Part shown: positions 1 through 64,000 of the stretch, piece after piece
How the letters are laid out: each line of letters opens with the position of its first letter
Position numbering within the stretch: the first letter of the stretch is position 1
Source of the DNA: a virus
Taxonomy: Duplodnaviria > Caudoviricetes
Length of the DNA: 64,000 nt
IMG/VR virus record: IMGVR_UViG_3300017990_000017
Span: 737-64,736 of that record
Reading direction: 5' to 3' (one strand)
Position numbers and translations under genes: made by a program
The notes under the pieces: model-generated
Told to the model about the DNA's origin: nothing
The model's database searches: none
The model's input: only the letters and a program-made list of their open reading frames with translations

Positions 1-684
1 GTTCGTGTGGCGAATTCGCTGGACAATGCCTACGGCCCCACCAACGGGGTGGGTGGTGTTGGTACCACAGCGGTGTTCGAGTTCCTTCGAGGTCGATCCT
101 TCATCAGCAAGGAGATCCGGCAGCGACGTATGGGCATCTCGGGCGACATCACTCGAGGTCAGACCCGTGCGACTTTCGATCCGACCGAGTACTTCGGCCT
201 GTCGCCGGAGGTACCGCCGGACTCTGATCTCTGGTTCCTGCGGTTCCAGGTCTCGACGGTGGCAACCGCAGCGGCGGCTGGTAGCGTTCAGGCTGGTTAC
301 CCCGGCGGTGTTTTTCCGGGGACGGCGAGCGCGACGGACCAGAGCGACATCCTCGTCATGCAGACGCCGGACTTTTTCTCGGTGCCGCGTCCTGCCCTGA
401 CTCTCTATGGCACCGCGCCTGACGTGGGTGCTGTTCCGGGTCTTCCGGCGCCTCTCGAGTCGATGTCTTTTCACGTACCGGCTTTTGCCGATGCGATGGT
501 CATCACCAACCACGGTGCCGCACCTCTTTTCTTCTCGGTTGGACAGGGTTTGCCGATGATGCAGGTAGACCCTGGCGCCTCGATCTCGCACTCGAGTGGC
601 ATGAAGGACGAGATCTCTCTTGCCGCCGACGGCGCCAACCCGAACTTCTCGATTCTCATCTCCACCGTGACCGGTCAGCGCTAG
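1..684 (+). CDS. Hypothetical virion-module protein, probably 5'-truncated by the window edge
   Basis: Frame is open from base 1 (GTT CGT GTG GCG...) to TAG at 684, with codon usage like the neighbouring genes. The track start at 7 has no upstream context. Confidence 0.6.
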   Translation, partial: VRVANSLDNAYGPTNGVGGVGTTAVFEFLRGRSFISKEIRQRRMGISGDITRGQTRATFDPTEYFGLSPEVPPDSDLWFLRFQVSTVATAAAAGSVQAGYPGGVFPGTASATDQSDILVMQTPDFFSVPRPALTLYGTAPDVGAVPGLPAPLESMSFHVPAFADAMVITNHGAAPLFFSVGQGLPMMQVDPGASISHSSGMKDEISLAADGANPNFSILISTVTGQR

Positions 685-695
685 GGGCGCATTAT

Positions 696-728
696 CGGTT
701 ATCTGTTTATAGCCCCTCCAATGTAGAG
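696..728 (+). promoter_or_regulatory. Putative phage late promoter motif, copy 1
   Basis: CGGTT-N7-TATA-N11-GTAGAG. The same spaced motif recurs at 7 other gene boundaries. Confidence 0.6.
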
Positions 729-762
729 AGAGCCCATCTCGGGACCCGGAGGAATCACCACG

Positions 763-1428
763 ATGCCGTACATCATCATGCGTCGGACGGACATCCCGAA
801 TGGGGTGTTGCAGGTCGACGATCTCAAGCCCAACGACTCCCAGCGCAACTACACGCTCGATCCCCCGGGACAGAGCGGGTACGTCCGTCAGATCCCCGCC
901 AGCGACGATGTCGTCACGACCGCTCCTGGCGCCATCCTGACGGTGCGCGATGCCTGCGGCCTGGCCGCGTACCTGATCGACAACGTGGAGGACAGCGGCG
1001 GTGCTGCTCTCACCGCGACTGTTGCCAACGATGCGGCGGACGCGATCATCGCCCTGGCTGTGGGCGGCATGGCTGTCGGCCTCACCGAGGTGGACGCTGA
1101 GCTTGTCGCTGCGGGTGCGACTGCGGGCACTGGTCTCGAGACAGGCGCTTCCACGGGTCTTCTCAGCGAGCTCCTCGAGCTCCTGTCCGGCGCCAAGTAC
1201 CAGCTTCCGGCTGGCAGCGTCGTGGACACCAACGGCTCGACCTTCAACCCGACTCGCCAAGGGTTCTTCGCTACCACGCCTGGCGTGAAGCGGATCGAAG
1301 CCACGGGCGCCTTCAACGTCTCCAACGGCGCGGGTGACCTGTTCAACTACAAGCGTGCGGACTTCGAGTACAACGGCGTGCTCGGTCCTGCCCTTCTTGT
1401 TCTCGCCGACGACGGAAGCGTCCTCTAG
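763..1428 (+). CDS. Putative capsid decoration/structural protein, paralog 1 of 3
   Basis: GGAGG RBS. N-terminus MPYIIMRRTDIPNGVLQV and C-terminus LVLADDGSVL are shared with the next two ORFs. Confidence 0.55.
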   Translation: MPYIIMRRTDIPNGVLQVDDLKPNDSQRNYTLDPPGQSGYVRQIPASDDVVTTAPGAILTVRDACGLAAYLIDNVEDSGGAALTATVANDAADAIIALAVGGMAVGLTEVDAELVAAGATAGTGLETGASTGLLSELLELLSGAKYQLPAGSVVDTNGSTFNPTRQGFFATTPGVKRIEATGAFNVSNGAGDLFNYKRADFEYNGVLGPALLVLADDGSVL

Positions 1429-1439
1429 GGAGAAGAGCA

Positions 1440-2492
1440 ATGCCGTACATCATCATGAAGCGGAATGACATCCCGGACGGGACGCTCCAGGTCCTCGACC
1501 TCGAGCCGAACGTGTCGCAGCGTAACCTGACGCTCGACGCACCGGGTCAGACCAAGTACGTCAACGCGGTCGAGAACGACACGGTTGTCGAAACCACTTT
1601 GGGCGGCGGCGAGGTCGTCATGCACCGTGCTGCCAATGGTCTCGCGGCGTGGATCGTTACCAACGTCAACGACGGCACCGGCGCAGCAGGTACAGGTACT
1701 TTCACCGTTGTGGTGGCGACCCCAATCCTCCCCGCTGACACGGTGACGGTTGGCGCTCAGATCTTCACGGCAGTTGCTGGGCCCCGTACTCCGGGTTCCA
1801 ATGACTTCAGTCTGGCTTCGGGCACCGATGCCGGCGTGGCGGCCGATCTGGCTGCTGCCATCAACGACCCGATGAACGGTCTGGCTCAGCCTGGTGGTCT
1901 GTCCAATCTCGTTACGGCAGTTCCTGCCGCTGGCGTGGTGACCATCACTGCCAACATGGATGGGGCGGCCGGCAACCTGGCGTTGGCCTCCTCCAACGCT
2001 GCTGGGTTCTCCCCGGTCGGCATGGCTGGTGGTGTGGATGCGGGCCAAGTCACGGCTGCGGACGCCAACACGGGCGCCGCTGCGGTCCTGGCCCTCTACG
2101 GGTTCGGTGATCTCACCTCGGCAGCGGGAACGCTTCAGCTTGCCGACATCAACGGTGCGCTCGTCGGCGGTGCTGCCATCACCGCTGCCCAGCTTCCCGA
2201 TGTACTGAATCTTCTGGCAGGCGCAAAGTACGAAGTGCCGCGAGGGGTTCAACTTGCAGACGGCGGTGGTGTTTGGGACGTGCAGCCTCCGGTGGGTTCG
2301 GCTGGTGGTCCTGGGTTCGTCGAGAACTCGAACCGCGCCCTGTTCCTGAACGACGGTCTTCCGCTGTCGTTCGTGGTGGGTGAGCTCGCTGAGTTCACTG
2401 ATAGCTCGTTCGTGTACGCCGGAGTCCCCGGTGATCCGAACGGCGAAGCGGTCGTTGTTTACAACGACGATGGATCCCTCTTCACCCCGTAA
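1440..2492 (+). CDS. Putative capsid decoration/structural protein, paralog 2, with an inserted ~120-aa domain also found in the tail sheath
   Basis: N-terminus MPYIIMKRNDIPDGTLQV. Insert at ~1683-2039 (DTVTVG..GPRTPGSNDF..AADLAAAINDPMNGL..AGN..GGVD) matches the sheath repeats. Confidence 0.6.
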   Translation: MPYIIMKRNDIPDGTLQVLDLEPNVSQRNLTLDAPGQTKYVNAVENDTVVETTLGGGEVVMHRAANGLAAWIVTNVNDGTGAAGTGTFTVVVATPILPADTVTVGAQIFTAVAGPRTPGSNDFSLASGTDAGVAADLAAAINDPMNGLAQPGGLSNLVTAVPAAGVVTITANMDGAAGNLALASSNAAGFSPVGMAGGVDAGQVTAADANTGAAAVLALYGFGDLTSAAGTLQLADINGALVGGAAITAAQLPDVLNLLAGAKYEVPRGVQLADGGGVWDVQPPVGSAGGPGFVENSNRALFLNDGLPLSFVVGELAEFTDSSFVYAGVPGDPNGEAVVVYNDDGSLFTP

Positions 2493-2504
2493 GGAGAAAA
2501 GACG

Positions 2505-3179
2505 ATGGCTGAAGTTTTCCTCATCATGCGTCGTATGGACATCCCTGACGGGGTGTTGCAGGTGGTGGACCTGTACCCCAACACCTCGAGCAAGAACTAC
2601 ATCTACCCGCCTGGCCTCGGTCAGACCGGGTACGTGCACAACATCCCGGCCGATCCGGTTGACGGTCTCGTCGGTGCTGGCCCGACCTTCACCGTGTCGG
2701 CTGACGTGTCGGGTCTCGCGGCCTACCTGCTCGGCAACATCGATACCGGTGGTGCTGCTGGCGGTGCTCCGTTCACCGGAGCTGAGGCTGACGCTGCGGC
2801 GACGGCTCTGGTCGCCATCGCTCAGGCCGGCATGGTGCTCGATGCGGCGGCTGTGGACGCTGCTCTTGTGGGTGTCGTGGCTGGCACGAGCCTCAGTGGT
2901 GGTGGATCGACGGGCGTTCTCACGGAGCTCTTGAGTGTCATGGCTGGTGCTGGCTATCAGGTGGACGCTGGCACGGACCTGGCTGCTGGCGGCGTCAAGG
3001 TTGCCGCTCAGCAGGGCGCCTTCGTCGAGGGCGTCTACAAGCAGCTCTACGACACCGGGCAGTTCCTCGTGTCGAACCTGAACGGGAACGTCTCGCTGCT
3101 AAAGTCGGCGAACTTCACGTACGACGACGTGACGGGGGCTGCGGTCACCGTCTACAGCGCGACGGGAACCGTCCTCTAG
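2505..3179 (+). CDS. Putative capsid decoration/structural protein, paralog 3
   Basis: AAGGAG RBS. IMRRMDIPDGVLQV...VTVYSATGTVL is homologous to paralogs 1 and 2. Confidence 0.55.
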   Translation: MAEVFLIMRRMDIPDGVLQVVDLYPNTSSKNYIYPPGLGQTGYVHNIPADPVDGLVGAGPTFTVSADVSGLAAYLLGNIDTGGAAGGAPFTGAEADAAATALVAIAQAGMVLDAAAVDAALVGVVAGTSLSGGGSTGVLTELLSVMAGAGYQVDAGTDLAAGGVKVAAQQGAFVEGVYKQLYDTGQFLVSNLNGNVSLLKSANFTYDDVTGAAVTVYSATGTVL

Positions 3180-3187
3180 CGGACTTC

Positions 3188-3217
3188 CGGGCGCCGACCC
3201 ATTCTGGTCGGCGCCCG
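3188..3217 (+). terminator. GC-rich stem-loop after the paralog cluster (terminator or processing hairpin)
   Basis: Perfect 12-bp stem CGGGCGCCGACC / GGTCGGCGCCCG with a 6-nt loop, followed by a pyrimidine run rather than a clean U tract. Confidence 0.5.
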
Positions 3218-3245
3218 CTTCCTCTCCCTCTGGGAGACGGTCAGA
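3218..3245 (+). promoter_or_regulatory. Conserved leader hairpin element, copy A
   Basis: CTTCC-TCTCCC-TCT-GGGAGA-CGGTCAGA; related copies at 30152 and 43470. Confidence 0.5.
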
Positions 3246-3266
3246 ACCAACGAACGGAGAGAAGAA

Positions 3267-3518
3267 ATGGCAGAAGAACGAAACGGCTACAGGACCTCGG
3301 ACCTGTACTACGCCGCCTACCTGAAGGTCGCAGGAGTGAAGTTGACGGGCACGCAACGAGATGGAGGCCGGGTCTACTTCCTCTTCGAGGAAGCGGACAA
3401 CGCATCCATGCGCGAGCTCCGGGACCAGTACTACAACCGAACCAGTAAGGTTGCGGCGCTGACATACGCGGATGAGATCAAGGTCATGAAGGCCCTCACC
3501 CACGAGGACAGGGGATAG
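3267..3518 (+). CDS. Small DUF5659-like phage protein, possible nucleic-acid binder
   Basis: YRTSDLYYAAYLKVAG...RVYFLFE pattern resembles DUF5659 as recalled, not searched. Confidence 0.5.
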   Translation: MAEERNGYRTSDLYYAAYLKVAGVKLTGTQRDGGRVYFLFEEADNASMRELRDQYYNRTSKVAALTYADEIKVMKALTHEDRG

Positions 3519-3523
3519 CTTCT

Positions 3524-4033
3524 ATGCGTCTTGAGCAGCTCATTCAGGGAGACGATTCGGTCCAACAGCACGTAGCTTCCGAACGGGAGAAAGCGGCGCT
3601 GGTGGCTGTGTCTCCCATGGCGCGCAAGGCGATCGAGAAAGAAGTTCTCCCCCAGCTCGATGCTCACGTCACCAGCTCTGAATCTGTAGATGAGCTCGGA
3701 GAGCAGACGAAAAAGGACATCGAAGCAGCCTTCAAAGGCAAAACTGAGATCTACACTCGCCTGATCCAGTACAAGTCCATCGACCAGTCGGACGCACAGT
3801 TCCTCGATGACCTGATTCACGTCATGGACGAGTGGGTCGCCAAGTCCAAGAAAATCCTCGACGAGGGCAAACCCGCCGATCCCGGTGAGGTCAAAGTCAA
3901 AGTCGAGTCCGATATCAACGTGAAAACTGAAACGGGCGACAACACTGAAGTTGAGGTGAAGGACACCTCCAGCGGCGAGAAGCTGCCGATCTCCGTCGCC
4001 GACATCTTTGATCTCGGCGACGTGAGGTTGTAG
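3524..4033 (+). CDS. Acidic hypothetical protein
   Basis: 169-aa ORF, tightly packed in the operon. Confidence 0.6.
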   Translation: MRLEQLIQGDDSVQQHVASEREKAALVAVSPMARKAIEKEVLPQLDAHVTSSESVDELGEQTKKDIEAAFKGKTEIYTRLIQYKSIDQSDAQFLDDLIHVMDEWVAKSKKILDEGKPADPGEVKVKVESDINVKTETGDNTEVEVKDTSSGEKLPISVADIFDLGDVRL

Positions 4034-4036
4034 AGC

Positions 4037-4945
4037 GTGGCTGTATGCTTCAATATCGGACAAGAGCTCGGCAGGAACGATCTCAAGATCTTCCTGGTCG
4101 ATGAGCTCGGTGTCCCTTGTGATGCGGCTGAGATCTCGTACGCCCTCTACTTCGTAGACCAGAGCATGGGCCCACCAGGGGTCGAGGTTCTGGTTGGGCC
4201 GCCTGCACACGTACCAGTGAACCCTGCGGTTGGTGAGTACTACGCCGCCATCATGGTGTTCCCGGGCGTCTCTGCGGGCGACTACCGGATCCGGTGGACA
4301 TTCCGGAAGACGTTGATGGACGAGCCGCAAGAGGTCGTCCAAGAGTTCTGCATCGTTGAGCCCTCGAGCTCCCAGTTCGGGCAACGACTGCTCTCGAGTT
4401 GTGAGCAGGACCTGGTGGACAAGCTTCGGATCATGCTCCGGGACAACAACCCGGACCGCAACTATCACTTCCGTCCTCCCGAGCAAGAGGGCGTGATCAA
4501 GAAGTACAACCGCGTCTTCGGCTACGTCTGGGAAGACCACGAGCTGCTTTGCTACCTCGAGATGGGACTCGACTGGTTCAACGCGATGCCTCCTGAGACG
4601 GAGGGCATCCGTACACTCAACGATCTGTGCGCTCGCAAGCCGGTGTGGCGTACGTTCATTTTGTGGGCGGCAGCGGTGCACGCGCTCTTCGCTTTGAGCA
4701 TCAACTGGGTGCACGACGAGTTCGACTACAGCATCGGTGGGATCTCGTTGAGTCTCGAGAAGTCGAGTAAGTACGAGAGCCTGAAGCAGAACGCAGAGGG
4801 CCAGCTCGATAAAGCGACAGAGGCCAAATCCCGGACCGTGAAATTCATCCGAGGGTTGCAACAACCGAAGTTCGGTTTCGGTGTCCGCTCTAGTTTCGGG
4901 CCCGCGACTGGTCGGGGTGTGCTTTCGCCGCGATCATTTGTGTAG
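4037..4945 (+). CDS. Putative head-tail adaptor/neck protein
   Basis: Beta-rich N-domain followed by a helical segment (DKLRIMLRD..WEDHELLCYLEMGLDWFN..YSIGGISLSL) typical of adaptor proteins; position in the head-to-neck region. Confidence 0.5.
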   Translation: MAVCFNIGQELGRNDLKIFLVDELGVPCDAAEISYALYFVDQSMGPPGVEVLVGPPAHVPVNPAVGEYYAAIMVFPGVSAGDYRIRWTFRKTLMDEPQEVVQEFCIVEPSSSQFGQRLLSSCEQDLVDKLRIMLRDNNPDRNYHFRPPEQEGVIKKYNRVFGYVWEDHELLCYLEMGLDWFNAMPPETEGIRTLNDLCARKPVWRTFILWAAAVHALFALSINWVHDEFDYSIGGISLSLEKSSKYESLKQNAEGQLDKATEAKSRTVKFIRGLQQPKFGFGVRSSFGPATGRGVLSPRSFV

Positions 4946-4970
4946 TAAAATCAAGCACTTACAAACAACT

Positions 4971-4999
4971 TTGATTTGTTTTTGGTCACGCGATAGTCT
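4971..4999 (+). promoter_or_regulatory. Sigma70-like promoter, apparently leaderless, for the 5006 gene
   Basis: TTGATT-N17-TAGTCT-N6-ATG; identical geometry at 37823. Confidence 0.5.
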
Positions 5000-5005
5000 C
5001 TTTGA

Positions 5006-6685
5006 ATGACCGAGTTGCGCTGTCCGGCCTGCCAAAAACCGCTCTCATCCCCCAAAGCCGTCCCCAAGCACACGAATGGGTGCTCCAAGTGGGATGAGGT
5101 GATCGGTGTGCCGCCGTCGGAGTTCAATTTCGACAGGCATTTTGGTCGCGGTTTGTGGGCGCCTGAGAAGGTTGAGAACGAGGACTATGTCGGGTGTCTT
5201 CTCTGTGCTGCTGAGGGCACAGAAGTCCGAGTGAAGCGTCTGAGCGACCATCTCAAGCGCGCTCACGACGGGATGAAGCGCAAGGAGTACGAGAGCCGGT
5301 TCCCTGGAGCTCCAGTGGTCGCGCGTTCTTCAGGTGCCAAACGCAAGAAGACGACGCAGGCCAAGTACGGCGTCGACAACGTCGGGCAGAGCGATGAGGT
5401 CAAGGAGAAGACGCGGGATACGGCACGTCGCAAATACGGGGTTGATCATCATCTGAAGTCCAAGAAGGTGCAGAGGAAACGGCGACGCACGAATCGGGAG
5501 CGGTACGGCGCCGACAATGTTTTCGCGTCCGAGGAGATCAAGGAGAAGATCCGCGCGACAAACCTTGACCGTCACGGGGCCGAGAACCCGCAGCAGGTTC
5601 CTGAGATCCGACGACGTACCGAGCAGACCACACTGGAGCGTCACGGGGCTGTTTCGTTTCTGCAATCCGCGACTTGGTATGCCGAGCTGGCGCGTGCTCG
5701 GGGAGAGCGCGAAAAGGCCCGGAGAGAAGAGCTGATCGTTTCCGGCAACTACGAGATCTGTCCTCACTGCGACGAGGTGTTCACCAAGGTCACGAGCCGC
5801 CACAAGGCGATCTGCGAAGGCTGGCCTGACACGGAAGCTCCTGAGCCGTGTTTGTGTGGGCACGAGAGCACCTCGTTGACCCAGATGAAGAGGCACCGAC
5901 AGGTGTGTGTCGTCTGGATGTTTCGGGATGCTGAAGCGGTGACTCGCGCACGTCGTCTACGGACCATGTTGGAACGGTGGGGTGTTGAGAACCCTCAACA
6001 ACATCCAGAGACTCGTACAAAAACCGAAAAGACCAACATGGAGCGTTACGGGGCTATAAGCCCTTTCGCTCAAGGGTCCATTCTCTACGAGCAGGTTCAA
6101 GCCGCGTTAGAAGGTAAACGTCCCATTCTCCGGGGCAACGACAACCCGTTCGCGTGGCCTCGGGTAAAGGAGAAGGTTCTGCGTGAGTGTCTCGCCAAAG
6201 TGGGATACGAATTTCCGGAGTACGGAACCGAAGCCGAGACCCTCGAAGATTTGGCGGATCGGTATGGCATGACACATCCGATGCAGGACCGGGACTTCGC
6301 TCGGATGATGCTCCACGCACAGAGCAGTTCCCGAGAACCGAATGGTCCTGAACGCATGGTTCAAGAGATGGAGCCCCGTCTTCTGTACACCGGGAACCGC
6401 ACGTTCTGGAGGTGGCTCCCCCGCCTCGGGCGTCACAAGAACCCTGATTTCGTGTTGCGCGGTCCCGTACATGGCCATCCTTTCCGCGATCTCCGCAAAG
6501 TGGTGGAGGTGAACGGAGATTTCTGGCACAGCGAGCAGTTCACGGGCGTTTGGCCTGAGCAGCACGAGTCCGAGCTCATCGAGGCGTATGCCGAAGTCGG
6601 CCTCGAGTGCCTCGTGATTTGGGAGTCCGAGGTCAAAAGCGATCCTGAGGGTGTGGCCGGACGCCTGCGCGACTTCCTTGGGTAG
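5006..6685 (+). CDS. Zinc-finger/repeat protein with C-terminal Vsr-like PD-(D/E)XK nuclease (free-standing homing endonuclease-like)
   Basis: Multiple CxxC/H motifs, repeated (K/R)YGVDN..Q..E.(K/R)EK units, and C-terminal NPDF..VVEVNGDFWH..LVIWE. Confidence 0.7.
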   Translation: MTELRCPACQKPLSSPKAVPKHTNGCSKWDEVIGVPPSEFNFDRHFGRGLWAPEKVENEDYVGCLLCAAEGTEVRVKRLSDHLKRAHDGMKRKEYESRFPGAPVVARSSGAKRKKTTQAKYGVDNVGQSDEVKEKTRDTARRKYGVDHHLKSKKVQRKRRRTNRERYGADNVFASEEIKEKIRATNLDRHGAENPQQVPEIRRRTEQTTLERHGAVSFLQSATWYAELARARGEREKARREELIVSGNYEICPHCDEVFTKVTSRHKAICEGWPDTEAPEPCLCGHESTSLTQMKRHRQVCVVWMFRDAEAVTRARRLRTMLERWGVENPQQHPETRTKTEKTNMERYGAISPFAQGSILYEQVQAALEGKRPILRGNDNPFAWPRVKEKVLRECLAKVGYEFPEYGTEAETLEDLADRYGMTHPMQDRDFARMMLHAQSSSREPNGPERMVQEMEPRLLYTGNRTFWRWLPRLGRHKNPDFVLRGPVHGHPFRDLRKVVEVNGDFWHSEQFTGVWPEQHESELIEAYAEVGLECLVIWESEVKSDPEGVAGRLRDFLG

Positions 6686-6701
6686 CGCTCTCGGCGCGCC
6701 G

Positions 6702-6734
6702 CGTTTTTCGGTCGATAGCAGGGCGTAGGTAGGG
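6702..6734 (+). promoter_or_regulatory. Putative late promoter motif, copy 2
   Basis: CGTTT-N7-GATA-N11-GTAGGG upstream of the fibre cluster. Confidence 0.5.
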
Positions 6735-6763
6735 ATTCGTGCATCCCTTTCTCGGACCCTGCC

Positions 6764-8896
6764 ATGAGCAACATCGTCGCCGTTCTGATCGTCCGATGTA
6801 CACACACGGGCGTGTACGCAGACGGACGCCCAAATCCGGCGTCGGTGACTCTGTACGACCTCGACGAGATCACCATTCAAAAGAACCGGACCCGGGCGGT
6901 ACCGGTTCCTCCGAACAGCTACGTGGACATCCCCATGTCCACGAGGACTTTCATCTCGTGGCACCAGGGCGACATTTGCACGTTCACGCGGCAGGGGTTG
7001 ATCACGTCCGAGATCATCCTCCAGTTCCGCGACAAGAGCAGGTGCGGTGGTCCGGCCGGCACGGGCCAGACGCTCCGTCCTGCGGTTCCAAACATCGAGC
7101 GAGTCGGTGGGGTTCTTCGCCTGGTCCTTCCCGACAACGTCATTCCGACGACGCTCGAAACCTTGGGCTTTTTGGTCGGTGAGCCCGTCGCAATCACTGG
7201 CCTGACAGGCGCGTTCCGAAACCTCAACGGTGAGTACGTCATCTCGACGGCGACCCCTGGGAGTGGTCTCGCTGGAGTCGCTGCGGGTTCGTACCTGATT
7301 GAGGTTCCTTCCGAGGGAGCGGACATCGCTTCGACCACGTTGGCTGGCGTGAACGTGTGCCTGACTGAGGGCCAGGTCACGATGCAGTTCAACGGCAACG
7401 GGGATGTCGGTGGCCTCGGTGCGAATGTCTACGCTTACATCGCTGGCCAGCTTCTTCCGGGCACGACGGGTGGAGGCGGTGGCGGTTCGCTTCAAGACGC
7501 CTACGAGGTAGGAAACACCATCGTTACCTCGGCAGGCTTTGGCCCCTTTGATGTCTCGGGTACGGAAGACATCTCGCTTGCGACTGACGGTGTCATCGCG
7601 CTCTCGAGCTCGCGTGGTGAGACGTTTCCTGCTGCCACACTGACGACGACGGGCCTCAACGGAGATTCTGTTGATTTCTTCGTGGGTGACAACGATCCTT
7701 CGGGTGTTGTCACGGGGCAGGCGGGTTCGCTGTTCTTCCGGGATACGGGCGCCGGGGCTGAGCTCTACCTGAATACGTCGGCAGGGTCCGGCACGACGTG
7801 GACGTTGGTGAGCCTTGGCGGTGGTGCTGGCCTGACGCTTCAGCAGGCATACGACAACGGGAACACCATCGTCACGAGTGCCGTGTCGGGCGACTTCGAC
7901 GTGAGCGGCACGGAGTCTGTCAGCCTGGATGCTGAGGTCTCCTCGAACTTCACCGTTGCGGGTACTGACGCTGGTGCCCTGGACCTGACGCTCTCTTCGA
8001 GCAACGCAGGCACGGGGACGGGTAACGTCCTGATCTCGGCAAGCGACGCGATCACGGCAACGACTACCTCGGGCAACATCACGGGAACCGCCCTCGATGG
8101 TGGCATCGTCTTCACGGCGATCGGGGCCGGCAATGACGCTAACCTCACTTCGGTTGCTTCGGACGTAAACCTCACCGCTGGTGATGAAGTCCGAGTGACT
8201 TCGGTTGGCGGATCACTTCGTCTGGATTCTCAGACGACCGACATCCTCGCCACCGTCGGAACGCTCCTCGATCTTTCTACAGATCGTGGAGAAGCGCTTC
8301 CGATCTCCACCTGGACGACGACGGGGGCCAGCGGTGATTCCGTTGACTTTTTTGTCGGAGACAACGATCCGTCAGGAGCCGTAACTGGTCAGGCCGGTTC
8401 GGTGTTTTTTCGCGATACCGGGACGGGTGGTGAGCTCTACATCAACACGTCCACAGGTTCGGGCACGAGCTGGTCGGAGGTTGTCACCTCTGGCAACGAA
8501 GCCAGTACTGCCGTTCTTGCTTGGGGCAACAACAGCGTCGCGAACAGCACCGCAGCTCGAGTGCTTGACCCCGGTTACGAGCAACGGACGGCTCCTTTGG
8601 CGAGTAGCACCGCGTTCATCGAACTTCGGTCCCCTATCGCGGGGACGCTTCAGAACATGTACGTCCGGCACAACAACCCCGGAGGCTCTGGCGCGGTCAT
8701 CACGTACACGGTTTTCGTGAACGGGGTTGCGACGGCGTTGACGGTCGGTCTTGCGAGTACGTCTTCGAACGGTTCGGACACGGTCAACTCTGTAGCGGTT
8801 TCTGCCGGAGACCTTATCCGAATCCAAGTAACTAAGGTGGCGGTGGCGGGTAGCGGAGCTCGGCGTCCGGAGGTCACCGTGGAGGTGGCAGCATGA
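6764..8896 (+). CDS. Fibre/appendage protein (710 aa)
   Basis: Gly/Thr/Ser-rich. Two copies each of the LQxAYxxGNTIVT and GDSVDFFVGDNDPSG..GSxFFRDTG..LYxNTS..GTxW modules; beta-rich C-terminal domain. Confidence 0.7.
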   Translation: MSNIVAVLIVRCTHTGVYADGRPNPASVTLYDLDEITIQKNRTRAVPVPPNSYVDIPMSTRTFISWHQGDICTFTRQGLITSEIILQFRDKSRCGGPAGTGQTLRPAVPNIERVGGVLRLVLPDNVIPTTLETLGFLVGEPVAITGLTGAFRNLNGEYVISTATPGSGLAGVAAGSYLIEVPSEGADIASTTLAGVNVCLTEGQVTMQFNGNGDVGGLGANVYAYIAGQLLPGTTGGGGGGSLQDAYEVGNTIVTSAGFGPFDVSGTEDISLATDGVIALSSSRGETFPAATLTTTGLNGDSVDFFVGDNDPSGVVTGQAGSLFFRDTGAGAELYLNTSAGSGTTWTLVSLGGGAGLTLQQAYDNGNTIVTSAVSGDFDVSGTESVSLDAEVSSNFTVAGTDAGALDLTLSSSNAGTGTGNVLISASDAITATTTSGNITGTALDGGIVFTAIGAGNDANLTSVASDVNLTAGDEVRVTSVGGSLRLDSQTTDILATVGTLLDLSTDRGEALPISTWTTTGASGDSVDFFVGDNDPSGAVTGQAGSVFFRDTGTGGELYINTSTGSGTSWSEVVTSGNEASTAVLAWGNNSVANSTAARVLDPGYEQRTAPLASSTAFIELRSPIAGTLQNMYVRHNNPGGSGAVITYTVFVNGVATALTVGLASTSSNGSDTVNSVAVSAGDLIRIQVTKVAVAGSGARRPEVTVEVAA

Positions 8897-9867
8897 GCAC
8901 TCGCCGATACCGTTGGACGGGGGTCTATTCAGACGACCTCAACAACATCATCGAGGCGGGCTCTGGCGCCACGCTCGAGTTCCTTCAACGAACTCCTTGG
9001 ACTGAGATCACGGTCGTTGACGGCACGCGCGACACTGACCTCGACGACTTCATGGCCGACCTCGGCTATGTGGTTGATCCGACGGGGCCCACCATCGTGG
9101 TGCCGGCTGGCGCGCATGTCGTGGGAACCGAACAGGTCATCCTTGCGGACGCGACGCTGGGTCCTGTGTCGATCACACTGCCGGCGACGAGCTCGAGGCT
9201 TGGCAACGATCTACAGGTCATGAAGGTGGATGCGTCCGCCAACGTGGTGACCGTGACACGAACGGGTGGTGACACCATCGATGGTTCTGTCACTCAGACC
9301 CTCGACCAGCACGGCGACTCGTTGTGGCTCGTCTCTGACCCCGCCAACAGCATCTGGGAGATTTCTCAGAGTCGTCGTGCAGAGGACATCACTTTTGACG
9401 ATGGGGGCGTTCCCGGTCTCAGCGCGGACAACGTCCAGGACGCGATCACCGATGTCGTGACCAACGACCTGACCTCCATCGAGGTCTTCACGTCGGGGGA
9501 GGCGTTGACGGCGGGGGACGTGCTGACTTTCAACTCCTCGGGGGAAGTGATTCGCGCGAATTCTTCTATTGCCGGAGGTGTATGGGAAGTGATTGGCATC
9601 TCCGCACAAACCGTTGGCGCGAGCGTCAGCGTGCAAGTTTTTACGAAATCTGGGTCCTTGCCGAGCGTTCGGTTCGGTGCGGCACCAGCAGCGAGTCTGA
9701 ATGGCCGTTTGGTCTTTCTCGACTCTACCTCGGGGCAGGCGACAGTGACGCCTCCTACGTCAAATGGAAACACCCTTTTCACGGTCGGAACTCTGCAAGG
9801 TGCAGACGGCGCTTCGATGTCTCCTGAAGTGCTCTTCCGACCACAGTTCATCGCTTTCCGCGCGTGA
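8893..9867 (+). CDS. Fibre protein with C-terminal capsid-cement-like (DUF2190-like) domain
   Basis: Fibre domain ADATLGPVSITLP..KVDASANVVTV..TIDG. C-terminus (GEALTAGD..GTLQGADG..PQFIA) is homologous to that of 9879..13199. Confidence 0.6.
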   Translation: MSTRRYRWTGVYSDDLNNIIEAGSGATLEFLQRTPWTEITVVDGTRDTDLDDFMADLGYVVDPTGPTIVVPAGAHVVGTEQVILADATLGPVSITLPATSSRLGNDLQVMKVDASANVVTVTRTGGDTIDGSVTQTLDQHGDSLWLVSDPANSIWEISQSRRAEDITFDDGGVPGLSADNVQDAITDVVTNDLTSIEVFTSGEALTAGDVLTFNSSGEVIRANSSIAGGVWEVIGISAQTVGASVSVQVFTKSGSLPSVRFGAAPAASLNGRLVFLDSTSGQATVTPPTSNGNTLFTVGTLQGADGASMSPEVLFRPQFIAFRA

Positions 9868-9878
9868 GGTAGAGAACC

Positions 9879-12800
9879 ATGGCCGGCAACCAGACAGACA
9901 ACCTGACACTGCTCGATCTCACGACGGGGCTCATTCGCACCGTTGAGACGGGTGGCACCCCAGACACCATTCAGCTCTCCACCGATTTCGAGCTCATTAC
10001 GGGCGCGAACATGTTGGTGGACGGGAACTTGATCGTCAACGGAACGACCACCACGGTCAACTCCGAACAGGTCAATATCCGTGACAACCACCTGTACCTG
10101 AACGCGGACTACACGACCACGGTCGCCCAGACGGGTGGCATCGTCGTGAACGTCCTGCCGACGGCGACCGCCGACACCATCGCGGGCACTTTCGTGGCTG
10201 GTGTTCCTGCGGTGTCGAACCCGACCGTGCAGACGACGGGTACTGGTACGTTCGCGGCTGGCGACATCGTCCAGATTGCCGGTTCGAACCTGGATGACAA
10301 CGACGGCATCTTCGAGGTGTTGAGCCACGTCGGCACGACCCTCACGATCCGTGGTGTTGGTGTGACAGGCGCGACCGTCCCTTGGGTGGTCAACGACTTC
10401 ACGGCGGATGCTACCGCCGGTGGTGACATCCGCATTGTCAACGTCAACGTCCTCGAGGGCGACTCGAGCGGAAACTGGCAGACCGCCACGACCACGACGA
10501 CCACGGGGCTGACGTACAACACGTTCACGACTCAGGGCACTGTCGATCTTCAAGAGGCGTACGTCCAGGGCAACACGATCACGACCTCGGGTGCTGAGGG
10601 CAACGTGGTCATCGCCGGCACCGAGCTTCTGAGCATCACGGCTGCTGGCGGTATCGACCTCGATACCGTCTTCGATGCTGATGTGACGACTTTCGATGTC
10701 CAGATGACGGGCACGAACGGCTTCAGCATCGACGGTACTGCTGCGTCGAACGTCGGCGTCACGGCTGGTGACCTGACGCTGTCCACGACCACGTCGGGCA
10801 ACATCATCGCTTCGTCGGCGGCTGCGTTGGACGTGGACGCTGCGACCTCGATGACGTTCGACACCGCGAACGCTGCTGACGCTTCGGGCAACGACATCAC
10901 CTTCACCGCCGGCTCTTCGACGGGCGGCACCGCTGGTGGTGCTTCCATCGTCCTCACTCCTGGTGACGGCAACACGACCGGTGTGGCCGGTTTCGTGGAC
11001 ATCACGTCTCCGGCCGACGAGGACGAGGTCCTGCTTCAGATCGCGTCCACCGGCACCAACGGCAACACGGTCGGGTTCTTCACCGGTACTTCGGTTCCGA
11101 CTGGTGTGGTCACGGCGGATGCGGGTTCTCTGTTCTTCCGGGATACGGGATCGGGAGCGGAGGCTTACCTCAACACTTCGACTGGTTCGGGCACGACCTG
11201 GACGCAGCTTGCGGCTGGTGGCGGCAACAGCCTTCAGCAGGCGTACGAGGCTGGGAACACGATCGTCACTGATGCCACGAATGGGCCGTTCGATGTTTCG
11301 GGAACTCAGGCCATCAGCTTGGATGCGGGTCTTGCGTCGAACTTTTCGGTAGCCGGCGCGAACTTGACGCTCGAGACTACCACCAGTGGCAACCTGACCG
11401 TTGCTGCGGCGGACGTCTTGGCCCTTTCGGCAGGAGATGAGGTGGCTGCGGCCGGTAACGCCGTCACCGTTGATGCTGGTGATGGCGGTGGCGCCAACAA
11501 CGGTGGTGCCGTCAGCCTCACAGGAGGTAACTCTGGAGCGGGTGCCACGGGTAATGGCGGCAATGTCAACATCTCTGCGGGTGATGCTCTCTCCACCAAT
11601 GGTGACGGAGGCGTCATCGCTCTTGATGTGGGTGCCAACACGGGTACTGGCATCCAGGGATTCGTGGACATCGTTGGAGACAACAACGAGGACGAAGCAC
11701 TGGTCCGACTGTCGACGACAGGGACCAACGGCGATTCGGTCCAGTTCTTTGTTGGTGACAGCGATCCGAGCGGCACCATCACGGGTCTCGCGGGGTCGCT
11801 CTTCTTCCGAGACACGGGCGCGGGTGCTGAGCTCTACCTGAACACCTCAACGGGTTCCGGGACCACTTGGACGGAGCTTTCCACGGGTGGTGTTGTCACT
11901 CTCCAGAATGCGTACGAGAACGGCAACACGATCGTTACCGACGCTACGAACGGACCGTTCGACGTTTCGGGAACTCAAGCCATCTCTCTTGATGCTTCTC
12001 TCGCTTCGAACTTCACCGTTGCCGGTGCCAACCTCAGTTTGGGCACCACTACATCGGGCGATGTTCTGGTCGATTCGGCAGGGTTGCTCGAGCTCAACTC
12101 CTCGGGTGGTGCGATCAACATCGGCAACGACGCCAACACCGGTGCCATCAACATCGGCACGGGCGCTGCGGCTCGTACTCTCACGATGGGTAACGCCACG
12201 GGCGCTACCTCGGTGAACTTCGACTCGGGTACCGGGGCCTTCACCTTCGATTCGACGGTGGCTGAGACGGCTGCTCTGATGACGCTGACGACCACCGGTA
12301 TCAACGGTGACTCGGTCAACTTCTTCGTCGGCGACAGCGATCCTAGCGGCACCGTGACGGGTCTGGCGGGCTCGCTGTTCTTCCGTGATACGGGCACGAC
12401 CGGTGAGGTCTACATCAACACCTCGACTGGCTCGGGCACCACGTGGGCTCAGGTGGCGACGGGCGGATCGGTTACGCTCCAGAACGCCTACGAGGGTGGA
12501 AACACCATCACGACGGACACCACGAACGGTGACTTCGATGTCTCCGGCACGGAGGCCATCAGCCTCGATGCTTCGGCTGCTTCGAACTTCTCGGTCGCAG
12601 GCGCCAACCTGACGCTCGAGACCACCACGTCGGGCACCGTGGATATCACGTCGGCGGATGACATCCAGATGACGTTCGAGACCAACAACGCCACGGCGAT
12701 GGTCATCGATGACGGAACCAACAACTTCCTGACGTTCGATTCGACGACGGGAAGCCAGGCTGTTGAGGTCAACCAATTCCTCGACATCACGGGCAGCGGT

Positions 12801-13199
12801 TCGGGCATTACTCTGACGGCCGGCACTGCCATCACGGCCGGTGCTCTGGTGACCATCGAAGACACGACGGGCGACGCCATCCTGGCTGATTCCAACACGG
12901 GTACCAGTATTGACGGTCTTTGCATCGGTATCGCGGCTGAGGGGGCGGCGGCTGCTGCTGATGTGAAGGTCTACACCGTGCCGGGTGCTCTGGTGCCGGT
13001 GAACTTCGCGGCGGCTCCGGCTGCCGCTCGTAACGGTGATCCGGTGTACGTCAGCCAGACGGCCGGTGTTGCCACCATGACGCCTCCGACCGGATCGGGC
13101 AACGTCGTCTACGTGGTCGGCATCCTTCAAGGCGCGGACGGTGCAGACACGAGCCCGCTTGTTGTGTACCAGCCGCAGTTCATCGCGATCCGCCCGTAG
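9879..13199 (+). CDS. Long fibre protein (1106 aa), probable head fibre
   Basis: GNLIVNGTTTTVNS fibre motif, four LQxAY modules, three FF(V/T)G..PxG..FFRDTG modules, and a C-terminal cement-like domain. Confidence 0.7.
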   Translation: MAGNQTDNLTLLDLTTGLIRTVETGGTPDTIQLSTDFELITGANMLVDGNLIVNGTTTTVNSEQVNIRDNHLYLNADYTTTVAQTGGIVVNVLPTATADTIAGTFVAGVPAVSNPTVQTTGTGTFAAGDIVQIAGSNLDDNDGIFEVLSHVGTTLTIRGVGVTGATVPWVVNDFTADATAGGDIRIVNVNVLEGDSSGNWQTATTTTTTGLTYNTFTTQGTVDLQEAYVQGNTITTSGAEGNVVIAGTELLSITAAGGIDLDTVFDADVTTFDVQMTGTNGFSIDGTAASNVGVTAGDLTLSTTTSGNIIASSAAALDVDAATSMTFDTANAADASGNDITFTAGSSTGGTAGGASIVLTPGDGNTTGVAGFVDITSPADEDEVLLQIASTGTNGNTVGFFTGTSVPTGVVTADAGSLFFRDTGSGAEAYLNTSTGSGTTWTQLAAGGGNSLQQAYEAGNTIVTDATNGPFDVSGTQAISLDAGLASNFSVAGANLTLETTTSGNLTVAAADVLALSAGDEVAAAGNAVTVDAGDGGGANNGGAVSLTGGNSGAGATGNGGNVNISAGDALSTNGDGGVIALDVGANTGTGIQGFVDIVGDNNEDEALVRLSTTGTNGDSVQFFVGDSDPSGTITGLAGSLFFRDTGAGAELYLNTSTGSGTTWTELSTGGVVTLQNAYENGNTIVTDATNGPFDVSGTQAISLDASLASNFTVAGANLSLGTTTSGDVLVDSAGLLELNSSGGAINIGNDANTGAINIGTGAAARTLTMGNATGATSVNFDSGTGAFTFDSTVAETAALMTLTTTGINGDSVNFFVGDSDPSGTVTGLAGSLFFRDTGTTGEVYINTSTGSGTTWAQVATGGSVTLQNAYEGGNTITTDTTNGDFDVSGTEAISLDASAASNFSVAGANLTLETTTSGTVDITSADDIQMTFETNNATAMVIDDGTNNFLTFDSTTGSQAVEVNQFLDITGSGSGITLTAGTAITAGALVTIEDTTGDAILADSNTGTSIDGLCIGIAAEGAAAAADVKVYTVPGALVPVNFAAAPAAARNGDPVYVSQTAGVATMTPPTGSGNVVYVVGILQGADGADTSPLVVYQPQFIAIRP

Positions 13200-13210
13200 G
13201 AGCATGAAAC

Positions 13211-13423
13211 ATGAAAGTCCAACTCACAGTCGAGCTTGAGGTCGAGCCCGAAAAGGAGCTCGACAACAAAGAGATGGCCAACGCCACCGGGATGATGGTC
13301 CGTCAAGTTCGTAACCGCCTGAACGCCTTGGTGGGATGCCGTCTTGGTGGCGAAAAGCGGGCTGTGGGTTGGGAGGTTCATGTCAAGAACGTTGAGGTGA
13401 AAGCCCCCAGCAAGGTGAAGTAA
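13211..13423 (+). CDS. Small hypothetical protein
   Basis: 70 aa with AGGAG RBS; fills the gap between fibre genes. Confidence 0.55.
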   Translation: MKVQLTVELEVEPEKELDNKEMANATGMMVRQVRNRLNALVGCRLGGEKRAVGWEVHVKNVEVKAPSKVK

Positions 13424-13429
13424 GCCTCT

Positions 13430-15778
13430 ATGGCCAACCAGATCGACAACCTCACACTGAACGACGACACCACGGGGTTTATCCGAACCGTCAACGTGGC
13501 GTCGGATGATCTGTTTTTGTCGGTCGATCTCACCCTCCAAAGCGGCGCCGTTTTCGAGGCCGACAACATTAAGCGTGGATCTGGGTCTCCTCAAGGCTCT
13601 GTTGCGGGCAATGAGGGTGACTTGTTCCTCCGTACAGACGCTTCTACGGGGCGTCTGTACGTCAATACGGATGGCACAGTCAACGGTTGGGAGGAAACCG
13701 TCATCCCCTCCACGTTGGTGCAACCGGGCGTCAACTCGGTCGTGTTGGTTAGCGGATCGACAGCCACGGCTTATGGGACAATCTCTGCGGCGTTGGCAGC
13801 CTCTATCGCGGGAGATACGGTTGTTCTCGGGCCCGGTTCTTTCGCTGAATCTTTCACTATCCCAACACAGGTTCGTGTTCAGGGAGCTTATGGAGCAGGC
13901 CGCAGTCAGATTACAGGAACTGCGGCTACCGGTGTAAGGATTACTCTTTCGGATGAGTCTTCGCTCTTCCAAGTGCTCGTCACGCAGCCGACGAACGCGG
14001 TGGCAGCCATCGCTTACAGTTCGGCCGGGCAGGCACGGGTTAGTGATGTTCTCCTCCAAGGCACGGGTGGTTTTGGCCATGGTGTCGAAAACTCCGGAGC
14101 GGGCACGCTTACGGTCGACCGTACCCAGTACGTCGGAGGTGCGGGCAACACGATTTTCCGCCAAGCTTCGGGCGGCGGGGAAATGCGCCTCACGAGGTGC
14201 CTGATTGACGCGGGCACCATTTCTAACGGCATCTTGGTGAACAGCGGCTCTTTGCGCTTTCAGGATGTCAGCATCTTGAGCGGTGCTACGACGACCACTG
14301 GTCTTTCGGTTGGAGCTGCTACGGTCACCGGAGATGTCTTGGACATTGAGGGACCCACTACAGCGGTGTCGATTACCGCAAACGGGCACAATATCTCGTT
14401 CCGCAGTGGTCGGACGAACGGCGGCACCTTGGACTTCAACGTCAACCCTGCGGTGACTACGGGTACACTGCATGTGCTCAACTTTGAGGCATCTCGCAAC
14501 AAGTTCTCTGTGCCCGGCGCATACTTGGCGAATGCTGATGTCGTCATCAGCTACCAAGACGATAACGACATCAGCGACAACGCTTATCGTTTCATCTCCG
14601 AGCTTGCTGTGGGCATCCCCGAACGCGGGCGGGAGTCCGTGTTCGGGGAGGGCGACAGTTATACTCGAGGGATGGTCGTGTTTACGACCGACTCCACGGC
14701 CAGTTCCGTGTCCGACGGCGGTAACTTCATCAATGTGTCCGCTGCGGCTGCATCCCCTACCGGAAGTACTTTTTCGTTTCAAGGCACCGCAGCTAACCAC
14801 ACGATCTTGGTCGGGTCGGTCCTGTCGGACGGCGTCGATGTGCTCAAGCACTGGGGCTGGAAGATCGCGAACACCACGGCAACCTCCGGCGGGACGTACG
14901 TGTTCGAGATCTGGGACGGGGCCGCGTGGGTCGAGATCGGGGCCATGGCCACGCATTCGAGCCTGTTCCACAGGTATGCGAACACGTTTTTCCTGCGCGC
15001 CAACAGCAGCGAGCACGTCCGTTTCGGCATCGAAGACGACACCACTTGGGCGACTAAAACCATCAACACCGTAACGGCTTATTGGGCTAGAGTTCGTATT
15101 GAATCGGCTGCTACGACTGTCCCCGTTTTCCAGCAGTTCAAACTCTCCACGAACCGAACCGAACTCAACGAGGACGGCACCAAAACGGCTCATGGTCGAG
15201 CGCGGTCCAGAAAAACCGTCGTGAGTTCGGGCAATATTTTCGGCGAGTCCGGCGGGGTGACCAGCGGCACTTTGTTCGTGGGAGCTGGGGGACTACCCAC
15301 GGGGTGGGCCCACAACATCAAAAACTCGATTCTGAACGGCAATGGTGACGCTGTCTATTTCCAGTTTAATCTGCCTCGAGGCATTGATACGAGTTTTCCG
15401 CTCCGACTCGTTGTCACGTATGTCACCAATACCAACACGACTCCGGTACAGATGATCTGGTCTTTTTTGGGGCAAGCTTCAAGCGGAGTGCTCGTTGCCG
15501 ATCCTGCCGGAGGCATCACACCTGTCCCCAGGTCCGACGCGAACACCCCTACCCTGACTTCTACTGCGGGGCAGGTCATCACTTTTAACTTGCCTCAGAC
15601 TTCTATCAATAAGTCCCACACGTCGACTCAGGATGGGTTTGATATCTCAGAGTTGTACGAGGGCGACATGGGGTTTGTGCGTTTGGAACTGGACGATGAT
15701 GGCCCCGGCAATACGGATGTCCTCGTGCTGTCTGTCGAGATCGACGCCGTCTTCTGGACGGAAGGGGAGAAGCTCTAA
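13430..15778 (+). CDS. Fibre/spike-like protein with probable beta-helix region
   Basis: N-terminus homologous to the 9879 gene (NQxDNLTL.D.TTG.IRTV). Contains GSGSPQGSVAGNEGDLFLRTD and YGTISAALAA..GDTVVLGPGSFAE, which resembles a beta-helix cap. Confidence 0.6.
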   Translation: MANQIDNLTLNDDTTGFIRTVNVASDDLFLSVDLTLQSGAVFEADNIKRGSGSPQGSVAGNEGDLFLRTDASTGRLYVNTDGTVNGWEETVIPSTLVQPGVNSVVLVSGSTATAYGTISAALAASIAGDTVVLGPGSFAESFTIPTQVRVQGAYGAGRSQITGTAATGVRITLSDESSLFQVLVTQPTNAVAAIAYSSAGQARVSDVLLQGTGGFGHGVENSGAGTLTVDRTQYVGGAGNTIFRQASGGGEMRLTRCLIDAGTISNGILVNSGSLRFQDVSILSGATTTTGLSVGAATVTGDVLDIEGPTTAVSITANGHNISFRSGRTNGGTLDFNVNPAVTTGTLHVLNFEASRNKFSVPGAYLANADVVISYQDDNDISDNAYRFISELAVGIPERGRESVFGEGDSYTRGMVVFTTDSTASSVSDGGNFINVSAAAASPTGSTFSFQGTAANHTILVGSVLSDGVDVLKHWGWKIANTTATSGGTYVFEIWDGAAWVEIGAMATHSSLFHRYANTFFLRANSSEHVRFGIEDDTTWATKTINTVTAYWARVRIESAATTVPVFQQFKLSTNRTELNEDGTKTAHGRARSRKTVVSSGNIFGESGGVTSGTLFVGAGGLPTGWAHNIKNSILNGNGDAVYFQFNLPRGIDTSFPLRLVVTYVTNTNTTPVQMIWSFLGQASSGVLVADPAGGITPVPRSDANTPTLTSTAGQVITFNLPQTSINKSHTSTQDGFDISELYEGDMGFVRLELDDDGPGNTDVLVLSVEIDAVFWTEGEKL

Positions 15779-16686
15779 TGGCCGGCGTTGTCAATGTCCT
15801 TTTCACCCAAAGCTTTACCGCCACCGACTCGGTTGTGGTGAACCATAATCTGGGATACGGGGACTGGGGAGTCAGAGTCATCGTCAGCGAAGAGGTTCAG
15901 AATGACCTCATCGAAGACATGGTGCCGGACGGGCTCAACCCCTTTAACTCGGTCACCATCAATCTCACCGCCGTCGTGACCGGGCGCATCCAGATTGTCA
16001 GCCTCGACACAACACCCGCAACCTACATACCTCCGGATGTCCTTCAATCGGTTCTCACGGGAGGCGTCGTCGCCCCCGTTGGGACGCCTTCTACCGGAGA
16101 TCTTCTCTACTACGATGGCGCCGAGTGGGTTCGCCTCAGTCTCGGCACCGAAGGCCAGGTCCTGACCGCAGGTGCGTCTGACCCGCAGTGGGCGGGGCCC
16201 AAGAGGTACTCAAATTCGGCGACCGACCCCGTCAGTCCGGCCCCGGCCGAGGGCGACACCTACTACAACACCTCGCTTCAGATGCAGATGCAGTACGACG
16301 GGTCGCGGTCGAAGTGGCTGTCCGTGGAGTCCGCGACCTTCGGGTTCGGCCGTAACGGGAATCTGTTCCCTGCTGGAACCTATTTGAGGGCGATCAATGG
16401 CATGGTCACGAGCGCCACGGAGGGGTATGACGCGCTGTACAACGGAACGGTTGTGGGTGTCACTATCCGGCGTTCGACCCAAAGCGTGGCTGAGTATGCT
16501 GTTGTTGCGTCTGGCACGGACATCGCTACATTGGCTTTCCCTAACCTCATTTTTGGGGTGCGCACGACCACAGCCAACGGTGACTTTGCCCAGGGAAGTG
16601 TCCTGGCGGCTCGCCTTGTTTCGGACGCTGTGACGCCCGAGTTTGACGTGCAGATGTTTGTGCGTATCCGCTGGAGGGCCACCTGA
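15778..16686 (+). CDS. Fibre protein
   Basis: Shaft motifs GDLLYYDGAEWVRL..GQVLT and PAEGDTYYNT..YDG..W; overlapping stop/start with neighbours. Confidence 0.6.
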   Translation: MAGVVNVLFTQSFTATDSVVVNHNLGYGDWGVRVIVSEEVQNDLIEDMVPDGLNPFNSVTINLTAVVTGRIQIVSLDTTPATYIPPDVLQSVLTGGVVAPVGTPSTGDLLYYDGAEWVRLSLGTEGQVLTAGASDPQWAGPKRYSNSATDPVSPAPAEGDTYYNTSLQMQMQYDGSRSKWLSVESATFGFGRNGNLFPAGTYLRAINGMVTSATEGYDALYNGTVVGVTIRRSTQSVAEYAVVASGTDIATLAFPNLIFGVRTTTANGDFAQGSVLAARLVSDAVTPEFDVQMFVRIRWRAT

Positions 16687-17336
16687 TGCCGATTCCGACC
16701 ATCGCAATCCAGAACCTTAGTGGGGCCATCCTTAATTTGCCGCGTCTTGGGCTTTCCGTGCCACTGGCGGGCTCCATCACGTTGACGGACTCTTTGTTCG
16801 TTTACGAGATTCTCAGTGACCCGGGGCTACATGAGGCGCTGGACGCAGGCTCTCTCGGACTGACCATTGATGGCGTGGCGGCGTCAAGCGCGGCGCTTTC
16901 GCCGACTAGCCCGACCGTTGATGCGTTTTCCGCAGTAGATCAGACTGGCGGCCAGCAGTTTACGGGCAGCACCATCGTGGTGAACCTGAACGTGGAGCGG
17001 TTTACGTCTTCTGCCACATACACTTTGGCTGGCGATGAGGTGACGGTCAACGAGGATGGCCGGTATTTGGTTTCTTTCACGACTTCGGTGTTCTTGGTCA
17101 GCGGTAGTCGTACGCAAGCTGCTAGTTACCTCGACATCAACAACGGGTTCACGCTTGGCACACGTGGCGAAATGTATGTGCGTCAGGCGCCATACGGTGC
17201 CTCTGCGTCGCACGTATTTCCTGTGAATCTGTCGGCTGGGGACACCTTGAGGCTTCGGGCTGTGCGCACCGTGGGCTGGGGTACCGTTCAGATGCAACCC
17301 AGTGGCTCTGGTTTGAGCCTGGTGAAGATCGGGTAG
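16686..17336 (+). CDS. C1q/TNF-like (BclA-C-like) jelly-roll domain protein
   Basis: VTVNEDGRYLVSF...VNLSAGDTLRL..LSLVKIG pattern. Confidence 0.55.
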   Translation: MPIPTIAIQNLSGAILNLPRLGLSVPLAGSITLTDSLFVYEILSDPGLHEALDAGSLGLTIDGVAASSAALSPTSPTVDAFSAVDQTGGQQFTGSTIVVNLNVERFTSSATYTLAGDEVTVNEDGRYLVSFTTSVFLVSGSRTQAASYLDINNGFTLGTRGEMYVRQAPYGASASHVFPVNLSAGDTLRLRAVRTVGWGTVQMQPSGSGLSLVKIG

Positions 17337-17340
17337 TGCG

Positions 17341-18243
17341 ATGGCTGTTGAGGAATTTTCGATTTCAGGTGATACGCTCAACGGAACCGTGGATGCAGGC
17401 TCCCTGCACACACAGGTAGCCGCTACCTTTGCGAGCCTTGTGGGCGTTTCAACAAGCCCCACAGGGGGGGACACTCTGTACATCGAGTTTGAACCCGAGT
17501 TGGATGCGGGGGAAAAGGTAACGCTGGCTGCGATTGTCGGGGCCCATACGGGCGAGCCTGTTGATGACTTCCTTGACGATGAGACGGGTTGGAACATCAC
17601 GGTCGAAAATCGTGATTTGACAAGCCCCCCAGGCTCGCCGAACACCAGCCACTACTACATCGTGGGCGCGTCGGCGACAGGTGAGTGGGCGAGCCACGAC
17701 AACGCGGTGGCTCGGTGGAACGGGACCAACTGGCAGTTTCAGATCCCTGCTTCGGGGTTCGCCGTCTACATCAAGGACGAGGGCGAGGTCGTTGTGTGGG
17801 ACGGCTCCTCGTGGGGAGAGCTCGGAAGCTCCGCGCAGGTTGTTTTCGGGAATCACTTCCAGTCCGCGCAAAGTCCCAGTATCTCAACGACCACGAGTAC
17901 TCGTTGGCAACCCAAAGTGAAGTTGACGACTGGCACGCTCGAGGCAGGCACATACATCCTCCTGGTGAGCTATGGGTGGTCCATGGACTCCACCTCAAGC
18001 GACTTCGAGGCGCGCGTCCTACAGGGGGACACGGATATTGGACAACACCACGTGCAGGAGCCCACGGTTTCAAAGAAATCGTTCGAATCCACCGGAACCG
18101 ACCAGCGTCACTACGCCTCGCGTCATTTTGTCCTGAGCCTCAGTCAGGGCTCATACACCTACCACCTGCAACACCGATCGGGTCGGGCCGGGTCCGAGTC
18201 GTCCATGTGGGACGCCACCCTGAGTTTTTGGAGAGTGATCTAA
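17341..18243 (+). CDS. Structural protein with DUF2793-like domain
   Basis: LTSPPGSP..YIVGASATGEWASHDNAVARW....WQF..P..G..VYIKDE...VWDGSSW. N-domain shared with the next two genes. Confidence 0.6.
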   Translation: MAVEEFSISGDTLNGTVDAGSLHTQVAATFASLVGVSTSPTGGDTLYIEFEPELDAGEKVTLAAIVGAHTGEPVDDFLDDETGWNITVENRDLTSPPGSPNTSHYYIVGASATGEWASHDNAVARWNGTNWQFQIPASGFAVYIKDEGEVVVWDGSSWGELGSSAQVVFGNHFQSAQSPSISTTTSTRWQPKVKLTTGTLEAGTYILLVSYGWSMDSTSSDFEARVLQGDTDIGQHHVQEPTVSKKSFESTGTDQRHYASRHFVLSLSQGSYTYHLQHRSGRAGSESSMWDATLSFWRVI

Positions 18244-18244
18244 G

Positions 18245-19348
18245 ATGGCCATCGTCAAGTACAATTTCAGCATCGCGGACGACACGCTGAACGGGGCGGT
18301 CGCCCCTCGCAACCTCGACGCAGAGATCCGAGCGGACCTCATGATCACGAAGGAGCTCGCCGGAGTCACCGTGGCCGGCGAAGATCTCTACGTCGATTTT
18401 CTCGCAGCACTCGACATGGCCGAGGAGGCGGCGCTTGACGCGGTCGTCGCGGCCCACGACGGGGTCCCCACGATCAGGGGTCCGGGCCAGTACACCTCTG
18501 CGGGCGTGCCTTTCACGATGCCTGCCTGGCGCGAGGGCAACCCGACGGACTTCATGTCTCATAACTGGTGCGACAAAACGACCTGGTACACCATGTCGAG
18601 CCGGGTCGTGAACGAGGTTCTGACGGAGAACAGTGCGACCGAGTTCGCCTCCGCCAACCCCTACTGGATCGACGTCACGCACGGGAAAATCACCCAGGAG
18701 TACAGGCTTTACGACTCCTACTACGTTGCCGTCACCGTGGACGACGTGGCGATGACCGAAAGTTCCCCCGACACCACGGATGGGGACTACCAGGTCGACT
18801 ACGAGACCGGCGTCGTCACGTTCAACTCGAGCCAGTCCGGCAAGACAGTCAAGGCCACGTACAGCTACGCCACCACCTCCGATTTTTTTGTTGAGCCGAA
18901 CCCGGGGACTAAACTGCGCTTCACCGCCGTTGAGGCGCAGTTCTCGACGGACCTGGTGCTCACGGACACGGTCATCTTCGACTTTGAGGGTTACGTGCAG
19001 TACTACGCCCCCCAACTGGTCAACGACGTCAACCCGGACTACGTGACATCCTTCCCGACGGGCACGCGCATCCCGCTCGGCTACCGACGCGAGTACAAGA
19101 CTATGTACGACTACATCGCCGAGGCTCAGCGAGCCTACCCGGAGATCCCGGCTCTCGGCGGTCCCGGGTGGCGAGGTCTCCAGAACCCGATCCAGGTCTA
19201 CCGCTGGCCGTACCAGGAGGACGCCACTCGAGACATCGACTCCGCCTCTGGCATGAGGATTCGGATCAAGCTGTCTAGCGACGTTCCCTACGGCGGAAGC
19301 AAGGCATCCGTCACCCTCTACTCGATCAGCACCAACAGTGAGTTTTGA
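18245..19348 (+). CDS. Structural protein (shared N-domain family)
   Basis: N-terminus FSIADDTLNGAV..LDAVVAAHDG.P; internal DYQVDYETGVVTF motif. Confidence 0.55.
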   Translation: MAIVKYNFSIADDTLNGAVAPRNLDAEIRADLMITKELAGVTVAGEDLYVDFLAALDMAEEAALDAVVAAHDGVPTIRGPGQYTSAGVPFTMPAWREGNPTDFMSHNWCDKTTWYTMSSRVVNEVLTENSATEFASANPYWIDVTHGKITQEYRLYDSYYVAVTVDDVAMTESSPDTTDGDYQVDYETGVVTFNSSQSGKTVKATYSYATTSDFFVEPNPGTKLRFTAVEAQFSTDLVLTDTVIFDFEGYVQYYAPQLVNDVNPDYVTSFPTGTRIPLGYRREYKTMYDYIAEAQRAYPEIPALGGPGWRGLQNPIQVYRWPYQEDATRDIDSASGMRIRIKLSSDVPYGGSKASVTLYSISTNSEF

Positions 19349-19953
19349 GCGAACCCATGGCGAGTTACAATTACAGTCTCCAGAACGACTTCCCCAACCA
19401 GGCTGTTGACCTTACAGTCCTCACCGTCGAGATCGAGAACTCGAGCATCGCGGAGGTGCTTCAAGGCATCAGTCTCGATGGCGACGATGTCGACATCGAG
19501 TTCGTCTCGACGCTTTCGTCAGGGGATCAGACGACTCTCGACGGCATCGTCGCCAATCACCAGGGCATCCCCTTCAACAATGACCCTCAGCGTGTTAATG
19601 TCATCGCCGCGCAGACCAACGGCACCCCGACGCCGCAGACCGCCGCCGTCCTGAACGCCGAGCCCATCGGCACGCTCCGGTACCAGCTCGGATTCTACTG
19701 CGAGCTCCGACTCCAGAACAACACCAACAACGGACAGGCTCGGTTCTCCGTTCTTGTGGACGGGCAGGAGGTCGCCAGCGGTGGGGTAGAGGGTGTCGGA
19801 TTCTTCGATGCCCGCAGCGGCAGCCTCGTGATCAACACGAGTCGTGGGTCATCTCCGGTCGTTGAGCTTCAGTTCTCTCGACAGGGTCAGACCGACGTCG
19901 CTGTGATCCGTCGAGTGCGGCTCTCCCTGGTGCCCCTTTTCGGAGACGAGTAG
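19345..19953 (+). CDS. Structural protein (shared N-domain family); start may be the ATG at 19357
   Basis: N-terminus YSLQNDFPNQAVD..LDGIVANHQGIP is homologous to the two preceding genes. Confidence 0.55.
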   Translation: MSEPMASYNYSLQNDFPNQAVDLTVLTVEIENSSIAEVLQGISLDGDDVDIEFVSTLSSGDQTTLDGIVANHQGIPFNNDPQRVNVIAAQTNGTPTPQTAAVLNAEPIGTLRYQLGFYCELRLQNNTNNGQARFSVLVDGQEVASGGVEGVGFFDARSGSLVINTSRGSSPVVELQFSRQGQTDVAVIRRVRLSLVPLFGDE

Positions 19954-20564
19954 TGAGCTACGACATCAATGGACGTTCTCCCGTGTTTCTCGCGGTGGTG
20001 ACCTCAGGACCCGACGCAGGTGAGCATGAAATTCTCGATGTCGCAGTCGTTGGCACCGACGGGAGTACTCTTTTGCATACGGCATTACTTCCCTCGCGCC
20101 CTGACAAAGGGGTAGCCGAGTTTCTCGTAAGGGCCGGGTACTCTGACGGGGAATGGGCCCCAAGTCCGTCTGAAAACGATGTAGGTCAAGCTCTTCTCAA
20201 GTTTCTTGAGAATCGTCTCGTTGTCGGACATGACGTGCAGCGAGCTATGCGGTTCGTTCGCCCCGTTGTTCGACAAATTCTCGAGAGCAAAAATGTTCCT
20301 CCTGATGCTGTGTTGGCGAGGATGCTCTCCATTGACTCTCCATGGATCGATACGGTTACTTTGGCTTGGGAGCAAATTGAGCCCTGTGGGCTTGAAAATT
20401 TGTCCCTCGCGTCCGTTGCTGAGTTCCTCGGTATCGAGTTGAATACTCCCACTTCCGCTCTTCAAGAGGCCCGTGCGGTTCGAGAGGTTTATCGAACCCT
20501 TCTTCGACTCTCATGGTGGCGCCGCTTTATTTGTCGACTTCGTGCCCGCAGAGTCTTTTCATGA
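19953..20564 (+). CDS. DnaQ/DEDDh 3'-5' exonuclease-fold protein, catalytic residues apparently lost
   Basis: VFLAVVTSG..HEILDVAVV, LVVGHD, WIDTVTLA, LSLASVAEFLGI and SALQEA align to the DEDDh pattern but lack most Exo I/II/III catalytic residues. Confidence 0.6.
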   Translation: MSYDINGRSPVFLAVVTSGPDAGEHEILDVAVVGTDGSTLLHTALLPSRPDKGVAEFLVRAGYSDGEWAPSPSENDVGQALLKFLENRLVVGHDVQRAMRFVRPVVRQILESKNVPPDAVLARMLSIDSPWIDTVTLAWEQIEPCGLENLSLASVAEFLGIELNTPTSALQEARAVREVYRTLLRLSWWRRFICRLRARRVFS

Positions 20565-20577
20565 AGTTGTGCTGTGC

Positions 20578-20611
20578 CGGTGAAGCCTTTATGACACGCC
20601 CTTGAGTAGGG
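20578..20611 (+). promoter_or_regulatory. Putative late promoter motif, copy 3
   Basis: CGGTG-N7-TATG-N12-GTAGGG. Confidence 0.55.
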
Positions 20612-20631
20612 CCTAAAGCAGGAGATCAACG

Positions 20632-20991
20632 ATGCCGCTCCGTGAACCACAAACTTGGCAATTTCTTCGAGGTGACCTCGAACCCCGACGGGTCGAGTGG
20701 ACCGATCTCCGCAACGACTTCGGGGGCGACCAGTTGAAGCAGGCGCAAAACATTGTGCTCCGCTACCTCGAAAACCTCCCCGCGCAGGACAGCGTGAACC
20801 TTGAAACCATGGCTGAAGACATCAGCCGACACTATCCTTTCCACGGAGAAGGCCCCGAGTTCTTCCGTGAGGCGGTAGATGCGCTCAAGCAAGCCGGCTG
20901 GGTGACGTCTGAAGGCGACGAGCTCGAGCTCAACAAGGTTGCGCGTGTCACGGCACGCTACTTGGCGGCCAAGCTTCGTTCAGCCCGGTAA
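20632..20991 (+). CDS. Small protein with C-terminal RVxARYL motif
   Basis: AGGAG RBS; 119 aa; bracketed by two promoter motifs. Confidence 0.65.
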   Translation: MPLREPQTWQFLRGDLEPRRVEWTDLRNDFGGDQLKQAQNIVLRYLENLPAQDSVNLETMAEDISRHYPFHGEGPEFFREAVDALKQAGWVTSEGDELELNKVARVTARYLAAKLRSAR

Positions 20992-21018
20992 CTCCTCTAT
21001 AGGTTTTTGTGAGTAGGA
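20986..21018 (+). promoter_or_regulatory. Putative late promoter motif, copy 4
   Basis: CGGTA-N7-TATA-N11-GTAGGA. Confidence 0.6.
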
Positions 21019-21030
21019 GCGGTTGATCCT

Positions 21031-21333
21031 ATGTCCCCCAGTAGCCACAGCGCTTTTTCGAAGGACAACACTTCCAAGTTCGTGGATATCACCATGAAAG
21101 TGTTGTCTGTTTTGGTGATTCCAGTGATCATCTGGGGAGTCAAGCTTGAGGTCAACAACGCTATTCAGGACGAGCGGATCACGGAGCTGCAAGAAGACCT
21201 CGACAAACTCGCAGATGTGACTGATTCGGTCCAAAAGAATTCGCTTGCCTTGGTGCGGCTCGAGGGCAAGCTCGACAACGTGGACGAGAAGATCGATGAA
21301 GTCAAAAAGCTACTCCGCGACCGTCCTCAGTAG
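21031..21333 (+). CDS. Single-TM coiled-coil membrane protein (i-spanin- or holin-like)
   Basis: Hydrophobic VLSVLVIPVIIWGV followed by a heptad-rich C-terminus. Confidence 0.5.
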   Translation: MSPSSHSAFSKDNTSKFVDITMKVLSVLVIPVIIWGVKLEVNNAIQDERITELQEDLDKLADVTDSVQKNSLALVRLEGKLDNVDEKIDEVKKLLRDRPQ

Positions 21334-21850
21334 CTTCCTGCTGACTATGATCTCCTGCCTTGGTAAGCAGGCGCCGGGCTTCGAGAAGAAGGAGGACCGG
21401 CTGCCTGAGTATCGGCCGTCGTCGGATTTTGACAAGAAGGAAGAGACCAAAGAGGACCTTCCGGAAGCTGCGGAGGACGAGGGTGAAGACACCGGAGGTG
21501 AGGGGGTAGTCCCGGAGCCTGGTGCGCCGATACCGAATGACGAAGAGCTCAAAGACGACTGTCTCAAGGGACGGATGCGCTTCGAAGGTCGTTGTCTCCC
21601 CAAGAAAGAGGTTGAGACCATCCTTGAGCGTCGAGAGCAGCAAGCGCTGAAGCGGGTGCAGCAGGCGAAGATGCCAAACGAGGCTGCCCACGCTGCTCAC
21701 GATCTGTTGGAGAAGCAGATCGCGCAGGTCGATAAGGCCGAAGATGATCTTGACGAGATCATCGAAGAGCTCAAAAAAGAGAACCGGGAGCGCACCGCCA
21801 AGGCCGCCAAGGCTGAGAAAGGTCCGACGCCCAAGGAAGAACAGCCGTGA
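21296..21850 (+). CDS. Predicted lipoprotein (o-spanin-like)
   Basis: ATG at 21296 gives MKSKSYSATVLSSFLLTMISC, a basic/hydrophobic/Cys lipobox-like signal. Overlaps the upstream gene by 38 nt in another frame. Confidence 0.45.
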   Translation: MKSKSYSATVLSSFLLTMISCLGKQAPGFEKKEDRLPEYRPSSDFDKKEETKEDLPEAAEDEGEDTGGEGVVPEPGAPIPNDEELKDDCLKGRMRFEGRCLPKKEVETILERREQQALKRVQQAKMPNEAAHAAHDLLEKQIAQVDKAEDDLDEIIEELKKENRERTAKAAKAEKGPTPKEEQP

Positions 21851-22086
21851 CAGATTCGACAAAAGAAAGCGCTGTCACCAAGGGACTCCGTATCTACGAG
21901 TACACCGACCAGGACGGGAACGTTTTCTGGTCTTTCGAAAAATTCCCCAGCGTGGTCAAACACGCACGAACCCTCACCCTCGGTGACCGCGTAGGCACCC
22001 ATTTCGACAACTTCCTGTCTGAATTGCGTGCCCACCGGCGTCTTCTCCTTGAAGAGGAGAAAGCCAAATCTGTGGGGCGTGGGTAG
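21847..22086 (+). CDS. Small hypothetical protein
   Basis: GTGA overlap with the previous stop; 79 aa. Confidence 0.55.
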   Translation: MTDSTKESAVTKGLRIYEYTDQDGNVFWSFEKFPSVVKHARTLTLGDRVGTHFDNFLSELRAHRRLLLEEEKAKSVGRG

Positions 22087-22110
22087 AGTACCGGCAAGCC
22101 GGAGGCTCAA

Positions 22111-22467
22111 ATGGAAAACAACGAGAACACCACCGAGAACACCACCGCAACCCCCGACGCTCCGGAGACGCAGGCTCCGGCGCAGGACCCCAGCATCATC
22201 GGCAAGCTGACCCCCGAGGAGCAGACGGCTCTTCTGAGCATTCGTCAGGAGTCTCAGCAACTCCTGGCCAAGGTCGGTGAGCATGAGGTTCTCAAGACGC
22301 GCATCTTGGCCAAGCTCGACGAGCTCGACGACAAGGGCCAGGGGCACATCAACGCGATCTCGAAGCGTCTCAACCTCGAGGACGGTCAGCAGTGGGTGGC
22401 TCTCCAGGACGGCACGGTCCGACTGGTCACGCCCCCCGGTGCAGGTCAGACTCAAGGAGGCGCCTAG
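22111..22467 (+). CDS. Small coiled-coil hypothetical protein
   Basis: GGAGG RBS; 118 aa. Confidence 0.6.
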   Translation: MENNENTTENTTATPDAPETQAPAQDPSIIGKLTPEEQTALLSIRQESQQLLAKVGEHEVLKTRILAKLDELDDKGQGHINAISKRLNLEDGQQWVALQDGTVRLVTPPGAGQTQGGA

Positions 22468-22488
22468 CGTCTCCAAGGCAGGTAGGAC

Positions 22489-24012
22489 ATGACGTGCATC
22501 AACAAGGGGCAAGAACCGTGGTTGCAGAAGCCGGATCCGTTGAAGCCGGTTTCGTGCGAGACCCCGGAACCTACCCCGACGCCGCCATGTCCTGACCCTG
22601 GACCCAGTCCGGGACCTTTCGGTCCCGGATGTCCCGGCTGGGAGGTGGGGCCGAACGACTGTCCGGCCCCACCCATCAACGCTGAGGTCGTGAGCCCGTT
22701 GTTCTCGGGCACGATGGACCTGCGTTGGGACAACCCAGCCATTCTGACCAAGAACAGCAAGTTCACAGTCCTCGGCGTCAACATCTACCGTAGCGACACG
22801 TCGGAGCGCGGCCCCTACACGCGCCTCAACATCGCTCCGGTAGGTGGCACGTTCTATCGGGATTTCACCAACAACGCCTTCGTGGACAACGAAGTCGTTG
22901 ACTGGGAGACGAGCTGGATCGCTCGAGGAGAGTCCGCGAACCAGCGCAACTGGATCTTTCGGACGAAGTATTTCCCGATCGTGAAAAACTCCGGGCAGGC
23001 TATTTCGGCCAACAGCCCGATGGACGTGCAGCTCGTCATCGACAACCAGATCGTCCCCGTTCACGCGGTGTTTGGTCCGACCGGCGAGGTTACCCTCATC
23101 AACGTCCGAGGCTACAATTTCGCGACGGAGCGGTGGATCGAGCCTGTGCTGCCTACAGGCCCTGAGTCGGCGGTGTCGATCAGCTACCGCTACAACACGA
23201 ACGCGGTGCGTACCGACCTCGACAAGAAGATCTGGTACCGCATTACGACGGTGGCTCAAGACCCCGCTTCCCCGACCGGGTTCCGGGAGACGCCGCTCGA
23301 CTTCGCCGAGCCGATCACCTACCGGTCCGTTGAGCGGCTCGACTACATCTGGCGTGAGGCTATGCGTCGGAACAACTGGGTTCTCGAGCAGGGTGGTGAG
23401 CGTGTCAAGGTCTTCATCAAAAAGACCAGCGGACCACGCTGCTTCTGCGGTCGCGATCCTCGGACCATCGAGTACAACCAGCAGCCCGACTCCCGTTGTC
23501 TTGAGTGCTTCGGCACTGGATTCGTCGGTGGATACGAAGGTCCCTACGACCTCATCGTCGCGCCGGATGACGCTGAGCGTGCCGTAAAACAGACACCGAA
23601 TGGTCGGTACCTCGACCACACGCAGGATGTCTGGTCGGGCCCGAGCCCGTTGCTCACGATGCGTGACTTCATCGTGAAGCAGACCAACGAGCGATACTCG
23701 ATTGGCCCGGTTCGCAAGCCGTCTAATCGCGGCACGATCCTCCAGCAGCACTTCACAATGAAGTACCTGGACGAGAACGACATCCGCTACCAGATCCCGC
23801 TGTTCGACACGACGGAACTTTGCTGGCCCGAGTGTCGCGGTCGTCCTGCTGTCGTGCAGGGCGGAGGTTGGGAGACGGAGTACCCACCCGAGGGTCCTTA
23901 CCCCGTGGGCTCCGACTACCAGCAGACCCCGATGCAGACGGAGAAGGACAACATCCCAGACGAACGCGAGCAAAGGGGTCGCACGCCCGTCTACGAGAAC
24001 ATCACCTACTAG
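22489..24012 (+). CDS. Putative head-closure/neck protein with N-terminal Fn3-like region and Zn-binding loop
   Basis: LRWDNP..GVNIYRS (Fn3-like) and CFC..SRCLECFGTGFVGGY, as seen in myovirus neck proteins. Confidence 0.55.
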   Translation: MTCINKGQEPWLQKPDPLKPVSCETPEPTPTPPCPDPGPSPGPFGPGCPGWEVGPNDCPAPPINAEVVSPLFSGTMDLRWDNPAILTKNSKFTVLGVNIYRSDTSERGPYTRLNIAPVGGTFYRDFTNNAFVDNEVVDWETSWIARGESANQRNWIFRTKYFPIVKNSGQAISANSPMDVQLVIDNQIVPVHAVFGPTGEVTLINVRGYNFATERWIEPVLPTGPESAVSISYRYNTNAVRTDLDKKIWYRITTVAQDPASPTGFRETPLDFAEPITYRSVERLDYIWREAMRRNNWVLEQGGERVKVFIKKTSGPRCFCGRDPRTIEYNQQPDSRCLECFGTGFVGGYEGPYDLIVAPDDAERAVKQTPNGRYLDHTQDVWSGPSPLLTMRDFIVKQTNERYSIGPVRKPSNRGTILQQHFTMKYLDENDIRYQIPLFDTTELCWPECRGRPAVVQGGGWETEYPPEGPYPVGSDYQQTPMQTEKDNIPDEREQRGRTPVYENITY

Positions 24013-24025
24013 GTGGGGGGCGTAG

Positions 24026-24562
24026 ATGGAGATCAAGATCAAACGGACCTATGGGAAGACCTGGGCTGGTCTCCAGAACAAGGACTTCATCACTCCCGAG
24101 TTCCTCAACAAGATCGGCGAGATGCTCGTCGAAGCCATCGTCTTCGAGGCGGGCAAGGACTTCGCCAAACAAGGCAACAAACCGACCCCGCCAGGAGAAC
24201 CCGAGGGTCTTCCTCGTTCAGTGGGCTTTTTCGATTCGTTCACGCACAAAGTAGTTCCGCGTGGGGGTCGCGTGGAGATCTACTCTTCGTGGCCCTGGAT
24301 CGATCAGCTCCTTGAGGGGCGTGAAGCTTACCCCATGGAGTGGTTGACCCAACAGGCTGGAGTCTCGCGGGTACCGATGAAGGGACCCGGCGGTACAGTG
24401 TTGATCAGAACCACTCCGGCATCGCCACAAGATTCCTGGATTCATCCAGGTTTCAAGAAGCACACGTTTGTGCGTAGGGCCTACGAAAAATCGAGGCGCA
24501 AGATGAAGGCGATGATTGACCAGCAGATCATGAAGACCCTCAAAGAGACTCCCCTTGTATGA
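24026..24562 (+). CDS. Putative neck/tail-completion protein (HK97 gp10-like)
   Basis: C-terminal WIHPG....FVRRA motif and synteny after the head-closure gene. Confidence 0.45.
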   Translation: MEIKIKRTYGKTWAGLQNKDFITPEFLNKIGEMLVEAIVFEAGKDFAKQGNKPTPPGEPEGLPRSVGFFDSFTHKVVPRGGRVEIYSSWPWIDQLLEGREAYPMEWLTQQAGVSRVPMKGPGGTVLIRTTPASPQDSWIHPGFKKHTFVRRAYEKSRRKMKAMIDQQIMKTLKETPLV

Positions 24563-25293
24563 TCGAAGCCCAGATCATCTGCTGCAACCCTTGCGACATC
24601 CCCGACCTGGGGATTGTGGGGCTGAAGCGTGGGGAGCAGCGTTGGGTTTCGATCGCTGCGGCTCAGTCTTCCAAGGACTTGGCCAAGGAGCAGGGGAAGG
24701 GCAACGTGCGGGTGAATCGAAAAGCTCAACGGAAGGGTGCCGTGCCTACACGTCCAGCTCCGCCTTTCGTGGCCCACAGCCGGCCACAGAACAAAGAACC
24801 CGCCGATTCCGGCAAGGTAGTCGAGCATCGCATCGAAACCTTTGTCGAAAAGACTGTGGTGCAGGAGGTGGACACCGAGAGGCTCAAGGCCGAGCTCTTG
24901 GGCGACCTGATCCCTGGGCTTCGTTCGGTGATCGCCGAGGAGGTCGGGAAGGTGGCCGCTCAAGCCGCCTCAGAGGCTGCACCAACGGCCCCAACTCCAG
25001 CTCCGGCCTTGGACCCTGCACAGCTCGAGGGCGTCCTGGAGAACGTCCTACGGCGCGTAGTGCCCGAGGGCGGTGTGGCAGGAGCGGCTCCTAGGGCTCG
25101 TAAGAGCTCTGGGCCCGAGGAGCCTCTGTTCATCCCGGACAAGATTGTCTCGAAGGACACGAAGGCCAAGATCGATGTAAAGCAAAAGGCCAGCGAAGGC
25201 GGGGAAGAGCTCGACGACGCACAGGCCGCACTCCGTGCACTGCGAAGCAAGAAGCGCGGTAGAAAGAATGGGAACGAGGAGAACGAATCATGA
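24559..25293 (+). CDS. Hypothetical protein translationally coupled to the actin-like gene
   Basis: ATGA overlaps at both ends; Pro/Ala linkers and a basic C-terminal helix. Confidence 0.6.
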   Translation: MIEAQIICCNPCDIPDLGIVGLKRGEQRWVSIAAAQSSKDLAKEQGKGNVRVNRKAQRKGAVPTRPAPPFVAHSRPQNKEPADSGKVVEHRIETFVEKTVVQEVDTERLKAELLGDLIPGLRSVIAEEVGKVAAQAASEAAPTAPTPAPALDPAQLEGVLENVLRRVVPEGGVAGAAPRARKSSGPEEPLFIPDKIVSKDTKAKIDVKQKASEGGEELDDAQAALRALRSKKRGRKNGNEENES

Positions 25294-27392
25294 GCGATAG
25301 TGAAAAACCAGTCCTGGGGGTCGGGCTCGACATGGGCACGATGAACATCGTGGCTGCCCGTCGTACCAAGGAAGGCGTCATCACGAACCGCATTCGTGAC
25401 GCCTTCCTCGATCTGCCGTCCGAGCACCGCAAGATGCTCAAGCTGTCGGGCGTCAACTACGTCTCAACGGACGACGGGCTCGTCATCGTGGGGGATGCGG
25501 CCTACGACATGGCCAACATGTTCAGTCGCGAAGTTCGGCGCCCGCTTCAGAGCGGCCTGATCGCGGCTGGGGAGATCGATGCACTCGAGATCCTCGGCAT
25601 CTTGGTCAAGCATGTGCTCGGTGAGCCGAAGGAAGAGAAGGAGGTCTGCTACTTCTCTGTGCCGGCGGCTCCGGTCGATGATCCGGACCGGGACGTGGTG
25701 TACCACCGAGGCGTTCTCGAGCGGATCGTCAACGAGTGCGGCTACAAGGCGTACCCGAGCAACGAGGCGCTGGCGATCATCTACTCCGAGTGCGCGAAGG
25801 ATGGTTTCTCCGGCATCGCGTTCTCGTTCGGGTCCGGTATGACCAACGTGGCGCTTGCCATGGGCACCATCGAGGGTCTGAGTTTTAGCGTCGCGCGCTG
25901 TCTCTCAGGAGACTTCCCGGTCGTCACGCGGGAAGGGCTTAAAACGATGGAGGAGGTGCGCGAAGGTGACGAAATCCTCGACGCATACGGTGTTTTCGTG
26001 CCTGTCCTTGAGAAGATGTCGAACGGGACCCGGCGCCATCTCATCGAGGTTCAACTCGAGAATCTCCCTGCTTTCCCTCACCGTCTCACACACGACCATC
26101 GGGTATTTGTCCAACGTCGTTTCGGATGGGAGTGGGTTGAGGCAGGGGATCTTCGTGAGGGGGATACCGTGGGTATCGCGACGATCCAGTCCGACCGGGA
26201 CAGCGGATCGAGCTACTATTTCGGTAGGCAAGACGGAAAAAACGTCACGGTTGCTGGGGCGCGTGGGTTGGGGCGTCTGATGGGGATGTTCCTCGGCGAT
26301 GGTTCATGTGGTCCTCATGCCGAAAGGCCGTCTTATGTCCAGTTTGCCATCAACCGCCGGGATCAACATCTTGTCGAAGAGTATACAGACTTGTGTTTCC
26401 GCCTGTTCCATCGAGAACCGGAGATCGTGGACGATCCCGCCGAAAACCTCACGCGCCTCAAACTTCACATCACACCGGTGGCCTGCCATTTCAAGGAAAA
26501 GTTCTACGATGATGAGGGGACAAAACGGTGCCCGCTTGATCCCTCCAAGATCGGCAACCAGATGGCACTCGGAATTCTTCATGGTCTGATGGACAGCGAC
26601 TCCCATGAGGAGCTCAAGCGTCACACGATCACGAACACATCGGTGCCTGTCGTCATGTTGGCTCACCATCTACTCAACCGTTTCGGGATCGAACATTCAA
26701 TCCTCAAACGGGAGCCACGCCTCGGCGGCGTGAACGCACGTGGTGTCCAAATCGAAGGTCGCAAACCGTGCTACGAGATCAGGATCAACGGCCACGTAGC
26801 GAAGAATCTGTTCGACACGATGCTCACAGTCGAAGGCCACCAAGTGTTCGACAGATTCCCCGCCTTCGTCACCTACAAGGTCGCTTCGGTTTCCGAAGTG
26901 GAGCATGATGGGGAGGTCTACGACATCCGTGTGGGGTCGGAACACCACTCTTTCAGTTCTCCAGGCATGACGGTTCATAACTGTGGGGACTGGATCGACC
27001 ACGGTGCCGCGAAGTCCACGGGCTCTACGCAGGCTCGCATGTGTAGCCTCAAGGAGAAGGGGCTCAACCTCATGCACCCGCAGAGCCGTGAAGAAGAGGC
27101 TCTGGTGGTCTACTACAAGAGCCTCATCGAGTACGCGCTCGACAACGTCGCGAGCGAGTTCATGAAGATCCAGGGCAAGTTCTCGCTGCCGAAGCCGATC
27201 CCCATCGTCGTCAGCGGCGGTACGTCCAAGGCCGGTGGGTTCCTCGAGTTCTTCACCCAAGTCTTCGAGGACAAACGTAAAAAGTTCCCCATCGAGATCA
27301 GCGAGATCCGGGCGGCTAAGGAGCCTCTGGATGCTGTTGCACGGGGTCTTCTTGTGCAGGCGATGCAAGAGTACGTGGACGACGAGGACTGA
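25290..27392 (+). CDS. Actin-fold ATPase (MreB/ParM/FtsA-like) interrupted by an intein
   Basis: Phosphate-1 GVGLDMGTMNI, connect motif NEALAII, phosphate-2 SFGSGMTNV, adenosine motif IVVSGGTS and AVARG. Mature protein about 339 aa. Confidence 0.85.
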   Translation: MSDSEKPVLGVGLDMGTMNIVAARRTKEGVITNRIRDAFLDLPSEHRKMLKLSGVNYVSTDDGLVIVGDAAYDMANMFSREVRRPLQSGLIAAGEIDALEILGILVKHVLGEPKEEKEVCYFSVPAAPVDDPDRDVVYHRGVLERIVNECGYKAYPSNEALAIIYSECAKDGFSGIAFSFGSGMTNVALAMGTIEGLSFSVARCLSGDFPVVTREGLKTMEEVREGDEILDAYGVFVPVLEKMSNGTRRHLIEVQLENLPAFPHRLTHDHRVFVQRRFGWEWVEAGDLREGDTVGIATIQSDRDSGSSYYFGRQDGKNVTVAGARGLGRLMGMFLGDGSCGPHAERPSYVQFAINRRDQHLVEEYTDLCFRLFHREPEIVDDPAENLTRLKLHITPVACHFKEKFYDDEGTKRCPLDPSKIGNQMALGILHGLMDSDSHEELKRHTITNTSVPVVMLAHHLLNRFGIEHSILKREPRLGGVNARGVQIEGRKPCYEIRINGHVAKNLFDTMLTVEGHQVFDRFPAFVTYKVASVSEVEHDGEVYDIRVGSEHHSFSSPGMTVHNCGDWIDHGAAKSTGSTQARMCSLKEKGLNLMHPQSREEEALVVYYKSLIEYALDNVASEFMKIQGKFSLPKPIPIVVSGGTSKAGGFLEFFTQVFEDKRKKFPIEISEIRAAKEPLDAVARGLLVQAMQEYVDDED
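25899..26981 (+). mobile_element. Intein with LAGLIDADG homing endonuclease (361 aa)
   Basis: Starts CLSGDFPV; block B LTHDHRVF; LAGLIDADG-like MGMFLGDGS and LHGLMDSDS; block F VYDIRV; ends VHN followed by Cys+1. Confidence 0.92.
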
Positions 27393-27395
27393 CAG

Positions 27396-27450
27396 CGGTT
27401 TTCGTTCTATGCCGAAGCCTCCTGTGGGAACCCAAATCCCCAGGAGGCTT
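27396..27450 (+). promoter_or_regulatory. Late promoter motif copy 5 overlapping an RBS-sequestering hairpin
   Basis: CGGTT-N7-TATG-N12-GTGGGA (27396-27429). Stem AAGCCTCCTG (27415-24) pairs with CAGGAGGCTT (27441-50), which contains AGGAGG 9 nt before GTG 27457. Confidence 0.65.
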
Positions 27451-27456
27451 TGAGCT

Positions 27457-28236
27457 GTGCCACCTCGTACCCAACCACTTCTGGAACGAGAAGTCCTGGA
27501 AACTCTGTATTTCCAAGAAGGGCTCTCTATCCAAAAGGTCGCTGACCGAACCGGAACCAACATCCGGCTTGTGCGCGACTCGTTCACTGCACACGGGCTT
27601 ACGTGGCGCTCTCGGTCGCAAGCCATGACAGGTTTGGTTCGGAGCGCAGAAACGCGGGCCAAGGTTTCAGCAGCACGACGAGGACGACGAGACACGCCGG
27701 AAACCGCAGCGAAAAAACGTGAAATTCTGGATCGAGTGCGTCGCTGGAATGTCGGCCTGACCAAGGAAACCGATGAGCGTGTGGCTCGGGCTGCTGCGGC
27801 ATTTGCCAAGGTTGTTCGGACTCCCGAATTCCGTGAAGCACAGTCACGTCGCGCGTCCGAAAGACTTCGAACTACAGGAGGAGGTTTTGCCCGTGGTTGG
27901 CATGACTCCCCCAAAGCGGGTCGCGTACACTTCATGAGTTCCTGGGAAAAAAATCGTTTCATCGAACTGGATGCGGATGACACGGTCCTCCTGTACAAAC
28001 CACAACCTTTCTCGATCCCCTACTTCTGGGAAGGAGCGGTCAAACACTACACCCCCGACACCCTGGTTATCTACGAAGGTCGCCTTCCGGAAGTAGAAGA
28101 GATCAAACCTCGACGACGAATCGAGGCTGACAAAACAGGCCGCATCGCGGCCAAGTTCATCGCAGGTCGTAAGTTCTGCGTGGACCGTGGCTGGCTCTAC
28201 CGTGTCATCGACACGAAGCCTGAAGGGAAGGTGTGA
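27457..28236 (+). CDS. Free-standing homing endonuclease-like protein (HTH + NUMOD3-like + TnsA-like PD-(D/E)XK)
   Basis: LSIQKVADRTG helix-turn-helix, RSAETRAKVSAARRG, and SSWE..QPFSIPY....HYTPDTL..EEIKP. Confidence 0.75.
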   Translation: MPPRTQPLLEREVLETLYFQEGLSIQKVADRTGTNIRLVRDSFTAHGLTWRSRSQAMTGLVRSAETRAKVSAARRGRRDTPETAAKKREILDRVRRWNVGLTKETDERVARAAAAFAKVVRTPEFREAQSRRASERLRTTGGGFARGWHDSPKAGRVHFMSSWEKNRFIELDADDTVLLYKPQPFSIPYFWEGAVKHYTPDTLVIYEGRLPEVEEIKPRRRIEADKTGRIAAKFIAGRKFCVDRGWLYRVIDTKPEGKV

Positions 28237-28237
28237 G

Positions 28238-29506
28238 ATTTACTATTTCTTGACCCAGCAGATCCAACGTGTCTTCATCGAGGAGCTGCGCAACTACTGG
28301 CAGTACCACCCTCGGTACAAGGACATCGTTGATCACATCCAGGGTAAGTACTCGTTTCGTGAGCGTCCGCAGTTCGGCATCGTCCTGAAAAACAGTGCGG
28401 GTAACCAAGCGCAGCTCGCTGCCGACAACTTCCAAGGGTACGTCCACAGCTACGTTTACTTGGCCAACGTTGAAGGCAAGCCTGGCTTGTCGATCGAGTG
28501 GGTCAAGGAGAACATGATCGACATCCAGAACAACGGTGGTCTGTTCCCGACTGAGGCGGGCATCTACTACATTGACTTCTGTGATGCGAACGGCAACCCA
28601 ACGGATGATGCGTTCTTCGTCGATCCACTGCTGAACGTCGAGGACGAGACGGTCTTCCAGGTCAACGACACGGAGTACCAGCTTCAGAAGGGTGCCTTCT
28701 TGGCAGGGACGCTTCGTCTGTACCGGATGCCTGGCAACCTCCAACTGTACGAAGGCACGCATTACACGGCTGACCCTGCGACAGGGATGCTCGAGCTCAC
28801 CGAGCCTCTGTCCGAAGAGGATTTCCTTTCGGCGGACTACCGTTGCCCTGGTGAGACGACGGGTCCGTGGAAGGTCATGGAGAACCGGGCGTTGACGGAA
28901 CCCATCCCTGGTGTCGTGTTGGCCTTCGGTCGCCGCATCACTCCGGGAGATCGGTTGGCGGTTGTGGTGCAGTCGAAGCGATCAATCTCTGCGCTCGAGT
29001 TCGGTGGTCGTTGGGACCTCACGCTCGACGTGGATGTCATCGCTCGAGATCCGCTCGCGCAACGTGAAATTCTGGATCAGACCGCTCTGTACCTGTGGGC
29101 AACTGCGCGTCCTCGGCTCTCGAGCGCGGGCATCGAGCTTTTGTCGATCAATCTCGGCGGCGAGACCGAAGAGGTTTACGACGAAAACGCCGATGACTGG
29201 TTCTACAACGCCAGTTTCAACCTTCAGCTTCAGACGGATTGGAGCATCCACGTGCCTCTGGGCATCTGTATCCGGGGCGTCGAGCCTGGTGGAGGACCTC
29301 CATTGCCTCTTTCTGGGCCGAGTCAGGCTCCGCTCACACCGCCCTTCATCGAGCAGATCGCGGGCCTCACGGACGAGCAGATCGCCCAAATTCAGGACAA
29401 CATCCGCGCGATGGCCGATCTGGGCCTCTCCCAGACGTTCGATCCCTGGTACGCGGGCAAGTCTGGTTTCCCTGGCAAGAAGAACACGGGCCCGATGCTT
29501 CGTTAG
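28238..29506 (+). CDS. Putative tail terminator/completion protein; start uncertain (ATT 28238, TTG 28250 or GTG 28187)
   Basis: C-terminal LDVDVIARDP..REILD..FYNASFNLQLQ resembles the tail-terminator fold; located just before the sheath gene. Confidence 0.5.
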   Translation: MYYFLTQQIQRVFIEELRNYWQYHPRYKDIVDHIQGKYSFRERPQFGIVLKNSAGNQAQLAADNFQGYVHSYVYLANVEGKPGLSIEWVKENMIDIQNNGGLFPTEAGIYYIDFCDANGNPTDDAFFVDPLLNVEDETVFQVNDTEYQLQKGAFLAGTLRLYRMPGNLQLYEGTHYTADPATGMLELTEPLSEEDFLSADYRCPGETTGPWKVMENRALTEPIPGVVLAFGRRITPGDRLAVVVQSKRSISALEFGGRWDLTLDVDVIARDPLAQREILDQTALYLWATARPRLSSAGIELLSINLGGETEEVYDENADDWFYNASFNLQLQTDWSIHVPLGICIRGVEPGGGPPLPLSGPSQAPLTPPFIEQIAGLTDEQIAQIQDNIRAMADLGLSQTFDPWYAGKSGFPGKKNTGPMLR

Positions 29507-29533
29507 TGGGCCTATACCGGCGCACATATAGAC
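29501..29533 (+). promoter_or_regulatory. Putative late promoter motif, copy 6
   Basis: CGTTA-N7-TATA-N11-ATAGAC. Confidence 0.5.
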
Positions 29534-29546
29534 GGAGCACGCGCGC

Positions 29547-30050
29547 TTGCCCATTTTCAAGTACCACTGCTCGGATTGCGGACTTCGGTTCCAGTCCATG
29601 CAGCCCAAAACGGCTGCCAAGGAGACGCTTCCCTGCAAGAAGTGCAGGGGTCGTGCGTCCCGGCAAGTCTCGGCTGCTAATTTCAAGTTCGGTCATCGGC
29701 CTGATGCTCCGGCTCCTCAGAACACGGGAGCGAGCTCGGTCGATCACGACGTGGATGTGGTGATCGGTCGAAGCGCACAGGCCAACCTGCGCGTCTACCA
29801 GGACCGCCAAGACTACAAGCGGCGCGTCATTGACGCCAACAACACTACTGGTGATCACCTCAGCCGGCTTGATAATGGCGACTACTTCGTCATGACCGAG
29901 CAACAGCGCATCGCTGCGAAGAAGGCGCGCCTTCAAAACCAGGAGGCGATGAAGCGCATCACCGAGTACCGGAAAGCGAAGGGCGCGTATGGCCGAACCG
30001 GCAAGTCCCTTTCCGGCACCCATGAGATTCCCGACGAGGCTGCTTCGTAG
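29547..30050 (+). CDS. FmdB-family zinc-ribbon protein
   Basis: MPIFKYHCSDCG..F....PCKKC....RQVS. Confidence 0.75.
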   Translation: MPIFKYHCSDCGLRFQSMQPKTAAKETLPCKKCRGRASRQVSAANFKFGHRPDAPAPQNTGASSVDHDVDVVIGRSAQANLRVYQDRQDYKRRVIDANNTTGDHLSRLDNGDYFVMTEQQRIAAKKARLQNQEAMKRITEYRKAKGAYGRTGKSLSGTHEIPDEAAS

Positions 30051-30151
30051 AAAGCGGTCGCTACCCCGGGCCTCCCTTGGAGGCACCCAGATTGAACCAG
30101 ACAGACACGACAGATTGAGACACACCCGCTGTTTTCCAGCAGCACCCCGAT

Positions 30152-30178
30152 CTTCCTCCCCTCACGGGGACGGCCAAA
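30152..30178 (+). promoter_or_regulatory. Conserved leader hairpin element, copy B (in the 264-nt leader of the sheath gene)
   Basis: CTTCC-TCCCC-TCAC-GGGGA-CGGCCAAA. Confidence 0.5.
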
Positions 30179-30314
30179 TGGAAACCGACAAACGGACGTG
30201 AACGAGAAGCAGATGTGTACTCCAGTGCTCTTTTGAGCGCATCCAGCGACTGCAATCCAGGGCTTTTAGCTCCACAGGAGAGATCTGCCCTGACTCCGAA
30301 GAGGTAGCCCCACA

Positions 30315-33300
30315 ATGGCCGATTTCCCAGGCAACATTTACGCCCCGCCCGGCGTGTACACGCGGACGCTTTTCGAGAGCCCGGTTTCCGCTGTACTTGC
30401 TGGTGTCCGGATTCCTGTCTTCATCGGGACCGGTAACGAGCTTCTCCAGCAACAAGACCTCGAAGTCATCCGTGGCTCCTCGAGCTCCGTGGACCAGCAG
30501 GTTCCACAGGAGGACGAGACTGGTCGCGCGGTAGTCTCGATCTCCGACACTGGCCAGGTCACCCTCGGTGACTTCAATGGCGAGCGTCGTCGGATCCAGG
30601 TGCGCAACTTCCCCATCACCAACGGTGATGGCAGCGGCACCATCGCCACCGACCCGAGCTCGATCTTCGTGACGATCAACGGGCGTGCCGATGTGGTGCT
30701 CAGCGTCGCGCGCGCCGACATCGGCGTCATCGAGATCAGCACCGCTCCCGAGCTCGGTGACGATGTGCGGATCACGTACTTCTTCAAGCGGACCGACTCC
30801 CAGATCACCGACGATGTCTCGAACCAGGCGACGCCCTCGAGCGCCGTCCTGGATGGCGCGCTCGGCAACCAGTACGAGTTCACCGCCGACACCAACGAGC
30901 TCACCGTCACGGTGGATTTCGACCAGTCGCAGGCGACTCAACAGGTCGTGACCGCGACCTTCCCGACTGGGAGCGTCACTGCCGCCACGGTTGTCTCGTT
31001 GATCAACGGCGCGGCAGCCGGCACGTCTCTCGTCGCTTCGGAGTTCACGAACAACTTTGGCCAGACCGCTGTGCGTTTGGTTGCTGACCGTGATCTGCTC
31101 ATCGGCGACGGATCGGCCAACGTCGTCTTGGGCTTCTCGCGGGGTCAGAGCACCAACCGCAACCGAACTTTCTACACCTACAACGGTCCCATCGTGGACG
31201 GTACCAACGGCGGTATCACCACCACCGACGTTTCGAAGGTGACGGTTCGCGTGGACGGGGTGCAGGTCATCCCCACAGAGGTGGACGGCCAGAACCACGC
31301 TGTGACGCTGCCCTTCGCTCCCGAAGTGGGATCGCAGGTCACTGTCCAGTACTTCTTCAACTCGTGGCAAGACACGTTCGACTACCTGGCGAACATCAAT
31401 GTCACCGAGGTCTTGCGGTGCGGCATCGTTCCGCTCAACAACGATTTCATCGAGGGTGCTGACTTCATCCTCAAGGACGACCTGATCGTCTGGGGTTCCG
31501 CTTTCCTGGTGTCGCCCGGAGTCACGAGCCCCGGAGCTCCCGCGTTCGGTCCCACGCAGATCAGCGGCCTGCTCATCGACAACCGATGGTTCCTTGCGCC
31601 CACCGATGTGGTGGTCGACGACACGGTCAACCCGCCTGTTGAGGATCGTACCAAGTTCACGTTGCCGGCTCAGCCCACCACGGGCAACGGTCGTGACACC
31701 CCGCTGGGTCAGCAGACTTTCCTCAGCATCAGCAACAACCGTCTCGATCTCCCGACCAACAACCCGAACCTGGTTCGGGCCTACTGGGGCTTCAGCATCC
31801 AAGACGCCCTCCAGCGCGGTCCGGTGACGGTGACGCAGGTTCAGGGTACGGAGATCACCCTCGAGCAGCCGGTGCCCGTGGGCGCCGAGGTTTGGGCGAC
31901 CTTCTGGTACAACATCCTCGTCGATGAGGAGTACACCGTTCAGGTTGAGACCAGCGGACCGTCGGGCATCGGTACCTACTTCCTGTTCGACAGCAACGGG
32001 AACCCGGTCTACACGCCGAAGTTCGGTAGCAAGGGTCCGGCGCTCACCGGCGTCACGATCCAGTTCCCGAGCGGCTCGGAGATCACTCCCGACGTTCACT
32101 TCGAGGGCGGCACGCAAGGCCCCGTCGAGGAAACCGTCACCATTCAGTTCTCCGACAAGGACTCGACGATCGGCAAGTTCACGGTTCCCGGTTCGGGCCC
32201 GTATTTCTTCGTCGAAAGTCAGTCGGACCGAGCTCGGTTCACCATCGACAGCTCTCCGCTGGCGGGCGGTGCGGCCGGCATCGATCTCTCGGCGCCACAC
32301 GGCATCGCGGGTCTCGGTTTCAACGCCTCGCTCCTTGGTGAGGAGATTGTCTACACCGACGACTCGGGCAAGACGACCTACGATGTTCTCGCCGGTCTGA
32401 ACGACAACATCTCGTTCACGGTGGACAACGTGGTGGTCACGGTGAACGTCCCGGCACAGACGGGCGTGAACGCCGATGCCTACGTCGAGGCGATCAACGC
32501 TGAGTCCAAGCTCGCTGACAACAACCCGTACTACGACGGCGTGACGCGGTTCCTCGGAACCACGACCATCACGGCTGGTGAGTACGACACCCTCACGTTC
32601 AACTACACGGGCGTCACCAACGGCAGCACTGGCCCGGTGACGGCGACCATCGCCCCGGGTATCTACGTGTCCCCGAACGCGCTGGCTGCTGCGGTGAACT
32701 CCGCACTCGACACCGCCATCGCTGCTCTCCCGGCAGCCTACGATGGTGTGGACGTGACCTGCACGGCGAACGCGGACGGTCAGATGCGGTTCACCTTCAC
32801 AGGTGCCGACACTGACCTCGGTACCTTCGCGACCGGCACCGTCACCAACGTGGCTTCGGTTCTGGGAGACACCATCGAGATTGGAGGCATCACGCTTACC
32901 GGTTCCCTTGGGGTCACTCCCGGCGGTCTCGACTACGACACCGGCCAAGCTCGAGGCACCATCATGGCTGCCGGCGTTCAGCCTGGTGACACCATCACCA
33001 TCGATACCACGGCAGTGGGCGGTGGCCCGGTTCTCCTGACCGCAGCCGGAGCTCAGACTCCGGGTGGCCTCAACTTCAATGAGGGCGTCCAGGCGAGCGG
33101 CACCATCACCGTGAGCGGGCCGATCCCGAACGACACGGTTACCGTTGACGGCATCACTCTGACCGCTTTGGGAATGCAGTCCCCGGGTGGTCTGGACTTC
33201 GACGAAGGCACCCGTTCGACCGGTTCGGCTACCCTCGCCAGCGTCGTGTACGGCGACACCATCACCATCGACGCTTCGGTCGTGGGTGGTGGTCTCGTCA

Positions 33301-36300
33301 CTCTGACGGCCAGCAACACGCTCACCCCTGGTGGTCTGGACTTCAACGTCGGCACCGCAGCCACGGGTGACTTCATGACCATGGGCGTGCGACCCGCCAC
33401 CATGGCGCCGTTCCCCGTCACCCCGGCGGACACGGTTACCATCGGCGGTTCGGTCCTCACTCCGGTTGAAGGTGCCCGTACTCCGGGTTTCGATGACTTC
33501 GACGCGGGTACTCGCTCTGTCGGAACTCTGACCGTCGTGGCCGATTCTCTCGGTCCCAGCACGGGTGTCTTGTACGGTGACACGATCACCATCAACGGCA
33601 TCCCTCTGGTGGCGGACAGCGTGACCACACCTGGTGGTCTCAACTTCGACGCTGGTACTCAGGCGACGGACACGCTGACCGTGACCGCTTCTCCGGCCAG
33701 CGCGACGATCACGATCGACGTGGGTGGTCTCAACGGCGGCCCCTTCCCGCTGACTCCGGCGGGTGGTCCTCGTACCCCGGGTGCGAACGACTACGACGAG
33801 ACTCTCGGCACCACGGCTGCCATCGCGGGTGAGATCGCTGCTGCGATCAACGATCCGTCCAACTCCTTCGCCACGTTCATGAGCGCGGCGGCAGGTCCTG
33901 GGCCGGCGGATGTGACCCTGATCTGGACGGTTCCGGGTGTGCTCTCCAACGGTGTCGTCAACAGTAGCTCCGACGGTACGGTCACCACGACCGGTGGCTT
34001 CGGCGGCGGTGTGGGCGACGAGATCACCACTGCGACGGCCATCGTCGCGGCGATCCTTGACCCGCTCAATGGTTTGGATGCTCTCATCCAGGCTCACAAC
34101 ACCGGTGGCACTTCGGCTACCGTCAACATCCAGGCGTTGGCTCCGGGTGTGGCGGGCGACTCGATCAGCACGGTTTCGACCACGCCTGCTCGACTCACCT
34201 TCGGTGGTGGCTTCCTTGCTGGTGGTGTTGGTGACAACAACACCGCTGCGACGGACGCTGCGGCTGCCATCAACGATGCGTTGAACTCTTTCACCGCTAC
34301 CGCAACCGCTGTTGCGGTGGGCAGCAACGTGAATCTCACGGCTGTGACTCCGGGCGCTGCGGGCAACCTCATCGCTCTGAGTACTACGGCAGCGGGTCGT
34401 TTCGTCCTTTCGGGGGGGTCCTTCACCGGTGGTCTCGGCGACGACATCTCGGCGGCGACAAGCCTGGTGGCGGCCATCACCGATCCCGCGAACGGTCTGA
34501 CCGACATTGTGGCTGATAACGTGGGCGGTACGTCGGCGGTGGTCACTCTCGATTCGTTTACGCCGGGCCTGGTAGGTGATGGCATCCTGCTCTTCGAGAG
34601 CACGGGTGGTGTTCGCATCATGCTCTCGGGCGCGAGTCTCCTCGGCGGTGTTGGTGACGACACCACTGTGGCGGCTTCCATCGCGGCAGCCATCAACGAT
34701 GCTGGTAACGGCATCAGTGCCACGGTGAGTGCGATGGCGGTGGGCAATGTGGTCACCATGACCGCTGTCACCCCTGGTAACGCGGGCAACATCATCGACA
34801 CGACGAGCTCGGATGCAAGCCGTCTCCTCATGTCGGCGGTCACTCTCCAGGGTGGTGTGGGCACCGATTTCACGGTGGCTGCTTCCATCGCGGCGGCGAT
34901 CAACGACCTGGGTAACGGTCTTGCGGCTGATATCTCGGCGGACAATGAGGGCGGCACGAGCACCACGGTGACCGTGTGGGCCAACGTTCCGGGTGTGGCT
35001 GGCAACGGCATCACTTTGGCGAGCTCGACTCCGGTGCGTCTCCCGCTCTCGGGTGGTGTGTTTGGTGGTGGTCTCACCGACGTGGGTGTGGCGACGACCA
35101 TCGTTACGGCCATCACCGATCCACTCAACGGTCTGGACACGCTCGTCACGGCCGACAACAGCTCCGGCACTTCCTCCACTGTGGACCTCACGGCGGCGGT
35201 CCCAGGCCCGCAGGGGAACTTCATCACGCTCTCCTCGAGCGACATGGTCCGTCTCCCGGTGTCGGCGGCGACTCTCACGGGTGGCTCCGGGCTCGGCGGC
35301 GGTGTGTTCGAGTTCCTCGATGGCGCGTCTTTGGCTGTGGACTTCGCGGTTCTGGCCGGTCTGTCTACGGATTCGCTCCCGAGCCAGGAGCAGACCAAGA
35401 TCGTCGATGGTGATGTGGCTCGCCGCTTCACGGCAGCGGGTGTGAGTGGTCGTCTGATCTACGACCGCATCATCATGCGCAACCGCGTCACTCCGGGGTC
35501 CGGTTCCATTCGTCCGGAAAGCCAGGTTGCTCAGACCAACCTGGTCATACAGGGAACCAACGCCAACGACGAGACGGGACTGGCTTCCCGTGCCTTCGGC
35601 GAGGCGGGCATCGGTGCTGTGATTCAGCCGGCGACGCTCTACGGCGAAGTCGGGTTCGCGGATGGTCAGGTGCCCTCGGGTACCTTCGGCGACGCTCGAG
35701 ACGGTCAGCCCCAGGTCCAGTTCTTCGGACCGAACGGGGTCAACCCCCAGAACAACGTGTTCAAGTTCAACGTTGATGGCACTCCCGTCACCGTCGTGTT
35801 CACGGACGCTTCTGGGTTCGCCATCCCGACGGCGGGTACCGCTACGGTTCCGCTTGGGCCGCTCGGTACGCCGAACACCATCCTCAGCCAGATTCAGACG
35901 GCGGTTGTGGGTGCGGGTCTCTCGCCCATGACGGTCGCCCCCGAAGGTGCCGGTATGCGACTCGTCTCGCAACTGGTGGATACCAACTCGGCTGTGACCA
36001 TCGACAACGGCAACGCCAACGACGTGCTCGGGTTCTCCGAGGGCGCCACGGCTACCCGTGACTCGGTGCAGGTCGAGAAGGTGGCTTCGGCGCTGATGAT
36101 GCACCACAGCACGACCATCAATGGTGTGCTGCTCGATTACCAGAGCCCCGACGCGAACTGGTTCGCGGCTCAGGCTCTGGCGGCCAAGGAAGTGGACTCC
36201 AGCAACGCGGAGTTCCTGTTCATCCAGTCGCAGGCCAACAACATCGTGGGTCTGGGCGCTTCCTCGAACATCGTGTTCCTGGACGCGACGACCGACTCCT

Positions 36301-37772
36301 GGCTCCGTACCGGTACTGGCCTTCGGGTCCAGTCGGGCGACGGTGCTTCGGGCGAAACTGGGTTCCAGGGCTTCTACGTCACGAGCTCCGATCCCATCGA
36401 CGGTTCCGGTTCGGCCAACACCTCGTGCCTCAACAACGGCACGGGTCAGGACGGCGTCATCGGTCAGAGCTACCGTGACACGGTCACGGGGCTTGTCTTC
36501 ACCATCCTCCCGCGTGAGGGTGGTGCAGACTACCCGATCGGACCGGGGGCGTTCTTCACCTTCGAGGTACGGCGCTTGGTGACCACGGACGCCAACGTCC
36601 CGGTCAACTCGCTTCCTGGCCTCGAGCTCACGGTGGCGAACACCGAAGGTTCGACCATCCCGACGGGCGATACGGCCATCGTCGAGACCTTCGACCGTGG
36701 CGGTCAGGAGCCGGCGGTGGGTGACAGCTACTTCGTCACCTACAACTACTCCAAGACGGAGGCCGACTTCGAGACCCAGCTCTTCACCAACCAGCGGGCG
36801 GTGGAGCGGAACTACGGTGAGATCAGCCCGGATAACCCGGTGTCTCTCGCGGCGTTCCTCGGGTTCTTGAACGGAGCTGTGGTCCTCGGCATCAAGCAGG
36901 TGCCGAAGATCCCGGGCAGCAACCAGGCCAGCACGCCGACTTTCATCGACGCGCTCAACGACTTGCGTGGCCCTCTGCCTGGTGGTGCGGTTCTCGACAC
37001 CATCACCCCGCTCAAGGGTGATGATGTGGACCTGTTCTTGTCCCTCAAGAACCACTGCGACATCCAGTCCAGCATCCGCTTCCGAGCGGAGCGTACGGGC
37101 ATCATCGGAGTGGCTTCGGGCACGCAACCCACTGACGTGGGAGGCATCGCTCAGCAGATCCAGAGCACCCGCATCCGTCTGGTCTACCCGGACATCGTGA
37201 CGCTCACCGTCCAGGACGCCCTCGGCAATGACAAGCAGTTCCTGCTCGATGGCACCTTCTTGGCTGCGGCCATGACCGGTAACCGGGCGAGCCCGAACAT
37301 TGACGTGGCAACCCCGTGGACGCGGGCACGCATCGTCGGGTTCGACCAGCTCGCACGGACGCTGGACGCTGTCGAGCAGAACCAGGTTGCGGTTCAGGGC
37401 GTCACCGTCCTTGATCAGCGTGGCACCGTGATCCGGGTCCGTCAGGGCCTCACCACGGACATGAGCAACATTCTGACCAAGCTCCCGACCGTGATCACCA
37501 TCGCGGACGAGGTGCAGCGGGCAGCTCGACGAGACCTTGATCGCTTCATCGGCATCAAGTTCCTCCCGGGTGTGCTCAGTCAGATCGAGGGTCAGCTCTC
37601 GACCACGATGAAGGCGCTCAAGAACGCCGAGATCATCACGGCGTTCACTGGGATTCAGGCACGGACGACCAACGACCCGACCATCGTCGAAGTCGAGGCT
37701 TTCTATCAGCCCGTTTTCCCGCTTTTGTATATCGTCATCACTTTCAATCTGCGCTCGAATTTGGGCGGATAA
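30315..37772 (+). CDS. Giant contractile tail sheath protein (2485 aa)
   Basis: N-terminal YAPPGVY..PVFIGTG and a C-terminal sheath core (IRVRQGLTTD..IADEV..FIG..YQPVFPLLYIVITF); followed downstream by the tube gene. Confidence 0.88.
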   Translation: MADFPGNIYAPPGVYTRTLFESPVSAVLAGVRIPVFIGTGNELLQQQDLEVIRGSSSSVDQQVPQEDETGRAVVSISDTGQVTLGDFNGERRRIQVRNFPITNGDGSGTIATDPSSIFVTINGRADVVLSVARADIGVIEISTAPELGDDVRITYFFKRTDSQITDDVSNQATPSSAVLDGALGNQYEFTADTNELTVTVDFDQSQATQQVVTATFPTGSVTAATVVSLINGAAAGTSLVASEFTNNFGQTAVRLVADRDLLIGDGSANVVLGFSRGQSTNRNRTFYTYNGPIVDGTNGGITTTDVSKVTVRVDGVQVIPTEVDGQNHAVTLPFAPEVGSQVTVQYFFNSWQDTFDYLANINVTEVLRCGIVPLNNDFIEGADFILKDDLIVWGSAFLVSPGVTSPGAPAFGPTQISGLLIDNRWFLAPTDVVVDDTVNPPVEDRTKFTLPAQPTTGNGRDTPLGQQTFLSISNNRLDLPTNNPNLVRAYWGFSIQDALQRGPVTVTQVQGTEITLEQPVPVGAEVWATFWYNILVDEEYTVQVETSGPSGIGTYFLFDSNGNPVYTPKFGSKGPALTGVTIQFPSGSEITPDVHFEGGTQGPVEETVTIQFSDKDSTIGKFTVPGSGPYFFVESQSDRARFTIDSSPLAGGAAGIDLSAPHGIAGLGFNASLLGEEIVYTDDSGKTTYDVLAGLNDNISFTVDNVVVTVNVPAQTGVNADAYVEAINAESKLADNNPYYDGVTRFLGTTTITAGEYDTLTFNYTGVTNGSTGPVTATIAPGIYVSPNALAAAVNSALDTAIAALPAAYDGVDVTCTANADGQMRFTFTGADTDLGTFATGTVTNVASVLGDTIEIGGITLTGSLGVTPGGLDYDTGQARGTIMAAGVQPGDTITIDTTAVGGGPVLLTAAGAQTPGGLNFNEGVQASGTITVSGPIPNDTVTVDGITLTALGMQSPGGLDFDEGTRSTGSATLASVVYGDTITIDASVVGGGLVTLTASNTLTPGGLDFNVGTAATGDFMTMGVRPATMAPFPVTPADTVTIGGSVLTPVEGARTPGFDDFDAGTRSVGTLTVVADSLGPSTGVLYGDTITINGIPLVADSVTTPGGLNFDAGTQATDTLTVTASPASATITIDVGGLNGGPFPLTPAGGPRTPGANDYDETLGTTAAIAGEIAAAINDPSNSFATFMSAAAGPGPADVTLIWTVPGVLSNGVVNSSSDGTVTTTGGFGGGVGDEITTATAIVAAILDPLNGLDALIQAHNTGGTSATVNIQALAPGVAGDSISTVSTTPARLTFGGGFLAGGVGDNNTAATDAAAAINDALNSFTATATAVAVGSNVNLTAVTPGAAGNLIALSTTAAGRFVLSGGSFTGGLGDDISAATSLVAAITDPANGLTDIVADNVGGTSAVVTLDSFTPGLVGDGILLFESTGGVRIMLSGASLLGGVGDDTTVAASIAAAINDAGNGISATVSAMAVGNVVTMTAVTPGNAGNIIDTTSSDASRLLMSAVTLQGGVGTDFTVAASIAAAINDLGNGLAADISADNEGGTSTTVTVWANVPGVAGNGITLASSTPVRLPLSGGVFGGGLTDVGVATTIVTAITDPLNGLDTLVTADNSSGTSSTVDLTAAVPGPQGNFITLSSSDMVRLPVSAATLTGGSGLGGGVFEFLDGASLAVDFAVLAGLSTDSLPSQEQTKIVDGDVARRFTAAGVSGRLIYDRIIMRNRVTPGSGSIRPESQVAQTNLVIQGTNANDETGLASRAFGEAGIGAVIQPATLYGEVGFADGQVPSGTFGDARDGQPQVQFFGPNGVNPQNNVFKFNVDGTPVTVVFTDASGFAIPTAGTATVPLGPLGTPNTILSQIQTAVVGAGLSPMTVAPEGAGMRLVSQLVDTNSAVTIDNGNANDVLGFSEGATATRDSVQVEKVASALMMHHSTTINGVLLDYQSPDANWFAAQALAAKEVDSSNAEFLFIQSQANNIVGLGASSNIVFLDATTDSWLRTGTGLRVQSGDGASGETGFQGFYVTSSDPIDGSGSANTSCLNNGTGQDGVIGQSYRDTVTGLVFTILPREGGADYPIGPGAFFTFEVRRLVTTDANVPVNSLPGLELTVANTEGSTIPTGDTAIVETFDRGGQEPAVGDSYFVTYNYSKTEADFETQLFTNQRAVERNYGEISPDNPVSLAAFLGFLNGAVVLGIKQVPKIPGSNQASTPTFIDALNDLRGPLPGGAVLDTITPLKGDDVDLFLSLKNHCDIQSSIRFRAERTGIIGVASGTQPTDVGGIAQQIQSTRIRLVYPDIVTLTVQDALGNDKQFLLDGTFLAAAMTGNRASPNIDVATPWTRARIVGFDQLARTLDAVEQNQVAVQGVTVLDQRGTVIRVRQGLTTDMSNILTKLPTVITIADEVQRAARRDLDRFIGIKFLPGVLSQIEGQLSTTMKALKNAEIITAFTGIQARTTNDPTIVEVEAFYQPVFPLLYIVITFNLRSNLGG
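32829..35291 (+). repeat. Seven A-type then seven B-type protein half-repeats inside the sheath
   Basis: A = G(T/S)xT..DT(I/V)TI..LT...TPGGL(D/N)F(D/N)xG, seven copies (32829-33809). B = A..IxAAIxDxxNG..V.(L/I)..PG..G(N/D).I...S....GG.G, seven copies (33810-35291). Confidence 0.85.
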
Positions 37773-37774
37773 CC

Positions 37775-37818
37775 AAGAAAAAGGGGTGGGGTTCGCAGGT
37801 CTTTACCCCTTTCTTTTC
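37775..37818 (+). terminator. Rho-independent terminator after the sheath gene (possibly bidirectional)
   Basis: AAGAAAAAGGGGT...ACCCCTTTCTTTTC stem with flanking A and T tracts. Confidence 0.65.
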
Positions 37819-37822
37819 TAGG

Positions 37823-37851
37823 TTGATTTGTGGACCGGCTTCCGGTAGGCT
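37823..37851 (+). promoter_or_regulatory. Sigma70-like promoter, apparently leaderless, for the 37858 gene
   Basis: TTGATT-N17-TAGGCT-N6-ATG. Confidence 0.5.
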
Positions 37852-37857
37852 GGGTGC

Positions 37858-38470
37858 ATGGATGAGACCCAGAATGCAGAGGCCCGGAGACTTTTCTCCG
37901 GGCCTCTGACTTTGAGCGAAGCGGCCAAGACCTTGGGAGTGGGTCGGGACCGCCTCCGTCGTTTCTGGGGCGACGTGTTCGGCGACGAGGCTGTCAGATC
38001 TCGGGGGAATGCAGCCCGAGGCAGGGCTCGGAGCAGGAGCCGTTTGAAAGGCGACGACTTGGCGCGAGCGCGCGAGAAGGGCCTCTCGCAGTTCCACAGC
38101 ACCATTCCCCTGAAGAAGGTGGCCAAGGAGGTGGGGGTTCACTCCACCGTCCTTCGACGCTGGTGGAGGGAGGAGTTCGGAGAGCCGGCGACGCTCGAGC
38201 GCGCCAGACGTTTGCAGAAGACCAACACCGTCGGCGTCACGGGGCCTCGGAAGTTGAAGAAGACGCGTGTTAGTTGCTCAGAGTGTGGTGTGGAGTTCGA
38301 AACCACGCTCATGTCGCTCGCCAAACGCGCCACCATCGTTTGCGAAGGTTGTCTGTCCAAAAAGAAAAACCCAGTGGCCTGTCCTGTGTGCGGGCTCGTG
38401 TGCGAAGGTCCCAAAGGGTTGTCTGTCCATCTTCGGCACTCCAGAGACGACCCGGCACATCGAGAGTACG
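37858..38470 (+). pseudogene. 5' part (HTH + zinc fingers) of a split endonuclease-methyltransferase gene
   Basis: Two HTH-like segments and CxxC fingers end at ..PAHREY. The frame continues at 40560 if the insertion is removed. Confidence 0.75.
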
Positions 38471-38827
38471 GCGCGCAAGGGCGCGGACGTGGTCTTCAGC
38501 CAGGAGCCGCCGCCACCGGAGCCCGAAACAGTGCGCCGCCCGGCCCGGGTCGCCCGGACGCTGGCCCTGGCGCACCGCCTCCAGCGGGCCATCGACAGCG
38601 GCGAGATCCAGGACCGCGCCACGCTCGCCCGCCAGTACGGGCTCACCCGCGCCCGGGTCACCCAGCTCCTGAACCTGACGCTGTTGGCCCCCGACATCCA
38701 GGAGCAGGTCCTCGCGCTCGAAGCGGTCGATGGGCTGGAGCCCACCAGCGAGCGGGCGCTCCGGGAGGTGTCGTGGGCGATGGAGTGGGAGGAGCAGCGG
38801 CGGCGGTGGGCGAAAATTGTGGGATAA
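38471..38827 (+). pseudogene. 5'-truncated gene of the type found beside serine recombinases in bacterial genomic islands
   Basis: LALAHRLQRAIDSGEI.DRATLAR..GLTRARVTQLLNLTLLAPDIQE. The frame is entered at the left junction with no convincing RBS/start. Confidence 0.55.
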
Positions 38828-38854
38828 ACACCTGAACACCTGCCCAGTTTTGGC

Positions 38855-38884
38855 TTGCACTCTCTTGTACTCTGTTGTACTCAC
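38855..38884 (+). repeat. Three tandem 10-bp repeats (putative operator)
   Basis: TTGCACTCTC TTGTACTCTG TTGTACTCAC, 5 nt before ATG 38890. Confidence 0.55.
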
Positions 38885-38889
38885 GAGAC

Positions 38890-39111
38890 ATGGAACCGAT
38901 TGCTCACAGCCAGGACAAGGCACTTACTGTCCATGAAGTTGCTGATCTACTCAAGGTCAATGAGCGGACAGTGTATCGCTTGGCATGCAAGGGCATGCTT
39001 CCAGGGTTCAAGGTCGCTGGTACATGGCGATTCATGGCAAATGACGTTTCCGAATGGATAAAAAACGAAAAAGAGAAAGCTCGGGTCGCAGGAACGGGAG
39101 GTCACAAGTGA
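38890..39111 (+). CDS. Excisionase-family HTH DNA-binding protein
   Basis: LTVHEVADLLKVNERTVYRLA..G.LPGFKV.GTWRF. Confidence 0.85.
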   Translation: MEPIAHSQDKALTVHEVADLLKVNERTVYRLACKGMLPGFKVAGTWRFMANDVSEWIKNEKEKARVAGTGGHK

Positions 39112-40130
39112 AAAGACCGGTAGCAATGGAGATATGCGCCGGTGGCGGCGGACAAGCCCTGGGTCTCGAACTCGCGGGATTCGACCATGCTGCCGTAGTT
39201 GAGATCGACTCTGCAGCGTGTGCAACGCTGCGTCAGAATCGACCCTCATGGAATGTAGTTGAAGGAGACCTGAAAGAGTTCGACGGAAAGCCATACCGGG
39301 GAATTGATCTATTGGCGGGAGGTGTTCCCTGTCCGCCGTTTTCCATTGCTGGGAAACAGCTCGGAGCCGATGACGAAAGGGATCTTTTCCCGGAGGCTCT
39401 GCGTCTTGTCAGAGAGACCAAGCCACGTGCAGTGTTGCTCGAAAACGTGCGGGGGCTTGCATCACCGAAATTTGCAGATTATCGAGCGGGAATCATTCAA
39501 AAACTAGGTCGAATGGGATACCGCGCGGACTGGCGCCTTCTCAACGCCAGCGATTTCGGTGTCCCGCAACTTCGTCCTAGATTTATTCTAGTTGCACTTC
39601 GCAAGGAAATTGCAGACCGTTTCGAGTGGCCTGAGCCCATCGGCAGTCCGCCAACCGTCGGTGCGACGCTGAAGGATCTGATGTCGTCTGGCGGCTGGGC
39701 TGGGGCCGACAATTGGGCGAAGAGAGCAGCGGATATTGCACCCACTGTTGTTGGAGGATCAAAGAAACACGGTGGGCCAGACTTGGGTCCAACTCGGGCC
39801 AAAAGGCAGTGGCTCGAACTTGGAGTCGATGGCTTGGGGATAGCGTACGACCCGCCCGGTCCTGATTTTCCAAAGGAAGGTACTCCGAAACTCACGGTTA
39901 AGATGGTTGCCCGTGTTCAAGGCTTCCCCGATGCATGGGAGTTCTCTGGCAAGAAGACCGCTGCATATAGGCAAGTCGGCAACGCATTTCCACCACCGGT
40001 CGCAACGGCTGTTGGAAAGGCCATTCTCAATGCTTTGTCCGAAAATGGGAAGTCGGTGAATCCTGACCGGGGACTGACCGGTCTTCCATTACTGGAGATG
40101 ATGGAGAGGGCGGAACAACAGAATACCTAG
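39108..40130 (+). CDS. dcm: C5-cytosine DNA methyltransferase, M.NaeI/M.NgoMIV-like (likely GCCGGC)
   Basis: Motifs EICAGGGG, GGVPCPPFS, ENVRG, QLRPR and YRQVGNA. The variable region APTVVGGSKKHGGPDLGPTRAK is closely similar to M.NaeI as recalled. GTG start with GGAGG. Confidence 0.9.
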   Translation: MKRPVAMEICAGGGGQALGLELAGFDHAAVVEIDSAACATLRQNRPSWNVVEGDLKEFDGKPYRGIDLLAGGVPCPPFSIAGKQLGADDERDLFPEALRLVRETKPRAVLLENVRGLASPKFADYRAGIIQKLGRMGYRADWRLLNASDFGVPQLRPRFILVALRKEIADRFEWPEPIGSPPTVGATLKDLMSSGGWAGADNWAKRAADIAPTVVGGSKKHGGPDLGPTRAKRQWLELGVDGLGIAYDPPGPDFPKEGTPKLTVKMVARVQGFPDAWEFSGKKTAAYRQVGNAFPPPVATAVGKAILNALSENGKSVNPDRGLTGLPLLEMMERAEQQNT

Positions 40131-40167
40131 TGAGAATCTGGGCGAAACTGATGACCGATGGGGCGAA

Positions 40168-40559
40168 TTACTTCTTTTTGTCAGTGACGTACTCGGCTAC
40201 CGCTTCCGCAACGCAGAGACCCAGACTTTTGCCCGTGTCGATGGAGTATTGCTTCAGCGCCACCTCTACATCGCGAGAAACCTGTACCAGCAGCCGCCGC
40301 CCAACTCGTTCTGGGAACGCCCATGAGCATTCCTGGCATTCAAGTTCGCAATCCGCACACGCTCTTCGTTTGCCGACGTTACACTCCACGCATAGCGGCT
40401 GCCAGTTGGTAATGTCGTGTGACCCACCTCGCTTGAGAGGGACTTTGTGGTCGGCTTGCAGCCCCCGCACTCCAGCCGCGAACTTCCGATCGCAAACTGC
40501 ACACCGGTACCTTGCACGGTTGAAGAGATCCTTTTTTTGGCCCTCGGTGAGAGAGTACG
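40168..40559 (-). pseudogene. HNH endonuclease (probable cognate REase), 5'-truncated at the insertion junction
   Basis: CAVC..LQADHKVP..GG....NWQPLCVECNVGK..C..C. Convergent with the MTase; the track start (40584) lies outside the insert. Confidence 0.7.
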
Positions 40560-42187
40560 AGAGGGAAAAATCGACGGCCGACACGAGTTTGGATGACCTT
40601 GAGGAGGGAGAGGACTACGTCCGGTGCCAAGTGTGCGGGATGGCGGCCAAGTCACTGTCGAGCCACATCCGGGTCCACGGTTTGAATTGGGTCGAGTACG
40701 CCCGGAAGTTCCCTGGATTCTCGCTGTGGTCGAGGAAATCTTACGAATACCGGAGGGCCCGCCTTCAAGAGACCCATCGGAGAGCGGGGATCACAGAGAA
40801 GGACTTTGCCCCGTACACGGACGAGAACGGGGACCTTGTGGTGGCGGCTGCCGCCAAAGGTTTGAAATTCTCGCAGGGCACCATCCGGGAGTACGCCAAA
40901 CTTCTCGACGTCCCCACCCGGAACCGGCTCTCGGCTCAGAAGCAGGTGCTGGACCTCATCTCTGGTGTTTTGGGGGAGAGGTACGTGTGGGAGTGGTCTG
41001 ACGATAGGGTGCGGAGCCCGGACACGGGCGCCCTCCTCTACTACGACGGTTTCTTCAGAAGGCACAACCTTCTCGTCGAGTATCACGGCCCGCAGCATTT
41101 CCAGTTCGTCCCTCGGTGGCACAGGACCCCGGAGGGGTTCGATCGACAGCAGGATATCGACAGATACAAAGCGCGGCGGGCCGAGGAGCTGGGTATCGAG
41201 CTGGTCGTCGTACGTCATACGGACGACATCAGCGAGGAGAACCTGCGGAGCATCCTCCAGAACCGCGTGGGGTATCAAGAGAGGCAGCAGCGGCGGGAGG
41301 CCGCTGCTGAGGCTGCGATGGAGCGTTTGCGCGGCAGCGATTTCCCTCTCCCCGAGCAGCCCTCCCCCGAGGAGGCTTCGGAGGTGTTGGAGAAATTGAG
41401 GAGGCTGCGGCAGCGGGAGGAAGAGGGAATTGTCCTGCCCCGCTCGTACACCGGCAACGCGCTGTGTCGCAGGTATTTCCCCAACATTTACAAAGCCCGA
41501 CGCAAGGGGCACCCCTCTGCCGTCGAGTGCTGGGAAAACGACCAAGAGCTTCGCAGGGCGGTTCTGACGCAGATCGACGCCGGACACCCCACAACCCCTG
41601 AGCGCGTTCTCAAAGCTTTGACGTTTCACCACAGGCTCCCCGCAGTGTTCCGTCCCGCCTTCGCCCGTTTCATCTACGAGAAGTTTGCGCGGCCTGGGGA
41701 CTTGGTCTGGGACCCTTGCTCCGGCTACGGGGGGCGCCTCCTGGGGGCCGCTGCCGCGAGGGTCCGCTACATCGGCACAGACATCGAGCCGGAGACCGTC
41801 GAGGGCAACCTCGCTCTGGCCGCCGACATCGGATACAAGGCCGACGTCAGGCTTGTGTCCGCCTTGGACGCCGACATCCCCGAGGTGGCTCTGGTGTTCA
41901 CGTGTCCCCCTTATTTTGACATGGAGCAGTACTCCGACCGCGAGGGGCAGCCGCACGTCTCCTATGACGGGCGCTCCGACTGGATCGAGAGGTTCCTGTT
42001 CCCTCTGGTGGGACGGGCCTCCGGGGCGCTGTCGACGGGAGGGCGTCTGGTTTTCGTCCTCCCGGACGACCTTCACGTCGCCTCGTCGCCCGAGATCCTC
42101 CGGAAAGGTTTCGTCTGGGACGCAGAGATCGGTTTCGAGCTCCCGAACGGCAAGGTCTCCAAGGCCGTCGCCTATCGTAAAAAGTAG
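40560..42187 (+). pseudogene. 3' part of the split gene: zinc finger + PD-(D/E)XK nuclease + amino-DNA methyltransferase
   Basis: EDYVRCQVC..HIRVH finger; YYDGF....LLVEYHGPQH nuclease; WDPCSGYGGRLLG..YIGTD SAM-binding motif; FTCPPYF motif IV variant. Confidence 0.75.
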
Positions 42188-42221
42188 TGCTCGTTCGTCT
42201 ATAGCTCTCCGTATCGCAGAG
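42188..42221 (+). promoter_or_regulatory. Putative late promoter motif, copy 7 (degenerate)
   Basis: TGCTC-N7-TATA-N12-GCAGAG, with ATG 3 nt later. Confidence 0.4.
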
Positions 42222-42224
42222 AGC

Positions 42225-42419
42225 ATGAGCGACAGCAGCGGCTACATGAACGTGCCTCCCACCGAGCTCGCTCGGATGGTCAAGGGGGAGCGAGATCCCG
42301 AAAAGCGCAGGGAGATGCAGAAGGCACTCGACGCTTGGCGGCTGACCCAGGGGAACCCCCTCGCTCGAAGTGCACAGCGCGTGGCGCGCTCGTGGCTGTC
42401 CTCGTTTGTCTGTTTATAG
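42225..42419 (+). CDS. Small protein (64 aa) with C-terminal RVARxWL motif
   Basis: MSDSSGYMNVPPTELAR...AQRVARSWL. It is the 3' end of track ORF 41685..42419 and sits between two promoter motifs. Confidence 0.5.
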   Translation: MSDSSGYMNVPPTELARMVKGERDPEKRREMQKALDAWRLTQGNPLARSAQRVARSWLSSFVCL

Positions 42420-42437
42420 GCGGCACTTTGAGTAGAG
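42403..42437 (+). promoter_or_regulatory. Putative late promoter motif, copy 8
   Basis: CGTTT-N7-TATA-N13-GTAGAG upstream of the tail tube gene. Confidence 0.55.
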
Positions 42438-42510
42438 GGACTGATCTTGTCCCATTTTGCGCGGTCCTGGTCCCCTGTTGGGCCCAGCCGCCTCACCGAG
42501 AGGAAGGCCA

Positions 42511-43302
42511 ATGCCAAACACGGATTTGATGCCCGCCAACAGCGTCCAGGGCTCGAGCTACATCTACGACTTCGGTACGTCGCCTCAGACGCGCACCGCT
42601 GTCTCCCAGAAGGTGCGGCTTCTGACCCCGGCGTACGGTTCCAACGAGCAGCTCATGTTCCAGATGGGCGTGCTGAGTTCGTTCACGCCGAACGAGACGC
42701 GCACCATCGACACGCTTCGTGGCATCGGTTTCGGCGACATGATCGCCGAGCTCGTCCCGAGCGTGACGGAGGCCATGACAGCGGGCTTCGAGCGCGCCCT
42801 GCTCTACCTCAGCAACCTGTGGCAGGCCACGGGTTACGCTGGTGGCGCCAGCGGCCCGGTGCGTTCGCTTCGTCACCACCGTTGGCCCTTCGACATCGAG
42901 CAGCAGCTCGTTTTCTCGAACATCGCTGACTTCGACCTGACCGGTCAGTCCGGTGTCGGGTTCAACGGCGGCGGCGGCACCTTCGACGGTGGCGTCAAGT
43001 CGATCCAGTACCCGCAGGTCACCAACGACCCTCAGAACAACCCCGCTGACGCGCGAGCCCACACGGCGATCATCACGCTCTACGAGACGTGCTGGTTCAA
43101 CTCGTGGTCGCTCACGAACCTCAGCCGCGATACGGGCATGTTGATGGAAACCGGCGACGTGACCATCTCCGACGTGCACGACTTCTCGTCCGAGTACGGC
43201 GAGTTCCTCGCGACTGGTAACGACCCGACCATCGGCCAGGTGGGTTCGGTGCGTTTCAACGCCAGCACTCAGCGCGCGGCTTCTGACTTCATCACCGCCT
43301 AG
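42511..43302 (+). CDS. Tail tube protein
   Basis: ATG 42511 with GAGGAAGG RBS. GVLSSF.P.E.R.I...RGIG.G..IAELVP and LYETCWFNSWS tube-like motifs; lies between sheath and tape measure. Confidence 0.75.
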   Translation: MPNTDLMPANSVQGSSYIYDFGTSPQTRTAVSQKVRLLTPAYGSNEQLMFQMGVLSSFTPNETRTIDTLRGIGFGDMIAELVPSVTEAMTAGFERALLYLSNLWQATGYAGGASGPVRSLRHHRWPFDIEQQLVFSNIADFDLTGQSGVGFNGGGGTFDGGVKSIQYPQVTNDPQNNPADARAHTAIITLYETCWFNSWSLTNLSRDTGMLMETGDVTISDVHDFSSEYGEFLATGNDPTIGQVGSVRFNASTQRAASDFITA

Positions 43303-43469
43303 TAGGAGTTTTACGGGTAGGGTGAGACTGAGTGTCTTGCCCTACCCAGGTGCCCTCCTCATCCGAGGAGTGGTTTTTGAGCAACCCGAGCAATCGGTGG
43401 AAGGCGTCTCCGACGCAAACGAAATGTGAAAAAGATGGGAACGAACGGACCCTTCTCGAGCTGTTCGCC

Positions 43470-43495
43470 CTTCCTCCCCTCCGGGGACGGTCAGA
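43470..43495 (+). promoter_or_regulatory. Conserved leader hairpin element, copy C (in a 280-nt intergenic region)
   Basis: CTTCC-TCCCC-TCC-GGGGA-CGGTCAGA. Confidence 0.5.
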
Positions 43496-43582
43496 TGAAG
43501 ATGAAGATGGGATCGAACACACACACCAAGTTTGCGCTGTGACCGCGACCCACCGACTTGCTCCACAGATGTGGAGACAGTC

Positions 43583-44935
43583 ATGGTCAACCTGAAGGCT
43601 CTCGAAGCCGCCATCAACAGAGTCGAGAACGTCCGCCACCACGAATTCACGTTCGAGGTGAGTGGTCAAGCAATTACAATCCGGATCCTCAAACCTGAAG
43701 AGGAATCCGAGGTTCAGAAGTACGCTCAGATCGCGCTCGAGAGCGTCGATCCTGACGGGCCGCCCGATCAGGGCGCCTACATGGACCTGATGAACCGGAT
43801 GCGTCAGGCGACACTCGGGCACGCCATCGTGCAGCTCGGTGACATCGACTTGCGCGGTGTCGAGTTTCTTCAGACCGGAGAACACGACGACAACGGCATC
43901 CCGATCTCCGTCCCCAAGTGGGAGGCCATTACCAACATGGTGGCCGAGTGGAGCCAGCAGATGCTCAGTGAGGTTTCCAAGAAGTACGGGGATCTTGTTG
44001 ACCGGGTAGACATCCACGCTGACAAGGTCGTCAAGTACGACCCCGTTGACCTGGATACTGAGATCGAGCGTGTCGAGAAGCGTCTGAAGGATCTGCGTGA
44101 AGCCAAGAGCAAGCGCGATGGCGCCGCTACTGGTGGACCTGTTCCGCAGGCGCAGTCCGGCGAGATCAACACGAGGCCAACGCCGCAAGCTCAGCCTCAA
44201 GCCCAACCTCGGTCCCAACAATCGTCGCCGCCTCCGAGTCAGCCTCAACCGCCTCAGCAGCAACCACAGGCCCCTCAGAGCCCACAGGGGCGCCAGTCGG
44301 CGGTTCCTCAAGCCGCACCGCCCCCGCAGCGAGCTCCGCAACAGGAGGCCGCACAGGAGCCTCAAGAGGGGCAGCCGCAGCAGTTCGTGGATGAGCAAGG
44401 CATCTTGCTTCCTGACGGGGGCGACTCTTTCTTCGACCCCTCCGATCCGGGGCAGGCGATGGAGATCGAGGCGCGTCGGCAGGCCATGCTTCACCAGCAG
44501 CACTTGGCTCGTCAGCGAGCCAAGGCTCAGGAAGAGCAGATGCGCCGTGAGATGGGCATCCCGTCCGCACAAGAGCACGCACGGCAGATGGCTGAGGGTC
44601 AGCGGCAGGCGTCGCGTCCCAACGCTGTGGATCTTTCGAAGCCTGCGGGAGGAGCAGCAGCCGGAGTTCGCCAGGCTGCCAACCTACACAATGCAGTGTT
44701 CGATCCTCAGACGAACTCGGTGCAGCCCGGTCGTCCTCAGCGAGCTCAGCCTCAACCAGGAGGTGCAGGGAAGCCTGCGGAGCTCCATGGCAAGCCTGTC
44801 TTCAAGATGCCGGCTCAGACGTTGGACCGTCCCGAGGCTCCAAAGCGGAAACACGGGGAACCTGCCCCGGGTCCCGTGCAGATGAACCCGTCGGCTGGCG
44901 GTCGCAACCCCAACTTCCGCCCAAAGGGTTCGTAG
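43583..44935 (+). CDS. Putative tail assembly chaperone with Pro/Gln-rich C-terminal half
   Basis: ATG 43583 with GGAG RBS; ITIRILKPEEE motif; located between tube and tape measure. Confidence 0.55.
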   Translation: MVNLKALEAAINRVENVRHHEFTFEVSGQAITIRILKPEEESEVQKYAQIALESVDPDGPPDQGAYMDLMNRMRQATLGHAIVQLGDIDLRGVEFLQTGEHDDNGIPISVPKWEAITNMVAEWSQQMLSEVSKKYGDLVDRVDIHADKVVKYDPVDLDTEIERVEKRLKDLREAKSKRDGAATGGPVPQAQSGEINTRPTPQAQPQAQPRSQQSSPPPSQPQPPQQQPQAPQSPQGRQSAVPQAAPPPQRAPQQEAAQEPQEGQPQQFVDEQGILLPDGGDSFFDPSDPGQAMEIEARRQAMLHQQHLARQRAKAQEEQMRREMGIPSAQEHARQMAEGQRQASRPNAVDLSKPAGGAAAGVRQAANLHNAVFDPQTNSVQPGRPQRAQPQPGGAGKPAELHGKPVFKMPAQTLDRPEAPKRKHGEPAPGPVQMNPSAGGRNPNFRPKGS

Positions 44936-44938
44936 TCT

Positions 44939-46183
44939 GTGCAGCTTTCCACCACCACGCCAGAGCAGCGATCGAGCATCTACGAGGATGTTCGAGCTCT
45001 GATTTCCCCTGGTTTTCTCGTTCACCATATCAGCGTCAACGGAACTCGTTTCGTACTTCGTTCGCTGAGCGATGACGACTGGTTTGTGTTGCGAACACGC
45101 ACCTGGGGAGCTTCGGTGAAAGAGTGGAAGGCGTGGATGGTGAGCTCGGCGTGTTGGATGGTGGATGGCCAGATCACGCTGGGAGAAGATGAGGCTCAGT
45201 ACCGGATTTTCGAGATGTGCATGACGATGCCCGACTCCATCCTCGGGGATCTCGACATGGTCGTTACTGCGTTGATGAAGCGCGTACAAGAGGCGGCCTA
45301 TCGAGTCGAGAGCTTCATGTATGAGGACGAGTCACGGGTTTTGTGGACCTCTCAGGGCGGCTCTGAACTGCACACGTATTTTCACGGTCGTCAGGTTGCG
45401 AACAACGCGGTTCGTCGAATTTGGTCCTACTACAACCACATCGAAGATGAACGGATCCAGAACGACTACCTCTGGTCGATGGCCAAGTTCCAGGCCAGCC
45501 CTCACGCCCCGAAGGGTGTGAAGAAGATCCAGGCGCAGGACCAGAAGAACCGAAACGAGGAGAAGCGTCGGCGTCAGAAGATCATGGACCGGATCTTCTA
45601 CGAGGCTCAGGGGCTTGTGCCTCGAGCCTCGAAGAAAGAACTTCGGCGAGGTGCTGGAGGTCCTTGGCAAGACGTGCATATGGCGGAGACCGAGGAAGAG
45701 CTCCATGAGGTCATGCGCCGGTGGGTTGCTGGCATCAAGGACGATCACGACCGTGTCGTGGATGGGGTCAAGTCTCGGATCAAGGCAGAGGTCGAAGGGC
45801 GGAAGCTCAAGGCTGAAGCGCAACGGAAGGCACTTGCTTCGGCGCTCGAGGAAGAAGGCATCACCAAGAGCCAGCTCGTTCCGATTGCGGGGCAGGCGGG
45901 ACAGGATTTCCTCAACCGAGTGCGGAGCCGGGTCGGTGGCACCTCGAAGGTGCTTCAGGACGCCACGCACAACAGCGCGTACGACAAGTACATCGCAAAG
46001 AACCCAGAGGTCGGCAATCTCGTTGTGGATGACGAAGGCCGCATCCTATCGAGTCAAGACGTGGACCCGAGCATGGTCAACATGATGCTCCGTCCCGATG
46101 ACGGTGAGGAGGGCATGACACTACAAGAGCGGGTCCAGAAACGGCGTCCAACAGCGGTGTTCCGAGATGAGGAGGATAGCTAG
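44939..46183 (+). CDS. Second tail-assembly-chaperone-like protein
   Basis: FVLRSLSDDD N-domain; directly precedes the tape measure gene. Confidence 0.45.
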   Translation: MQLSTTTPEQRSSIYEDVRALISPGFLVHHISVNGTRFVLRSLSDDDWFVLRTRTWGASVKEWKAWMVSSACWMVDGQITLGEDEAQYRIFEMCMTMPDSILGDLDMVVTALMKRVQEAAYRVESFMYEDESRVLWTSQGGSELHTYFHGRQVANNAVRRIWSYYNHIEDERIQNDYLWSMAKFQASPHAPKGVKKIQAQDQKNRNEEKRRRQKIMDRIFYEAQGLVPRASKKELRRGAGGPWQDVHMAETEEELHEVMRRWVAGIKDDHDRVVDGVKSRIKAEVEGRKLKAEAQRKALASALEEEGITKSQLVPIAGQAGQDFLNRVRSRVGGTSKVLQDATHNSAYDKYIAKNPEVGNLVVDDEGRILSSQDVDPSMVNMMLRPDDGEEGMTLQERVQKRRPTAVFRDEEDS

Positions 46184-46185
46184 CG

Positions 46186-49100
46186 ATGGCTGACTACAAG
46201 CTCGGCGTAGACATCGTCGTCAATAACAAGAGTGGTCGAGAGATCGCTGACCAGGTCGGGAAGGCGCTTGGCGAAGCTGCAAAGTCCTGGAAGGATGACA
46301 TCGCTCGCAACACGGCCAAAGGCATGGCCGCTGGTTTCAAGCTTGCGTACTCCTCGGGTCGTAGCGGTGAAGCCATTGCGAAATTCGTGGCCTCGAATCT
46401 CACGGAGGTCTACGAGAAATTCAACAAGGCTGTCGGTGACGGAAACGTCAAACAAGCGGCAAAGCTCGAGCGTCTCCTGGATAAGCGTACGCGGCAGTTC
46501 GAGCGTGAGGCCCAAGCCCAGGCTGATGCGTACGAAGCGATGCAGAAGCGGTCGGCTCAAACCTGGGCTGAGAACGCTGACAAGTTCCGCAACACGGTAG
46601 ACGACATCAACCGCTCCATGCACATGAAGGACCCTTCGGGGTACATCGGCATGGGTCGTCAAATTGGCGGTCGCATCGCCGAACGAGGTCGGGCACGGCA
46701 GCACCAAGCTGGCGAAATGTTGAAGTCTGGGCAGATCGACGAAGCCCAGGCTGCGAAGATGGCGTCTCGAGGTGCGATGGTCGCCAAGATTGGTGTCGCG
46801 CTGGGCACCATCGCAGCCGTCGCGGGTGCTGTTCTCGCGCTCATCAAGCTGTTCATGGACCTCAACGACCGCATCGTTGACATGAACAAGGCGATCCTCA
46901 AGACGGGGACCATCTCCGACATGGGGATCGGAGGTCGAGCTTTCGACGCTGCTCACAAGTTCAACCGTGAGCTCGAGACGATGCGCACCGATGTTCTCGC
47001 TGCGGCTTCCGAGCTCGATGGGTTCCGGGTTTCGTCGGACGAGATGTTCGGCACGCTGGGTGCCCTCAACGAGTACGGCAAGGGGTTCGAGAAGATCGCG
47101 GACCAGATCGATCGAGGCGCTACGCACCTGCGTAACTACGGGGACGCAGCCGAGCTCGCGATCACGTACGCGAAGCTTATGGGCACCAGCTCAGAGGAGA
47201 TGGGCCAGAACATGAGCCGCATCGCCAACGATATGGGTCAGGACTTCGAGCGTGTGGCCGAAGGTCTGTCGGCGGTTCGGCAGGAAGCTCTCTTGTCCGG
47301 GTTCTCCATGAAGCGTTTCGTTGGCACCATTATGGAAGCCACGAGCGGCATGGGTGCCTATGCTGTCCGGCTCGAGGAAGCCGGGAAGACCCTGAAGTTC
47401 TTGAGCAACATCATGGGTGAAACGGCGGGTGCTGAGCTCTTCAAGTCGCTCACCAACGCTTTCACCGAAGCATCGACTAGCGATCGGCTGAAGGAGATCT
47501 TGACGACGGGTCAGGCTGAGATGGCTGACATTTTCAGAGATCAGGCGCTTGCCAGTGCTGAGTCGATTGCGAAAGAACTCGACATTCCTGCGTACCAAGG
47601 TCCGGGTGGCGGAGAGGCTCTCGTTCGAAGGATTTCAGGGATGAACGAGAAGGACCGCATGGACATGTTGGCCCGCATGAAGGCAGCGGGTTACGAGCCT
47701 GAGCTCGTCCAGCGCCTCGACAACCTCGTTGAGGAAGTTCGAGCAGGCAACGGTGACCTCGATGCGATGGTCAACGCGATGAGCACCTTGGGCCCGGCGG
47801 GTACCTTGGCCGCACTCACGCAGAGCCAGGTGTTTGGCGGCCGAATGCTTCACGAGTTCGTTCAGGAAGAAGGCTCTGCGGGTCGTGCTGCGGCTGAGAA
47901 GCTTACGGGTCGAACCGGCAAAGCTTTCGAGGCTCTGGTCGATGCGTCTAAAGGTACGGCTGCCGACATGGTGGCTCTTCGTCAAATCCAGAAGGAAGTC
48001 CGGGACGACGGTCGCAAGCTTTCCAAGGAAGAGCAGATGACGATGGCGGAGCTCTACGGGGCTACCGTAGATGCCACCGGCAAAATCGTGGGTGCTTCGG
48101 CGGATATTGCCGCAGGCACCGTCGAGATGGGTGAGGAGATCACAACTGAGCAACGGCTCATGCTCGCCCAAAACAATCGTTACAAGCAGGCGGAGGAAGA
48201 GGCCGTATCCGAGGACATCAAACTGGCACGTCGCGTTGCGCAGTCCACTGAGAAGTTGGCCAACGTGATGGAGGCCAACATGCTTCAGGTCCTCAACAAG
48301 ATCTACAAGACCGTCTACGACTTCTGGCAGGACTTCCTCGGGATCTTTGGTCAAGAGGATCCAGGGATTCAAGGTCGTATCGGGGCCCAGAACCGTTTCG
48401 CGAGGGAGCAGCAAAGGGCGATGGATGCGATGGAGCAGAACAGCAAAGCCATGACTGCGCTCCAGGAGGCCATCGAGACGGAGAAAAACCCTATTCGTAA
48501 GAAAGCGCTTCAAGAGATGCTTCAGAAGCGCTCCGAGGCCCAGGTTGATCTTGAGTCTCAGCGTGAGCTCGCAGCCCTTGCTGAAGAGGCTGTCCGCAAC
48601 ATGGACACGGAAGGGAAAACGCAGGAGGATATTCAAAAAAAGGTTGCGGACATTCTTTCGGAGCGTGGCTACGAACTAGACGGTCGGGCTCTTCTCGACG
48701 AGAACGCGGCCCGTGCCTTTGGCCAAGACCTGGTTGAGGGAGCAACTGGAACGGGCAAAGCAGGTGGCGTCCTCGGAGGGTTCTTCGGTGCAAAACAGGT
48801 TGGCGCAGCTAGCTTTTACACAGGCTTGATCGAGGAAGAGGGCTATGGGAGAGGCGCTGAGTCCATTCGTAGGATGATCGGCGCTAAGGCAGGTCTCAGT
48901 GCACGCGACAACCTTCCTACGGCAGAACAACAGGCGGAGCTTGATGCGGCGGTCGTGGCTGCTCAGATTACCGGTATGTCTGCGGAAGATTTTTTGCAGA
49001 AGATAGTGGAGATTTCGACCAAGCAGGTTGCACAAGAAGCACGTGGAAGTGCGGTCGGGGACATCCTCGGAACTCTCGATCAAGACCTCGGGTCGATTGC

Positions 49101-49368
49101 CGAGAATACAAACAAGATGGTGGAGTCTCAGAAGAACCTTGAGACCGGCCTCAAAGTTAAGGACATGATCCTTCCCGCTGGTGGAGGTCGTCCCATCATT
49201 ACGGATCCTCAAGACACCCTCATGGCGTTCAAGCCCGGGGGCGCCATTTCCCAGGCGATGGGCGGTGGGGGCGGTGGCGGCCCCGTGACCGTGAACATCT
49301 ACGGAGGCGATCCGCAGAAGGTCTACGAACAAGTCATGCGCGTCATGAAGACACTCGGCCATGCCTGA
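46186..49368 (+). CDS. Tape measure protein
   Basis: 1060 aa, Ala/Glu/Met-rich and helical, with one hydrophobic segment and a C-terminal GGGG.VTVNIYG; synteny. Confidence 0.8.
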   Translation: MADYKLGVDIVVNNKSGREIADQVGKALGEAAKSWKDDIARNTAKGMAAGFKLAYSSGRSGEAIAKFVASNLTEVYEKFNKAVGDGNVKQAAKLERLLDKRTRQFEREAQAQADAYEAMQKRSAQTWAENADKFRNTVDDINRSMHMKDPSGYIGMGRQIGGRIAERGRARQHQAGEMLKSGQIDEAQAAKMASRGAMVAKIGVALGTIAAVAGAVLALIKLFMDLNDRIVDMNKAILKTGTISDMGIGGRAFDAAHKFNRELETMRTDVLAAASELDGFRVSSDEMFGTLGALNEYGKGFEKIADQIDRGATHLRNYGDAAELAITYAKLMGTSSEEMGQNMSRIANDMGQDFERVAEGLSAVRQEALLSGFSMKRFVGTIMEATSGMGAYAVRLEEAGKTLKFLSNIMGETAGAELFKSLTNAFTEASTSDRLKEILTTGQAEMADIFRDQALASAESIAKELDIPAYQGPGGGEALVRRISGMNEKDRMDMLARMKAAGYEPELVQRLDNLVEEVRAGNGDLDAMVNAMSTLGPAGTLAALTQSQVFGGRMLHEFVQEEGSAGRAAAEKLTGRTGKAFEALVDASKGTAADMVALRQIQKEVRDDGRKLSKEEQMTMAELYGATVDATGKIVGASADIAAGTVEMGEEITTEQRLMLAQNNRYKQAEEEAVSEDIKLARRVAQSTEKLANVMEANMLQVLNKIYKTVYDFWQDFLGIFGQEDPGIQGRIGAQNRFAREQQRAMDAMEQNSKAMTALQEAIETEKNPIRKKALQEMLQKRSEAQVDLESQRELAALAEEAVRNMDTEGKTQEDIQKKVADILSERGYELDGRALLDENAARAFGQDLVEGATGTGKAGGVLGGFFGAKQVGAASFYTGLIEEEGYGRGAESIRRMIGAKAGLSARDNLPTAEQQAELDAAVVAAQITGMSAEDFLQKIVEISTKQVAQEARGSAVGDILGTLDQDLGSIAENTNKMVESQKNLETGLKVKDMILPAGGGRPIITDPQDTLMAFKPGGAISQAMGGGGGGGPVTVNIYGGDPQKVYEQVMRVMKTLGHA

Positions 49369-50437
49369 TCAACTTCCATACTTCACCCCCCACCTCGAGT
49401 TGGGGGATGATCCGGATGCCCCGGAGGGCAACGATCTACGTCGTGGCCGGCGTCCGGTGATTTTTGACGTGGTCAAGTCGGATCGTGAGACGAGCATTTT
49501 GCCGGAAGGTCTCCGTCTCGTTCTTCACGTTAACCCCAGGTCGATGAACCTGTCCTACGCGAAGCAGACCGATCGCGTGCAGACGCGCGGAGGCTTCGTG
49601 GAGTTCCACTGGGGCGACGCGGCCGAGGAGATCACGTTCGAGGCAGCGACCGGCGGCTTCATGCGTCTCTACGCGGGCCTGTCGAACATCACGGGGGGTT
49701 CGGGGACACAGGGGCGTCGAGAGACCATCGCGTACGACAAGTACCTCGACCTTCTGTCGCTGTTTCACAGCAACGGGGCCATCTACGACCGGCTCGGTAA
49801 CATTGTGCAGCAGGGCTACATCAAGATGACCTTCGACGGTGCGGTGCACATCGGATGGTTCTCTGACCAGTTCACGGTCACCGAGGCGGCCAACCAACCG
49901 TACATGTTCAACTTGAGCACCAAGTTCATCATCGACCAAGAGATCTTGCGGTGGCGCAGTTCGGATCTTGGTCTGCGATCGGATCGCATCGGGGCGGCAC
50001 CGCTTTCGACGTTTGATGCTGAGGCTATCACGCTTCGCGACATCGTCTCTCCGAGGCCCAACCCCGATCTGATCGATCCCTTCACCGTGCCTCCTCCGAC
50101 GAACCCGGACTTCGACAACACGCCTGATCTCCTCAAGGATCCCTTCGCGACGCAGCCGGCCACTACTATTTTGAACGAGGAAGTAGACCCGTTCGCTGCC
50201 GATCCGTTCGACCCTCAGCGTGTCCTCGAAGGAGACCCGACACTGTTTGGTGCGCCGGAAGGCACGGAGACCTTCCCGATTGAGCCGGATGCTGGTGCCG
50301 GTATTTTGCCGGATTTCGAGCCGGAAGAGGGCGGCCCTCCGCCACCAGAAGAGGAAGAGCCTGAAGAAGAGCCCGAGGAAACCGAGCTTCCCGGGGTCGT
50401 GGATCCTCCCCCACTTCCAGGAGTTGAGGAGCCCTAA
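49361..50437 (+). CDS. Baseplate tube-initiator-like protein 1
   Basis: LHVNPRSMNLSYAK....QTRGGFVEFHWG....ITFE; acidic Pro-rich tail. Confidence 0.55.
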   Translation: MPDQLPYFTPHLELGDDPDAPEGNDLRRGRRPVIFDVVKSDRETSILPEGLRLVLHVNPRSMNLSYAKQTDRVQTRGGFVEFHWGDAAEEITFEAATGGFMRLYAGLSNITGGSGTQGRRETIAYDKYLDLLSLFHSNGAIYDRLGNIVQQGYIKMTFDGAVHIGWFSDQFTVTEAANQPYMFNLSTKFIIDQEILRWRSSDLGLRSDRIGAAPLSTFDAEAITLRDIVSPRPNPDLIDPFTVPPPTNPDFDNTPDLLKDPFATQPATTILNEEVDPFAADPFDPQRVLEGDPTLFGAPEGTETFPIEPDAGAGILPDFEPEEGGPPPPEEEEPEEEPEETELPGVVDPPPLPGVEEP

Positions 50438-50440
50438 GTC

Positions 50441-51931
50441 ATGGCGGATCTGAGTGACGAGGACTTCCCCGGGTTCCAGCCGCTCGCGAACTATCGCGGG
50501 TTTCGGTATGGTCCCAACTTCGTCCCGCAGAGTCGCGGGGCCGACTCTCTTGCGCTTGATGGGACGAAGCAGCGCCTTCGTGACCCTCAGCTTGGTTCAC
50601 CCTTCACTTTCCGTATCCGTCCTCCGGCCACGTTGGTGAACGCGCTTCTCGGAGGCGGTGGGGCTCGTACACGGGGTCCTTTTGATCCTCTCCTCGAGGA
50701 AGTTTTCCAAGAAGCGCTGGACAACCTCATGGTGGTGGAGCAGCGGTTTGCTGCGGGTCTTGCCACCATGCAAGAGCTCGAGGAAGCTCGGTCTGGTCTC
50801 CTTGGTGGGCGCCCTCGTCCGAGCAACAACATCAACATCATCGAGACGGCACAGAGGGCCAACAACAACTTCAGCCGCACGTTGGATGCCCGTGCCGGGT
50901 TCGATGCTCGCAACTACGTCGCCAACAGTGACACGCAGGGTTCGGGGACTACCGAGCAGCCGCCGCTTATTGCTGCCAACGGGCAGGAGTTCGATCAGCG
51001 GAGGGTTGAGCAAAGCCAGGCGAACCAACCGGCGGTGTCGGACCTCGACCAGGCTCGAGACGTGATTGTGCAGCTCAACAAGGTGCTCGCGACACCACCC
51101 TTGACCCTGCTCATCAACCCTGAGCAGCTTCAAATCACGTACACGAAAAAACAGGTCTACCAGGACCGCAACCGTTTCAACTACATCTTCCAGAGCTGGG
51201 GAGAAGAGCAGGTTCGTCTCTCGGTGTCCGGCAAGTCCGCCGGGTTTGTCGTGGGTGCTGTTGGCGGAGCCGGTACCTTTGAGACCAACAACGGTCAGGG
51301 CGTCATCCCAACCGAAACGGACGAGCCGAGCGGCTATCAGTACGCTTCGAAGTGGGATTCGGCTGCATGGCAGAACCTGATGGGGCTTTTCGCCTTCTAC
51401 CGGAACAACGGGTACATCTACGACAACCGTGGACGCCCTTCGTCGGAGGCGCACCTGTTCATCGGCAACGTGGAGATCGCGTACGACCAGTGGGTGTACG
51501 TCGGCAACTTCGAGAACTTCCAGTACAGCTACTCGGAAGACAAACAACACGGTGCTGTGGATTTCAGTTTCGATTTCGTCGCTTCGTTCATCTTCGATCG
51601 TTCTAAGGGCGGGGCGGTTACGCCTCTCCCCTCAGTGACGCCTTCGCCGAGTGAGGAAACGGCACGCATCGCGGAGTTGTCGGCGGAGCTTGATGCTCTT
51701 CTCGACCAGTCGTACAACTCCGAGTACTCACAGACATTGCCGCTGGGAGAGCAAGGATCGCCTGCGACATCGGTTCTGGATGAGCAAATTGATGTCACGT
51801 CTCAGAACCCGCTTCAAGGTCCTGAGATCGCACCCGGTGTTTTCCTGCCTCCTGGATCGACGACGAGGTTCCCGGTGGGGGGTCCTAACAACGCGGGAAT
51901 CCCTGACGGGTTCGATGGGCAAGGTTTCTAG
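50441..51931 (+). CDS. Baseplate tube-initiator-like protein 2
   Basis: LLINPEQLQITYTK......FQSWGEEQVRLSVSG..GNFENFQYS..DFSFDF; paralogous core to the previous gene. Confidence 0.55.
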   Translation: MADLSDEDFPGFQPLANYRGFRYGPNFVPQSRGADSLALDGTKQRLRDPQLGSPFTFRIRPPATLVNALLGGGGARTRGPFDPLLEEVFQEALDNLMVVEQRFAAGLATMQELEEARSGLLGGRPRPSNNINIIETAQRANNNFSRTLDARAGFDARNYVANSDTQGSGTTEQPPLIAANGQEFDQRRVEQSQANQPAVSDLDQARDVIVQLNKVLATPPLTLLINPEQLQITYTKKQVYQDRNRFNYIFQSWGEEQVRLSVSGKSAGFVVGAVGGAGTFETNNGQGVIPTETDEPSGYQYASKWDSAAWQNLMGLFAFYRNNGYIYDNRGRPSSEAHLFIGNVEIAYDQWVYVGNFENFQYSYSEDKQHGAVDFSFDFVASFIFDRSKGGAVTPLPSVTPSPSEETARIAELSAELDALLDQSYNSEYSQTLPLGEQGSPATSVLDEQIDVTSQNPLQGPEIAPGVFLPPGSTTRFPVGGPNNAGIPDGFDGQGF

Positions 51932-51933
51932 TC

Positions 51934-54900
51934 ATGGGCAACATCGAAGATCGTCCTTACGCTGGAACATGGGTTCTCAACAACCGTTCGGTGGTGAAGT
52001 ACACCCCCGATGCGTTGGTGTTCATCAACGGCGACACCTCGTTACCTGGGTGCGCTCGCTGTCGTGGTCGCATCGAGGTCCAGCGGTTCGTCACCGGGAT
52101 GTCCGTCGAGGCCGGTACCGATCCCGTGTCGCACTCGGCCAGCATCCAGTTGGCTCTTCCGCGCGTGCAGGGCAAGCAGGTCTTCATCGACGGCTACAAC
52201 ATCCTGCGCCCCGGTCTCGAGGTCCACATCTTCATGCGCGGGTACTTCCCGATCCGGGGCATGTTCTCGCACCTGTCGGGGCAGCCTTCGGGCCCTGACG
52301 CGCAAGGTTCCCCTTCTGACGCGAACCAGTTGGACCTCAGCAAGTACGCGACGTACCCGTACTACCCGGTCTTCCACGGTCTCATCACGCAGGTCAACTA
52401 CGAGTACAGCGACGGTTTCTACTACGGATCCTTGAACTGCACGTCGCTCCTGCACTTCTGGCAGTACGTGAACATCACGACGGCCGGTGCATGGAGGGGG
52501 CAGAGCAAGCGCCCTTACGACGACACCGGGCGCACCACTCTGTACGGGCACAATTTCAACAACACGCACCCGTTCGCGATCATCTACACGCTCTACAAAG
52601 ACGTGGCGGGGTCCGCTGCTGGCGTCGACTTTGCCCTCAGTGAAGAGACCAACGTTGACGCTACTGCCGACTCTTTTGGGAACTCAGATCGTCAGATCTT
52701 CAGCATGGTGTCGTTGTACTGGGAGCAGCGGTTCAAGACACGCATCCAGAACCTGCGGATGTACGGGGTCAACGGGCAGCTTTTCAATGCGGCCCAACAG
52801 GCATGGCTTGGCACCAACCGTGACGTGAATGGCCTCATTGAGAGTTCTACCGCCAACGATCCGACGACGACCTTAACGGCGAGCGATCCTTTCTCGGCAC
52901 GCTACTCAGTCGCGAAATCACTGGGCCTTCAACAGGCGGGTGCGGACTTCACGTTTTCGCCGCTGATTCAGCAGGACAACGAGTTCTTCAACTTGTCCGT
53001 CCTCGACATGTTCGCGTTCAATCAGTCCATCGGCGAGATGGGTGCGAACAACCTCTGGCAGACCACGTACCAGACCAAAATGGATATCGCTCAGCGAGTC
53101 ATGGAGGTGACTGGCTACGAGTTTTACCAGGACGTGGATGGGGACCTGGTCTTCAAGCCGCCCTTCTGGAACTTAGACACGGCACCGAACCGATACTACC
53201 GGCTCGAAGATTCCGACATCATCAACATCACCTTCACGGAGAAGGAACCGAACGCGACCTACATCATCGTGCGCGGTGTCTGGATCCCAGGTCTCACGGA
53301 CGTGACACCTCCGGACGATGTGCTGCTCAAGCGTGGCTTGTACATCGACTACAAGCTCGTAGCTCAGTTTGGGTGGCGTCCGGCTCCGACGCTCGAGCTC
53401 ACCTACGTCATCGACCCCAAGGTTCTGTTCTGGATCGGTGTGGCTCGCCTGGATGCGCTCAACGTGGATACGTTCAGCGCCTCGGCGACGATCCCCATCC
53501 GAGCGGAGCTCAGGCCAGGTTACCCGGTCTACATCCCCTTCGCGGACTGTTACTACTACATCCGCCAGCTCAGCCACTCGTTTTCCTTCGGAGGGACTTG
53601 CACGACGAGTCTTGTGTTGACGTGTCGGCGAGCAAAGTGGCACGCTCCTGGATTCCTGGAGCCGCCGCCTCCTGGGAAGTCCGCCATCGAGCAGATTCGC
53701 CTTGACCGTCCGGACCTCCCGCCACGTCCACTCGAGGCGATTGTGAACGATGTACCCCGTTGGGTTGGATTCCCGAACGTGGTGATGGCGCTCGACCCTC
53801 GGAAGTTCAACCCCAACTTTTCTGTGGTCGGCGTTGGCATCGATTACTTCGACCAGTTTGACGAGTGTACTTCGGCCGATCTGTTGTTCGATTGGATCGT
53901 TCGAGACGTGGCGCTTCTCAACGCTTTCGAGATCGACGTGCCTTCTCAGTCTCCTGACGGGAACACGGTCATCGAAGACCCGACCCAAGTTACGCGGTTG
54001 AAGTTCCGAAACAGCCAGAACGAGTGGATCTCGTTCACGGTGGACGATCTCGTGCGTGGCTTTGCGGATTACCGTTCGGCCCGTTCTCCCGTCGAAGAGA
54101 CGAACCTCGAGGTCAACAAGCAAGCGGATCTCGTCGCTGAAAAGGACCGAAACTTCAACGCTTTCAAGCTTGCCCAGAAGGCCGGCGGTAAGACGAAGGG
54201 GAACCCAGACTCTGACCGGGCTTCGGCCACGGACCGTCTCGATGTGCTTCGAGGCGAGCAACAAAACGAGCTCGTGAAGTTCCGCCAGACGGTCTCGGCG
54301 TCCCCGAGCATCGATACGCTCGTCCAGATTTTCGAGGCTCTTCAGCCCAACAGCAACAAGCCCATTCGTCGTAAGATCGATGGCATCCCGGGCTCGGACG
54401 TGCGCCTCTCGTACTTCGAAAGTTTGGGTGCATTGAAGGGTCAGTACTTGGCCGGAAGTATCCCCGGGAACTACCGGTACTTCTCGTGTTCGCATCCCTT
54501 CGAAAGCCAGCAAGGGATGCCGGTCGTGCGTTGGGACGACGGGAAACGAAGCAAGGGTTCTTCGCGGTCGGTACCTCGAAGAGGTTCGACCCGTTCGAAC
54601 CGTGGCGGGCGGCGTTCAGCCACCACGGCGGTTCAGGGTCGTCTTCCGGACATCTTCCAGACGCTACAGGCCGCGACGGATCAGCTCCCCAACATCGATC
54701 GATGGTTCGATCCAAATCAGCGCAACGGTGAGTTCAGGAAGTGGTCGGGCCTGACGAGCAAACGAGGAAGAGCCGCTCGAGAGCAGATGGACCCGGAGGT
54801 CGCACAGCGTCTCGTGGACATCACGTCTGCCGCGAACACGATCGTTCAGCGGGTGTTGGACTTCCCGGGATACAGCGATCTCATTTCTCGAGGCAAAGGT

Positions 54901-57810
54901 TTGGTCCTTGCCAACCCGCGACTGCTGTCCGGGTACCGTCCGGCGTCCGAGCCCGCTGCTGCGGAAGCCTATCACTCTGCGGGCACCGCCATCGACATCA
55001 CGTGGTTCGATGGCGGTCGTGATGCTGCGAAGAGGAATGGCATCACGGACGTGCACAACGAGGTGATCCGCATTGTTCGGACGGTGGTGGCGCAAGCTTA
55101 CAGCGAGGGTCTTATTCAAGGCATGGGGTTCTACATCCTCAACAAGAGCGAGGGCGGCACGTTCACCCACACCGACCGTCGCGGACAAGGTGCACGACGA
55201 CAACTCCAGCAGCAACGTCAGGCTTTGCGCGAAGAGTATGAAGCTGGTCGTCGAGAACCCCCCACCAATGAACGAAAGCGGAGAAAGTTCTTCAAGATCA
55301 TCGGTAAGCGAGATCCACAAGGGATCGTCAATACTAAGGAGAAGTCGGCGGCACCGGGCCCGGCTCGACGTGGCAAGTGGACTGAGAACGCGGAAAGCTG
55401 GGGAGACTTCGTCAGGAACAACAACCTCGACATTCCGCTTGGCTGGGCCAATGTGTCTGCGGTCGAGGACAAGGTCGTCATCACGAACGATCCCGCGACT
55501 GACCCTCCTGCCGATCCGCCCGAGAACACGACACCACCCGAGCCCGTACCGCTCCCCCCGCCTCCCGAGAAGCTTCCGACGGTCGAGGTGTTTGAGCAGA
55601 ACTTGAACACCGCTCGCACCGTGGTGCAGTTCCTGCCTACGACCAAGAGTTCGGGTGCGAACCGTCGAGCTCCCGAGGTCATTCTCGGCACCGGAACTTG
55701 TCGGAAGGGTTTGCAGATCGCTCGAGGCCCCAACCGGACACCGGAGGTGGTCACGACGGATCAGATCCAACGTATCTCGTTCGTACGGCACCAGGCCGGC
55801 AAGTTCATGCAGGTCGTGGGCACGTCTCAGAACTCAGGTTCGACCGTGTTCAAGGGAGTCGCGTTCCAGAAGAACGTGACGCAGAAGTTCGATCAGGCGG
55901 TGCAGAACCTGTCGGACCCAAACGTGACCGTGGACTCGATCTTCCGCCCCATCTACGACCAGATCGCGGAGGACTTGGCTTCGGACGCGGCCATCGTGCC
56001 TGACATCGATGAGAACGGCGACATCCTCATTGACGAGGACGCCAACCTGAACATCAAGCTCGTGCCTTTCGAGGATGTGCTGACCGTGGAGAACGCCCGT
56101 GTCCCGGCGTCGGTGCAGGAGCAGCTTGCCCAGGGCGGCATCGGAACAGATACGGACCCGTACTTCCTTGGCGACTTCACGTTCACGCAGCTTGCTCTGA
56201 TCGAGGGATATGTGCCCAAGGGTCCGCGCAAGGATGACTCGCAAAACTGGCAGCAGCCTGCTCGCAACGCTGCGAGCAACATCGCGTTGGAGGTTATCCG
56301 ACAGATCGAGCGTGGCAACAACCTGACGGGGCCCGACAACTGGCCTGGGTACCTGACCTTGGTCAAGAACATTCAGCAGGGAGACAACGCGGACAAGCAG
56401 ACCAAGCTGTCGCGGCTCAACACGGCTTTCAACGACGCCATGACCAAAGCCTTCGGTGCGAACGAAGCTGAGGCCGTCACGACACCCAATGAGGCTAACG
56501 AGAAGGCCGTCAAAGAAGGCAAGATTGAAAGTCCGATCCACTCCCCGGTGTTCCCTGTCTCGGATGAGAAGGGGTACGAGCACTACGGTGCTTACCGTTA
56601 CGGTCGTGGTTTGTCGGTCGAGCCTGGAGGCACCTGGGAGTTCATCCACAACAAGAACGGCGACCCCTTCAAGAACGTGACGGCACAGTCGGCCGAAGAG
56701 TTCTTGAACGTTTTGACCCTCGTGAAGACGGGTCGTATCGATGGTGATACTTCATTCTTCAATGTCGCTGCTGCGAGAGAAGCTGCGCTCGACTTTTTTA
56801 CGAACATCTTCTCGCAAAAGCAGGATCCTCTTTCGACCGAAGGGTTGAGTCCTGACGTGGCGGCACAGGGACGGGAAGCACAAGCCGGAGCTACGGCTAC
56901 CGTGGGAGAAGGGGATGTGGTTCGAAAGACCGGGCTTAGCGAGCTCGAGCGCGCTCAGGTTGAGCAGTCTGTTCAGGATTTGGCTCAAACAATCACGCGG
57001 CTTGGCCAAACGGCGCGTGGTCGTGACGTTCTACGAGAACTTCTCGAAGCCAACGGTGACGATCCGAACATCTTGAAGGGGAAGTCCTTCGATATCTCGG
57101 ACACTCAGTTCACGCGCAACTTCGTGAACTACGCTGTCAACTTCGGCAAGAGCCCCGTGTTCAAGACCACGGTCTCGAACGCGGCGTATCGACTTTCGGA
57201 TTTGACCTCCCATCTACTGAACCGAGCAGGTCAGACCTGTATCTGTCGTGGTACGGATGCCGACGTGACACTTGAGGCGTACTCGCGTACCGGATTCATC
57301 ACGGCCCCGGGTATCGACCAGGAAAACGAGAAGGCCGAGGCGTTTGCCAGCGAGACGGCGATCAAACAAGAGACTCCCCACGCGCTTCAACAGAAGGCTC
57401 AGCGCGGCGAAATCACCGGCGAACAACCGGATGCCTCCACGTTCCAAGAAACGGTGGCGCCGGGCCAAGGAACTCCTCTTCCGTCTGTGTCAGAGGATCC
57501 TGGCACGGTGTCCGCTGAAAACCCGCCTACCACTGCGAACATCGAAGACCTCGGGACTATAAACCTGACATTCGATCCCGACACTCTAGAGCTGATCGGG
57601 GCCACGGCTGTGGGGACGGAGGGTCCCGTGGATGTTTTGGCTGACGAGGGTGGAACGCAGATTGAACCGACCAATCCCCTTGACAATTTGACCCCAGGGC
57701 AAGTTGCTGCTTTGCAGCAGGAGACGGGGCTTACCGGGGCGCAACTCTCCGCAGCGCTTGAAGCGGGTGAGATTGACCTGAGCATTCTTGGAGAGGACTT
57801 CGATGGGTAG
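51934..57810 (+). CDS. Baseplate hub protein (1958 aa) with internal peptidase M15-like domain
   Basis: Hub motifs YEFYQDVDGDLVFKPPF and IRAELRPGYPVY..YYI..LSHSF; internal SGYR..H..G.AID..GMGFY..FTHTD.R. Confidence 0.7.
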   Translation: MGNIEDRPYAGTWVLNNRSVVKYTPDALVFINGDTSLPGCARCRGRIEVQRFVTGMSVEAGTDPVSHSASIQLALPRVQGKQVFIDGYNILRPGLEVHIFMRGYFPIRGMFSHLSGQPSGPDAQGSPSDANQLDLSKYATYPYYPVFHGLITQVNYEYSDGFYYGSLNCTSLLHFWQYVNITTAGAWRGQSKRPYDDTGRTTLYGHNFNNTHPFAIIYTLYKDVAGSAAGVDFALSEETNVDATADSFGNSDRQIFSMVSLYWEQRFKTRIQNLRMYGVNGQLFNAAQQAWLGTNRDVNGLIESSTANDPTTTLTASDPFSARYSVAKSLGLQQAGADFTFSPLIQQDNEFFNLSVLDMFAFNQSIGEMGANNLWQTTYQTKMDIAQRVMEVTGYEFYQDVDGDLVFKPPFWNLDTAPNRYYRLEDSDIINITFTEKEPNATYIIVRGVWIPGLTDVTPPDDVLLKRGLYIDYKLVAQFGWRPAPTLELTYVIDPKVLFWIGVARLDALNVDTFSASATIPIRAELRPGYPVYIPFADCYYYIRQLSHSFSFGGTCTTSLVLTCRRAKWHAPGFLEPPPPGKSAIEQIRLDRPDLPPRPLEAIVNDVPRWVGFPNVVMALDPRKFNPNFSVVGVGIDYFDQFDECTSADLLFDWIVRDVALLNAFEIDVPSQSPDGNTVIEDPTQVTRLKFRNSQNEWISFTVDDLVRGFADYRSARSPVEETNLEVNKQADLVAEKDRNFNAFKLAQKAGGKTKGNPDSDRASATDRLDVLRGEQQNELVKFRQTVSASPSIDTLVQIFEALQPNSNKPIRRKIDGIPGSDVRLSYFESLGALKGQYLAGSIPGNYRYFSCSHPFESQQGMPVVRWDDGKRSKGSSRSVPRRGSTRSNRGGRRSATTAVQGRLPDIFQTLQAATDQLPNIDRWFDPNQRNGEFRKWSGLTSKRGRAAREQMDPEVAQRLVDITSAANTIVQRVLDFPGYSDLISRGKGLVLANPRLLSGYRPASEPAAAEAYHSAGTAIDITWFDGGRDAAKRNGITDVHNEVIRIVRTVVAQAYSEGLIQGMGFYILNKSEGGTFTHTDRRGQGARRQLQQQRQALREEYEAGRREPPTNERKRRKFFKIIGKRDPQGIVNTKEKSAAPGPARRGKWTENAESWGDFVRNNNLDIPLGWANVSAVEDKVVITNDPATDPPADPPENTTPPEPVPLPPPPEKLPTVEVFEQNLNTARTVVQFLPTTKSSGANRRAPEVILGTGTCRKGLQIARGPNRTPEVVTTDQIQRISFVRHQAGKFMQVVGTSQNSGSTVFKGVAFQKNVTQKFDQAVQNLSDPNVTVDSIFRPIYDQIAEDLASDAAIVPDIDENGDILIDEDANLNIKLVPFEDVLTVENARVPASVQEQLAQGGIGTDTDPYFLGDFTFTQLALIEGYVPKGPRKDDSQNWQQPARNAASNIALEVIRQIERGNNLTGPDNWPGYLTLVKNIQQGDNADKQTKLSRLNTAFNDAMTKAFGANEAEAVTTPNEANEKAVKEGKIESPIHSPVFPVSDEKGYEHYGAYRYGRGLSVEPGGTWEFIHNKNGDPFKNVTAQSAEEFLNVLTLVKTGRIDGDTSFFNVAAAREAALDFFTNIFSQKQDPLSTEGLSPDVAAQGREAQAGATATVGEGDVVRKTGLSELERAQVEQSVQDLAQTITRLGQTARGRDVLRELLEANGDDPNILKGKSFDISDTQFTRNFVNYAVNFGKSPVFKTTVSNAAYRLSDLTSHLLNRAGQTCICRGTDADVTLEAYSRTGFITAPGIDQENEKAEAFASETAIKQETPHALQQKAQRGEITGEQPDASTFQETVAPGQGTPLPSVSEDPGTVSAENPPTTANIEDLGTINLTFDPDTLELIGATAVGTEGPVDVLADEGGTQIEPTNPLDNLTPGQVAALQQETGLTGAQLSAALEAGEIDLSILGEDFDG

Positions 57811-60226
57811 TCGTCCTCCTTCCTCGTTCCTTACGCGACAGATCCCTACTGCCAAGATGCAGGGGGACGTGTCGGGGATGTACCTGACGCGCACGCAGGA
57901 TCCCAGTACGGGCCCTGCCGCGTATGCGCTTGGCATCGCTCGTGTCACTCGAGTGGACTACGCCAAGCACAAGATCCAGCTTCAGATCATTCACGGAGAA
58001 CGGGACTACTACGACTGGACGGCGATGCCGGCCGGATGCCCAGGCGCTGGTTCGCGGCATTTCATCGGCGCTCTCCCTGAGCCTGGGGACATCGCGGTCG
58101 TCGGGTGGATGTCGGCGGACTCCAAGATCCCCATCGTTCTGACGTACATGCCGATTGGCGTGGAGTCGGGTAACGAGTGGACGCCGGTGCAGTCGTTCAT
58201 GCCGACCGAGGTTGACATGAACCCCCAAACGCGGGCCCACTACGAGGGCATCTACGGTCGCTACCGACACAAGATGCGAGCGATGCGTCCGGGCTGCATC
58301 TGCCTGTCTTCGAGCCAAGGCTCGGACATCATCATGGACGAGAGCGTCTTGATCACGAACCGTCGAGCGACGGAGATCCGTCTTCGTGATCATGATCAGG
58401 CTATCGTCTTCCGCTCCTTGGCTCAGTTCCACGCGATGGGCGGTGCTCGCATCTACGGGGGCATGGTTCAGCGCGATGCTCAGTTCCTGCCGTCCCGGAT
58501 GGTCAGCGACGGCATCAACTGGACTGCGGGAGTTCAGGTGGACAGCAACGGAAACCCGTTGTCGGAAGACCAGCTCGGTAACTCACCAACCCCCGCCGGG
58601 GCCTTGACGCCCCACCGTGTCTTCCTTCGTTCGAACGCCACGTTGCCGTTCGCGGACAGCGGGATCTCGATCGACAGCAACGTGGACCCCTACAGTTTCC
58701 TTTCGCGAGGCTACTTCATCGGTTCCGATGGCTATGTCTACGACCCGTCTCGTATCCGGTCGGAGGCTGAGTATGGCGGCAAGCCGATGTGGCGTGTTGC
58801 GTACGACCCCAACCCTGAGAACGTGAACCTCCCGGGAAACTCTTTCACGGCGCTTGACGGCACCGACTCTGACACCCTGACGGAGTACCGTATCGAGCTC
58901 GATCACTCGTGGGATGGCACGTTGCCCGTCACCGAGCAGACGGACGGGTTCGATGCAGACCGGCTTCCTTCAGACAACGTGCAGGATGGAGCCACCTCGT
59001 CGAGCGGACCGTACCTCCAGTGGGTCCTGGGTTCCGTGGTGGGCAACGACCCCTACACGAGTCGAGGACGGACTCTGTACGGTCTCCCTCTCGCGCCTCA
59101 GATCTTCTCGGAGGACCGTGTCGATCCAAGGCTGCAATCCGGGCTTGGTCTCCCTATCGGTGAGCACGGCGCTTCCCTGTTCCGTGTGGAGTCTCCGATC
59201 GACAACCCCGCGACCATCCCTCCCATGTTCGTTTCGACGACGAAGGACGGTCGCGTCAAGGGGTTCCTCAGCGGACCGCAGGATCAAAACTCGCTCGAGC
59301 TCGCGATGAACGGCGGCATGAGGCTTCAGGCAAACGGCCCGATGATCTTCGATGCTTCCAACGTCGTGTTCAATTGTCGGAACGGCGATCCGACGAACAA
59401 CTACGCCGCGCTGCTCACTTCGGACACAGGGGCAATTGCCATTCGAGGAAACGCTCCGACGACACAGGGCAGCTTCTCGGCTCGAACGACTTCTCAGGAT
59501 CTCCAGGAGAGCAACTTCCCGCACACGTTGGTCGAGAGCCCGAGCGGCAGCACACACATCAAGTCGGGTCGTTTCACGAAGATCACCGGGGCCAACGGCA
59601 TCCAGCTCGTGGACACGAATGAAGTGCTGATGACTGCCAAGCAGTCCATCAACATGTTCGCGGACAAGGCCCTGCTCCAGTGCAACACGCACGACAAAAC
59701 GGTGCAGGGCAAGGAGACCCAGCTCTACTCGGGGCCGAAAAACTTCCTGCCCACCAACGCGCCGATGCGCGAGATCAAATTCATCTCGAACCCGTTGACG
59801 GGTCACGCGGGTGGCAACACGGACTCGTACTTCATGTTGTTTGGAGACCGCGTCGAGAGATTCGTGTTTGGTAGTCATCGAACCACGGTGGCGGTGGGCA
59901 ACATCACGCACTCGACGGCTCTTGGTTCGGTGACGAACCGCGCGGGGGTAAATCAGATTCGCGTAGGGACCACTGCGGGTATCAGCACGTTCTCGGCTAC
60001 GACGACGAGCATGGTTTCGACGCTGGCTACAACCATCAACGCGCTTGCGTCCGTCACTGTGAGGAGTCTTGGGCGGGCCAAGCTGTCGGGCATCGTGACG
60101 ACGCTTGGAGGATCTGGGCCTCCTGGTCGAATCCTCAGCAGCACCGACCGTGATCCTCTCACGAACCTTCCGTTCTCCTTCTTTGGGCTGGGCAGTCCGG
60201 GGCACCGCCTCGGCCCGCCGATCTAG
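57803..60226 (+). CDS. Baseplate central spike (gp5/gpV-like)
   Basis: OB-fold-like ARVTRVDY..GALPEPGDIAVVGW and a beta-rich C-terminus; ATG 57803 with GAGAGG RBS. Confidence 0.65.
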   Translation: MGSRPPSSFLTRQIPTAKMQGDVSGMYLTRTQDPSTGPAAYALGIARVTRVDYAKHKIQLQIIHGERDYYDWTAMPAGCPGAGSRHFIGALPEPGDIAVVGWMSADSKIPIVLTYMPIGVESGNEWTPVQSFMPTEVDMNPQTRAHYEGIYGRYRHKMRAMRPGCICLSSSQGSDIIMDESVLITNRRATEIRLRDHDQAIVFRSLAQFHAMGGARIYGGMVQRDAQFLPSRMVSDGINWTAGVQVDSNGNPLSEDQLGNSPTPAGALTPHRVFLRSNATLPFADSGISIDSNVDPYSFLSRGYFIGSDGYVYDPSRIRSEAEYGGKPMWRVAYDPNPENVNLPGNSFTALDGTDSDTLTEYRIELDHSWDGTLPVTEQTDGFDADRLPSDNVQDGATSSSGPYLQWVLGSVVGNDPYTSRGRTLYGLPLAPQIFSEDRVDPRLQSGLGLPIGEHGASLFRVESPIDNPATIPPMFVSTTKDGRVKGFLSGPQDQNSLELAMNGGMRLQANGPMIFDASNVVFNCRNGDPTNNYAALLTSDTGAIAIRGNAPTTQGSFSARTTSQDLQESNFPHTLVESPSGSTHIKSGRFTKITGANGIQLVDTNEVLMTAKQSINMFADKALLQCNTHDKTVQGKETQLYSGPKNFLPTNAPMREIKFISNPLTGHAGGNTDSYFMLFGDRVERFVFGSHRTTVAVGNITHSTALGSVTNRAGVNQIRVGTTAGISTFSATTTSMVSTLATTINALASVTVRSLGRAKLSGIVTTLGGSGPPGRILSSTDRDPLTNLPFSFFGLGSPGHRLGPPI

Positions 60227-60232
60227 TGCTGT

Positions 60233-60817
60233 ATGGCGTTGACGATTCCATCTTTGACAGGTGCCATCATCGCGGTGGCACAGGCGCAGTTCCCGGGCTC
60301 CCAGGTGACGCCCAAACTCGCGCAAGCAGTTTCACAATCCGTCATTTCGTGGATTTCTGTCCCGACGAACGTGACGGTTCAGGGGGTCACGGCAGGGACC
60401 GCTGGGGCTGGGAGCGTAAACGGGAAATTGACGTTCAGTGGGCCGGCGAGTCTCGTGTCTTCGGGCCTGACCCAGGCGGGCGTGACAGGCCCCACGGCGC
60501 CTCCTATCGGCGGCTCGGTGGGTCGAGGTCTCCTGGCTACCTTGAACTCCTCGGCTCAGTACACGGGCGCCTCTGCGGGCGTAGCGGTGGGTACGGACGT
60601 GTCGAAGGTCAGCAACGCAAACGCAGCGGCCCTTATCCCCCTCCTCGTCGCAAACCTCGGATCTCAAAGCATCGGCGGCACGAGTGCAACGCAACTCGCT
60701 GCGGGTCTCGGACGGGGGATCGCAGATGTCGTCAAAACCGGCACCGGCTTTGGTGGTGTCGTTGGGGTTCCCTCACCTACCGGGGCCGTCGGCACCAGTG
60801 TGTCGGTAGTATTTTGA
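60233..60817 (+). CDS. Gly/Ala-rich baseplate-region protein
   Basis: 194-aa ORF immediately after the spike gene. Confidence 0.6.
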   Translation: MALTIPSLTGAIIAVAQAQFPGSQVTPKLAQAVSQSVISWISVPTNVTVQGVTAGTAGAGSVNGKLTFSGPASLVSSGLTQAGVTGPTAPPIGGSVGRGLLATLNSSAQYTGASAGVAVGTDVSKVSNANAAALIPLLVANLGSQSIGGTSATQLAAGLGRGIADVVKTGTGFGGVVGVPSPTGAVGTSVSVVF

Positions 60818-60824
60818 GCAGCTC

Positions 60825-63800
60825 ATGGGCTTCGATTTCACAGGATTTGTCCTTCGTGCGCCTCGCGTGGCGCCGGCTAACGCCCAAACTACGGACGAGG
60901 CCGTCAACGGCGTAGATCGGGACTTCAAACCGCTTAGCAGCGACTACACCATTCCGTCCCCGGAACTCGTCGAGATCGGTGCCGACCAGTACCGGGCCGC
61001 TGTGCTCCTGCGTCCCAACGACGGCCAGACCGAGTACCTCGTTTGGGCCGCGAACACCGCGAATCTCTCGGACATCGGTGGCTTCGAGATTCGGAACGAA
61101 GCGAACGCGACGTTCCCGAACAGCACCGGCGTCATCGTCTCCGACAACAACAACATCTTCGGATCAGCAGGCAGCACTCGCGTCATCGTCATCGACGATG
61201 CGAACCGCAACATCGCTGACATCACGAGCTTGATCGTCCGGCGTGGAGACACGGGGGACGAGTTTGAGCTCGTCGGTAACGGAACCTGGAACACCGTCAG
61301 CGGCATCTTCCAGATCACCGATGAGCAAACCCTCATCGATCTTGGTGGTGGTGTCTCGTCGGGCCGTGGTGACAGAGCCACGACGATCACGTACACGTTG
61401 CTTGCTCCGTCCTTCTGGTGGACGAAGAACGACATCTACGGCAACCGGTTCGTTTGGGACGGCCAGTTGAACCGTTGGCGTCCTCTTCGTGGTACGCCGC
61501 CTCGCAATCTGGGCACGTTGCTCGCAGACACCGACTACACGCTCTCTCCGGCGCCTCGGGTGAACGTGGAGGACTTTCTGCCGGGCAACAGCGGGGATCC
61601 AGATGCCTACTGCATGGTGCGCCTTGGTACGCGCCCGGATGCTTCGTCTCTTCCCGTGGCGCCCCCTGTGGGTTCATCAGGGTTCAGTGGCATCAAAGTC
61701 AAGACGGATTCCGAGCTCGAGGACTTCGATTTCTCGATGGAGCCCGAGCTCGCGGGTGTCGTCGGCCAGGACAGTGGCGAGCTCAAGTGGAACCCTGCCT
61801 TCGTGGAGGAGTTCGCAGGGCAGACGATCTTCTACTCGTACCGTCGCTTCGCCGAGGCAGATGAGGTCGAGCCTCTCGGGGACCTCGAGAACGCCAACCT
61901 CAACCTCCTGTTCTTGGCCCCCATCCCGGGGCCGACGGACTACCCTTTCATTCGTATCGGTACTCGCAAACCGCTCATCGTGAAGTTTGCCGATACGGAA
62001 GCGGACTTGTTCATCCTCACTCTCGAAGAAGGTGAGGTTGGTGTCGCGCTGTCCACGGGACGACTGAAGTTCGCTGAAGCGGACGTGGACAAAGCGGATC
62101 CCACCAGTGATGGGTTCGACAACACGTACCTCGGTGCGCAGGTGTTCTACGACGGGGTCTCGTTGACGAGGCAACCGGTGCCTCTTCGTAAGCCCGTGCA
62201 GCTCGTCAATAGCGGAGGAGATCCCACGGCTGTTGATGGCCAAAATCACAGTCTCTTCATCCCCGATGCCATCCCGACCCCGGGACCAGGCGTATCCGGG
62301 GTCACGCACATCCCGGATACGACGGGCACGATCCCCAACACATCAACGGCTCCTGGCATTCGTTTCGGTGGAGGATCGGGACTCATTCGGGCAATCGAAG
62401 GTCCATGGGACCTTATCCTGTTCACTTCGACCGGGCAGATCTCCAACGTCGACACGTTCGATGACGACGACGAGACCCCTCGGTTCCGGTTCCGCATCCC
62501 ACGGGGCACGGCTTTTGTGGATCTTCGTCAGGGTCCGGGGGGCAGTGAAGTCATCCTCGGGCGTCAGGATCTCAAGCGGTTCGACGGTGAAGAGATGTTC
62601 TTCCTTCAGCCGGCTGTGCAGCCCTCTGTCTACATGGAGGAGTGCCGCATGGTCTGCCGTGTGCGTGACGAGTTCACGCTTGTTGGCACCGAGGTCCTGG
62701 TCTTCGCGGTCAACAACCTCGAGGTGACCTGGGATGCTTCGACGGACCCAGGCGGTGTAGCCACTTCGGCAGGCGGGACCTTCACGCCTGAAGACATCGC
62801 CACGAGTCTCAACTCCCTGATGCCGCTTGACGGTGAGGTCATCGCTCAAAACGGGCGTGTCATCATCCAGTCCACGCTCGAAGTCAACGGATTCAGGTAC
62901 GGCGACATCGAGATCGGCTTTGGGCCCGGAGGAACCAAGGATCTGTCTGGTTGTGCCGCTTTGGGTCTGCTTCCGGGTTGGAGGATCCGCATCAACGATC
63001 CCAACATTCCGGAGCCACCGAACCTCAACTGGCTTCCGGACAACGGGGTCTCGGTTGGCCTGTTCCGCAGTCCTTTCAACCTGGACGGCAGCAAGAACAA
63101 CATCGCCGACGTGTACGACGTGGCGCGGTTCGAGGATGCCATCATCCTCTCCAGTATTTCTGCGTCACCAGTAGTGTTGCTGGATCGGGTACCTCTCGAG
63201 GACGTGGCCGGCTACGATGAAAACGTCTTCTTCCAAATTCAGGACGGTCTGGTTCAGTTCAACCTGAACAACTACGAGGATATCTTCTACCAGTTCGGGC
63301 AGGGGACCTTCTCGTGGGTGGATGAGAACCGAGAGCGAGACACGATCGAGCAACCGACGAACGCGCTGTTCCTGGGCAAGACGCAGATCATCGAGAACTC
63401 GCTGCGGCTTCCCGGAAAGGGTTTGCGGTTTTCGGCGTTCGGTCTTCCTTTCCAAGACCTTGTTCTGAATCAGGACTACCAGCTCGAGGTTGAAGGTGAC
63501 TCGGGCATCGCGTTGCTCATCGAAACCGTTGGGGCCTTGAAGCAGATCGGTGGTCGAGGGCTGTTCCTCGAAGGCCAGACCCTGTTCCAGGACACATCGA
63601 ATGACGTGGATTTCGTGGCCCTCGGGGTGAAGGCCGGGTGGCAGCTCAAGATCACGCAGGGAGACGCACAAGGCACCTACGTCGTCGCTGCCGATGCGAC
63701 CAGTGCTAATGCCCTGACTGTTGAGCAACCCTTCACGGCGGACGGCAGCACGATCCCATGGGAGCTCTACGAGGGAGTCACGCGCGAAGAGCAGGATCTC

Positions 63801-64000
63801 GGTGTCGTGGCCGATGCTCAGTACGAGCAGTTCAACCACCTCCCGTCTGACCCGTGGAAAATTCGTGTGCTGTCGCCTCTTGGTGATGTGCCGGCTGACG
63901 CGGATGCGCAGGAAGCCAACCGTCTCGTTGCGGTCTTGGGGCAAGCGCTTGAGAACCAGCGCACCATCTCGATTCGTTTTGGTCTTGGCCCCGAGAATGC
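60825..64000 (+). CDS. Very large baseplate/structural protein, 3'-truncated (>1050 aa); absent from the ORF track
   Basis: ATG 60825 gives MGFDFTGFVLRAPRVAPANAQTT... The same frame reads ..RTISIRFGLGPEN at the window end, and the track lists only shadow ORFs here. Confidence 0.75.
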   Translation, partial: MGFDFTGFVLRAPRVAPANAQTTDEAVNGVDRDFKPLSSDYTIPSPELVEIGADQYRAAVLLRPNDGQTEYLVWAANTANLSDIGGFEIRNEANATFPNSTGVIVSDNNNIFGSAGSTRVIVIDDANRNIADITSLIVRRGDTGDEFELVGNGTWNTVSGIFQITDEQTLIDLGGGVSSGRGDRATTITYTLLAPSFWWTKNDIYGNRFVWDGQLNRWRPLRGTPPRNLGTLLADTDYTLSPAPRVNVEDFLPGNSGDPDAYCMVRLGTRPDASSLPVAPPVGSSGFSGIKVKTDSELEDFDFSMEPELAGVVGQDSGELKWNPAFVEEFAGQTIFYSYRRFAEADEVEPLGDLENANLNLLFLAPIPGPTDYPFIRIGTRKPLIVKFADTEADLFILTLEEGEVGVALSTGRLKFAEADVDKADPTSDGFDNTYLGAQVFYDGVSLTRQPVPLRKPVQLVNSGGDPTAVDGQNHSLFIPDAIPTPGPGVSGVTHIPDTTGTIPNTSTAPGIRFGGGSGLIRAIEGPWDLILFTSTGQISNVDTFDDDDETPRFRFRIPRGTAFVDLRQGPGGSEVILGRQDLKRFDGEEMFFLQPAVQPSVYMEECRMVCRVRDEFTLVGTEVLVFAVNNLEVTWDASTDPGGVATSAGGTFTPEDIATSLNSLMPLDGEVIAQNGRVIIQSTLEVNGFRYGDIEIGFGPGGTKDLSGCAALGLLPGWRIRINDPNIPEPPNLNWLPDNGVSVGLFRSPFNLDGSKNNIADVYDVARFEDAIILSSISASPVVLLDRVPLEDVAGYDENVFFQIQDGLVQFNLNNYEDIFYQFGQGTFSWVDENRERDTIEQPTNALFLGKTQIIENSLRLPGKGLRFSAFGLPFQDLVLNQDYQLEVEGDSGIALLIETVGALKQIGGRGLFLEGQTLFQDTSNDVDFVALGVKAGWQLKITQGDAQGTYVVAADATSANALTVEQPFTADGSTIPWELYEGVTREEQDLGVVADAQYEQFNHLPSDPWKIRVLSPLGDVPADADAQEANRLVAVLGQALENQRTISIRFGLGPEN

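What the first reader, a model, noticed from the sequence alone, without database searches (positions are those of the whole stretch)
32829..35291. Nested ('Russian-doll') domain stack in a giant tail sheath: seven A halves then seven B halves
Seen: about 820 aa of the sheath is not a tandem repeat. Seven copies of a ~40-50-aa unit A (ending TPGGLDFDxG-like) are followed by exactly seven copies of a ~70-aa unit B (AAIxDxxNG...PG..GN...GGVG), with the pivot at 33809/33810. One contiguous A+B unit occurs in the protein at 1440..2492 (1683-2039), so A+B looks like a single domain. Inference: the domain has been inserted into its own loop repeatedly, A1(A2(...(A7 B1)...)B6)B7. This would give an out-and-back stalk of seven domains projecting from every sheath subunit, a 'hairy' sheath whose length is set by nesting depth. 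The block itself interrupts another domain (..GQMRFTFTGAD / GVFEFLDG..). Established: T4 gp18 is 659 aa and sheaths do grow by nested domain insertion, but I know of no case of one domain self-nested seven times.
Basis: partly seen in the sequence, partly recalled or inferred. Interest (0 to 1): 0.85.

Follow-up and report, generated by a model that had tools for sequence, protein, structure and literature searches.

The report
Seven-deep self-nested domain in phage sheath
A giant tail-sheath protein of an uncultivated huge phage carries one small surface domain nested inside itself seven times, probably forming an out-and-back rod on every sheath subunit, and related phage proteins use the same trick at depths of one to five.

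Summary
ORF 30315-37772 (+) encodes a 2485-aa protein. Its C-terminal 485 aa are homologous to annotated phage tail sheaths and fold like solved sheaths. Residues 834-1660 hold seven A units and then seven B units, with the pivot at nt 33809/33810.

A+B is one domain. It occurs contiguously in the window's ORF 1440-2492 and in at least 79 other proteins.

The nested reading is supported by three lines of evidence:
- **Predicted structure.** The AlphaFold2 model has mean pLDDT 89. Single solved domains superpose on ranges running from the start of A_i to the end of B_(8-i) for six of the seven layers.
- **Covariation.** Across 44 orthologues, the mirror pairing scores best of all 5040 possible pairings.
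- **Unit counts.** Pure A^nB^n forms occur with n = 1, 2, 3, 4, 5 and 7 in several protein families. 193 of 274 unit-bearing proteins are balanced by HMM count.

Three things remain open: how the nest evolved, how the rod sits on the tail, and what it does.

A precedent for recursive self-nesting exists, the Si3 insertion of cyanobacterial RNA polymerase. I therefore rate this a striking new variant, not a new kind.

The parts
30315..37772 (+). Giant tail sheath gene, 2485 aa (P0001)
   Evidence: ORF and translation. The N-terminus is conserved in 120 listed homologues. C-terminal homology to annotated sheaths and sheath fold.
32775..32813 (+). Upstream strand of the host beta-hairpin that the block interrupts (aa 821-833)
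   Evidence: In unit-less homologues this strand is joined to the downstream strand by a turn of about 8 residues.
32814..32945 (+). A1 (aa 834-877), N-half of the outermost layer; partner B7
   Evidence: Covariation A1-B7: 8 of the top 50 A-B couplings. Model range 28..848 aligned to one domain, but weakly (Z 3.8, 82 residues).
32946..33086 (+). A2 (aa 878-924); partner B6
   Evidence: Model range 70..770 superposes on the PhiTE sheath domain (Z 8.6, rmsd 2.0, 81 residues). Covariation is weak.
33087..33209 (+). A3 (aa 925-965); partner B5
   Evidence: 12 of the top 50 couplings. Model range 116..705, Z 7.6, rmsd 2.5, 80 residues; range 114..706, Z 7.0.
33210..33353 (+). A4 (aa 966-1013); partner B4
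   Evidence: 3 of the top 50 couplings. This is the only layer for which no structural-alignment row was returned.
33354..33509 (+). A5 (aa 1014-1065); partner B3
   Evidence: 6 of the top 50 couplings. Model range 204..565, low Z of 3.7-4.7.
33510..33656 (+). A6 (aa 1066-1114); partner B2
   Evidence: Model range 256..494/495, Z 5.9 and Z about 4. Enrichment 2.6x in the top 400 couplings.
33657..33809 (+). A7 (aa 1115-1165), N-half of the innermost, contiguous domain; partner B1
   Evidence: Model range 304..420 superposes on cyanophage A-1(L) sheath residues 91-185 (Z 10.7, rmsd 2.2, 93 residues).
33810..34016 (+). B1 (aa 1166-1234), C-half of the innermost domain
34017..34232 (+). B2 (aa 1235-1306)
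34233..34439 (+). B3 (aa 1307-1375)
34440..34655 (+). B4 (aa 1376-1447)
34656..34862 (+). B5 (aa 1448-1516)
34863..35072 (+). B6 (aa 1517-1586)
35073..35294 (+). B7 (aa 1587-1660), C-half of the outermost layer
35295..35330 (+). Downstream strand of the interrupted host hairpin (aa 1661-1672)
36315..37769 (+). C-terminal sheath core (aa 2001-2485)
   Evidence: tblastn to annotated tail sheaths: Tunturi_5 E 6e-39, phage G E 1e-27. AF2 model pLDDT 81.8. 95 Foldseek PDB hits at E<=1e-3, and every row shown is from a phage tail or contractile injection system entry.
1440..2492 (+). Second gene with the module (P0002, 350 aa); one contiguous A+B at nt 1683-2039
   Evidence: An orthologue with the same termini (P0218, 786 aa) carries A5B5.

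Best explanation
The gene encodes the contractile-tail sheath subunit of an uncultivated huge phage. A turn of one of its non-core domains carries an 827-residue block. In that block a ~115-residue alpha/beta surface domain is nested within itself seven times. The fold is that of the protruding domain of the A-1(L), PhiTE, Milano and Mu sheaths, and of flagellin and FliD outer domains.

The chain lays down the N-terminal beta half (A) of layers 1 to 7 on the way out. It turns at the contiguous A7-B1 domain. It then supplies the C-terminal helix-plus-strands half (B) of layers 7 to 1 on the way back, so A_i and B_(8-i) form one domain.

The result, by inference, is a rod of seven domains. Both of its ends sit in the same host turn, and two chain crossings join every neighbouring pair of domains. 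That lets it grow from a loop and should make it stiffer than beads on a string.

The tip layers are the least conserved and the base layers the most. I therefore think the rod most likely holds a variable tip away from the tail surface, for weak contacts with the host envelope or matrix, or between tails. This functional step is inferred, not shown.

The same module is used at other depths in other proteins of these phages, so depth acts as a length setting.
For: **Sheath identity**
- The C-terminal 485 aa hit annotated tail sheaths by tblastn: Tunturi_5 at E 6e-39 over 90% of the query, phage G at E 1e-27, and cluster C mycobacteriophages at E 2e-19. 223 records matched.
- The AF2 model of this part (pLDDT 81.8) gives 95 Foldseek PDB hits at E<=1e-3. 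Every row shown is from a phage tail or contractile injection system entry: 3hxl at 5.5e-13, phage 812 with TM 0.71, pyocin R2, T4.

**A+B is one domain**
- It is contiguous in P0002. 79 proteins read as pure single AB by HMM.
- The model's A7+B1 superposes on one solved sheath domain (Z 10.7, rmsd 2.2, 93 residues).

**Nesting in the model**
- Mean pLDDT is 89.0, and above 90 through nearly all A and B units.
- Structural-alignment rows run from the start of A_i to the end of B_(8-i) for i = 1, 2, 3, 5, 6 and 7, with 65-93 aligned residues.
- No row spans a non-mirror A/B pair. The other discontinuity-free rows (272/274..423-426) are contiguous and cover part of A6 plus A7+B1.

**Covariation in 44 orthologues**
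- 33 of the top 50 A-B couplings lie on the mirror diagonal, against 7.1 expected. The same-index diagonal holds 4.
- The mirror pairing ranks first of 5040 permutations on the top 400 couplings, and ties for best on the top 50.
- Among all pairs at least 12 residues apart, mirror pairs make up 58 of the top 200, against a background of 7.1%.
- The contact between the A C-terminal segment and the B N-terminal helix recurs in layers 1, 3, 5 and 7.

**Unit counts**
- Pure A^nB^n: n=1 in 79 proteins, n=2 in 36, n=3 in 9, n=4 in 2, n=5 in 1, n=7 in 42.
- 193 of 274 unit-bearing proteins are balanced words.
- Orthologue series differ only in n: P0123/P0217 have 4, P0124/P0219 have 3, and P0127/P0128 have 2. 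The window's P0002 has 1 and P0218 has 5.

**Base-to-tip gradient**
- Cross-orthologue identity is 66, 72, 62, 67, 57, 58, 57% for A1-A7 and 55, 55, 59, 63, 60, 68, 66% for B1-B7.
- Length variation is concentrated in A5-A7 and B1-B3.
Against: - There is no experimental structure. AF2 and my covariation count use the same 44-sequence alignment, so they are not independent.
- I could not read model coordinates. Pairings are inferred from the first and last aligned residues only.
- The A4-B4 layer has no structural row and only modest covariation: 2.8x enrichment in the top 50 and 1.2x in the top 400.
- A2-B6 covariation is at background.
- Several structural rows have low Z (3.7-4.7 for A1+B7 and A5+B3), a range the tool warns can be a chance arrangement.
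- pTM is only 0.50, so the rod's straightness and direction are unknown.
- 76 of 274 unit-bearing proteins have more B than A by HMM count and 4 have more A. Most of the excess-B cases I inspected have gaps of 28-31 or 51-52 aa where a short A could sit. That is an explanation, not a demonstration. Three AABBB proteins (P0239, P0274, P0299) have 79-88-aa gaps that I did not resolve.
- P0001 itself has no Pfam or PHROG sheath hit. The best Pfam sheath hit in a homologue is below the curated cut-off: 29.1 against 31.4 bits.
- No tube gene was recognised next to the gene.
- Nothing bears directly on function.
Confidence: 0.8

Rival explanations
1. A and B are two unrelated tandem arrays. Seven A repeats form one beta-rich body, seven B repeats form a string of independent alpha/beta domains, and the equal numbers are a coincidence.
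For: In sequence the block does read as two consecutive arrays. HMM counts are unequal in 80 of 274 unit-bearing proteins.
Against: A is always directly followed by B when single (79 proteins). A7+B1 superposes on one solved domain. Covariation singles out the mirror pairing among 5040. The model gives no such fold. 7+7 is kept in all 44 aligned proteins.
Confidence: 0.04
2. The halves complement between molecules. The block opens at the A7|B1 hinge, and the A array of one sheath subunit pairs antiparallel with the B array of a neighbour, cross-linking the sheath like chain mail.
For: Covariation cannot tell contacts within a chain from contacts between chains. The mirror register is what an antiparallel swap would also give. 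Sheath subunits are packed in a lattice where neighbours are near (general knowledge).
Against: The A7-B1 junction is as short as in single contiguous domains. AF2 closes the monomer with high confidence. The same A^nB^n blocks occur in small proteins and in a methyltransferase-like protein that need not polymerise. A covalent-like mesh would have to survive sheath contraction.
Confidence: 0.07
3. The nested fold is right, but the stack is not a free bristle. It lies along the sheath surface and braces neighbouring subunits of a very long tail, as Si3 lies along RNA polymerase, with no role in host contact.
For: pTM of 0.50 leaves the orientation open. Extra sheath domains have been proposed to cement tails (Evseev 2022, PMC9230969, passages read). 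Si3 runs along its host enzyme (PMC10895346).
Against: The tip layers are the most variable in sequence and length, which fits exposure better than a fixed lattice contact. Close sheath relatives do without the stack or carry a single unit, so it is not needed for assembly.
Confidence: 0.25

Closest known systems
Si3 insertion of cyanobacterial RNA polymerase beta' (RpoC2): recursively nested sandwich-barrel hybrid motifs
   Same: One small fold is repeated, and several copies are built from distant N- and C-terminal segments. This gives an elongated body that grows out of a loop of its host. The crystal structure has eight SBHMs, four of them discontinuous (PMC10895346, passages read). ECOD analysis describes a six-level recursive insertion (PMC13114784, passages read).
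   Different: The fold, the host and the biology differ. The Si3 nest is irregular, mixing continuous and discontinuous copies. Here the word is a perfect A7B7 with one contiguous core, and related proteins show a graded series of n = 1-5 and 7. The Si3 nest is solved experimentally; this one is only predicted.
Multi-domain phage tail sheaths (T4 gp18 and the type 2/3 sheaths of Evseev et al. 2022)
   Same: A conserved core is made of the N- and C-terminal parts, with extra domains inserted and facing away from the tube. Larger phages have more domains (PMC9230969, passages read). The core fold matches. That the T4 gp18 domains are inserted one into another is recalled, not checked here.
   Different: In the passages read, the stated size range (426-713 aa) is for type 2 sheaths only, and the highest domain counts given for any sheath are 'five and more'. 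Here the protein has 2485 aa, and seven of its extra domains are copies of one fold nested in each other. The paper's supplementary lists were not available to me.
Protruding domain of the cyanophage A-1(L), PhiTE, Milano, Mu and Sf14 sheaths; FliD D3 and flagellin outer domains
   Same: The single A+B domain has this fold: 8kee_A residues 91-185 at Z 10.7; PhiTE at Z 8.7-8.9; P. aeruginosa FliC at Z 7.5; FliD at Z 6.3-7.0. Flagellins also have an out-and-back topology (PMC6248924, passages read).
   Different: Those proteins carry one copy or a few different domains. No sequence-level family match was found. Giant flagellins were described as growing by tandem duplication, not self-nesting.
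'Hairy' jumbo phages (phAPEC6, CBB, Atu_ph07)
   Same: Large myoviruses with appendages along the contractile tail, proposed to help host interaction (PMC7247149, passages read; titles and abstracts of the others seen).
   Different: [quoted passage not shown] Here the appendage would be part of every sheath subunit.

Membership tests
Contractile tail sheath protein | C-terminal sheath core fold | tested here: met
   AF2 of aa 2001-2485 (pLDDT 81.8). Foldseek PDB gave 95 hits at E<=1e-3, and every row shown is from a phage tail or contractile injection system entry (3hxl 5.5e-13; 8q1i_I TM 0.71).
Contractile tail sheath protein | Sequence homology to sheaths of characterised myoviruses | tested here: met
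   tblastn: Tunturi_5 tail sheath E 6e-39; Bacillus phage G tail sheath E 1e-27; cluster C mycobacteriophage sheaths E 2e-19. Those names are annotations of the records.
Contractile tail sheath protein | Pfam sheath model (PF04984) above the curated cut-off | tested here: not met
   No hit for P0001. Homologue P0117 scores 29.1 bits, E 1e-6, against a cut-off of 31.4. This is a limit of the model's sensitivity and does not contradict the fold.
Contractile tail sheath protein | Neighbouring tail tube gene and virion location | tested here: inconclusive
   Flanking ORFs have no tube-like Pfam or PHROG hit. The contig is only 64.7 kb of a probably much larger genome. Virion location is not testable here.
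Flagellin/FliD outer-domain-like sheath surface domain (the A+B unit) | Structural superposition over most of the domain | tested here: met
   A7+B1: Z 10.7, rmsd 2.2, 93 of about 120 residues on 8kee_A; Z 6-9 on other sheaths, FliD and FliC. The match is on a predicted model.
Flagellin/FliD outer-domain-like sheath surface domain (the A+B unit) | Sequence-family match | tested here: not met
   No Pfam or PHROG family at E<=0.1 or 0.01 for P0001 or P0002. No PDB sequence hit.
Recursive self-nested domain insertion (Si3-like architecture) | Domains built from distant N- and C-terminal segments, each enclosing the next | tested here: met
   Model ranges for six of seven layers. Mirror covariation is best of 5040 pairings. 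This rests on prediction and statistics, not on a solved structure.
Recursive self-nested domain insertion (Si3-like architecture) | Equal numbers of N- and C-halves in relatives | tested here: met
   Pure A^nB^n with n = 1, 2, 3, 4, 5 and 7. 193 of 274 unit-bearing proteins are balanced, 76 have excess B and 4 have excess A by HMM count. The excess-B cases are mostly explained by undetected short A units.
Recursive self-nested domain insertion (Si3-like architecture) | Origin by repeated insertion of the whole domain into its own loop | tested here: inconclusive
   Unit-similarity matrices fit the mirror order (r 0.80, rank 56 of 5040). This rests on A7 and B1 being joint outliers. Without them r is 0.34, rank 101 of 720.

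The most novel reading that the evidence does not exclude
Huge phages possess a general 'telescopic' building module. One ~115-residue domain can be nested in itself to any depth, and lineages change the depth to set how far a variable tip domain is held from the particle. Observed depths are 0, 1, 2 and 7 in sheaths, 1 and 5 in the P0002 family, and 2, 3 and 4 in the P0123 family. On the sheath this would give a tail coated with hundreds of stiff, double-stranded seven-domain bristles that take part in host or matrix contact. Architectures follow a balanced-bracket grammar, and mixed forms such as AB-AABB-AB are also seen.
Probability: 0.3. Interest if true: 0.85.

Novelty: new variant of a known kind. 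Interest (0 to 1): 0.72.

Why it matters
If the prediction holds, this is the deepest regular self-nesting of one domain that I could find described, and the first in a virion protein. It comes with a natural series of depths, n = 1-5 and 7, in orthologous proteins. That series makes an old question testable: how discontinuous domains arise and fold.

It would also change the expected shape of the tails of a widespread group of uncultivated huge phages. Relatives sit on contigs of up to 618 kb.

Finally, it offers protein engineers a loop-insertable rod whose length is set by nesting depth.

Tried and rejected
- **Family and sequence searches.** Pfam and PHROGs on P0001 and P0002 gave nothing useful beyond a weak DUF4815 hit. 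PDB sequence searches with the C-terminus alone and with a 25-sequence profile gave no hit. The sheath assignment therefore rests on tblastn and fold.
- **Same-index pairing.** Insert types in the A and B units matched 6 of 7 by index when I looked at the unit alignment, which suggested A_i pairs with B_i. I rejected this. The same-index diagonal holds 4 of the top 50 couplings against 33 for the mirror, and r is -0.12, rank 2864 of 5040.
- **Duplication history.** The test from unit similarity is not significant once A7/B1 are removed.
- **P0046 as a natural deletion of the interior.** This 1772-aa sheath with one unit sits inside the A7B7 clade in the C-terminal tree. It proved to be a mosaic: 63% identity over the N-terminal 975 residues, against 87% identity in the C-terminal alignment. 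Its unit matches no particular layer.
- **Layer mapping in the P0123 family.** Mapping which layer differs between the n = 2, 3 and 4 orthologues fits the mirror pairing but does not exclude others.
- **Other repeats.** Self-BLAST found no further internal repeat outside the block.
- **Cultured phages.** tblastn of the block against 50,697 phage records found no match at E<=1e-5, with the low-complexity filter on. BFVD gave only uncharacterised proteins: best A0A6J7VL40 at E 9.4e-26, plus two Rhodobacter phage RcTitan proteins.
- **Literature.** Searches on tail sheath with nested/domain insertion/jumbo, huge phages with AlphaFold, hairy jumbo phages, recursive domain insertion with bacteriophage, and matryoshka with phage and sheath found no description of a self-nested sheath domain.
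- **What I lacked.** No model coordinates were available, so I computed no contact map and no rod length.

Full report
**What is there**

The window is nearly all of a 64,736-bp contig with about 60% G+C. ORF 30315-37772 on the + strand encodes 2485 residues. Residues 834-1165 consist of seven units of 41-52 residues. Each is beta-rich and ends in the PGGLDFDxG-like motif at aa 869, 916, 957, 1005, 1057, 1106 and 1155. Residues 1166-1660 consist of seven units of 69-74 residues, each opening with the AAINDxxNG-like helix.

HMMs made only from these fourteen units find one A directly followed by one B in ORF 1440-2492 (aa 82-200, nt 1683-2039; E 1.5e-8 and 1.2e-7). They find nothing else in the contig. 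The block is poor in charged and aromatic residues: no Lys, no Cys, net charge -55.

**It is a tail sheath**

Pfam and PHROGs do not recognise the protein, and PDB sequence searches are empty. However, the last 485 residues match annotated tail sheaths by tblastn. The hits are Tunturiibacter phage Tunturi_5 (a 1204-aa sheath; E 6e-39 over 90% of the query), Bacillus phage G gp178 (E 1e-27), many cluster C mycobacteriophages (E about 1e-19), and an unannotated 485-kb uncultured phage at 52.6% identity.

An AlphaFold2 model of this part, built from 91 sequences, has pLDDT 81.8. It gives 95 Foldseek PDB hits at E<=1e-3. Every row shown is from a phage tail or contractile injection system entry: DSY3957, phage 812, phiCD508, pyocin R2, PVC, AFP and T4. 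One homologue has a sub-threshold Pfam sheath hit.

I found no tube gene beside the sheath gene. Because the genome is incomplete, I cannot say whether this is the only sheath gene.

**The block sits in a turn of another domain**

In unit-less homologues the strands that flank the block are joined by about eight residues (consensus). In the window the 827-residue block replaces that turn.

**A+B is one domain with a known fold**

The model of aa 811-1690 was built from 44 sequences. It has mean pLDDT 89.0 and pTM 0.50. The A units are all-beta, and each B unit is a helix followed by strands.

Structural alignment places A7+B1 (model 304-420) on the protruding domain of the cyanophage A-1(L) sheath (Z 10.7, rmsd 2.2 A, 93 residues). 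At Z 6-9 it also matches the equivalent domains of the PhiTE, Milano, Mu and Sf14 sheaths, the T7-like nozzle, P. aeruginosa flagellin and FliD D3.

**Nesting, line 1: the model**

Single-domain-sized alignments of 65-93 residues also fall on discontinuous ranges whose ends coincide with unit borders:

| Model range | Units | Best Z |
|---|---|---|
| 70..770 and 67..777 | A2+B6 | 8.6 |
| 114-116..705-707 | A3+B5 | 7.6 and 7.0 |
| 256..494/495 | A6+B2 | 5.9 |
| 204..565 | A5+B3 | 3.7-4.7 |
| 28..848 | A1+B7 | 3.8 |

No row spans a non-mirror A/B pair; the other rows besides these and 304..425 (272/274..423-426) are contiguous and cover part of A6 plus A7+B1. No row was returned for A4+B4. The low-Z rows are weak on their own. 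Ranges give only the first and last aligned residues, and I had no access to coordinates.

**Nesting, line 2: covariation**

I computed mutual information with average-product correction over 504 variable columns of the 44 orthologues.
- 33 of the top 50 A-B couplings fall on the mirror diagonal: A1-B7 8, A3-B5 12, A5-B3 6, A4-B4 3, A7-B1 2, A6-B2 1 and A2-B6 1. The expectation is 7.1. The same-index diagonal holds 4.
- The mirror assignment is the best of all 5040 on the top 400 couplings and ties for best on the top 50.
- Over all pairs at least 12 residues apart, mirror pairs take 58 of the top 200 places against a 7.1% share of pairs. This is more enriched than pairs within a unit.
- The coupled positions recur. 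The C-terminal segment of A couples with the N-terminal helix of B in layers 1, 3, 5 and 7.

Mosaic recombination would correlate whole stretches, not only mirror partners, so it does not explain the pattern. AlphaFold uses the same alignment, so lines 1 and 2 are not independent.

**Nesting, line 3: relatives**

Of 120 listed sheath homologues, including the window's own protein:
- 46 have no unit;
- 14 have one AB at the same site;
- 11 show only a B (A not detected);
- 1 has ABAB;
- 3 have (AB)5;
- 1 has AABB (P0117);
- 42 have A7B7;
- 2 have A6B7, with a 51-52-residue gap where A7 should be.

All 43 aligned orthologues have a segment at each of the 14 positions.

A search of 1.84 billion representatives with the block (95 hits) and a search with P0123 (149 hits, 120 listed) add non-sheath proteins. 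Over the 323 proteins, 274 carry units:
- 193 are balanced bracket words;
- 76 have more B than A;
- 4 have more A than B;
- 1 is equal but not balanced.

Pure A^nB^n occurs with n=1 in 79 proteins, n=2 in 36, n=3 in 9, n=4 in 2, n=5 in 1 and n=7 in 42. I saw no n=6.

Most of the excess-B cases that I inspected have gaps of 28-31 residues where a short A would sit. Three proteins with 79-88-residue gaps remain unexplained.

Orthologue series differ only in depth. One family shares both termini and has n=4 (521-522 aa), n=3 (406-411 aa) and n=2 (297-298 aa). The window's own P0002 (n=1, 350 aa) has an orthologue with n=5 (P0218, 786 aa). Two methyltransferase-like proteins carry A2B2 as an insert. 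Mixed words such as ABAABBAB also occur.

**Gradient along the stack**

Outer layers are the most conserved and inner layers the least. Cross-orthologue identity is 66, 72, 62, 67, 57, 58, 57% for A1-A7 and 55, 55, 59, 63, 60, 68, 66% for B1-B7. Length changes are concentrated in A5-A7 and B1-B3.

The contiguous core A7-B1 is a distinct subtype. It is 31-40% identical to other A units and 33-38% to other B units, whereas the outer layers are 39-53% identical to one another. Its junction motif is shared with single and tandem AB units elsewhere.

**What is not settled**

- **Evolutionary route.** Unit-similarity matrices fit the mirror order (r 0.80, rank 56 of 5040), but only because A7 and B1 are joint outliers. 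Without them r is 0.34, rank 101 of 720. Repeated whole-domain insertion and separate duplication of halves therefore both remain possible.
- **History on the tree.** On a FastTree of the C-terminal 480 columns (91 rows), the A7B7 proteins lie in a well-supported group of 21 rows together with single-unit sheaths. No sheath with n=3-6 was seen. P0046, a single-unit sheath placed inside that group, is a mosaic and not a deletion derivative.
- **Geometry and function.** pTM of 0.50 does not fix the rod's shape.

**How it most likely works**

Shown by prediction and statistics: seven domains, each enclosing the next, with both chain ends in one host turn.

Inferred: the stack is a rod with two chain crossings between neighbouring domains, one per sheath subunit, carrying a variable tip. 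By analogy with seven SBHMs spanning 150 A in Si3, the rod might be of the order of 150-250 A. I did not measure this.

Proposed function, with no direct evidence: reversible contact with the host envelope or matrix. The main alternative is lateral bracing of a long tail. An intermolecular swap of halves is not excluded by covariation, but it is disfavoured by the short A7-B1 junction and by the same blocks occurring in small proteins.

**Comparison with what is known**

Sheaths are known to gain extra outward-facing domains as phages get larger (PMC9230969, passages read). 'Hairy' jumbo phages carry separate fibres at a few rings along the tail (PMC7247149, passages read). Giant flagellins were described as growing by tandem duplication within an out-and-back topology (PMC6248924, passages read).

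Recursive nesting of one fold has a solved precedent in the Si3 insertion of cyanobacterial RNA polymerase (PMC10895346 and PMC13114784, passages read). My searches found no description of a self-nested sheath domain. Supplements were closed, and only the held library was searched.

**Verdict**

This is a new and unusually regular variant of recursive domain insertion in a new setting, with a natural depth series. Function and geometry remain open.

Noticed in passing
window 25290-27392 (+): A 700-aa ORF matches the actin-like Volactin family (PF25216, E 1.5e-67, in two stretches). It appears to be interrupted by an intein with a LAGLIDADG endonuclease (Intein_splicing E 2.2e-6, below cut-off; LAGLIDADG_3 23 bits, just above cut-off). 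This would be an actin-like gene with an intein in a huge-phage contig.
   Followed up: no
window 1440-2492 (+) and protein P0218: The window's 350-aa protein with one AB unit has an orthologue of 786 aa with the same N- and C-termini and five nested layers (A5B5). Its role is unknown.
   Followed up: partly
proteins P0126, P0129, P0223-P0225, P0227 (not in the window): Proteins of about 510 aa carry an A2B2 block as an insert. P0126 and P0129 show a SAM-methyltransferase-like glycine motif on reading the sequence, and P0227 has precomputed methyltransferase Pfam families. The residues after the insert resemble those after the sheath's block.
   Followed up: no
window 30162-37127 (-): A 2321-aa open frame lies antisense to the sheath gene. 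I take it for a shadow of the G+C-rich, Gly/Ala/Thr-rich coding strand, not a gene.
   Followed up: no
window 27457-28236 (+), 5006-6685 (+), 39054-40130 (+), 40130-42187 (+): A TnsA-like endonuclease N-terminal domain protein (E 2.3e-12), a homing-endonuclease-like protein (PHROG E 3.8e-29; DUF7487), a C5 cytosine methylase (E 9e-71), and a 685-aa ORF with weak N6/N4 methylase and Ros/MucR hits. Most other large ORFs (up to 1958 aa at 51934-57810) have no family match.
   Followed up: no
protein P0046 (sheath homologue, 1772 aa): A mosaic sheath. Its C-terminal part is 87% identical to the window's, but its N-terminal 975 residues are only 63% identical, and it has a single divergent AB unit in place of the seven-layer block. 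This suggests recombination within sheath genes.
   Followed up: partly
proteins P0066, P0068, P0070 and P0081 (sheath homologues): At the same insertion site these sheaths carry five (or two) tandem contiguous AB units instead of a nest. The two ways of multiplying the module therefore coexist in one protein family.
   Followed up: partly

Follow-up and report, generated by a model that had tools for sequence, protein, structure and literature searches.

A cytosine methyltransferase gene in a composite foreign insertion that interrupts a methyltransferase-domain gene of a huge phage

The interrupted gene and the content of its insert

The DNA analysed here, referred to as the window, is a 64,000-nucleotide stretch (positions 737 to 64,736) of the virus record IMGVR_UViG_3300017990_000017 and belongs to a huge phage from sediment and seawater metagenomes. 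In it a foreign insert of 2080 bp, bounded on both sides by GAGAGTACG (window coordinates are used throughout), divides a phage gene into two halves (Table 1). The initial annotation had placed the 9-bp repeat at both ends of the insert and had noted that deletion of 38471-40559 restores a 746-aa frame. Both observations were confirmed: the two copies lie on the + strand at these positions, and removal of the segment by script leaves 2241 nt, that is 746 codons followed by one terminal stop.

Table 1. Genes, repeats and segments at the interrupted locus
Feature	Position	Strand	Description
N-terminal half, interrupted gene	37858..38469	+	204 aa; HTH motifs, MucR/Ros-like zinc fingers
Left GAGAGTACG copy	38462..38470	+	target duplication; a Logan contig of run X8 stops exactly at 38470, an assembly branch point
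Segment A	38471..38851	+	foreign, GC 0.72; 3' part of a gene, 118 codons, stop 38825-38827
Module B	38852..40552	.	1701 bp, GC 0.55; matches positions 190-1890 of metagenome contig L002 at 100% identity (blastn)
Small HTH gene	38890..39111	+	73 aa, excisionase / MerR-type HTH_17; domain 38890-39108
C-5 cytosine DNA methyltransferase	39108..40130	+	intact, 340 aa from GTG at 39108; PF00145 match in 39108-40127
HNH type II restriction endonuclease remnant	40168..40552	-	5'-truncated; 127 codons within B; HNH match in 40171-40552
Right GAGAGTACG copy	40551..40559	+	first two bases (GA) also common to the L002 context
C-terminal half, interrupted gene	40559..42187	+	542 aa (40559-42184) + stop; zinc finger, endonuclease-like middle, N6/N4-type methyltransferase domain with TCPPY motif

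The N-terminal half is collinear with residues 9-204 of an uninterrupted 746-aa homologue (P0004; 43% identity), its Pfam matches being limited to weak HTH and zinc-finger hits, and the C-terminal half is collinear with residues 214-746 of the same protein (66% identity), matches phrog_559, phrog_12517 and phrog_498 as well as the PADLOC mad2 profile (E 6e-10), and has the methylase 2zie as a solved relative. A search for uninterrupted alleles in relatives returned six homologues of 727-751 aa among the 21 matches at E<=0.001; the joined 746-aa ORF aligns end to end and collinearly with all six, which are from other huge-phage contigs, and in this alignment the junction falls within a variable linker between two zinc-finger motifs. 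These uninterrupted homologues show the insertion to be the derived state of the gene. Furthermore, the gene, whose locus lies between a 2485-aa gene and a 281-aa gene, is absent from a related 485-kb phage, and in LR745208.1 the homologues of the two neighbouring genes are separated by ~650 bp that hold a different, 190-aa ORF, so that the 746-aa gene is accessory and, judging from this comparison of gene content, dispensable and non-essential. In viral contigs, pattern-based scans detected no close relatives of the two gene halves and a 31-nt word of the left flank had 0 matches, and a scan of 37600-42400 returned 0 promoter-like sites and a single terminator-like site, below the shuffle mean.

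The four ORFs of the insert fill it except for gaps of 62 and 37 bp. The first of them, gene A (38471-38824), matches phrog_14161 over profile positions 42-140 of 143 (E 5e-25) and encodes the last 118 aa of a protein of this type; it has 1506 homologues, and the 120 listed span 93-188 aa, the best of those listed (P0027, 155 aa, 20.3-kb contig) being 97% identical. By comparison with P0027, gene A is a small DNA-binding-like gene of ~155 aa that has lost its first ~37 codons; in related contigs the sequence leftwards from 38470 differs from that of the phage and encodes this missing part. The family is labelled “recombinase” in PHROGs, and in one viral contig (L083) the ~155-aa small protein is encoded directly after a serine-recombinase-like ORF. 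Of the initial description of this gene as a truncated piece of a host genomic island, the 5' truncation stands and the host-island origin is open to doubt: the family adjoins a serine-recombinase-like ORF, and the donor may instead have been another phage or an integrative element.

The next two genes had been recognized as an excisionase-like HTH and an intact C5 methyltransferase, assignments that the profile searches bear out. The HTH matches PF12728 (E 3e-12) and TIGR01764 (42.1 bits, cut-off 28.8), and the methyltransferase contains the complete catalytic domain (PF00145, E 9e-71, profile positions 4-323 of 324), scores 185.5 bits with TIGR00675 (cut-off 100.65) and matches the PADLOC cytosine methylase model at E 2e-162; among solved structures M.HaeIII and M.HhaI are the closest, the similarity being confined to the catalytic domain. 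The stop codon of the HTH gene overlaps the methyltransferase start as GTGA, as read from the sequence. The 340-aa form corresponds to the gene call on record, and the methylase is found on contigs of up to 105,494 b. A genome scan yielded 323 methylase relatives, the best 80 of which were kept; the closest is 77% identical and belongs to a Holophagaceae MAG, and the rest of these 80 are 61-69% identical and distributed over many phyla, a spread that, with 77% as the best value, allows neither donor nor host to be named. An HNH relative lies nearby in 12 of these best 80 loci, and the HTH gene in none of them.

The convergent HNH gene (PF01844, E 2e-12) is 5'-truncated, as the initial annotation had seen: it covers only positions 102-192 of the 219 of the PADLOC type II REase profile (REase_II), is without ~90 N-terminal residues and, within the insert, offers no start codon ahead of the CxxC of its HNH motif, its frame remaining open by chance up to a GTG at 40584 in phage sequence, which gives a remnant of 138 aa. 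The listed homologues measure 187-223 aa (79% identity for the best among them) and the full-length neighbours of related methylases 213 and 235 aa. In L002 the nuclease frame is ~27 codons longer and these codons match the full-length homologues; at that point, ~27 codons further up, the L002 gene is also broken N-terminally. The capture had been credited with decapitating the nuclease; the truncation holds, its attribution to the capture is less certain, since, with the L002 copy also broken, the nuclease may have been dead before it was captured. Moreover, because L002 continues the nuclease frame, the right end of module B is a breakpoint and not the end of an element.

Junctions, alleles and foreign origin

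Within the window GAGAGTACG is present three times (the further copy being at 12174-12182 on the - strand) compared to 0.37 expected, and three copies were reached in 0 of 100 shuffles. The 9-mer repeat is not extendable, the neighbouring bases being different on each side, and both junctions cut genes. The 9-mer could be an attachment-site core; the donor-like right context reads GAGA-TACG, which corresponds to 8/9 of it with a 1-nt gap, and the donor-like left context has only 1 nt in common with it. Of the microhomology initially invoked for the insertion only 1-2 nt are found per junction, from which it follows that the true target duplication amounts to 6-9 bp. A clean 9-bp direct repeat is, as such, a classic sign of insertion mediated by an enzyme making a staggered cut, an observation that speaks against illegitimate recombination, by which a direct repeat would be produced only by an accident in the position of the second junction.

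Evidence for the two alleles was obtained from Logan contigs, not raw reads, of four of the 12 listed runs (X1, X3, X8 and X9), the record itself possibly deriving from the samples of X1 and X3; of the 12 runs, from 10 studies, 11 contain 50% or more of the words of 38200-40800. In X1 and X3 a contig of 13,072 b spans 37400-41600, and hence both junctions, with 0 differences. In X8 and X9, on the other hand, 38461 is followed directly by 40551 in a contig that lacks the 2089 bases between them and represents the empty site, with the 9-mer in a single copy. On their short (left) side these empty-site contigs carry 21 or 19 letters plus the 9 shared letters, a length that fits a contig overlap of ~30 letters at a branch, though a short one. 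The phage flanks of the filled and empty forms show 0 differences in the listed X8 flank contigs and in 4/5 of those of X9; in both runs the bin 38810-38950 is without contig cover, a contig gap being no evidence either way. The junctions are present with 0 differences over 4.2 kb in runs from 2018 sediment and 2021 seawater studies, and thus from at least two campaigns. Contigs of 7.4 to 105 kb from separate collections and assemblers (JGI, ENA, Logan) also contain both junctions; the ORFs crossing the right junction or starting there measure 685 aa (P0024), 546 aa (P0001 and P0025) and 515 aa (P0022, whose contig reaches 105 kb). A 746-aa member was not found within the 90% cluster. The insertion is real, recent and polymorphic in the population, and both alleles exist.

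The insert had been regarded as one captured fragment. That it is a real foreign insertion holds, its being a single piece does not: it is a composite of two compositionally different pieces, A and B, flanking the GC content of the whole window (0.60) on either side, and only B recurs elsewhere. The flanks of L002 differ from the window on both sides of module B, and a contig of run X8 covers 38988-40552 and then runs on as the right flank of L002. The left edge of B (38852) is common to the window and L002 in spite of the differing sequence to its left; an edge of this kind resembles a defined element end and would be left unexplained by the capture of a random fragment.

The foreign nature of the insert is also seen in its restriction-type sites, since it contains one CTGCAG and two GCATGC and the 61.9-kb phage backbone has 0 of either, compared to 12.3 and 5.5 expected. 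GCCGGC, the site initially suggested for a NaeI-like methylase, occurs 37 times in the backbone compared to 30.8 expected and is not avoided, so that nothing points to this specificity. As to the donor, module B was found at 100% identity in L002, and neither donor nor host could be named. One scan of metagenome contigs with a module-B word returned L002 alone, and in other viral contigs a module-B word and a word across the A|B junction had 0 matches. The viral contigs thus yielded no candidate donor in which A and B are joined outside the phage, and no second site of the whole A+B unit in the viral contigs or in the one metagenome-contig scan with the module-B word.

Origin of the insertion

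The absence of a transposase, of an integrase and of terminal inverted repeats, pointed out by the initial annotation, was borne out by profile searches and by comparison with chance-level pairs. The ORFs of the insert have no transposase or integrase match in Pfam, PHROGs or NCBIfam, and none is a recombinase gene, gene A, despite the PHROGs label of its family, belonging to a small protein of ~155 aa; a transposase or integrase was also not found among the 34 other ORFs of the window, only 4 of which have any PHROG match. No terminal inverted repeat stands out from the 45 chance-level pairs of the region, the best near-end pair (38862-38873 with 40552-40563, 12 nt, 92% complementary) consisting in part of phage sequence. 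GTACTC at the left end of B and GAGTAC in the 9-mer were considered as an inverted repeat and discarded as chance, this being one of 45 comparable pairs.

With junctions that cut genes, a microhomology of 1-2 nt and no recombinase, inverted repeats or intron found, the best reading is that the insert is probably the product of an illegitimate capture, by which a fragment of another mobile element would have entered the phage, with a target duplication of 6-9 bp and a methylase without partner nuclease as its result. We infer the kind of donor and the recombination mechanism as follows. The donor element would have carried the small recombinase-adjacent gene A upstream of module B with its HTH, C5 methyltransferase and HNH restriction genes, and a fragment extending from the middle of gene A to the middle of the nuclease gene would have been copied or cut from it. 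Its entry would have occurred by non-homologous recombination, either through template switching in replication or through end-joining at a staggered break, and re-entry into phage sequence 6-9 bp upstream of the exit point would have generated the GAGAGTACG duplication. Both end genes are truncated and the methylase is intact: the phage would have lost its own fused methyltransferase gene and gained a translationally coupled HTH-C5 methyltransferase pair without working nuclease, that is a predicted orphan methylase. Concerning the benefit, we infer that this enzyme would most plausibly guard the phage DNA against a cognate host restriction system.

It is unlikely that the insert, or module B, is instead a non-autonomous mobile cassette for which a transposase, or the serine recombinase/small-protein pair of gene A, would make a 9-bp staggered cut in trans, so that GAGAGTACG would be a true target-site duplication. 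The exact 9-bp direct repeat, found in one copy at the empty site, would be accounted for, as would the left edge of B, which is identical in two unrelated contexts with 100% identity; the position of the A family directly after the serine-recombinase-like ORF of L083 would offer an enzyme, and RM genes inserted with 8-bp duplications have been described among the cases of Furuta et al. 2010 (PMC2853133). These published 8-bp cases, however, had terminal inverted repeats of 26-65 bp and here none exceed chance; in addition, the insert begins and ends within genes, B stops on its right at a breakpoint beyond which the nuclease frame runs on in L002, no other site of the complete A+B unit was found in the contigs scanned and transposase or integrase matches are absent from the 64-kb window. 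It is likewise doubtful that a recombinase-less methylase cassette (B or the whole insert) is moved in trans between phages and other elements by such a 9-bp staggered cut. Were it so, the filled and empty alleles would be two states of an active, reversible insertion by which the methylation type of the huge phage would be swapped, the N6/N4 methyltransferase-domain fusion gene being lost for a C5 methylase; unless this proves right, a new kind of mobile element is not indicated.

Even less probable is that the insert represents the decayed remnant of a larger integrative element, one that would have integrated site-specifically at a GAGAGTACG core and from which an internal deletion would later have removed the recombinase. 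The recombinase-like neighbour of the gene A family, the presence of an HTH of the excisionase family and the short direct repeats bounding the insert would be compatible with this origin, yet the truncated gene A directly abuts the left repeat, so that the deletion would have needed to end exactly at the attachment core; furthermore, translational coupling of the HTH gene with the methylase gene is what a regulator of the module, rather than an excisionase, would be expected to show, and the identity of the flanks in the filled and empty forms argues for a single recent event.

An assembly chimera, in which a short repeat would have led to a false join between the phage contig and the DNA of some other organism, was formerly the main alternative. 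The record derives from a metagenome, module B is also known from a different context in samples of this kind, and X1 and X3 are possibly the source samples; however, junction-spanning contigs occur in several assemblies (JGI, ENA, Logan) and in the 2018 and 2021 runs without differences, empty-site contigs occur in X8 and X9, and the foreign DNA would have to be entered and left at two phage points 9 bp apart, all of which makes this explanation highly improbable. Finally, although the frame is exactly restored on removal of the insert and HNH genes are often carried by phage introns, the likelihood of a self-splicing intron or intein-like element, with the product restored after transcription or translation, is negligible: no group I or II family has an Rfam match in 37500-42500 even at E<=1, the insert has stop codons in the frame of the interrupted gene, which runs into one at 38833-38835, and genes on both strands, the insert is made of truncated pieces of unrelated genes, and the insert-free form is present as DNA.

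Relation to known systems

The pick-up of host-type genes by phages is rarely caught while the event is fresh. In this case public metagenomes show the two alleles, the two junctions resolved to the base and, in another context, a copy of the module with 100% identity, and the insert retains restriction-type sites that have been purged from the phage backbone. If illegitimate capture is, as we think probable, the correct reading, the locus would offer a concrete natural case in which an uncultured huge phage captured genes non-homologously, gaining a predicted orphan cytosine methylase and giving up a fusion gene of its own with a methyltransferase domain. A literature search, judged at the level of its listings, returned nothing specific on the capture of phage methyltransferases by illegitimate recombination.

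Phages use orphan DNA methyltransferases against host restriction, and the present case is similar in having an intact C5 methyltransferase, no working cognate nuclease and a virulent-looking phage as its carrier. It differs in that the acquisition is visible, with both alleles, both junctions and a 100% identical module elsewhere, and in that the predicted methylase would have arrived by destroying another gene with a methyltransferase domain. Phages also gain morons and other accessory genes by illegitimate recombination; foreign composition, lack of homology at the junctions and a predicted dispensable region are common to these events and to the one described here, whereas here the insertion is inside a coding sequence and not between genes, has a short target duplication and carries truncated genes at both ends.

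Two resemblances to MADS can be mentioned: the HTH resembles MAD1 (NF047737, E 1e-18) and there is a weak similarity to mad2 (PADLOC, E 6e-10) in the C-terminal half of the interrupted gene. Membership in this system was considered and rejected, the MAD1 score of 66.9 bits being below the cut-off of 80 and amounting to a resemblance only; besides, the partner methylase here belongs to the ordinary type II C5 enzymes and other MADS genes are not found.

The closest parallels are the mobile RM units recognized by genome comparison by Furuta, Abe and Kobayashi 2010 (PMC2853133). There as here RM genes form an insertion when a close relative with the empty site is compared, with a short direct target duplication and no transposase of its own, and partial RM systems are also found among the published cases. 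In those cases, however, 8-bp duplications are accompanied by terminal inverted repeats of 26-65 bp, none of which is found here, and the cases with repeats only have a duplication of >30 bp, compared to the 6-9 bp of this insertion, which is further distinguished by ends that cut genes, by a phage gene as its target and by a broken nuclease.

The interrupted gene and its phage

The sequence GAGAGTACG flanks the insert as a direct repeat of exactly 9 bp (three copies in the window vs 0.37 expected, a count of at least three being reached in 0 of 100 shuffles). The upstream ORF ends ...DDPAHREY at 38469 and the downstream frame, EREKSTADTS..., starts at 40559; removal of 38471–40559 by script yields an ORF of 746 codons whose only stop is the terminal one, which confirms both the repeat and the frame restoration claimed in the initial annotation.

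Positions in the window, GC content and content of the features discussed
Feature	Position	GC	Content
559-aa ORF	5006–6682		Match to homing-endonuclease PHROG (phrog_3339, E 4e-29)
2485-aa ORF	30315–37772		
Gene, N half	37858–38469		
Repeat, left copy	38462–38470		
Segment A	38471–38851	0.72	Last 118 codons of a small-protein gene
Module B	38852–40552	0.55	HTH, C5 methyltransferase and, on the opposite strand, HNH remnant
Repeat, right copy	40551–40559		
Gene, C half	40559–42187		
Phage backbone	1–38470 and 40560–64000		

Sequence comparison indicates that the two halves are one gene, as had been proposed. Searched against proteins, the C half gave 21 matches at E ≤ 0.001, six of them 727–751 aa long with a query cover of 92–98%; residues 9–204 of P0004 (746 aa, on a 618-kb contig) align with the N half and 214–746 with the C half. 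The uninterrupted alleles sought in relatives were found, all six long homologues being collinear with the joined ORF at 37–59% identity, and their alignment places the junction within a variable linker that separates two CPVCG / C.xCG zinc-finger motifs. The 746-aa protein has N-terminal HTH and MucR/Ros-like zinc-finger motifs, a middle domain matching homing/HNH-endonuclease PHROGs and an N6/N4 methyltransferase domain; LAGLIDADG domains (PF03161) occur in more distant relatives of the C half. The gene is accessory: LR745208.1, a 485-kb uncultured phage, encodes homologues of the upstream 2485-aa (53% identity) and downstream 281-aa (57%) proteins ~650 bp apart, with a different 190-aa ORF between them and the whole 746-aa gene absent (window 37858–42187 vs 4331–5012). 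It appears to be a free-standing gene, possibly of the homing type.

The source record is a 64,736-b linear IMG/VR virus, of which the window covers bases 737–64736; its CheckV completeness of 14% means that it represents only a part of a very large phage. The + strand carries all long ORFs, and only four of the 34 other ORFs match a PHROG, none of the 34 being an integrase or transposase by PHROG family. The neighbours of the 559-aa ORF are otherwise unannotated phage genes. The 2485-aa ORF, whose last 476 residues are those conserved in LR745208.1, has no significant Pfam or PHROGs family match and is probably a giant structural protein.

Filled and empty alleles

At 90%, the C half clusters with a 685-aa ORF reading across the right junction (P0024, Logan), with 546-aa forms that begin at a GTG lying 13 bases within the insert (P0001, JGI; P0025, Logan) and with a 515-aa form (P0022) on contigs up to 105 kb; the cluster has no 746-aa form. 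Contigs of up to 105,494 b have been recorded as carrying the methylase of the insert. At least half of the words of 38200–40800 are present, across 10 studies, in 11 of the 12 sequencing runs listed, seven runs being flagged as possible sources of the record. Logan contigs, for which depth is one figure per contig, were compared in four of these runs. Two of them, X1 (sediment, 2018) and X3 (seawater, 2021), are possible sources of the record; in both, a single 13,072-b contig covers 37400–41600 without any difference. The other two, X8 and X9, have a contig in which 38461 is followed directly by 40551, so that 2089 bases are missing; its left side consists of 21 or 19 letters plus the nine shared ones. 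No differences occur in the neighbouring flank contigs of X8, nor in four of the five listed for X9, and one X8 contig stops precisely at 38470, where two alleles would be expected to branch. One and the same phage therefore occurs in a filled and an empty form. An assembly chimera, initially regarded as the main alternative, is rejected by the X1 and X3 contigs spanning both junctions and by the presence of junction ORFs in both the JGI and Logan collections.

In the 61.9-kb backbone AGGCCT, CAGCTG, CCGCGG, CTGCAG and GCATGC are all missing (5.5–17.5 expected each), a strong restriction-site avoidance; ACGCGT occurs once vs 16 expected. The 2.09-kb insert contains one CTGCAG and two GCATGC; the selection that removed such sites from the phage has not shaped it. 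This site content, like the identical flanks of both alleles, fits a recent insertion.

Two segments of different composition

The insert is a composite of two segments, A and B. A family search with segment A gave 1506 matches (93–188 aa among the 120 listed, the few named being from Myxococcota), and comparison with the best, P0027 (155 aa, 97% identity), indicates that ~37 codons of gene A are missing; related contigs in X3 and X9 extend left of 38470 with sequence encoding the missing ...RRIFTTHFFR. In the viral contig L083 an 89–90% relative of A lies directly 3′ of a serine-recombinase-like ORF (phrog_95), with a different C5 methylase downstream, which suggests a conserved partnership between the A family and these recombinase-like proteins. 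This order occupies 187–2918 of L083, the start of the A-family gene overlapping the end of the preceding ORF and an MT-A70 methylase lying further on.

Module B matches the metagenome contig L002, whose flanks differ from the window on both sides, at 100% identity over 1701 bp. Its 73-aa excisionase-family HTH has a TGA stop overlapping the GTG start of the methyltransferase, which is intact, as claimed, with 340 aa and a complete catalytic domain. GCCGGC, the site that goes with the NaeI-like specificity proposed for it, shows no depletion in the phage (37 observed vs 30.8 expected). The nuclease linked to the methyltransferase, of the HNH type, is truncated, again as claimed: only its C-terminal 127 codons are present, compared with 187–223 aa in full-length relatives (among 120 listed; best 79% identity) and 213 and 235 aa in nucleases adjoining related methylases, and its PADLOC match covers only positions 102–192 of 219. 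In L002 the nuclease frame continues ~27 codons past 40552 with residues matching homologues (...GEHAYRLL...NPRAY|LTEGQ), so that 40552 is a breakpoint and not an element end; a stop and low-GC sequence follow, so that the nuclease is broken in this context too.

L002 is itself a mosaic around module B (flanks 1–189 and 1891–2080): the left flank (GC 0.67) carries a GD-repeat fragment, presumably LamG-like, with its frame running straight into B, and the right flank (GC 0.45) begins ~80 bp beyond the window's breakpoint. L002-type contigs remain near 2.1 kb in several assemblies. At 38988, a position within the HTH gene where the first of two GCATGC sites (separated by 4 bp) ends, a 1692-b X8 contig with module B departs leftwards into 30 unrelated letters, a hint that the module has a variant or a third context.

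Mode of entry and comparison with known insertions

At the left junction the donor-like sequence has only the G at 38470 in common with the phage and at the right GA (40551–40552) is common to the L002 context, so that the duplicated phage sequence amounts to 6–9 bp. Family searches of the insert and a repeat scan bear out the reported lack of transposase, integrase and terminal inverted repeats: no inverted repeat rises above 45 chance-level pairs, no recombinase gene lies within the insert and no intron family matches the region.

These data are best fitted by non-homologous capture: a fragment of another mobile element, extending from mid-gene A to mid-nuclease, would have entered by non-homologous recombination, destroying a dispensable phage gene and leaving an orphan C5 methylase. 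The duplication would be explained both by template switching in which re-entry took place 9 bp upstream and by joining at a staggered break. The methylase is probably expressed and, by analogy with other phage methylases, may protect the phage. A minority reading, favored by the clean 9-bp repeat and by the same left edge of module B in two contexts, is that of a cassette mobilised in trans. The initial annotation was largely right in proposing capture of a fragment with an intact methylase and a broken nuclease; its host-island donor is here read as another mobile element, and decapitation of the nuclease is not particular to the phage, being seen also in L002.

The insert is thoroughly documented, but as an example of a process already known and not as a new type of element. 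Literature listings gave nothing closer than the cases of Furuta et al. 2010 (PMC2853133), who describe RM genes inserted with duplications >30 bp and no other mobile element, RM genes inserted with 8-bp duplications and 26–65-bp inverted repeats, and also partial RM systems. Unlike the cases described there, the present insert combines a short duplication with the lack of inverted repeats, is bounded on either side by a truncated gene and interrupts a gene of the phage.
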